Positions 1-64,000 are shown, counted from the stretch's first letter. The stretch: DNA of 64,000 nucleotides from an uncultured Alphaproteobacteria bacterium (GCA_903874955.1 CAIQTY010000051.1:2686-66685); one strand, 5' to 3'. The notes: a model not told the origin generated them from the letters alone. Numbers and translations: made by a program.

Positions 1-10938: not shown

Positions 10939-12027
10939 CTAATTTATTTTAAGGTTATTAACGGCCTTTAAAATTACGGAAAGACTTTCATAGGGTGTAT
11001 CAGATAACGCTAAAATTAAGCGCGGTTTATGATATGTATCTACTCCTTTTTTTAAGCTATGAAATGCTTCTTGAATTAATATGATGTGTTTTGGCGATAT
11101 TCTAATTAATGAGAAAATTAAACCACCTTTAAAATTTAGTATTATATCTTTATTTAAATCATTTGTTGGGTCTGTTGAATTTTTTATGAGATCCGTTATA
11201 GGATCTATTAGTAGGGGAATATCTTCTATAGGCACTTTAGACAACTCGCAGGTTATGCCAGCTTTAAAATCAATGCTTAATCCAGGTGTAAGATGATTTA
11301 TAGCTGTTTCAACTATAGAAGTATTTTCTGGCGATATCTCAGACAATGCAGTAATCACATTTATTTTTTGCAATATATTCATCTTATTTGTAATGCGAAA
11401 TATAGCTGCTTCAGTCTCTTGAAGATGTTCTGGAAATATTTTAAGTAGTGCACAAATTACGCGTGTTTTTTCATCTGTATTCATGCCAAGTGTTATTTGG
11501 TTTGTAGCAGCTTGAATTGCCTTGAGATGGTTTATAACCAGGCACTTTTTTGGTATATTTGGTAACGTGGTAAGGATAACGACTTTATTATATTGATCGA
11601 TTCCTGATGTTAGAAAATTAGCTGCCTCTTCAATAAGTTTGAGATATTCTGGTGTCATGTTATCCAATGGTATATTGCACAGCGCTGAAATTATTGTGAG
11701 CTTGTATTCAGGCTTTATACCCGCTGTTAGACGATTTAAAGAGGGTACAATAAGCGAAAAATGCTCTGCGGATAAATTAGATAATATTGCTTTAGCGTTG
11801 AATTTAAGAGAATCAGGCAAATCTTTTGTTAAGTATAAGTTATCTCTATGAGGAGCTGTAGTATTTGGAAGTGAAAAAACTTTTGAATCTTGATGGTCAA
11901 TAGGTTTATTTATCTCAGCTTGTGCAAAATTGGTTGAATGGCAAATAAGGATTATTATTATTCTAAACTTTAAAAATTTTAATAATATAATAAGTAAATA
12001 TGATGCTTCTTTGTTTTTTTTGACCAT
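10939..12027 (-). CDS. secreted tandem-repeat protein (~34-38-aa helical repeats)
   Basis: Leader, then at least 7 repeats of the type hL(T)xGhxxxxKxxhIxALxxIPxxxxxxhxxA (LNRLTAGIKPEYKLTIISALCNIPLD..., ANFLTSGIDQYNKVVILTTLPNIPKK..., INHLTPGLSIDFKAGITCELSKVPIE...). Confidence 0.6.
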   Translation of the reverse strand: MVKKNKEASYLLIILLKFLKFRIIIILICHSTNFAQAEINKPIDHQDSKVFSLPNTTAPHRDNLYLTKDLPDSLKFNAKAILSNLSAEHFSLIVPSLNRLTAGIKPEYKLTIISALCNIPLDNMTPEYLKLIEEAANFLTSGIDQYNKVVILTTLPNIPKKCLVINHLKAIQAATNQITLGMNTDEKTRVICALLKIFPEHLQETEAAIFRITNKMNILQKINVITALSEISPENTSIVETAINHLTPGLSIDFKAGITCELSKVPIEDIPLLIDPITDLIKNSTDPTNDLNKDIILNFKGGLIFSLIRISPKHIILIQEAFHSLKKGVDTYHKPRLILALSDTPYESLSVILKAVNNLKIN

Positions 12028-12141
12028 ATCATAGCGTAAGCTCTCTATTCCATCTCAAATATGGATAAAGTCATTTAATTATTTATTAATAATGAATATC
12101 AATCCAAAAGAATTGGCTAGGACTAATCTTGATGTTTGAAA

Positions 12142-14190
12142 TCACATAAATTTAATCTCAAGAGCCTCTAAGGTGCGCAATTCATCGCGAAGCGTCGCGG
12201 CTTTTTCAAACTCAAGATCTGCCGCTGCTGCTTTCATATCTTTTAGCAGCTGATTCTTTTTCTTTTCTAACTCTCTTGCCGATAGCTTTTTAATAGGAGT
12301 GTCTTCCTCTTTTTTCTTATCACGTAAATCAAGCGAGGATGATATGGTTTTGCGAATCGTTTCAGGGGTGATGCCATGAGCTTCATTATGGGCGATTTGT
12401 TTATTTCGGCGCCGTTCGGTTTCGCCCAAAGCATATTCTAAAGATCCCGTAATTTTATCGGCATATAAAATTACACGACCATCAACATTTCTTGCAGCCC
12501 GTCCAATGGTTTGAATCAGGGATGTTTTTGATCTTAAAAATCCTTCTTTGTCTGCATCTAAAATTGCAACTAAACCGCACTCGGGAATGTCTAATCCTTC
12601 TCGCAAAAGGTTGATCCCAATCAAAATATCAAAATCTCCTGAACGAAGGCCGCGGATAATTTCAATGCGTTCTAATGTTTCAATGTCGGAGTGCAAATAG
12701 CGCACCCTCATGTTGGCTTCGGTTAAATATTCGGTCAGCGCCTCTGCCATTTTTTTCGTAAGTGTTGTCACCAACACCCTGTATCCTTTTGAAACCGTGA
12801 TGCGGCATTCTTCCATCAGATCATCAACTTGGTGATCGCATGGTTTTATCGTGCAAATCGGATCAACTAAACCGGTTGGGCGAATAAGCTGTTCAACAAA
12901 TACACCTTCGGTTTGGGCGAGTTCCCAGGGGCCAGGGGTTGCTGAAATGAACACGGTCTGCGGGCGGAAGGAATTCCATTCTTCAAACATCAGCGGCCGG
13001 TTATCTTTGCACGACGGCAGTCTGAAGCCATGTTCTGATAATACTTCCTTGCGGGCCCGGTCACCTTTAAACATGGCGCCTATTTGCGGAACTCCAACGT
13101 GGCTTTCATCAACGAACAAAAGTGCATCTTTGGGGAGATATTCAAATAGGGTAGGTGGCGGCTCACCCGGGGCGCGGCCAGTTAAATAGCGGGAATAGTT
13201 TTCAATACTGGCGCAGGTTCCGGTAGCTTGCATCATTTCAATATCAAATTTTGTTCGCTGGGATAGACGTTGGGCTTCCAATAATTTGCCTAAGGATTCC
13301 AGTTCATTCACACGCAGCACCAATTCACCTTGGATATTCTTAATCGCTTGCTGAATGGTAGGTCCTGGGGTCACGTAGTGACTATTGGGAAAAATAAGAA
13401 TTTCGCTAAGACTATTAAATTTTTCACCGGTGAGTACATCCATTTCTGAAATACTTTCGACTTCATCACCGAAGAAGCTAAGCCTCCAGGCACGGTCGGC
13501 AAAGTGACTTGGAAAAATATCAAGTACATCGCCTCGGCTGCGAAAGGTCCCCCGGGTGAACGCCAAGTCGTTGCGCTTGTATTGAATTTGGATGAGGTCT
13601 TGAATCAGTTTTTGCTTATCTAAGTTTTGATTAAGCTTAACGGGGATTGTCATTTCACTGTAGGTATTAGCTCCGCCGATACCGTAGATGCACGATACAC
13701 TGGCAACCACGATCACATCGTGGCGCTCAAGCATTGAACGGGTTGCGGCATGGCGCATGCGATCGATTTGTTCATTAATAGAGGCGGTTTTTTCAATAAA
13801 GGTATCGGTCCTTGGCACATAGGCTTCGGGTTGATAGTAATCGTAGTACGATACGAAATATTCAACCGCATTATGAGGGAAAAATTCTTTCATTTCCGAA
13901 TACAACTGGGCTGCCAAAATTTTATTGGGCGCCATAACCAAGGATGGGCGTTGCAGTTGCTGAATCACCTGGGCCATAGTAAAAGTTTTGCCCGAACCGG
14001 TAACGCCAAGCAGTACTTGATTATGCTCCCCTGCACTTAGTCCCTTAACAATTTCTTTAATTGCTGTAGGTTGATCACCCGATGGCTGGAAAGGAGAGTA
14101 AATCTCAAAGGGCGGACTATCTTCGCGTCTTGCGTTATATAACAACGGAACAACAGCAGTCATGAAACCATCCTCAATAGTGTTCTGCAT
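12142..14190 (-). CDS. uvrB: excinuclease ABC subunit B
   Basis: [12 protein letters not shown], Walker [15 protein letters not shown] box ([11 protein letters not shown]), a C-terminal UVR coiled coil ([17 protein letters not shown]). An alternative start exists at 14163. Confidence 0.97.
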
Positions 14191-14360
14191 TATTGATTAA
14201 ACGCGAGTGTTAACGCAAGGGGAGAGTTGATTTAACTAGTTTTAACTGGGGGGTAAGGCTAAGCAACCCATTTTCTTAAAACGAGAAAAACACATCAATT
14301 TTCTCCCGTATTTTAGGAATTTAAGCTTCTACCATTTTATAAAACAACACGGAGATTCCC

Positions 14361-14783
14361 ATGAAAGAACCAACCACTTGCGTAATGATAGCCGATGGAG
14401 CAAGGGCAAAGTTTTTAACGAAAAACACCAATGCCTTGCTGCCTATTCTTCCAACCCAGCATGCTGAAGATACTGTGACGACGCACCTTGAACACAAACA
14501 CCCAAGCCATGGAAGAGTAGGTATTAAAGCGTTGCATAGTTACTATGAACATGCGGACTGGTACTATTTTAAAAAGGAAGCCTTTGCTATAGAAATTGCT
14601 AGGGTTTTATACAATCTAGTTAAAACCTACGACAGGCTCATTCTGATTGCGGCGCCGGTTGTGCTGGGCTGTTTGCGCCAGCATTTGTCGCCTCATGTTG
14701 CATCGAAGATTACTCTTGAAATCGATAAGGATTTAACAAAAATTCCCCTTAAGAAAGTGATGGGGTATATCCAATTGCCGTAG
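14361..14783 (+). CDS. host-attachment family protein (baeRF12-like)
   Basis: TCVMIADGARAKFL N-terminus, and LILIAAPVVLGCLRQHL...EIDKDLTKIP, as in the alphaproteobacterial Host_attach family. Confidence 0.65.
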   Translation: MKEPTTCVMIADGARAKFLTKNTNALLPILPTQHAEDTVTTHLEHKHPSHGRVGIKALHSYYEHADWYYFKKEAFAIEIARVLYNLVKTYDRLILIAAPVVLGCLRQHLSPHVASKITLEIDKDLTKIPLKKVMGYIQLP

Positions 14784-14798
14784 CGTTAAGTTGCAGCA

Positions 14799-17522
14799 TT
14801 ATCTAATGGCCTGGCATGCGATTGCTAATTGCTGGGCCATTGCTTCTTTTCGTTCTGGTGCATCACTTAAAAATCTTAGTTCGGCCAAAGCAACAAAAGC
14901 GCTAATGAAATTTGAATTTGCTTTTGCGTATTCATTAAAGAATGCATAAAAATTGGGAGCGTTAGTTTTCATATCAGACAAGACTGCTTCTAACGCCTTT
15001 TGCATATTATTTCCGAAATCTGGAGAACTAAATGTGTGCATTTTCTCATAAAAATACTTCGAGAATAATTGAGAAGCTATTTCGGCAGAAAAATTTGTGC
15101 TCACTGGATTAGCAAAAAATTCCTTAATTTTTGACTTTTGGTCAGGTTTTGCTGTTTTTAAAAATTCAATAAACTGATAGGCATTGATAATATCCGTAGC
15201 TTGTTTTTTCTCAAGTCCACCGTCTTCAAGGTAATTAAATACTGTATCAAGTAAATCATTATCAACAATGAAAGTGCTTAATTTAGTATCATTAGTATCA
15301 TGAGTTCTGTATTTATATAGAAGACTTAATATTCCGGATTTTAGTTCTTTTGACAATTTGTCATTCTGCTTCAACCTATTAAATAGGGCGATAGCAAAAT
15401 TGAGCATTTTTTTATCTTCAATTGATCCATAATCTAAGCAATTCTGATTGACTGCTGCATCGTGTAATAAGTCTACTAAAGTGATTTCCTGATTTTTATA
15501 TTTCATAGTATTATAGCTATTTAAAGTGTTGTAATTTTTTCCTAAATTTATTACTCTGTTTGCCTTGAATGGTTGCAGTAATTTTGGATAGTTCTCAACA
15601 ACTTCATTGGCAAATTTTTCTGGACTCATATCAATTAAATGTTTGAGCCAATTAATATATAGGCTGCCTAGATTCTTAAATATGTTGTGTTTATCGGATT
15701 TTAAGAAAGTAGCTAGTGTAGCTGGGGCCCCGATAGGTATTTCCTTATCACTAATTGGGGTAATATCTGAACTAGTCGAAGAAGAACTTCCACTACCAGC
15801 AATTCCTGAAATTATTTTCATCTTTTTACGATCAGCCACATCAGGCAATTTGATTCCAAGTCTATTGAGCATATCCTGATCGGTTTCATCTTGTATTGGC
15901 TGCGTGCGTGATTTACCAAGTGCTTTATCGAACTTTCTGTCGCTAAGTGAGGTATTGACGGTTAGGCTTTCACGATTATCGATTTCATTTTCGGTTAGTT
16001 TATGTTTGCGATTTTTAAATTGATCTTGAATTTTTTTAGCAGCAAGTTGCCTTTCCTCATTAAGTTTCTGCAGCATTTTTTCCCGGAGTATTCCAGGGGC
16101 AAAGCTTGGATTTTGATCCTTTAACTGAGCATAGAGTAAGGCATTTTTTATATTCAAAACGCCTTTGCCCCAAAAGGCTGGATCATAAGCAGAGGGTTTT
16201 TTTACAGGGGCAGGTGAAGCGCTTGGGGCAATTTTTGAAGCTAATTCTAGTAACTTCGTGCGGTGATCTTTTTCAAGTTGATCACCTGTCCTAAATGGAA
16301 GCTGATTGATGCTATTAGGATTCATTCCGTTGCTAACTAATTTTTCTAAAATACGTTTATATTGATCTGTTTCAGCATTTGTAGCCGGTCTTGGGTTGAT
16401 TCCTCCCACGCCGTTACCTGCGGCAATAATTTGCAGTGCTAATTCGATTTCTCCTGAATCTGCTAATAATTCTGCGAAGTCTAAAGTTGATTTACCTGGA
16501 TTAGATTTTTTGTATTGCTGAAGTTTTTGAATGATATTGACCAGAGGGTCTTCAACATGGACGGCATCATAACCTGATCCAAAAAGCTGAAAGATATCTC
16601 TATCTGCAGATTCTAGTAAAATTTCTTTTAACAGAGCAGTGGTTAAAGATGGATATTTTGATAAGATAAGTGCTGCTGCACCCGATAGAATAGCTGCTGC
16701 ATTTGACGTACCAGATTTAGGTGAATATTGGTTTGAATTTTCAGGTCCGGATGCGGTAAAGATCTCATCAGCGATTACCCATAAAAAACTATCTTGAAAT
16801 TTTTTGTTAGAGCCAGGAAATCCTGACGAGGTTTTGCCCTTATAATCTTGGCGTAAATTGCCTGCAAAAATTGAAAGCGGTATTAAGAGATCACAGTTGT
16901 TCATTGAAGGAACTTTAGACAAGTTTTCTTGTGAATTACCTGCAGCTTTTACGATAAGGACATCACTATCACGCGGAATCTCTTGAAATGTTGTTTTATA
17001 AAAGTCTGGCTTATCGTCACCAAACGACGCATTGATAATTCTTACATTAATTAGGTTATTTTTATAATCGTTAATTGGTTTTACGCGAATGGCTGAACTT
17101 GGGGCAATGGCATGGATTAAGCTTGCCATTGAAGAACCATGATCTTGACCTTCTTCAAAACCAAAAATTGGATTTGTTGGTGAGTCCCTTTCTACATAAG
17201 TTCTAACATCTTGGTGGGTAATACCAGAATCTTCTAGCAATAGGATGTTGACACCAGCACCTTTAATGCCTCGTTTTTGCGCATACCCAGCGCCTGAGGC
17301 AGCGAATGCTGAAGTACCTTTGAGAAATTTATAGTCTTCTTCGCTTATTCCATTGGTTTGCTTGCGAGCATTCTTGAGCAGTTCGGTGCGAAGCTCTAAA
17401 TCTGTTTTTCCAGAGTCATCTTCCATCTTACTTAGCCGCTTTTGGTAATCAATGTACGGATCGCTGCTTCCTGCGGCGTTTAAGGTCATATTTAGAAAAA
17501 ACAGAATAAAGTATTTTTGCAT
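14799..17522 (-). CDS. secreted subtilisin-like (S8) serine peptidase with a long C-terminal helical domain (paralogue A)
   Basis: Catalytic D (NILLLEDSGITH), H (QDHGSSMASLIHAIAP), oxyanion N (RIINASFG) and S (SGTSNAAAILSGAAAL). Start reassigned to MQKYFILFFLNMTLNAAG (ATG at 17522). It is collinear with the 33050..35503 protein in both the N-terminal and C-terminal domains. Confidence 0.85.
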   Translation of the reverse strand: MQKYFILFFLNMTLNAAGSSDPYIDYQKRLSKMEDDSGKTDLELRTELLKNARKQTNGISEEDYKFLKGTSAFAASGAGYAQKRGIKGAGVNILLLEDSGITHQDVRTYVERDSPTNPIFGFEEGQDHGSSMASLIHAIAPSSAIRVKPINDYKNNLINVRIINASFGDDKPDFYKTTFQEIPRDSDVLIVKAAGNSQENLSKVPSMNNCDLLIPLSIFAGNLRQDYKGKTSSGFPGSNKKFQDSFLWVIADEIFTASGPENSNQYSPKSGTSNAAAILSGAAALILSKYPSLTTALLKEILLESADRDIFQLFGSGYDAVHVEDPLVNIIQKLQQYKKSNPGKSTLDFAELLADSGEIELALQIIAAGNGVGGINPRPATNAETDQYKRILEKLVSNGMNPNSINQLPFRTGDQLEKDHRTKLLELASKIAPSASPAPVKKPSAYDPAFWGKGVLNIKNALLYAQLKDQNPSFAPGILREKMLQKLNEERQLAAKKIQDQFKNRKHKLTENEIDNRESLTVNTSLSDRKFDKALGKSRTQPIQDETDQDMLNRLGIKLPDVADRKKMKIISGIAGSGSSSSTSSDITPISDKEIPIGAPATLATFLKSDKHNIFKNLGSLYINWLKHLIDMSPEKFANEVVENYPKLLQPFKANRVINLGKNYNTLNSYNTMKYKNQEITLVDLLHDAAVNQNCLDYGSIEDKKMLNFAIALFNRLKQNDKLSKELKSGILSLLYKYRTHDTNDTKLSTFIVDNDLLDTVFNYLEDGGLEKKQATDIINAYQFIEFLKTAKPDQKSKIKEFFANPVSTNFSAEIASQLFSKYFYEKMHTFSSPDFGNNMQKALEAVLSDMKTNAPNFYAFFNEYAKANSNFISAFVALAELRFLSDAPERKEAMAQQLAIACQAIR

Positions 17523-17773
17523 ATATTTTTTTAAATGATTTTTAATATACAATTTTAACTTAGTTTTTTTTAATATTTCGTTAAAAACATAAAGGACTTT
17601 AGAATAATTCTTGCTCTTATGAAAATTGAGTAGGTATAGGTATAATTCATTGAAATAAAAGTCATGTATGGTCGTCAAAGTAGGAACCCTAGCTCGTGAA
17701 ATAACATTGGCTAAAAGGACTATAAGGATGGTGGGACGTAATGGCTCACTTTTAGAATATATCAAAATACTGA

Positions 17774-17942
17774 TCAATTTAAAAAACGCCCGCAGGCTTT
17801 TGCTAAAGAATCAACCATTGCTGTTTGATGTTTATCGATTAAAATAGTTCCTTGAAATTCTTGAATAAGCGCATTTGTAAAATAAGAATTACCTTTTGCA
17901 TGGGGTTTCAGAAAATCAACAGCAATTCCCGGACAAATTTTT
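17774..17942 (-). pseudogene. 3' stub (last ~55 codons plus stop) of a third subtilase paralogue
   Basis: Translates to KICPGIAVDFLKPHAKGNSYFTNALIQEFQGTILIDKHQTAMVDSLAKACGRFLN*, compared with ...IPDFVDFLKTYAKGNPHFTNALIQEFQGTILFNEQRLIMGNHLVAACRNILI* at the end of 33050..35503. There is ~90 nt of near-identity (17846-17935 vs 33122-33205). An in-frame stop lies immediately upstream. Confidence 0.8.
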
Positions 17943-18022
17943 TAAAACAAATAGGTAAAGAGAAATACACCAATCAAATAATGACCGTATGAGAGTTCTA
18001 GTTTACCTATGCTTATTAGAGC

Positions 18023-18334
18023 TTGGCTAGCGCATGTGCTATTCGAAACAATCCACATTCCTTATTTGAAGATGATCTTGCTAAAATTAACTCTCTTGGT
18101 CGCATTAAATATTCCTGCGTTAAAGTGTTGGAATATATGAAAGAACTACCGCAAGTAACTTTGCCTTTATTGGCAAAGTTACTAGGAATAAGTGCGCCTA
18201 ACGCCAGAAGCTGTTTAGCTACTTTGGTCATAGAAGAGACAGCAACAGAAATTACTGGGATGCAAAGGGATAAAATATACGTATACAAAAATTATCTAAA
18301 AGTTTTAGTAGATGGAACGAATCCATTTTCATAA
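18023..18334 (+). pseudogene. probable C-terminal winged-helix remnant of a Fic/DOC-family protein
   Basis: LPQVTLPLLAKLLGISAPNARSCLATLV...ITGMQRDKIYVYKNYLKVL resembles the C-terminal wHTH of long Fic proteins. No Fic core (HxFx[D/E]GNGR) is upstream. The ORF is only 103 aa and lies next to another gene stub. Confidence 0.4.
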
Positions 18335-18521
18335 CATCCTATTTTTCTGTCAGAAAAGTCTCTAGGACCCTATCTAGCATCTGTCCATAAAAGAGGAAAG
18401 CATTTTTAAATGCATACATTTGGGAAGATAACACCTTCACTTTAGGGTATACTTCAAATAAATAACCCGAAAATTTATCTGAGATATTTCATATTAGCGA
18501 CTAAGGATTATTTTTTGTTCG

Positions 18522-19109
18522 TCATAAAGAAAATATTTTCCTAAACGTAAGATTGATGCGAGGATAATTTATAGAAGTCATTTTTGGAAGACTATGTTGC
18601 CATTCTTCTTGGCATGCATCTTTCATGATTAAAAGGCTTCCTGAATTTAGAATAATAGAATGTTTTTCCTTAGTTTGTTTGTGACGAAACATAAATTTTC
18701 TTGATGCTCCCAAACTTATTGAAGCAATAACGGGATTTTTTCCTAACTCTTTTTCGTTATCCTGATGCCAGCCCATGTAATCTTGGCCATCCTTATAAAG
18801 GTTACAGAGTACGCTGTTGCTTTGGATGTTGTGTTCTTGAGCTAGTCTTTCTTGAATGTGTTTTAAGGATAATAGCCAGGTCAGGGGATGATGAACTACT
18901 CCGCTATAACGGTAAAGGGCATCTTTTTCTCCGAACCATGCAATTTTTCTGGGCACAATAATTTTTTTGCCAAACATGGTAATTTCTTCTGTTTGCCAAT
19001 CCACCTTGTTCAGTAGTCCATGTAAAAGAGAGTCAGCCAACTCAAGTGTTATCCAATTTGAAATGTATTCAATGGGAAGATTGGCGGGGACACACCATTG
19101 AGATTTCAT
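18522..19109 (-). CDS. alkB: AlkB-type Fe(II)/2-oxoglutarate-dependent DNA/RNA demethylase
   Basis: MGWHQDNEKELGKNPVIASISLG (HxD), WQHSLPK (distal His) and RINLTFRKI (2OG-binding R-x-x-x-T-x-R). Confidence 0.85.
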   Translation of the reverse strand: MKSQWCVPANLPIEYISNWITLELADSLLHGLLNKVDWQTEEITMFGKKIIVPRKIAWFGEKDALYRYSGVVHHPLTWLLSLKHIQERLAQEHNIQSNSVLCNLYKDGQDYMGWHQDNEKELGKNPVIASISLGASRKFMFRHKQTKEKHSIILNSGSLLIMKDACQEEWQHSLPKMTSINYPRINLTFRKIFSL

Positions 19110-19174
19110 TTGCTATCTCTTTTTTTATGTTAGTATCACCGCTATAAGAATACTCAAAACACAAGTAGGGTAAA

Positions 19175-19879
19175 ATGGCAAATTTTCTGATGATTGCAGC
19201 ATCCAGTGCAATGGGTGTAGCCACAGCATCTATTTTAGAAAAAAATGGTCATCAAGTTTTTAAAACCGCTCGGTCAAGTGAGAAAATTCAACCGGATTTG
19301 TTACTTGATGCTAGTGATTTTGATGCAGTTGATGGGGCGTTTGAAAAAGCTATTGAACGGTTTGGAACAATTGATGGCGTAGTTTGTTTTGCTGGCTCAT
19401 TATTATTAAAGCCAGCCCATTTAACGACAAAGCAAAATTATCAAGATGTTATCCAAAGTTCCCTAACAACAGCGTTTGCATCAACTCGAAGTGCTGCAAA
19501 ATATATGAAGGGAGGGTCGGTTGTGTTAATGGCATCGGCGGTGCATTCTATTGGCCTTGCCAATCATGAAATGATTGCCGCTGCAAAAGCAGGGGTTGTT
19601 GGGTTAGCAAAATCAGCTGCTGCTACTTATGCAGCATCTAATCTCAGGTTTAATGTTGTAAGCCCAGGTTTAACGGACACACCCCTTACGGAGCGGATTA
19701 TAGCTAATCTGAATTCTTTAAAATATTCCCTTAATATGCATCCTTTAGGGCGAATTGGTGGGGTTGATGACATCGCAAGGGCGGTTGTTTTTTTGCTAGA
19801 TCCCTTAAATAGCTGGATTACGGGACAAGTTTTAAGCGTTGATGGCGGTTTATCGAGTTTGAAAACTCAAGCTTCATGA
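19175..19879 (+). CDS. SDR-family oxidoreductase, first gene of the photolyase operon
   Basis: Rossmann N-terminus (LMIAASSAMG), YAASNLRFNVVSPGLTDTPL and ITGQVLSVDGG. It overlaps the next gene by 4 bp (ATGA). Confidence 0.8.
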   Translation: MANFLMIAASSAMGVATASILEKNGHQVFKTARSSEKIQPDLLLDASDFDAVDGAFEKAIERFGTIDGVVCFAGSLLLKPAHLTTKQNYQDVIQSSLTTAFASTRSAAKYMKGGSVVLMASAVHSIGLANHEMIAAAKAGVVGLAKSAAATYAASNLRFNVVSPGLTDTPLTERIIANLNSLKYSLNMHPLGRIGGVDDIARAVVFLLDPLNSWITGQVLSVDGGLSSLKTQAS

Positions 19880-21411
19880 AAACGCTCCGGGTACTTTTGT
19901 GGGATCAATTATCCCTTAAAATCTCGAGTTTGCGCGATAGCAATCCCCAAGATGATACAGTCTTGATTTGTGAGATAATGCAAGAATGCACCTATGTTAA
20001 GCACCACAAGAAAAAGCTTATTTTTATTCTGTCTGCGATGCGGCATTTTGCAAAAGAACTTGAGAATAAGGGCTTTAGGGTTATTTATGTAAAACTAGAT
20101 GACTCCCTTAATACGGATACGCTTGAAGGGGAAATCAGTCGCACCATTAATTTGGAAAAATTTGATAACATCGTTGTAACCTGGCCAGGTGAGTACCGTC
20201 TTTTAAAGATTCTTGAAAAAATAAAATCTTCAATTTCCACCCCTTTAATTATAAAGGAAGATGACCGTTTTCTAGCAACAATAAGTGAATTTCAGGTTTG
20301 GGCATCAAAGCGCCGAGAACTGCGCATGGAATATTTCTACCGGGAAATGCGCCAAAAATATCAAATTTTGATGAATGGTAAAGATCCTGAAGGGGGAAAA
20401 TGGAATTTTGATGCTGAAAATCGCAAAGTCCCCAAAGGGAAATTAAGCATTCCTCAACCCTATACATCAAAGCCAGATAGCATCACGCAAGAGGTCATAG
20501 CACTGGTTGAATATCATTTTCCAGATAATTTCGGAGACATATCTCCCTTTCATTTTGCGGTGACTGCAAGCCAAGCACACCAAGCCTTTGATCAATTTAT
20601 TGCTGAAAGACTCGCTTTTTTTGGGGATTATCAAGACGCGATGATTGAAAATGAACCCTGGATGTACCATTCACACATTAGTTTTTATATTAACATCGGG
20701 CTGCTTGACCCTATTGAATGCATAAAAAGAGTTGAAAAAGCCTATTACGATGGGTTTGTATCGATTAATAGTGCTGAAGGTTTTATAAGGCAAATACTTG
20801 GGTGGCGCGAATATGTCCGCGGTATTTATTGGCTTAAAATGCCTGAATATAAAGAAATGAATTTTCTTGAAGCCTCACGGCCGTTGCCCGAATTTTTTTG
20901 GACGGGCGATACCAAAATGAATTGCTTGAAGCAATGCGTTACCGAAACTAAAGAAAATGCCTATGCGCATCATATCCAGCGCCTGATAGTTCTTGGAAAT
21001 TTTGCGCTAATTGCTGGAATCAACCCCCAGGAAGTGAATGAATGGTACTTAATTGTTTATGCTGATGCCTTTGAATGGGTAGAGCTTCCCAACGTGACGG
21101 GCATGATTTTATTTGCTGATGGGGGATATCTTGGCAGCAAGCCCTATGCGGCAAGCGGCGCCTATATCAATAAAATGTCGAACTATTGCCAAAATTGCCA
21201 TTACAATGTGAATGAAAAAAATGGCCCCAAAGCTTGTCCGTTTAATTATTTGTATTGGGATTTCCTGATTCGTCAGCAAGATAAATTAAAAACTAATCAT
21301 CGCCTTACCATGATATATTCTCTTTTGCAGAAAAAAGATTCGGCTGCTATTGAGATGATTAAGCAGGATGCCAAGAATTTTTTCGAAAAATTAGAACACG
21401 GTGAAACTTAA
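19876..21411 (+). CDS. phrB: FeS-BCP / PhrB-like cryptochrome-photolyase family protein, probable (6-4) photolyase
   Basis: Collinear by motif with Agrobacterium PhrB: [61 protein letters not shown]. It also has the Fe-S cysteine set (C-x2-C...C at YCQNCHY...[11 protein letters not shown]). Confidence 0.9.
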
Positions 21412-21548
21412 TGGCCCATAAAAAAGAAAATCTTCCGGAAAAAATCTGTATTGTTTGTAAGCGTCCTTTTACCTGGCGGAAAAAATGGGAAAAAGTCTGG
21501 GACGAGGTGAAATACTGCTCACAAAAGTGTAAAAAGGCGAAAGCATGA
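21411..21548 (+). CDS. DUF2256-type small zinc-ribbon protein (45 aa); not in the supplied ORF track
   Basis: [45 protein letters not shown]. It has two CxxC pairs and the RxxW-x3-W motif. The start overlaps the phrB-like stop (TAATG) and the stop overlaps the next start (ATGA). Confidence 0.75.
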
Positions 21549-23086
21549 GTGCTACAAATGCAAAATTTTGCATTGTCTGGTTTAAGCGTGATTTACGCAT
21601 TGCTGACCACGAACCGCTAGCAAAGGCTTGCGCAACTGGCCTACCTATTTTGCCCCTATACATTCTAGAGCCTACCTATTGGATGCTACCTGATGTATCA
21701 TGCCGTCATTGGCATTTTATTTACGATTCTTTATGCGAACTTCAAAATGCGCTGGTCCAAAAAGGAGTTCCTCTTATTATTCGGGTAGGGGATGTCACTG
21801 AGATTTTTGAAAACCTGCGCAATCAATTTGGTAAATTCCAATTATTTTCCCATGAGGAGACCGGAAATGGTTGGACTTATAAGCGTGATAGGGAAGTTGC
21901 TGCCTGGTGCAGTTCCCATGGAATTTTTTGGAAGGAATTTCAATCGAATGGTGTTGTTAGAAAACTTGTAAATCGCGACCTTTGGGCGGATCTTAGGAAC
22001 GCAGCTATGTGCAAACTAGTTATAGCAACCCCACAAAAAATCTATGCTTTACCGAGTGTTCCAACCCAAGAAATTCCAACAAAAGATCACCTGATGTTTG
22101 GTGCAACCGGGATAGGTAATGTCCAAAGGGGAGGGCGTGCACAGGGATTAAGTATTCTAGAATCTTTCTTAAAAGAGCGTGGTCGCTGTTATATGCAAAC
22201 GATTTCGAAACCCGGCGTATCGGCTAGAAATTGTTCCAGATTATCAGCTCATATATCCTATGGGACTCTATCGATTAAAGAAATCGAACAAGCAACACGC
22301 CTTAAAATAAAACAGTTAAGCCAATCCCGTAACGAATTTAATATCAGCTTTGTAAGTAATTTATCGGCTTTTTTATCAAGGCTCGCGTGGCGGTGTCATT
22401 TTGTGCAAAAGCTTGAACAACAACCTAGTATTGAATTTTCATGCATGCATCCTGCTTTTGAAGGAATGCGAGAAAATCAATTTAACGATCGGTATTTTAG
22501 GGCATGGCAAGAAGGTAAAACGGGTTATCCATTAGTAGATGCGTGTATGCGTTCTCTTCATCAAAATGGTTGGATTACCTTTAGAATGCGTGCCATGCTT
22601 GTAAGCTTTGCAAGTTACCATCTTTGGCTTGATTGGCGGCAAACAGCTCCTTTTATGGCAAAGCTGTTTACCGATTATGAACCTGGCATTCATTACAGTC
22701 AGTTTCAAATGCAATCAGGAGTAACAGGTATTAATGCTGTGCGAATTTATAATCCGATTAAGCAATCGATCGACCAAGATCCAGAAGGGACGTTCATTAA
22801 ACGTTATGTGCCTGAGCTTGGGGAGGTTTCCAAAACTTGGATTCATGAATCTTGGAGGAATCCTTGTCCTCCAAAAGACTACCCTAAACCGATTGTTGAC
22901 CTTGTCCAGGCTACTAAATATGCTCGAGATCAAATAAGTAGCCATCACAAAACAGAGGGCTTTAGGGACGATGCTAACATTGTTAAACAAAAACTTGCGA
23001 GCCGCAAAATCACGAGTCCAAAAAGGGTTTTTACCAAAAAGCAAAAGGATGTAACTTTGTCAAAACAACGAGAATTTAAATTTTAA
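21545..23086 (+). CDS. cryptochrome/deoxyribodipyrimidine photolyase family protein
   Basis: [17 protein letters not shown]-terminus, [14 protein letters not shown]...[16 protein letters not shown] and [32 protein letters not shown] (FAD-binding domain). Confidence 0.85.
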
Positions 23087-23257
23087 ATTATCCCAAGAGA
23101 CATTTTAGTCTTTCTTCTAACAAATAAGATTACGAATTGTGCAAGTTTTTTTGTGATGAGAAATTGCAAAGCTCATAGGAAATTATTTAGATAAAGTTGC
23201 TTAAAACTTTAATCATCCAAACGACCCATGATCCTAGAAGAGTTTATCATTAAAACC

Positions 23258-23437
23258 TGTATATATGTGATGGCTTTCCAATACCCATATGCCACATCAA
23301 GCGTTACAAACGTTCAAAAAAAGATGACCATTTTTTTGGTTTCAATGGGCATATTGTTATTACGCAGCGTGGCAATGCTGTTGCTTATTAACTTACGGCA
23401 GCCAATGTTGACGAGCGTGATATTGTGCCAGAAATAG
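23258..23437 (+). pseudogene. internal fragment of an IS982-like DDE transposase, with an in-frame stop
   Basis: This frame (not the tracked ORF frame) reads LYICDGFPIPICHIKRYKRSKKDDHFFGFNGHIVITQRGNAVAY*LTAANVDERDIVPEIATN*. That resembles the DSFPLPVC...YFGYKxH...G...xTPANxxDR block of IS982-family transposases. A stop codon bounds it upstream. Confidence 0.45.
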
Positions 23438-23597
23438 CTACTAATTGACCCATCTTTTTTTGTTTTACTCAGTGTATTAAGTATTTTTACTTATATCTTA
23501 AGTTCCATTAGAGTCCCCCGAAATATGTCTTATTCATGTCCTTTTTGCTGTCCAATTTTTTGGGACTATAATGGGGATTCTTCCACAGGACCTGTAG

Positions 23598-24470
23598 CTA
23601 TGACCTTAATTGGTTTTTTAAGAGCTGTCTGTTCTTATACCAATCTCTATCGTCCGCATAATCCATTTTTCTTAAAAAGGACGTCATATCAGATATAAAA
23701 GGATAGTCAAATGTCGGACCCCAACCACCTAAATATTTAGGAAAATTAAGATTTCCCGCCCTTAGTAACTCAACAGCATAAGAATGTGAGGCTCTATTAT
23801 ACCCAAACATTGTTTTTAGTTTAGGTATCTTTTGATCCCCTAACGCTTTTTGGGTGATTCTCATTGCATCAATCGCTAAAATTGGTTTTGTAAAAAACGT
23901 TTTATAAAAAACTTCCTTACCGTTCTCTGGTTCATGATTGGGACACATCTTTCTTCTTATCGTTTCAAAATCAATAATTTGGACCTGACCGTCGGCTAGA
24001 CTAAAGCCTATACAATAGAACCTACTATCTTTAAAAGGAGAGCCATTATCATTTGAGCGGATGCGAAAGCTTTGTTTTATATTTATATCTGATGTTACAG
24101 TTTCACTCGGATAGGAAAAATTGATTTTATTTTTATTTTGGTATAAATCATTATCATCTCTTACAAGATTAACTCCAAGAAAGTCTGGAATAGAAACTCT
24201 TTGTTCTACAATAACTTCTCCTGATCTTAGACAAAAAGTATCAGACACGGGTTCAAGGATAGTATCTGAGAAGACAACAGCAACAATCACATTGCTAAGC
24301 TGTTTTTGTAAATCCTCAGAGATAAGCACGTTAACACTCGAAACCCCTTCTGCAAGAAATCCATCACTAAAAGGGTCATAATAACCAAATCTCTCAGCGG
24401 TCGATGCCTCAATTCTTATTGCAAAAAAATAGCTGATAATAGCAAAAGTATGCAGTTTTGATATCTTCAT
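23598..24470 (-). CDS. hypothetical secreted protein, 3' partner of the TIR gene
   Basis: 290-aa ORF with leader MKISKLHTFAIISYFFAIRIEAS. It starts 14 bp after the stop of the TIR gene on the same strand. No family recognised. Confidence 0.55.
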   Translation of the reverse strand: MKISKLHTFAIISYFFAIRIEASTAERFGYYDPFSDGFLAEGVSSVNVLISEDLQKQLSNVIVAVVFSDTILEPVSDTFCLRSGEVIVEQRVSIPDFLGVNLVRDDNDLYQNKNKINFSYPSETVTSDINIKQSFRIRSNDNGSPFKDSRFYCIGFSLADGQVQIIDFETIRRKMCPNHEPENGKEVFYKTFFTKPILAIDAMRITQKALGDQKIPKLKTMFGYNRASHSYAVELLRAGNLNFPKYLGGWGPTFDYPFISDMTSFLRKMDYADDRDWYKNRQLLKNQLRS

Positions 24471-24483
24471 TTTATTCTCCTTG

Positions 24484-25395
24484 TTAATTGATTTGATCGT
24501 AAAATCTCATTACAAAAATCGTAATTATGGCGCTTCCTATCGCAATGCAGAAACTTTTTGTATGTTCAAGTATAGGATGATTTTTCACAAATTTGTCTTT
24601 CCAGTAGTCCTGAAAAGACTGATACACAATAGGATCGACCTTAAAATTTTTGCTTGTGGGATTCACAAAGGCTGGCTTATTTTTCTGCTTTGGATCAACA
24701 AGTATTTTCTCGATTAGAATATCAATGACATTATCCTGATAATTTTTTTCAACTGAAAAATCTTTATACAAATACTCTTCTTTAGTGGTTTTTTTAGTTT
24801 GGTTAGCAGGCTGAATTAAGTCAGTAACAGCCAGTCTTTGTTCATCAGATAAGCCAATGTAAACTGGAATATAGAAGAAATTTTCATTATTTAATCTTTT
24901 TTTGATTATATCTATTTCCTTCTTTATCCACGAGTTTTGCTTGTATTGCTCTAATAAATGTGGGGTTACTACCAACACAACAAAAAAATCTGGTCGTTCT
25001 ATATTGCTTATGTATTCAGGTATGCTACTGCCTGTAGAAAGGTCTTTGACATCCAAGTAAGTTTTAACACCTGCCCGCAACAGATCGTTATTAAGCCTAA
25101 GTACAAATCTGTTATGTTGATGTCTTAGATCTTCTTCCCATGCACGGCTAATAAAACAATTTATGTTTCTATCTCCAATTGAGGTCTTAGCGAGAGATAA
25201 AACCCTTTCATATCCTATGCCTTGTGTCATTGAATGTGGACTAATTGATACGGGAAGATCATCTGCTTCATAAAGTAGACTTAAATTTGAACTATCTGCT
25301 GCACTAAGCTTCAGTGGAAAGATAACTGTCAGCACAACGAGCACTAAGAAAATGAACTTTTTAAGCACAAGGACAGTCGTCTTACAATTTTTCAT
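24484..25395 (-). CDS. TIR-domain protein with an N-terminal leader and a C-terminal hydrophobic anchor
   Basis: Leader FIFLVLVVLTVIFPLKLSA. The TIR core is CFISRAWEED...FVLRLNNDLLRAGVKTYLDVKDLSTGSSIPEYISN..RPDFFVVLVTPHLL. NSWIKKEIDII matches the SARM1-type DWVHKEI catalytic-Glu motif. The C-terminal segment is FCIAIGSAIITIFVM. Confidence 0.7.
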   Translation of the reverse strand: MKNCKTTVLVLKKFIFLVLVVLTVIFPLKLSAADSSNLSLLYEADDLPVSISPHSMTQGIGYERVLSLAKTSIGDRNINCFISRAWEEDLRHQHNRFVLRLNNDLLRAGVKTYLDVKDLSTGSSIPEYISNIERPDFFVVLVVTPHLLEQYKQNSWIKKEIDIIKKRLNNENFFYIPVYIGLSDEQRLAVTDLIQPANQTKKTTKEEYLYKDFSVEKNYQDNVIDILIEKILVDPKQKNKPAFVNPTSKNFKVDPIVYQSFQDYWKDKFVKNHPILEHTKSFCIAIGSAIITIFVMRFYDQIN

Positions 25396-25716
25396 ATTAA
25401 TTAAATAAATAAATAATCATAACCAGATTACACCTCAAATGAAATAATTAAAGTCAATTGAAATTTTGATAATTATTTACTTATCGTGCTAGGATCATTG
25501 CCTCTAATTGGAGAAACTGTGGTGTGCCTTAGGATGCTGCAAAACAGATGGACGTACTATATTTAGATGCGTTGGTCACTCGATGCTACAGAGCTATGAG
25601 AAGTCTTAATAAGTCTGTAGAGAACATAATAATACTTATATTTTATGCGGCTCCCTGGTAAACAATCGCTCTTTATAATTTCTAAAACTATGGATAGAAT
25701 CCCTTTTTTGCACAGA

Positions 25717-28700
25717 CTATTCCGCATATTTTAAATGGCTAAGTAAAACAAAGTCGTTCCTACCTTCTTCTGGTGTTTGTTTCAGAATTTCAACAAAACC
25801 ATTGAGGCTATTGAAATTAAATAACTTTTTATTTTCTGTAAGAATTTCTTTCAGAGGATTAATAATACTAGCTCTGTCGTTTGATTCAATTGAGATTACT
25901 AGTTTTATAAGATCTGGAGCATTCCTATATTTCTTGATCTCGTATAACGAATTGGCATAAATCATAATTTCTTCTCTTTCATCTGCTCTTATCGAAGCAA
26001 TAGCTTCAAAAATTTCACGGTATTCATAAGTCTCTGAAAAAGCAAGTGCATGTCCTATTGCGTTATCAGTGTCATCAGTATCTTTGTCACTCCATCCTTG
26101 TAAAGCTTCCATAAGCCTGCATTTAGTATCTGTTGAAGATATCTCAGGATGCCGCAGGATAACATTTGTTATTCTTGCTATATCATCTTGCAAGGAATCA
26201 AGAGTTCGAATGATTTTTCTGACATTTTCAGCTTCTGAAGTATTCCCTGAAAGCAATTTCGTACAATATAAAATGTCATCTCTTTTTTGTGCTGCAACAT
26301 TAGAGAAAATCTCCATAATGTCATGATATTGCCCTTCATTCTGAGCATAAATATTCATTTGTGATACTTGATTACAAAAAACTTCCCATGAATCTGGAAA
26401 AACTTCAGAAAAAGCAATAATTTGTGAGCCTAGTTCATCATCTGTTCTGGCATTTCGTTTGATATTTTCAGCTTTTTCTAGAAATTCTGGCCAATCAGCA
26501 CGGTCTTGAACTTTAGCAACGGCTTTTATAATTTTCTCTATATTTCGTCCATTCATAGTTTTAGTGATTATCTGAGCTGACTTAGCAGCAGCACTCTCTT
26601 TTTTGCCCCTAGAAATCTGGCGCAAGGCTTCAAAGATATGTTTAGCACCATTTGGTGATATCAATCTATCCTTAAGTATAATAGAAGCTGCTACAGTTTC
26701 TTTTAAATTAGCTTTTACTGTTGAATCCAAGTAACCACCATAGCGACCTCCTAGCGCCAGAAGAATTTCGAAACATTCTTGCCCGTCAGCATTTTCAGGC
26801 AAAAAAGGATAAGCTACTTCTAACAAAAATTCGCAGTCTTTATACGAAACACTAAGACCTTCAGCTAAAGAATTTACGAAACTAAAATCTTGTCTATTGC
26901 TTTTCATTCTAGATTCCGCTCTATACCTGGACAAAACCATTGGATATGTCGTATCCATAATGGTTTCAACCAGCGATTCTAGCTCTACATGGCCCTTTTG
27001 CAAGTTTTCGTTTGGAATACCTCCTGTTGTCTGCTGAGCGCTTAGCTCCTCTATATATTTTTTTATGCTTTTAAGATGTCTATAAATTTTGTGAGAACTT
27101 GAATTAACTCTAATAAGCTCATCAATTGATAATTCTCTCGGGAATATAGAAAATAGACCCATACCATACTGTCCATCTTTTACCCTCCAAAGCTTTATCC
27201 ATTGCTCTTGCAATTCATTTAGTGTCCATTGAATCGTTCCCTTATTTTGTTGATCAATTCTCTCAACCAGTTGCACCAGACGATGAACCGTAACTTTTTC
27301 CTGTGCACCATATTTGACCATAGAATATCGCTGTAGCTGTTTAACGGCTTTTTCTATTTCTTCAATGCTTCCAGCATCGGTCAGAAAAACAAACCATTCA
27401 GGATCAATATGATCCGGCTCAAGATAGGAAAAATATGTTAAAAGTTGATTCGCTAATGGAGATAATTTTTCTGTACTTATTGCCCAGGTAGTTGCAACTG
27501 CATGAGGATAATCTTCCCCTTCAGGATGATAAGAAAGTAAAACAGCGGCTTTACGTATAAAAATTTGGTTATATTCACCAAAGCTTGGTTCTAACATTTC
27601 CCTTATATATCCTGCCGCATGAGACAAAGCCAAAGGAAGGTAACCTAACGTCTCTGATAGTTTTTTAGCTTGCAATAAATTTTCTTCAGTTTCTTCTATA
27701 CCTGTAACACCGAAAAGATATCTAACCGCCTCTTCCTCCTGGAAAACGCCAAGATTTAAGGCGTTAGATGGCAACCATCCATGTTGGTCACGAGAAGTCA
27801 TAAGAATATGACCATTCTTTGCAGGAATTTTATCCTTAATAAACGTCGTAGATGGAACGTTATCCAAAATTAAAAGCCACCTTTTTTTGGGGAGGTTTTG
27901 AATAATACTGCTGATTATGGATCTATTATCTGAACCTACAGTAATGCCTAGAGCCTCAAGAAGTGTTTTATAATCTTGAACCATGGCTTCTTCTGTTTCA
28001 CTACGAATCCAGTATATCACCTCATAGCCATTATTTCTGTACGCTTCGTAAGCATAAGCTAGCGCTAGTTGGCTTTTTCCTATTCCACCCATGCCAGTAA
28101 TTGTATATTTTACAAAATCACCAACAAGAGATTTCCAAACCGTTGTCAAATAACTTTCTGTTGCCCCAGGAGAAGAACTTTCAATAAAAGAATCATTTTC
28201 TGGGGGAAGGTAAAAAGGTGTTACGTAAGGAAAAATCTGCCTCCAATTTCTATCAACTAGATAAGGTTCGTCCAATTCACTTTGCCCAGATTGAAACACA
28301 TTCGCTAAAATTTTAGGTCTCTTTTTATCTCTAAACTCAATTTCTAGAGCACTTCTATCCAATAAAGTTTTAATTTCAACTAATTTTGGGTGACTCCTAA
28401 AAAAACGTTGTTCAAATAAAGGCCACATTTCTTCCCAAAATATTGCTGAATCAAATTTTCCAGTTTCAAGATTTATAGAATCCAAATATTTATACTCTTC
28501 TAGTTGTTCAGGTACTGCTGTTTCGTGTTTTCCTGCCATCAACACAGGAATTAAAAAATCAGTATTTTTGGTTTTTCTTATTCGTCGTTCAACGTGTTTC
28601 AGCTCCTCAGGATAAAACGGACCATTATCAAGCACTTTTTGCTTGCCTAAGGGAGTTAAAATAAACAAAACAAAATCACTATTCTCAACGCCATTCTTCA

Positions 28701-29061
28701 TAAACTCAAAGATATTTTCGCCAGGCTCTAGATCTCCATTCTCATCATAAATAGCTTTGATTCCCATTAATTTTAGGTTTGTTACTATGCGTTTTTGCTC
28801 TCTCAAAACATCTAGGTCTTCTCCGTCATTACAGTGAGCGATAAAACACGTTGGTCCACTGTTACCAACAATCGCTCCCAGAGAACTAAGATAACTATGT
28901 AATCTCTCATCCGAACCTACAGGAAATTTAGGTGCTTCTTTATAAGGATTTGGTTTAGCATTAGTGTTTCCGGCATCAAGAACTGTCGGGAAAAAAGCTA
29001 CTGAAAGAAGCCCTAATAAGAAATGTTTTTTGCAAGTAAAATATGATTTATTGTTCTTCAT
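25717..29061 (-). CDS. TIR / NB-ARC (STAND NTPase) / helical-repeat protein with a Sec-type leader
   Basis: Start taken at MKNNKSYFTCKKHFLLGLLSVAFFPTVLDAG. A TIR-like block (TCFIAHCNDGED...DFVLFILTP...FLIPVLMAG) is followed by NB-ARC motifs: P-loop TGMGGIGKSQLA, Walker B RWLLILDNV, HILMTSRD, and a GLPL-like LGYLPLALSHAAGYI. The C-terminal ~330 aa consist of ~35-aa helical repeats. Confidence 0.75.
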   Translation of the reverse strand: MKNNKSYFTCKKHFLLGLLSVAFFPTVLDAGNTNAKPNPYKEAPKFPVGSDERLHSYLSSLGAIVGNSGPTCFIAHCNDGEDLDVLREQKRIVTNLKLMGIKAIYDENGDLEPGENIFEFMKNGVENSDFVLFILTPLGKQKVLDNGPFYPEELKHVERRIRKTKNTDFLIPVLMAGKHETAVPEQLEEYKYLDSINLETGKFDSAIFWEEMWPLFEQRFFRSHPKLVEIKTLLDRSALEIEFRDKKRPKILANVFQSGQSELDEPYLVDRNWRQIFPYVTPFYLPPENDSFIESSSPGATESYLTTVWKSLVGDFVKYTITGMGGIGKSQLALAYAYEAYRNNGYEVIYWIRSETEEAMVQDYKTLLEALGITVGSDNRSIISSIIQNLPKKRWLLILDNVPSTTFIKDKIPAKNGHILMTSRDQHGWLPSNALNLGVFQEEEAVRYLFGVTGIEETEENLLQAKKLSETLGYLPLALSHAAGYIREMLEPSFGEYNQIFIRKAAVLLSYHPEGEDYPHAVATTWAISTEKLSPLANQLLTYFSYLEPDHIDPEWFVFLTDAGSIEEIEKAVKQLQRYSMVKYGAQEKVTVHRLVQLVERIDQQNKGTIQWTLNELQEQWIKLWRVKDGQYGMGLFSIFPRELSIDELIRVNSSSHKIYRHLKSIKKYIEELSAQQTTGGIPNENLQKGHVELESLVETIMDTTYPMVLSRYRAESRMKSNRQDFSFVNSLAEGLSVSYKDCEFLLEVAYPFLPENADGQECFEILLALGGRYGGYLDSTVKANLKETVAASIILKDRLISPNGAKHIFEALRQISRGKKESAAAKSAQIITKTMNGRNIEKIIKAVAKVQDRADWPEFLEKAENIKRNARTDDELGSQIIAFSEVFPDSWEVFCNQVSQMNIYAQNEGQYHDIMEIFSNVAAQKRDDILYCTKLLSGNTSEAENVRKIIRTLDSLQDDIARITNVILRHPEISSTDTKCRLMEALQGWSDKDTDDTDNAIGHALAFSETYEYREIFEAIASIRADEREEIMIYANSLYEIKKYRNAPDLIKLVISIESNDRASIINPLKEILTENKKLFNFNSLNGFVEILKQTPEEGRNDFVLLSHLKYAE

Positions 29062-29560
29062 GTTCAGGATGCTGTAACTTTCTAGCATTTAGAAAAACTG
29101 ATTAAAACGATCCCAGCCAATTGAAATTACAAGCTTTTTTCACTTGAAAGTTATAGAAAAACAAACCGTGAACTTTTTTACAAATTTCTCTTTATGTTTT
29201 TACGTCCTGAAAAGGTCCCTTTACTGAAAACAACTTGGCGAATTTCATTCACCAGTGAGTTCTCAACGGACGAGTATAAAATACAAAGTATCTGCAGCAA
29301 AAAGAATCCGATTAACCTTAATGCCTCTTTTTTCATAAGTTTCCTCATGTGTTAGGTGTTATGCGGTGATCAATTAAAGTAATCAGCGCGTTCCACTTCT
29401 TGACGAGGCAACCGTAAGGAAAAAGATAAAGGTATTTTATCCGCAGAATCCCCCTAAAAGCATCCCTTAGGTAAAAAACCCCTAGAAATAAAAACTTAAG
29501 GTGGGCTAGGGTGTACTTCGATAACGATTAGGCATATATTCTTGCGTATGATCATTATAG

Positions 29561-32500
29561 ATGCATAACGTGCAATATCCTTCTCGCTCTGGTTCCGATG
29601 ATTTTAAGCAATTAAAAATAATTCGGGGAGTATCACTTTCTCCTAGGGAGATCGATGTTCTGGCTTGCCTGCTTAGCGGCAAGGCAATGAAATCGATTGG
29701 GACTCTTTTATCAACTTCCCCTCGAACCGTTGAAACCCATATGCGGTCTATCATGCTTAAATTCGGATGTGGTTCGCGCGAGAAAGTTATTGAGTTCGCC
29801 GAAAAGTCTCTGCAGTTTTCGTCTTTAAAAAACCACTATACGCTATTATTGCGGGAGTCTGCTTTTAAAAAAACCCTGGAAAAAATCGCTGGTTTTACTA
29901 AAAAAAATCCGGCAGCTTCTTTTGTTATTTATGGAGCGCAACAACAGTCGCCTTTTTTGCAAGAGCTTGCAGGTTTTTGTAAAACCGCCGGTCTTGCCAT
30001 TACGGTTACCTATAAAACACCGGCATCATCCCTCTCCGTAGTGGAACTTACGCCAGAGGTGGCAGTGATTTGCAGACAAGAAGGTAGCTTAAATACTCCG
30101 CTACTATTTGTGTCTAATGAATCGGTTTTCGCTTCTGATCTTTTACCAAAGATTAACAATATTGATTTTGTTGATTTTTCCCTTGCGCAAGATTCCACCC
30201 TAAGTAACGCTGAACATTTTTACGGAGCAACATTTGAGGTCTTAAAAAAAATCCTACCCGAAACCCCTGTGGATTCAATTTCAGCTGATTTTTTGGATCA
30301 TCACAATCGAAGTCCATCGACAGTTTTAAAACGTGATTTTTCCGAAAGTATACCGGATGCAAAAGAACGTTCTCCGATTTCGTTGAAGTTAAGTTTTTTA
30401 CCTCGATTAAGGATAGGAGTTTTAGTATTATACATTCTTTTAATCGCTATCGTATATGGATTAAGTCAATACCATTCCAAACAAGATAATCTCGTTAGGT
30501 CTGATTTCGTGCTACCCCATAAAAGTGCTCTGCTTGAGAGAACAAATTTATTATCAAAGATTGAATCTTGTTTTAACACTCAAGAATCTGGTATTAGAAA
30601 TGTCGCTTTAGTTGGCATAGGTGGCGCAGGAAAGACGACTTTATCAAGAATTTACGCACGTACCCACAAATTTCAAGTGATGTGGGAAATCAATTCAGAA
30701 ACAAAAGATCACTTGTTAAATTCTTTTAATGAATTAGCGTCTTTACTAGCAAAATCTAAAGAGCAACGAGAAGAACTCCATCAGATTCAAAGCATCATCA
30801 ATATTAAGCTCAAAGAGAAGCAGCTCCTTGCATTTGTAAAAAGTCGTTTGAAAGAGATTTCAGATTGGTTGTTGATTTACGATAATGTGGACAGTTTTGC
30901 GGACATGAAATCCTATTTTCCCGATGACCCTGAAGTTTGGGGAAATGGCAGAGTAATGATTACAACACGAGATTCCAACATTGCCAACACAAACCAGATA
31001 AGGGCAGAAAATATCGTCAGGCTTGAAGAATTAAGCGCAACTGAAGCCCTTACGTTTTTTTGCAAAATCCTTTACGACCAGCCCGTTGAAAAGTTACCCG
31101 TATTACAGCGAGAGAGAGTATCCCTGCTTTTAAAGAATATTCCTTGCTTTCCTCTAGATATCGCAGCAGCGGCGTACCACATAAAAGATACAGATATCAG
31201 TGTGGAACAATACCTCAAGACAATAAGCACGCCAGCCAATCAAGACTTTGAAGAATTTCAGCAACGTTTGTTTAAGTACTCCATTGACTATGGATTTAGC
31301 AGGTATAAGCTACTAACGCTTTCTTTTGAAAAAATCCTTGAAGAAAATACTGAATTTCAGGAGTTATTATTACTGCTGATTTTATTTGATTCTCAAGACA
31401 TTCCTAAAGACCTTTTGTATGCATACAAACCAGCACATGTCGTAGATACTTTTATTCGAGTTCTGAAAAAACATTCTTTAATAACAACCAGACAACACAA
31501 ATTCGAAAATACCTCCATTTCCACGATTTCATTACACCGGGAAACGCAAAACACCGGGAGAAATTTTCTCCTTAAAGAAATAGACAATAATGCGGCTAAA
31601 ACCATCAATAAAATTGTAACGCAAGCATTAACTTATAGTGAGAACTGTATTAATAGAAATTTCCACCAAGGAATTCTCTTTTTGCCTCATTTACAAGAAT
31701 TGTCGAAGAGTCTTTTAAAAGCAGTTAAGCACCTCCCTTCTTTAAAACCTAATATACCAAAAATTTATTATGCTATTGGCAATACACATTTTAGGTGCAC
31801 GCGCAATTTAATTTTAGCTAAGGACTATTTCATCCAAGCTTTTAATTCTCATATTGATGGAGGAAAAGATTTGGATAGTTTTAGGATAAAACTTCTTTTA
31901 AATCGGCTTACAACTATTTGTAATGATCTAGAACAACCCGATGAAGCAATTTTTTATGCCAAAGAATTCCTAAAACAAAAAGAAGGCCACGATCCACTAA
32001 AAATTGCCAATCTATATGCCCTAGCAAGAGCCTACAATTATAAAAACGATTTTCATGTGTCAAAGATGTACTATGAAAAAGCCTTAAAAATACTCCATAC
32101 CTTTAAAGAAACAAATGGCTCTAGCTTTGAAGCAGAATTAAAAACTTCTCTAGGATTTTCTTTACTTGACTTTGAGTCTGAGATCTATGCTTCCTTAGGC
32201 TGGCTGTATAGTACAACTTTCATTGCATTAGAAAAAGCACAACCAGCATTCGGTTATTTGAAAAAAGCCCTTAAATTAATAAATGCTGAAAAAAGCGTTA
32301 TAGGACAACCTAAAAACAAGGTAATATCAAGTTCTATAGCAAGAATTAGACTAGATATTGGAGACACATACTGTCGTGCTGGTCTTTACGATCAAGCCGA
32401 AAGTGAGGGTTTTAAAGAAGCGGAGTACATCATTGATCATCGTCTTGATGATTGTCCGCACAAACTTTTAAAGGTTTATATTCAAGTAGGTATGAGCGAA

Positions 32501-49514: not shown

Positions 49515-50051
49515 TTAATTGAGCCTAGAATGGCAAGGCTTTTCTTTAAAGTTGAACAGTCCTAATCGATAAGGGCTTGATTCAATTTTTTGCCATATTT
49601 CCAGTAAATACGTCAAAGTTTTTCTGATCTGATCAATTGTATGAATGGAAGTTATTTGATCGATTAATACTAGTTTGAAGGCAACTTGTCGCATAGGTAT
49701 GCCTTGGTGATAAATTGGATCTAGAGATTTTAGAATGTACCTCCATATCCCTTCTATTTTTCTACTGCTGAAATGATCGTATATCTTTCCATGTAGCTGG
49801 TCCCAAGTTTGCGATGCTGTGCGAATTCGATTGTGGATACCAAAACTGCGCATAGACAAGCTATACAGTTTTGCGAAGGCTAGTCCTGCATGGAATAGTT
49901 CTTCACTAATGTGTTCTTCGATATAAAGTTGATGCAAAAGACATCCTTCATTTGCGGCATTGATAATAAGTTGAAAGGGATCTTCAAGTTTGTCATTTGT
50001 GAATTTTTTTAAGGTGATGTGGCTAGATTTTTTTTTTGATGGTTTTACCAT
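49515..50051 (-). CDS. hypothetical protein
   Basis: 178-aa ORF that overlaps the upstream HTH gene by 7 bp, suggesting an operon. No family recognised. Confidence 0.5.
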   Translation of the reverse strand: MVKPSKKKSSHITLKKFTNDKLEDPFQLIINAANEGCLLHQLYIEEHISEELFHAGLAFAKLYSLSMRSFGIHNRIRTASQTWDQLHGKIYDHFSSRKIEGIWRYILKSLDPIYHQGIPMRQVAFKLVLIDQITSIHTIDQIRKTLTYLLEIWQKIESSPYRLGLFNFKEKPCHSRLN

Positions 50052-50512
50052 GACAAGTCCTTTACCAAAAACGCGTTCATATTTTTTTCGGTACGAATTT
50101 TATTTGCCGTTAATAAAAGTTGAGCTGCATTAAGAAGTTTTGTACCTACCCTGAATTGACGATCTTTTAAGTCCACATAAGTTGGTGATACTTCATAAAT
50201 ACAGATATTTTCGTTGCTTAAGAATTCGCACAATTGCCAGAAACTAATCCAATTTTCTAGTTCTTTTCTGAGCTCTTTTCGTTCAAATGATGGCGATATT
50301 ATAGGGTTTTCTGCTTGGTATTTTGACCTCATTGATTCCTGAGTTGGGTTTCTTCTAGGTTTTTCAATGCGGATTCTAAAACGACTTAAGGCTTTATTTG
50401 TCGCAGTGGGTGAACGGCCCAGTTGTTTCGCAATATCTTTTATACTAAAGCCACTTAAAAAATACTCTCTGGCTTTTTTTATATCTTCGGCTGTCCATTC
50501 CTGTACGCCCAT
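50045..50512 (-). CDS. GcrA-like N-terminal HTH domain protein
   Basis: WTAEDIKKAREYFLSGFSIKDIAKQLGRSPTATNKALSRFRI resembles the GcrA N-terminus (WTDERVELLKKLW.EGLSASQIAA.LG...RNAVIGKVHRLGL). The remainder is not GcrA-like. Confidence 0.4.
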   Translation of the reverse strand: MGVQEWTAEDIKKAREYFLSGFSIKDIAKQLGRSPTATNKALSRFRIRIEKPRRNPTQESMRSKYQAENPIISPSFERKELRKELENWISFWQLCEFLSNENICIYEVSPTYVDLKDRQFRVGTKLLNAAQLLLTANKIRTEKNMNAFLVKDLSW

Positions 50513-50712
50513 GCACTCTCCTATGCTAAAAAGTTATTTCAGTATTGCAATTATTATATGGATAGTTTGATAGAAACTTACATACTTGGTCAATATATGA
50601 AAATGTCCCATCTAATTTTATTAAAAATATACATATAAAAAACACATTCTCCCTAGCTTAGGAGAATGTTATTAGTTATTTTCTTTTGAAATTATTGGGG
50701 TGACAAAAATGT

Positions 50713-51459
50713 TTACTGTGCTGTTAGTGTGCCTGCAAAAGCCGAGGGTTGATTATTATTGTCACCGGAGCTTTGCCCCATTTGATTTACTTGGTTCATT
50801 GAGTTTGGTTGCTGCAGTTCAGGATCGCCTGCTTTAAAAAATTCCTGATCTTCTTGAGATACTTGAGGTGCTGCAGGTTTTTCCTCTATTACCGCTGCCT
50901 TATTTAATGCATTCCCTACAGCTAATGGGCTAGAGAGTGTTGTCGCTGCATTTTCTGAAGGTGGGGTGGTTTCATCAGTAACATTAGAATCAGCAGCCGA
51001 TTTTGGTGTGCCGGCTGATTCATCTGTATTCTCTGAATTATTTGGTTCCTCTTCTTCTTCCTCTTCCTCTTCCTTTTCCTCTAAATCGCCTTTTTCAGAG
51101 TCTGCGAGCGCTGATTTTTCTTCATTTGGTTTGGCTATTGCTACCGGAGCTGCTAAAGCAGTATTATCAGAATCTTTATTTCCTATAGGTACAGGATCCT
51201 TAGCAACTGCCAGAGCATTATTATTTGCGCTTGGTGCTACTGCGGGTGAATTGACTGGAGTAGTATTGCCAGGATCTGCAGGTGTGGGAGAATTTTTAAG
51301 ATCTGTAGGGGCTGAATTATTTGCGCTTGCTGCAACTGCTGTTACTTGCGAAGCAGCAGGTGCTGGATTTGCTTGAGTTACAGTTATGCCAGAAGTGTTC
51401 GTGCTTGCTGCTGCAACTAACTGAGTCGTCATTAATAATGATAAAAATAAACATTTCAT
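50713..51459 (-). CDS. secreted low-complexity (Ala/Pro/Asn/Ser, poly-Glu) protein
   Basis: Leader MKCLFLSLLMTTQLVAAAS, repetitive A/P/N/S-rich sequence, and an EEKEEEEEEEEEP acidic tract. The opposite-strand ORFs across this region are compositional artefacts. Confidence 0.6.
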   Translation of the reverse strand: MKCLFLSLLMTTQLVAAASTNTSGITVTQANPAPAASQVTAVAASANNSAPTDLKNSPTPADPGNTTPVNSPAVAPSANNNALAVAKDPVPIGNKDSDNTALAAPVAIAKPNEEKSALADSEKGDLEEKEEEEEEEEEPNNSENTDESAGTPKSAADSNVTDETTPPSENAATTLSSPLAVGNALNKAAVIEEKPAAPQVSQEDQEFFKAGDPELQQPNSMNQVNQMGQSSGDNNNQPSAFAGTLTAQ

Positions 51460-51647
51460 TTCTGAAATCTCGAAATAAATACTAAATAAAACTTAGCAAT
51501 TATAAATTAAATTAAAGTTAATTTGGATTTAAAGGTTTAATCAATCTAATTTCATTCTAAAACTATGATTTTATATTTTAATCTTATGTTAATAATTTTT
51601 TTCTATGTTTGAATTGTAAAAGAACAACTAAAGATAATTTTGTCTTC

Positions 51648-51824
51648 ATGATTAAATTTATATTATTAATTTTAACATGCTTTTATGCAACCTCGACGAG
51701 TGCACAAAGATGTAAACCTTATCAGATAAAGGATTCTGAAGGAAAATGTGTCAATAACCCCTGTAACGATCACCACCAGATTAGAAATAAAAGAGGGATT
51801 TGCCATAAACCATCGCGAGCTTAG
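51648..51824 (+). CDS. small secreted 4-Cys peptide (hypothetical)
   Basis: MIKFILLILTCFYATSTSAQ leader followed by RCKPYQIKDSEGKCVNNPCNDHHQIRNKRGICHK. Confidence 0.35.
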   Translation: MIKFILLILTCFYATSTSAQRCKPYQIKDSEGKCVNNPCNDHHQIRNKRGICHKPSRA

Positions 51825-51925
51825 CGCATCAAATAAAAAAATCAACGCCTGATTTTCGGTCGCAGATTTTTTCCAAATGGTTATAGTGAAATCAAGCTTA
51901 ATTTTTTTATTATTTCAAATATTCC

Positions 51926-52981
51926 ATGTTTAAAAATGAATTAGTCCACGAATATTATAAGGCCTTAATTGCTAAAAATAGGGAATATGAAGGGGTGTTT
52001 TTCGTAGGCGTTAAAACAACCGGTGTATTTTGCAGGCCCACATGCCCAGCTCGAAAACCAAAATTTGAAAACTGTGAATTTTTTAAAACGGCCGAAGAAG
52101 CATTGTTCGCTTCATTTAGGCCTTGTTTGCGCTGTAAACCTCTATCATTTCCTAATCATCAATCTGATTTACTAACTGCACTTATCGATGCTGTGGAGGT
52201 CAATCCTGAAAAAAGATGGAAAACGCAGGATTTTAGGTCCCTTTGTGTTGACGAATCTACAGCGCGTCGGCAGTTTAAAAAACGATTTGGTATGACATTT
52301 ATTGAATACGCAAGGGCTAGGCGTATGGGAATTGCTATGAAACAAATCCGATCAGGTGAATCTGTTATTGATGCGCAGCTCTCAATAGGGTATGAATCAA
52401 GCAGTGGATTTAGAGATGCCTTTTCAAAAATTATGGGCGCCGCTCCCGCAAAATCTGCCAAGCATTTAAGCATTTTAAAAGCTTCATGGTTAGACACTAT
52501 TCTTGGGCCAATGCTAGCTGTAGCTGATGATCAATTTTTATATTTATTGGAATTTGTAGATCGTAGAGGTCTAGAACGAGAAATTGAACGACTTAGAATT
52601 AAAACTCAATCAGCGATTATTCCTGGGGTGACAGCACCAATAAACGCAATTGAGCAGGAATTAAAGTCTTATTTTGAAGGAGGACTGAGGTCGTTCCAGA
52701 CTCCTATCAAACTTTTGGGAAGTCCTTTTCAAAAACTTGTATGGCAGGAATTAATCGCTATTCCTTATGGAAAAACCAGAAGCTACGCGGATCAAGCCAA
52801 GGCAATTAAGCATCCAACAGCATTCAGAGCAGTGGCAAACGCCAACGGCGCCAACCAATTAGCCATTGTAATCCCCTGTCATCGCATCATTAACAGTGAT
52901 GGAAAATTAGGTGGTTATGGAGGTGGTATTGCCCGCAAACAATGGCTAATTGACCATGAAAAAAAGCATAACAATGACTGA
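51926..52981 (+). CDS. ada: bifunctional Ada: Zn methylphosphotriester acceptor/AraC-type regulator plus O6-methylguanine-DNA methyltransferase
   Basis: N-terminal Cys4 site (FCRPTCPARKPK...CLRCKP), AraC HTH (IGYESSSGFRDAFSK) and C-terminal MGMT active site IVIPCHRII. Confidence 0.9.
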   Translation: MFKNELVHEYYKALIAKNREYEGVFFVGVKTTGVFCRPTCPARKPKFENCEFFKTAEEALFASFRPCLRCKPLSFPNHQSDLLTALIDAVEVNPEKRWKTQDFRSLCVDESTARRQFKKRFGMTFIEYARARRMGIAMKQIRSGESVIDAQLSIGYESSSGFRDAFSKIMGAAPAKSAKHLSILKASWLDTILGPMLAVADDQFLYLLEFVDRRGLEREIERLRIKTQSAIIPGVTAPINAIEQELKSYFEGGLRSFQTPIKLLGSPFQKLVWQELIAIPYGKTRSYADQAKAIKHPTAFRAVANANGANQLAIVIPCHRIINSDGKLGGYGGGIARKQWLIDHEKKHNND

Positions 52982-53660
52982 AATTAAGCGTATTCAGCAG
53001 CTTTTGAGGCAGTCAGTTACTCAATCCGTTCGACCCCCTACATATTTTTTTAAAACAGGACCAGGAGACTATGCGGAGCATGATCAATTTTTAGGTGTTA
53101 CTACACCTAACCTTCGAAAAATTGCAAAAAAATTTGAGCATCTTAATGTTGAAAATATCCAAATTCTTATGGACTCTCCTTTCAATGAAGAACGCCTCCT
53201 TGCCTTATTTATTTTAATTCAGCAATACCCTAAAGATCCCGATGCTGTTTATCAGTTTTACATGGCTAACCTAAAGAAAGTGAACAATTGGAACTTGGTT
53301 GATGTATCTGCCCACTTGATTCTAGGCAGGTATTTAGCAGGATGTGATAGAGAGTTATTAATTGACCTAGCCAGATCATCAGTTTTGTGGGAACGAAGAA
53401 TCTCTATGGTTTCTACTTGGTATTTTATTAAAAATTCTGATTGTGAATGGACCTTTAAAATCGCCGAACAACTGCTGAAAGATCGGCACGATTTGATCCA
53501 TAAAGCCGTTGGATGGATGCTTCGTGAAGCTGGTAAGAAAAATATGGATCAATTGATAGATTTTCTTGATCAACATGGTCCTAATATGCCACGAACAATG
53601 CTACGTTATGCTATAGAAAAATTTCCTAAGGACGATCGGTTAAGATATTTAAATATCTAG
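52974..53660 (+). CDS. AlkD/AlkC-like HEAT-repeat DNA alkylation repair protein
   Basis: DNA_alkylation-family pattern (GVTTPNLRKIAKK..., WNLVD.SA..ILG, LWERRISMVSTWYFIK, HKAVGWMLREAGK). ATG at 52974 overlaps the ada stop; the tracked alternative start is 52950. Confidence 0.75.
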   Translation: MTEIKRIQQLLRQSVTQSVRPPTYFFKTGPGDYAEHDQFLGVTTPNLRKIAKKFEHLNVENIQILMDSPFNEERLLALFILIQQYPKDPDAVYQFYMANLKKVNNWNLVDVSAHLILGRYLAGCDRELLIDLARSSVLWERRISMVSTWYFIKNSDCEWTFKIAEQLLKDRHDLIHKAVGWMLREAGKKNMDQLIDFLDQHGPNMPRTMLRYAIEKFPKDDRLRYLNI

Positions 53661-53699
53661 TATTTTTATGTTTTTCACTCGTGCTGCATGATTGTTTGA

Positions 53700-53713
53700 T
53701 CAGGGCAACCTCA
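53700..53713. repeat. left terminal inverted repeat (TCAGGGCAACCTCA), preceded by TTGTTTGA
   Basis: Exact reverse complement of 55969-55982. Confidence 0.8.
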
Positions 53714-53775
53714 TTAAAATTTTAGTAAAAAAAGTGTAGAAGCTAGAGGAAGAATATTTTAAGCAAACCCCAATA

Positions 53776-54046
53776 ATGAATGAAAAGTCATCAGGAAGAT
53801 TTTTGGATTTTTTCCAAGATCTTCCGGACCCAAGAATAGATAGAAAGAAACTCTATAGTGTCGATAATATCCTGTTATTAAAGTTAGCCGCAGTTATCTA
53901 TGCGGGAGGACTGGGAAGACATCGAGTTATATGGCAAACAAAAACTAGAATATTTACGAAAATTTTTGCCATATGCAAATGGAACCGCCAGCGATGATAC
54001 TTTGCGAAGATTTTTTCGCAAAATAAATACGCAAGAGTTTCAAAAA
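53776..54046 (+). pseudogene. ISAs1-family (H-repeat) transposase; only an N-terminal ~90-aa fragment remains, with a frameshift near 53903-53910
   Basis: FLDFFQDLPDPRIDRKKLYSVDNILLLKLAAVI (frame 1), then EDWEDIELYGKQKLEYLRKFLPYANGTASDDTLRRFFRKINTQEF (frame 2). This follows the ISAs1 pattern I.DxR....H.L.DILLL.ICAVI.GA.GWEDIE.FG...L.FL......GIP.HDT..RV. The DDE catalytic domain is absent. Confidence 0.8.
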
Positions 54047-54055
54047 ATCAGCAGC

Positions 54056-54147
54056 AACATGATTACATTATTCACTTTTGCTCTTGCAGGTTTTGCAATT
54101 TGGCTTGCCCCAAAACTACACCGCAAGGCCGATACATCAGCAACTCA

Positions 54148-54151
<4 letters not shown>
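54056..54151 (+). pseudogene. 3' stub of an emrB-like (DHA2 MFS) paralogue fused in frame to the transposase fragment
   Basis: NMITLFTFALAGFAIWLAPKLHRKADTSATH* compared with the end of the 917..2470 protein, HIFMVTSVTFAFAASAIWLAPKPQRTADTSAAH*. Confidence 0.7.
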
Positions 54152-55626
<1,475 letters not shown>

Positions 55627-55727
55627 GATATATCCTAAATTTATAATTGATAGGGAACATAACATCATTATATTGCATTTTCAATATAAAAATAGTAACA
55701 AAATGCCAAGTTATTCAATTTTATTAG

Positions 55728-55946
55728 CTAGTGAATATAACCAGCTCTTTCAAGCCCAGCCTTCATGTTTAAGAACCATCCAGCTAACCTGCCTTTTTTA
55801 AGCTGTGCCCCATGGGGTTGGTCACAAAAAATATGGGCTATGCCAGTGGGGCCAGTAATCTTGATTTGGTATTTATGATTATGTTGAGACTTATTTGTAT
55901 TAACAGGTTGTGTAGCATAAGGGGTAATTATTTGAACATGACACAC
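55728..55946 (-). CDS. orphan partial copy of the HicA-like C-terminal module (72-aa ORF, possibly a non-functional remnant)
   Basis: The last 50 aa (NHKYQIKITGPTGIAHIFCDQPHGAQLKKGRLAGWFLNMKAGLERAGYIH) are nearly identical to the C-terminus of the downstream 54148..55626 protein. It lacks the preceding helix (LKNLTSIGAAIE). Confidence 0.4.
   Translation of the reverse strand: MCHVQIITPYATQPVNTNKSQHNHKYQIKITGPTGIAHIFCDQPHGAQLKKGRLAGWFLNMKAGLERAGYIH
55738..55880. repeat. 143-bp direct repeat, copy 2 (3' end of the 72-aa ORF)
   Basis: 139 of 143 nt are identical to 54158-54300. Confidence 0.9.
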
Positions 55947-55968
55947 TTCATTGGAGGTTCTCTTTTAT

Positions 55969-55982
55969 TGAGGTTGCCCTGA
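55969..55982. repeat. right terminal inverted repeat (TGAGGTTGCCCTGA), followed by TTGTTTGA
   Basis: Exact reverse complement of 53700-53713. Confidence 0.8.
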
Positions 55983-56260
55983 TTGTTTGAGCGTGTTCTA
56001 TGGACAGTATAAAAGGTCGTCGTGTATAAATATCAAAAAGTAAATGGGTAATTTTCATAAAAATTTCGCCCTATCAAAACGTTAAAGTTTGTATGTACAT
56101 ATGCTTAAGTCTTTTAAAACTGGGGTTTGTTAACATGCTTGAGCTATTGAGAAAGGTCCAGAAAGAATTTAATGAAATTTATAGAGTATTGTTATTTAGT
56201 TAATTGGATTTATGGTTGCTGATTGAATAAATTAAAATTTAGCGTTTGAAGGTAATATTT

Positions 56261-57595
56261 ATGAGTATTTTTAGGTCTCTTAATCAAAATCAAAAAGAAG
56301 CGATTGGGCTTTTGCAGATAGGAACCTTTTTAGAATATTTTGATCTAATGCTTTACGTGCACATGGCAGTTCTTTTAAATGAGCTGTTCTTTCCAAAAAG
56401 CGATCCCCATACAGAAGCGCTGATGGCAGCTTTTGCATTTTGTTCTACTTATGTGATCAGACCATTTGGTGCCTTGTTGTTTGGGTACATAGGAGATCAT
56501 ATCGGCAGGAAAACAACGGTCATTATCACCACCTTAATGATGGCTGTTTCATGCACAGTTATGGCTAGTCTTCCTACTTATGCCCAAATTGGAATTGCAG
56601 CAACTTGGCTTGTTACAGGTTGTAGGATTGTACAAGGATTGTCATCCATGGGGGAAATTGTAGGGGCTGAGGTATACGTGACTGAAATCACCAATCCTCC
56701 AGTTCGCTATCCGGCAGTTGGTTTTATTGGGGCTGCTTCACAACTCGGTTCGGTTTTTGCTTTGGGAATAGCTTCTCTTGTCACGCACTTTGGATTTAAC
56801 TGGCGGATTGCTTTTGGAATAGGGGCTGGTATTGCAGTTATTGGTTCTGTAGCTCGAACCCGTCTTCGCGAAACACCAGAATTTCTTGAAAAAATTCAAC
56901 AACTCAGAAAAAAATTGGATATTGAAAATGCTCAGGAAAAATCAATTTTTGCTAAGGCTGTCAAAACTCAAAAACTTATAAATCAATTAAAAATGGGGAA
57001 AAAGACATTTTGGTCATACATTGTTGCATCTTTTGGGTGGCCGCTGTCGTTCTATTTGGTGTTCATGTATTTCACGCAACCTCTTAAGTTGTTGTATGGA
57101 TATACTCCGGAAAAAATTATTCTTCACAATTTTATATTATCTATTTTCTCATTATTCTTCTTTATTTTATTCAGTGTGATTAGTTTTAGAATAGATCCTT
57201 TTAAAATAGTGAAGCTCAGAGGCAAGGTATGTTTAGCTTCAATGATATTGTTGCCATTTGCTATAAATATTTGCTCTAGCCCCATTCATATATTTTTATT
57301 GCAAATAGTTTTGCTTGCATCTGGTATGACATTGCTGCCAGCTTATCCCATTTTTCTGAAAAACATTCCCACACTAAAAAGACTGACTACAGCTAGTTTT
57401 ATATACGCATTGAGTAGAGCGGTTATGTATTTAGTAACCTCATTTAGCCTTGTTTTCTTGACTGAAACTTTTGGTTATTACGGGCTTTGGTTAATTACCC
57501 TGCCAATTACTGTTGGATTTATTTGGGCTGTTAATCACTTTGAAAAATTGGAAAATGCAAAAATTGAGGAAAAACTTGACTTGGTTGCTGCATAA
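56261..57595 (+). CDS. MFS transporter, metabolite:H+ symporter (ProP/KgtP-like) family, tandem paralogue 1
   Basis: QKEAIGLLQIGTFLEYFDLMLY, RPFGALLFGYIGDHIGRKTTV (MFS motif A) and RLRETPEF. ATG at 56261. Confidence 0.8.
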   Translation: MSIFRSLNQNQKEAIGLLQIGTFLEYFDLMLYVHMAVLLNELFFPKSDPHTEALMAAFAFCSTYVIRPFGALLFGYIGDHIGRKTTVIITTLMMAVSCTVMASLPTYAQIGIAATWLVTGCRIVQGLSSMGEIVGAEVYVTEITNPPVRYPAVGFIGAASQLGSVFALGIASLVTHFGFNWRIAFGIGAGIAVIGSVARTRLRETPEFLEKIQQLRKKLDIENAQEKSIFAKAVKTQKLINQLKMGKKTFWSYIVASFGWPLSFYLVFMYFTQPLKLLYGYTPEKIILHNFILSIFSLFFFILFSVISFRIDPFKIVKLRGKVCLASMILLPFAINICSSPIHIFLLQIVLLASGMTLLPAYPIFLKNIPTLKRLTTASFIYALSRAVMYLVTSFSLVFLTETFGYYGLWLITLPITVGFIWAVNHFEKLENAKIEEKLDLVAA

Positions 57596-57629
57596 ATTAA
57601 GTTGAAACTTGCCGTTAAGGGGTAGTGTT

Positions 57630-58964
57630 ATGAAAATTTTTGGCTCACTGACACGCAATCAAAAAGAAGCGATTGGGCTTTTACAAATAGGAACCTTTTT
57701 AGAGTATTTCGATCTGATGCTCTATGTACATATGGCTGTCCTGTTAAATGAACTATTTTTCCCAAAAAGCGATCCGCATACACAAGCTTTGGTTGCAGCT
57801 TTTGCATTTTGTTCGACATATCTATTAAGACCCTTTGGTGCTCTATTATTTGGCTACATAGGGGATCATATCGGCCGAAAAACAACTGTAGTGATCACCA
57901 CGATGATGATGGCCATTTCCTGTATGATTATGGCAAGCTTGCCAACTTATGCACAAATAGGCATTACAGCGGCATGGTTTGTAACTTTGTGCCGAATTAT
58001 GCAAGGTCTTTCTTCTATGGGCGAAGTAATAGGTGCGGAAATATATGTAACTGAATTAGTAAAACCGCCAAGCCAATATCCGGCAGTTGCATCAGTAGCA
58101 GTCGCTTCAGTGTTTGGAACAGTTTTTGCCTTGGCTGTTGCATCTTTGGTTACACACTTTGGACTTAATTGGCGTGTTGCTTTTTGGATTGGGGCAGGCG
58201 TGGCTGTAGTAGGCTCTGTGGCTAGAATCCGTCTTCGTGAAACGCCTGAATTTCTCGAGAAGATTAAGTACATACGTGAAAAAATAAAAGTAGACCAGGT
58301 GGATTCTGGAGTTATTTCTAATTTTATTAGAACGCAGAAACTTATAAATAAGGAAAAAATGGACCGAAAAACATTTTGGGCTTATCTTGCAACGACACCA
58401 GGAATGCCTTTGTCATTTTACATAACCTACATATATTTCAATACTACATTGAAAGCAGATTATCATTGCAGTTCAGAAGAAATCATTTTTCATAACTTTC
58501 TATTATCAATTATTTCTCTTGGTATTTTTGTTTTTGTTACAATACTTAGCTATAGTGTTAATCCCTTGAAAATAGTAAAGTACAAAGCAAGTGTGGGGGC
58601 TTTGGTATTACTCGTTTTGCCTTTCGTAATTATTAATTCAAAAACCTACACGACGATTTTTTTATTGCAGAGTTTTTTAGCGCTTACCTCATTATCTTCA
58701 GTTCCGGCTAATTCTATTTTATTTAGGAGTATTCCAACACTAAGACGTTTTACAACAGCTAGCTTTATTTTTGCTGTGAGCAGGGCTTTTATGTTCGTTC
58801 TTACTTCCTTTAGTTTGGTCTTTCTGACTGAGAAATTCGGGTACTATGGACTATGGTTTATTACACTTCCAGTTAGCATTGCTTTTTTGTGGGGAATTCA
58901 TCATTTTCAAAAAATAGATTCAGTGGGGGCTGATAAACAACAGTTTTCTCCTCTTGCGGCTTGA
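57630..58964 (+). CDS. MFS transporter, metabolite:H+ symporter (ProP/KgtP-like) family, tandem paralogue 2
   Basis: Same motifs as paralogue 1; the N-terminal half is highly similar and the C-terminal half more diverged. ATG at 57630 follows an AAGGGG RBS. Confidence 0.8.
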   Translation: MKIFGSLTRNQKEAIGLLQIGTFLEYFDLMLYVHMAVLLNELFFPKSDPHTQALVAAFAFCSTYLLRPFGALLFGYIGDHIGRKTTVVITTMMMAISCMIMASLPTYAQIGITAAWFVTLCRIMQGLSSMGEVIGAEIYVTELVKPPSQYPAVASVAVASVFGTVFALAVASLVTHFGLNWRVAFWIGAGVAVVGSVARIRLRETPEFLEKIKYIREKIKVDQVDSGVISNFIRTQKLINKEKMDRKTFWAYLATTPGMPLSFYITYIYFNTTLKADYHCSSEEIIFHNFLLSIISLGIFVFVTILSYSVNPLKIVKYKASVGALVLLVLPFVIINSKTYTTIFLLQSFLALTSLSSVPANSILFRSIPTLRRFTTASFIFAVSRAFMFVLTSFSLVFLTEKFGYYGLWFITLPVSIAFLWGIHHFQKIDSVGADKQQFSPLAA

Positions 58965-59048
58965 GTCTTGTTTGATATGAACATATGCATTTCTTCAGAA
59001 GTATTTCTTTCGAAGATTAAAAATATTACAGTCAGATGCTAGAGTGCC

Positions 59049-60206
59049 TTGCACATTTTGGATTGGATAGTGGCTAAACGGATTTTTATTATTGCAGGTG
59101 AAGCTTCAGGAGATTTTCTAGGTGGGCAGCTCTTGGCTTCTCTTAAGAATTTGAATCCTAATATTGAAGTTGCAGGAATCGGGGCGCAATATCTAGAAAG
59201 CCAGGGGCTTCTGAGCCTGTTTCCTATGGCGGATCTTTCTCTTTATGGGCTTTTTGAACTGTTACCGCATCTTTTTAATCTGCTTAATCGGATTAAACAA
59301 ACCAAGGAAGCGATCAGCGCATTTAAACCGGATGTTTTGGTAACAATTGATTCTCCTGGCTTTTGCCTTCGGATTGCAAAATATGCGAAGCAGCTTGGTA
59401 TTCCAGTCGTTCATTATGTTGCGCCTTCTGTTTGGGCCTGGCGTCCGGGCCGCGCCAAGAAACTTGCAAAAAAAATAGGCATTGATCATTTATTATGTCT
59501 ACTGCCGTTTGAACCACCTTATTTTACACGCTATGGTTTACCCACAACTTTTGTGGGGCATCCAATAACTGAAGTAATTCTTCCAGATGATACTAGTTTT
59601 CGTGAATCAGTGAGCATTAGCAGAGAGTCAACATTGGTTTGTTTGCTTCCCGGAAGTCGCAAAAGTGAAATTATAAAACTGCTGAACATATTTTTAGATG
59701 CGGTGAGCAGGCTACCGCTGACCAGGCGAATTGAGGTGGTGCTGCCTACCTTGCCGCATTTGGTGCCGCTTATTGAGCCTTTAGTGAAAGAGGCAAGGAT
59801 ACCGATTAAAATTGTTACGTCTATCGAGCAAAAATGGCAAGCCTTTATGCAAAGCAGTATTGCCCTTGCCGCGAGTGGGACTGTGAGTTTAGAACTTGCC
59901 TATGCTGGTGTGCCTCAGGTCATTGCCTATAGAATTTCTTCTTTTTCATATTGCGTTGCCAAATGTTTAGTGAAAACTAGGTATGCAAGTTTGGTCAATA
60001 TTTTGAATGACCAAGAAGTGGTTCCAGAGTATTTGCAACGGGAATGCAGTTCTAACTTATTGAGTCAAAAGCTAGAAAGCATCCTCGCAGATAGCAAATA
60101 TCAAAAACACATGCGTGGGCAATACGCTGCAACGATTGATAAATTGCGCATACCGGTGGTTAAAGCAAGTGATCTAGCGGCATCGGTGGTAAATAGTTAC
60201 CTCTGA
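59049..60206 (+). CDS. lpxB: lipid-A-disaccharide synthase
   Basis: IFIIAGEASGDFLGGQLLASLK, VLVTIDSPGFCLRIAK, LPGSRKSEI and ALAASGTVSLELA. The start may be the GTG at 59070. Confidence 0.9.
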   Translation: MHILDWIVAKRIFIIAGEASGDFLGGQLLASLKNLNPNIEVAGIGAQYLESQGLLSLFPMADLSLYGLFELLPHLFNLLNRIKQTKEAISAFKPDVLVTIDSPGFCLRIAKYAKQLGIPVVHYVAPSVWAWRPGRAKKLAKKIGIDHLLCLLPFEPPYFTRYGLPTTFVGHPITEVILPDDTSFRESVSISRESTLVCLLPGSRKSEIIKLLNIFLDAVSRLPLTRRIEVVLPTLPHLVPLIEPLVKEARIPIKIVTSIEQKWQAFMQSSIALAASGTVSLELAYAGVPQVIAYRISSFSYCVAKCLVKTRYASLVNILNDQEVVPEYLQRECSSNLLSQKLESILADSKYQKHMRGQYAATIDKLRIPVVKASDLAASVVNSYL

Positions 60207-60343
60207 GTTTCTTAATCGTTAAACTTTTCTTGATTTTTCAAAGAAAACCTTCTATACACAATATAGCAGCGTGGCTAGGGCAGATTGCCCGGGCATGCCT
60301 TGGCTGTGGTAAATAGATATTTAATTTTTTAAAGAGAGATAAA

Positions 60344-60541
60344 ATGCCCAAGTTGAAAACAAAAAGTAGCGTTAAAAAGCGCTTTCGCCTTACCGGTACC
60401 GGTAAAGTAAAAATGACTCCTGCGGGAAAACGCCATGGTATGCGTAAACGTTCGAATAAGTTCTTGCGTAATTCCAGAGGTATGAAAGTTTGTGCGTCTA
60501 TGGAAACAAAACGCATTAAAACATATTATTTCCACGTATAA
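60344..60541 (+). CDS. rpmI: 50S ribosomal protein L35
   Basis: [37 protein letters not shown]... Confidence 0.95.
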
Positions 60542-60550
60542 GGAGTCACC

Positions 60551-60904
60551 ATGGCACGAGTAAAAAGGGGCGTGACAACACACGCACGTCATAAAAAAGT
60601 TTTAAAGATGGCCAAAGGCTATCGTGGTCGTTCAAGTACTTGCTTTCGTTCTGCCATACAAAGAGTTGAGAAGGCTTTGTTGTATGCATATCGCGACCGT
60701 AGGGTTAAAAAGCGTAATTTCCGCGCCCTTTGGATTCAGCGTATTAATGCAGCTGTTCGTGAATTAGGGTTAACCTATTCAACATTTATGAATATGTTGC
60801 ATAAGAGCAATATTGAAATAGATAGAAAAGTTTTGGCCGATTTGGCAATGAATCAACCGGAGAGCTTTAAGTCTTTAGTTGATAGTGTTAAAAAAGCCGC
60901 CTAA
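60551..60904 (+). CDS. rplT: 50S ribosomal protein L20
   Basis: [29 protein letters not shown]...[23 protein letters not shown]. Confidence 0.97.
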
Positions 60905-60933
60905 ATCTTTTTAGATTTTATTGCTTCGATCAA

Positions 60934-64000: not shown

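Follow-up and report, generated by a model that had tools for sequence, protein, structure and literature searches.

In plants, animals and bacteria alike, the known STAND/NLR switches that carry a TIR head serve immunity from within the cytosol, and a protein of this architecture that opens with an export signal raises the question of where it works and on whose behalf. The case we study comes from an uncultured alphaproteobacterium, in a window of 64,000 nts (the whole stretch of DNA analysed). The first-pass annotation described there a plant-TNL-like TIR, NB-ARC and repeat protein with a Sec-type signal peptide, and proposed either a host-delivered effector that mimics or hijacks STAND/TIR signalling or an unusual topology. 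We conclude that the most likely place of action of this NLR-like protein is the host interface, beyond the bacterial cytoplasm, which would set it apart from ordinary anti-phage sensors inside the cell.

The coding sequence (25717..29061, minus strand) has 1114 aa plus a stop from an MKNNKSYF start, which is also the start in the public gene calls, and residues are numbered on this form throughout. An alternative first ATG at 29088 (ORF 25717..29088, minus) gives 1123 aa, nine residues more, and no Shine-Dalgarno motif is seen ahead of either ATG (29061, 29088). Past residue 1, the reading frame offers its next start codons only within the TIR fold, a TTG at aa 86 and an ATG at aa 99. The concern that the true start lies downstream is thus removed: there is no start codon between leader and TIR fold, and the leader cannot be skipped because no alternative start leaves the TIR intact. 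Near-identical copies of the gene occur in at least five independent metagenome contigs, and it is intact in several independent assemblies, with strain variants 1-4 substitutions apart, too few for testing selection on the leader. Rfam has no match within the window.

The leader itself (aa 1-30; 28972..29061, minus) is a predicted Sec-type signal peptide according to heuristic rules and conservation. The signal peptidase I rule calls for a positive n-region, a hydrophobic h-region of 7-15 residues, and positions -3 and -1 occupied by small or aliphatic side chains. By heuristic rules only, the leader has this anatomy, with an n-region MKNNKSYFTCKKH of charge +4, an h-region FLLGLLSVAFF, a c-region PTVLDA, and a predicted cleavage at A30|G31 with Pro at -6, L at -3 and A at -1. 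A stable transmembrane helix or signal-anchor takes some 19 or more residues with a mean Kyte-Doolittle hydropathy of at least 1.6. The leader falls short of a single-pass signal-anchor, since its maximum is 1.52 (19-residue window) and its uncharged hydrophobic core has 11-15 residues including a helix-breaking Pro. As a sanity check, six signal peptides of E. coli known from textbooks were scored in the same way, and the leader's values fall inside their range. There is no lipoprotein lipobox (L-[AS]-[GA]-C), as no Cys follows the h-region and the sole leader Cys (position 10) is in the n-region, nor is there an RR in the n-region as in a Tat signal. The net charge is +4 before the core and about +1 after it, which by the positive-inside rule gives an N-in, C-out orientation. 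In the AlphaFold2 model the leader is disordered, and the predicted cleavage is followed by a disordered linker (aa 31-49; 28915..28971, minus; pLDDT < 50) with the first five residues uncharged. Its anatomy supports the leader as a cleavable Sec signal, not a stable anchor, and as a real part of the protein.

The TIR domain spans aa 50-238 in the model (28348..28914, minus), and the Pfam TIR_2 profile (PF13676) scores 37.0 bits at aa 90-195 against a gathering cutoff of 28, so the TIR-like block noticed earlier is detected by profile. AlphaFold2 gives a confident alpha/beta TIR fold over aa 50-238 (pLDDT about 90). Enzymatic, NADase-type TIRs have a conserved Glu after the betaC strand, at the WxxxE / SxWCxxEL position, and a putative catalytic Glu lies within FYPEEL (aa 149-154), which falls opposite WCQYEL of a TLR TIR domain in a weak alignment (E = 0.005). 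The only PADLOC match to the protein is a bSEFIR-like match on the TIR; the Avs/AVAST and other STAND defence models of PADLOC have none. A disordered, non-hydrophobic linker without a transmembrane segment (aa 239-270; 28252..28347, minus) joins the TIR to the NB-ARC.

The NB-ARC STAND ATPase with its winged helix/DUF7779 (aa 271-615; 27217..28251, minus) is identified by profile, motifs and model. Pfam NB-ARC (PF00931) scores 38.5 bits against a cutoff of 23.5, and Pfam DUF7779 28.8 bits against 27. The motifs include Walker A GMGGIGKS (323-330), Walker B LLILDNV (396-402), MTSRD (421-425) with the sensor-1 TSR at 422-424, LGYLPLALSHAAGYI (472-486) with the GxLPLAL at 473-479 (GYLPLAL), and an MHD-like VHRLVQ (592-597); all those quoted in the first-pass annotation are present. 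The key switch residues are invariant across 13 clade members, and this invariance implies that the protein must have access to nucleotide at its site of action. The domain is confident in AlphaFold2 (aa 280-610, pLDDT about 90), and Foldseek matches it to Apaf-1, CED-4 and plant NLRs, with a target-normalised TM-score of 0.68 to the NRC1 NB-ARC. By its sequence matches, this NB-ARC is bacterial in type, and its nearest counterparts are the NB-ARC-TPR proteins of the bacterial FxSxx-COOH kind. The corresponding model, NCBIfam NF040586 (FxSxx-COOH system TPR protein), hits aa 305-599 only, with 175 bits where membership takes 300, and covers model positions 15-326 of 830, leaving the TPR half unmatched.

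The remainder of the protein is all-alpha in the AlphaFold2 model. A helical spacer with lower model confidence (aa 616-837; 26551..27216, minus) is common only to P0002, P0003, P0242 and P0244 among the relatives. It is followed by seven two-helix repeats of about 35 aa, modelled as an alpha-solenoid (aa 838-1080; 25822..26550, minus), whose helix pairs begin at 838, 874, 909, 944, 977, 1012 and 1048 in the AlphaFold2 model, a period of 33-36 residues. The sequence of this C-terminal region is self-similar with peaks at offsets 31-35 (z about 3-4), the best-preserved unit is aa 1012-1040 (repeat HMM, E = 1.3e-10), and a separate model of the repeat region reaches pLDDT 84 and pTM 0.74. The repeats of about 35 aa that had been read from the sequence alone are thus confirmed. 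Pfam has no family for them and no LRR match, and a Foldseek search of the repeat model against the PDB gives no significant match. As modelled, the repeat is an undescribed solenoid family. A weak likeness to TAL-effector repeats is geometric only (E of 0.02 or higher), and we do not claim nucleic-acid binding. A few other proteins have the repeat too, several of them also opening with a signal-like leader, and it may represent a novel scaffold for recognising ligands.

As relatives we take the listed 120 best NB-ARC matches. The leader is flagged in 13 of the 20 best-scoring relatives versus 4 of the 100 others (Fisher p = 1.6e-9). In an NJ tree, the clade around the NLR-like protein has 15 members, from Paracaedimonas, Odyssella, Paracaedibacter and metagenomes, and at least 10 of its 13 full-length members have the leader; it is absent from P0013, and from P0242 if that sequence is complete. 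Its position and character are kept in paralogues and among proteins whose identity is no more than 24-45%. Within the clade it precedes exchangeable heads: TIR/SEFIR-like, sulfotransferase, and weak patatin and trypsin-like matches. (An OTU-like motif suspected in the P0020 N-terminus was dropped, as Pfam does not detect it.) In distant TIR-NB-ARC-TPR proteins of free-living bacteria, the TIR strand comes first, with no leader ahead of it. Just downstream of the NLR-like gene, a 303-aa leader+TIR paralogue (24484..25395, minus) has a signal peptide with predicted cleavage LSA|A, then a TIR and, near its C-terminus, a transmembrane helix (aa 281-299). The two leaders align from residue 1 with the cleavage sites in register, and the paralogue's SWIKKEI falls opposite the catalytic-Glu motifs SWCLDEL (AtTIR) and TWCLEEL (ROQ1) in weak alignments. 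A homologue search with the leader+TIR module finds a single relative, the standalone leader+TIR protein P0252. Because the NLR-like protein is colinear with both P0252 and the 303-aa paralogue, we infer that leader and TIR were inherited as one module. Anatomy, start codons, homology and conservation all bear out the Sec-type leader on this TIR/NB-ARC/repeat protein. Since the leader is signal-like and conserved in relatives, TIR and NB-ARC are predicted to lie outside the bacterial cytoplasm.

Other searches bear on origin and context. The gene neighbourhoods of P0003 and P0014 have transposases and no conserved partner genes, so a multi-gene system is not supported. Origin by transfer from a host, as from an amoebal NB-ARC-TPR protein, was considered and rejected: the listed 120 best matches are almost all bacterial or metagenomic, with some named fungal proteins and no named amoebal ones. 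In a profile search of genome contigs with the clade alignment, the matches listed are Actinomycetota NB-ARC-TPR genes, with no symbiont relatives.

The source bacterium is, from its gene sequences, an uncultured relative of the Paracaedibacteraceae (Holosporales); by UvrB identity, its nearest named relatives are Ca. Finniella (71%) and Ca. Paracaedibacter (70%). T6SS cargo normally has no Sec signals. Members of the Paracaedibacteraceae live in the cytoplasm of protist hosts. Secretion in the lineage is reported as only Sec and a non-standard T6SS, and a related symbiont with Sec and T6SS has 158 signal-peptide proteins, TPR and ankyrin proteins among these. Titles in a review's reference list indicate that periplasmic proteins of Holospora are released into the host during infection. 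An ATPase outside the bacterial cytoplasm was the paradox posed by the first-pass annotation, and the cytoplasm-dwelling kin remove it, as host ATP and NAD+ would be found beyond the inner membrane.

The explanation we favour, with an even chance of being right, is a Sec-exported NLR-type switch of a Paracaedibacteraceae-like protist endosymbiont, acting in a host-facing compartment that may be the periplasm, the host cytosol, or both. Judging from its anatomy and conservation, the 30-residue leader would take the unfolded chain through SecYEG and be cut after Ala30. The mature protein would then fold where host-derived ATP and NAD+ are present, as expected for bacteria that lie naked in the host cytoplasm and whose relatives, from established knowledge and the literature, take up host nucleotides through the inner membrane. 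The C-terminal solenoid of about 35-aa repeats would, as in other STAND sensors, bind a ligand, here of host or competitor origin. The NB-ARC, with its fully conserved switch motifs, would swap ADP for ATP and oligomerise. The clustered TIRs, in which a putative catalytic Glu is seen, could become NAD+ hydrolases, signal-nucleotide synthases or scaffolds, and their activity would conditionally alter or kill the host cell. For the final location, we lean somewhat towards release into the host cytosol over a permanent stay in the periplasm. Delivery beyond the outer membrane is something we infer; we identified no route across that membrane for the NLR-like protein, and its large mature size (about 120 kDa) also counts against the explanation.

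One form of export stops short of the host cytosol: a periplasm-resident sensor would monitor host molecules, receive host ATP via porins, and consume NAD+ or signal at the envelope through its TIR. By itself a Sec leader guarantees only the periplasm, and several proteins point that way. The NB-ARC of the divergent LuxR-TM-NB-ARC-TPR neighbour (see below) is predicted to be tethered periplasmically and cannot be released, and the 303-aa paralogue bears its C-terminal anchor. In P0005 and P0007, TIR-like domain and NB-ARC are separated by a strong transmembrane helix, which predicts a cytoplasmic NB-ARC and a TIR/SEFIR-like domain held outside, tethered at the periplasmic face; the family is then not uniformly fully exported, and the unusual topology proposed at the outset stays alive as an alternative. 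A STAND NTPase domain is also predicted to be periplasmic in the NACHT-CLec of Thiohalocapsa PB-PSB1, a diversity-generating retroelement target (PMC10907252), although that protein is of the NACHT clade, has a C-type lectin sensor, comes from a free-living multicellular bacterium, and is placed by transmembrane segments and not by a cleavable leader. Against periplasmic residence, an ATP-dependent STAND switch working in a periplasm has no known precedent, the variable heads of the clade resemble host-directed effectors, and the NLR-like protein itself lacks a membrane tether. We regard this sub-case as rather unlikely.

An uncleaved leader could instead anchor a protein whose bulk stays in the bacterial cytoplasm, as a TIR-STAND sensor of the usual kind, for abortive infection or against phage, placed at the membrane. 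In free-living bacteria, TIR-NB-ARC-repeat proteins serve as conflict systems of the cytoplasm, homologues occur in transposase-rich variable regions resembling defence islands, and P0005 and P0007 have their NB-ARC predicted on the cytoplasmic side. The positive-inside orientation argues for the opposite topology, however, and the short Pro-containing core, the small-residue cleavage motif and a hydropathy below anchor level are not those of an anchor; the lack of PADLOC STAND matches also speaks against cytoplasmic defence. We consider it improbable. Least probable by far is that the leader is non-functional or mis-annotated, a chance hydrophobic stretch or a relic on a soluble cytoplasmic protein. 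It could draw on the missing Shine-Dalgarno motifs and on a leader judged by heuristics, but no downstream start preserves the TIR, the leader is conserved among divergent proteins and paralogues, and the gene is intact across assemblies.

Comparison with known systems sets the exported switch apart from each of them. Bacterial TIR-NB-ARC-TPR STANDs (Actinomycetota, Cyanobacteria, Chloroflexota) have the same order of TIR, NB-ARC, winged helix/DUF7779 and helical repeats, with NB-ARCs 25-34% identical to this one, but they lack a leader and end in TPRs, where the NLR-like protein has a Sec-type leader and the undescribed repeat. Plant TNLs (RPP1, ROQ1, WRR4A) likewise combine TIR, NB-ARC and a C-terminal repeat sensor, and the NB-ARC fold matches resistosome subunits by Foldseek; yet they have LRRs and a C-JID/post-LRR domain, of which the NLR-like protein has neither, their NB-ARC sequence similarity is marginal (ZAR1, E = 0.007), and they are cytosolic without a signal peptide, in contrast to a leader-bearing protein of bacterial ancestry. 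The description as plant-TNL-like therefore holds for the domain order and fails for the C-terminus, which is not LRR, and for the bacterial-type NB-ARC; mimicry or hijacking of host STAND/TIR signalling is not supported. Avs/AVAST and bNACHT share the tripartite logic of sensor, ATPase and effector, but act in the bacterial cytoplasm and belong to a different NB-ARC clade. Host-directed TIR effectors (Brucella BtpA/TcpB and BtpB, Pseudomonas PumA, uropathogenic E. coli TcpC, P. syringae HopAM1) are bacterial TIRs with, likewise, a presumed action in eukaryotic hosts. They are small TIR proteins, and HopAM1 uses a type III system; none is known to have an NB-ARC switch, sensor repeats or dependence on a Sec leader. 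BtpA and BtpB are reported to affect host NAD metabolism and to be delivered by a type IV secretion system (PMC7188309). NB-ARC/Apaf-1-like and NACHT modules are described, in portions of two papers, in the eukaryotic association module of Wolbachia phage WO and in rickettsial OTU-domain proteins, and their authors propose that they target host cell-death pathways (PMC5062602, PMC6133264). These also belong to obligate intracellular bacteria, but to Rickettsiales in arthropods, and the same portions describe them as joined to OTU/CE-clan proteases, ankyrin repeats and a latrotoxin C-terminal domain, often of animal-derived look, and report no TIR head or Sec leader.

If the whole device is exported, an architecture of immunity would have been turned into a conditional effector that is gated by a ligand and directed at the host, or else into a sensor in the envelope powered by host ATP. 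The question of how Holosporales manipulate, protect or addict their hosts would then have a concrete candidate that can be tested, and the range of places in which NB-ARC ATPases are believed to function would widen. A bolder generalisation, which we offer tentatively and hold as possible though doubtful, is that Paracaedibacteraceae endosymbionts export whole NLR-type receptors (variable head, NB-ARC, variable repeats), so that the bacterium runs a ligand-triggered switch, NAD+-destroying or with another effector, inside a eukaryotic cell. If true, it would be an outsourced immune or addiction module, firing for example on a competitor, a virus or the loss of the symbiont, with the corollary, suggested by the divergent LuxR-TM-NB-ARC-TPR neighbour, that where bacteria are bathed in host ATP their periplasm can be a working place for STAND ATPases.

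Divergently from the NLR-like gene, a 1152-aa protein (29561..33019, plus) combines a LuxR/GerE helix-turn-helix, a transmembrane helix (aa 283-301), an NB-ARC and TPRs. With a single strong transmembrane helix, the predicted topology places its helix-turn-helix in the cytoplasm and its NB-ARC outside, and the protein would be a ToxR-like transcription factor in the membrane, with the NB-ARC as its sensor. That it controls the NLR-like gene is a guess; the intergenic region (29062-29560) has no palindromic operator that we could find, and promoter-like sites are no commoner than in shuffled sequence. Besides the leader-TIR-TM paralogue, the locus encodes a leader-Sel1-YoeB-like toxin, and both, as further instances of leaders on domains usually regarded as cytoplasmic, speak for the export reading.

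The leader-TIR-NB-ARC-repeat protein lies on the minus strand of the window. From its first ATG the open reading frame covers 25717..29088 (1123 aa); public gene calls use the MKNNKSYF start (25717..29061, 1114 aa), and all residue numbers refer to this shorter form. The protein recurs on at least five metagenome contigs, with strain variants that differ by only 1-4 residues. The first-pass annotation described a plant-TNL-like TIR/NB-ARC protein, and both domains are found by Pfam, TIR_2 with 37.0 bits (cutoff 28) and NB-ARC with 38.5 bits (cutoff 23.5), while DUF7779, the winged-helix part of this type of NB-ARC, reaches 28.8 bits (cutoff 27). All the motifs it had listed are present, GMGGIGKS at 323-330, LLILDNV at 396-402, MTSRD at 421-425 and LGYLPLALSHAAGYI at 472-486, and to these we add an MHD-like VHRLVQ at 592-597. 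In the TIR, the Glu of FYPEEL aligns weakly (E = 0.005) with the conserved Glu of WCxxEL. The last ~500 residues have no Pfam match. By these profiles the protein belongs to the TIR_2 and NB-ARC families. It is not a plant-type TNL, as it has neither LRR nor C-JID, nor an FxSxx-COOH TPR protein, whose model it matches with 175 bits (cutoff 300) and without the TPR half, and it is not among the catalogued Avs or other anti-phage STAND proteins.

The N-terminus has the anatomy of a Sec signal peptide: an n-region MKNNKSYFTCKKH with four Lys, an h-region FLLGLLSVAFF, and a c-region PTVLDA in which positions -6, -3 and -1 are Pro, Leu and Ala; the next five residues carry no charge. The leader sequence has neither a lipobox nor a twin-arginine motif, and its best 19-residue Kyte-Doolittle window is 1.52, under the usual anchor value of 1.6. 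The call uses simple heuristic rules, which flag none of the evident cytoplasmic proteins in the window (UvrB, photolyase and T6SS sheath, for example); by the same rules the leader lies inside the span of values that six textbook E. coli signal peptides give. A true start further downstream, which would have removed the leader, is not what we find: the next in-frame starts, at aa 86 (TTG) and aa 99 (ATG), are both inside the TIR past its first strand, so that a protein starting without the leader would have a broken TIR fold. Residues 1-137 align colinearly from Met1 (29% identity, E = 1e-7) with a 303-aa paralogue encoded downstream, and FPTVLDA↓G is in register with the canonical cleavage motif FPLKLSA↓A of that paralogue; leader and TIR are thus a single inherited module. 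The same layout of leader and TIR occurs in P0252, a standalone 274-aa relative with 38% identity (P handles designate homologous proteins from our searches). Taken from the start-codon positions, the paralogue alignment and P0252 together, the predicted leader is a robust call.

In an AlphaFold2 model from 63 aligned sequences (mean pLDDT 75.5), aa 1-49 are disordered, the TIR fold at aa 50-238 is confident (pLDDT about 90), a non-hydrophobic linker at 238-266 is disordered, the NB-ARC at 280-610 is again confident, and the remainder is all-helical. Foldseek groups the modelled ATPase with Apaf-1, CED-4 and plant resistosome subunits; the NB-ARC of NRC1 gives a TM-score of 0.68, normalised to the target of the Foldseek search. 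From residue 838 on, modelled helix pairs start at 838, 874, 909, 944, 977, 1012 and 1048, and this period of 33-36 residues agrees with a weak periodicity of the sequence at offsets 31-35 (z about 3-4). Modelled separately, aa 738-1114 (pLDDT 84, pTM 0.74) has no significant Foldseek match in the PDB, the nearest being TAL-effector and designed helical repeats with E of 0.02 or higher.

The C-terminal repeat is an undescribed helical family. An exhaustive HMMER search of the last 502 residues against 1.84 billion representative proteins finds only 13 proteins. These include P0242 and P0247, NB-ARC proteins with the same type of tail, and pure repeat proteins (P0243, P0245, P0246 and P0250) with 13-16 tandem units of ~35-37 aa, a repeat for which Pfam has no model. 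The consensus is roughly xxIIxAIxxIPxDDRExVLxxAKxLITxxMxG. The repeat is degenerate in our protein, where the copy at aa 1012-1040 matches the repeat HMM with E = 1.3e-10. A signal-like leader appears again on the repeat proteins P0245, P0246 and P0249. The predicted solenoid geometry of the repeat family (P0243, P0245, P0246, P0249, P0250) is weakly TAL-effector-like.

The best relatives of the NB-ARC come from Ca. Paracaedimonas (plasmid), Ca. Odyssella, Ca. Paracaedibacter and metagenomes. A quick neighbour-joining tree of the NB-ARC region places the protein in a clade of 15 members, small and mostly metagenomic, in which P0003 ends at a contig end and P0242 may be incomplete. An automated rule finds a signal-like N-terminus in 13 of the 20 best-scoring relatives versus 4 of the remaining 100 (Fisher p = 1.6e-9). 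Inspection by eye finds a leader in at least 10 of the 13 full-length clade members, among them the textbook cases P0014 (…SLAVKA↓SD) and P0015; P0020, absent from the tree because its NB-ARC region is too short, also has one (…PMAQS↓AN by rule). In distant TIR-NB-ARC-TPR proteins of Cyanobacteria, Chloroflexota and Actinomycetota the N-terminus is directly the TIR beta-strand. Within the clade, the heads that follow the leader are interchangeable (TIR/SEFIR-like, sulfotransferase, and weak patatin and trypsin-like matches), as are the tails (Sel1, TPR or the new repeat), and the alignment is invariant at the Walker A Lys, the Walker B Asp, TSR, PLAL and the His of the MHD-like motif. The clade thus follows the modular grammar known from NLR-type switches, to which an export signal is added. 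P0005 and P0007, from a Ca. Paracaedimonas acanthamoebae plasmid and a metagenome relative, have a leader, a SEFIR/TIR-like domain, a strong TM helix (IIIGGVFIGLILIPCLFMP), an NB-ARC and a long tail, an order that predicts a TIR-like head tethered outside the inner membrane with the ATPase on the opposite side, inside.

Several neighbouring genes also carry leaders. The 303-aa paralogue (24484..25395, -) has a signal peptide, a TIR in which SWIKKEI lines up with the AtTIR and ROQ1 motif that holds the catalytic Glu, and a C-terminal TM helix. After 13 nt comes a 290-aa protein (23598..24470, -) that bears a leader and matches no Pfam family; the two, on the same strand downstream of the TIR/NB-ARC gene, possibly form one operon. 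Upstream, the intergenic region has a putative 56-aa ORF (29178..29348, -) whose N-terminus is hydrophobic and signal-like (MRKLMKKEALRLIGFFLLQILCILYSS…), with an AGGA motif ahead of its internal ATG. The divergent neighbour (29561..33019, +; 1152 aa) combines an N-terminal LuxR/GerE HTH, one strong TM helix, an NB-ARC and TPR. The helix (aa 283-301, Kyte-Doolittle 2.49, net +3 on its N-terminal side) predicts an NB-ARC tethered at the periplasmic face, a ToxR-like topology in which the STAND ATPase would be a periplasmic sensor; its relative P0006 (GerE, NB-ARC and Sel1) has no TM helix at the same threshold. A 742-aa Sel1/TPR protein (35718..37946, +) begins with a signal-like leader (…VPEVYG↓SS) and ends in a YoeB-like mRNA-interferase domain (31 bits, Pfam cutoff 27), one more toxin domain that normally stays in the cytoplasm but here follows an export signal. 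Two large subtilisin-family proteases, of 992 aa (14799..17777, -) and 817 aa (33050..35503, -), lie in the same neighbourhood. Further ORFs with signal-like leaders and no Pfam family (4461..6119, 8665..9432, 10939..12027, 38016..38897, 54148..55668 and 61028..63394) recall, by analogy, the large lineage-specific secretome reported for Ca. Bodocaedibacter.

The UvrB of the window is 86-88% identical to many metagenome sequences, and its closest named relatives are Ca. Finniella inopinata (71%), Ca. Paracaedibacter symbiosus (70%) and a Paracaedibacteraceae MAG (69%), which identifies the source as an uncultured Holosporales/Paracaedibacteraceae-like alphaproteobacterium. Paracaedibacteraceae inhabit amoebae, cercozoans, ciliates and kinetoplastids, where they lie free in the cytoplasm (PMC11909080, Table 1). 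According to a reference cited there, Caedibacter caryophilus, of the same order, has a nucleotide transporter whose substrates are host nucleotides in the periplasm. A review of Holosporales gives the T6SS as the conserved secretion system of the lineage. In the window, TssB (VipA) and TssC (VipB) are fused into a single 642-aa sheath ORF (40768..42696, +) near a gp25/TssE baseplate protein (43344..43877, +), an arrangement in keeping with the "non-standard" T6SS known from Holosporales. The 190-aa ORF that separates them lacks a Pfam match and is possibly a divergent Hcp.

An ATPase outside the cytoplasm had looked paradoxical in the first-pass annotation, and the paradox dissolves with the identity of the organism as a dweller in host cytoplasm. 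For a bacterium lying naked there, host ATP and NAD+ supply the far side of the inner membrane, and for this reason we rate a Sec-exported NLR-type switch working in a host-facing compartment as the most likely reading, though with moderate confidence. The domain identities, the intact switch motifs, the anatomy and clade-wide conservation of the leader, and the lineage of the organism are what the analysis shows. In the mechanism we infer beyond this, the leader would be translocated and cleaved, the solenoid would bind a ligand, ATP would drive oligomerisation, and the TIR would then be activated for NADase chemistry. The leader could instead be a C-in membrane anchor of an ordinary defence protein, but this goes against the positive-inside rule, and the core is short and contains Pro; we find it improbable. 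That the leader has no meaning at all seems to us very unlikely indeed.

For the exported switch, we rate the host cytosol slightly above the periplasm as the final location. Release into the host is suggested by the effector-like heads of the clade, by the nearby leader-Sel1-YoeB-like toxin protein, by a related symbiont with 158 signal-peptide proteins, TPR and ankyrin proteins included (PMC8163844), and by periplasmic proteins of Holospora that are released into the host, going by titles in the review's references. Retention in the envelope is suggested by the lack of a known outer-membrane route, by the predicted periplasmic tethering of the divergent neighbour's NB-ARC, and by the TM helix of P0005 and P0007 that would hold a TIR-like head outside. 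For Wolbachia phage WO and for rickettsial modular proteins, earlier authors have proposed that obligate intracellular bacteria aim STAND modules at the host (PMC5062602 and PMC6133264), and a periplasmic NACHT has been predicted once (PMC10907252). In the literature we found no description of a leader-bearing TIR/NB-ARC clade in Holosporales, nor does the Holosporales review mention either domain.

Elsewhere in the window, a DPRP-family photolyase-related protein sits beside a class I DNA photolyase (19876..23086, +), next to UvrB (12142..14190), which makes up a kit for light-dependent repair in a bacterium that presumably lives inside cells.
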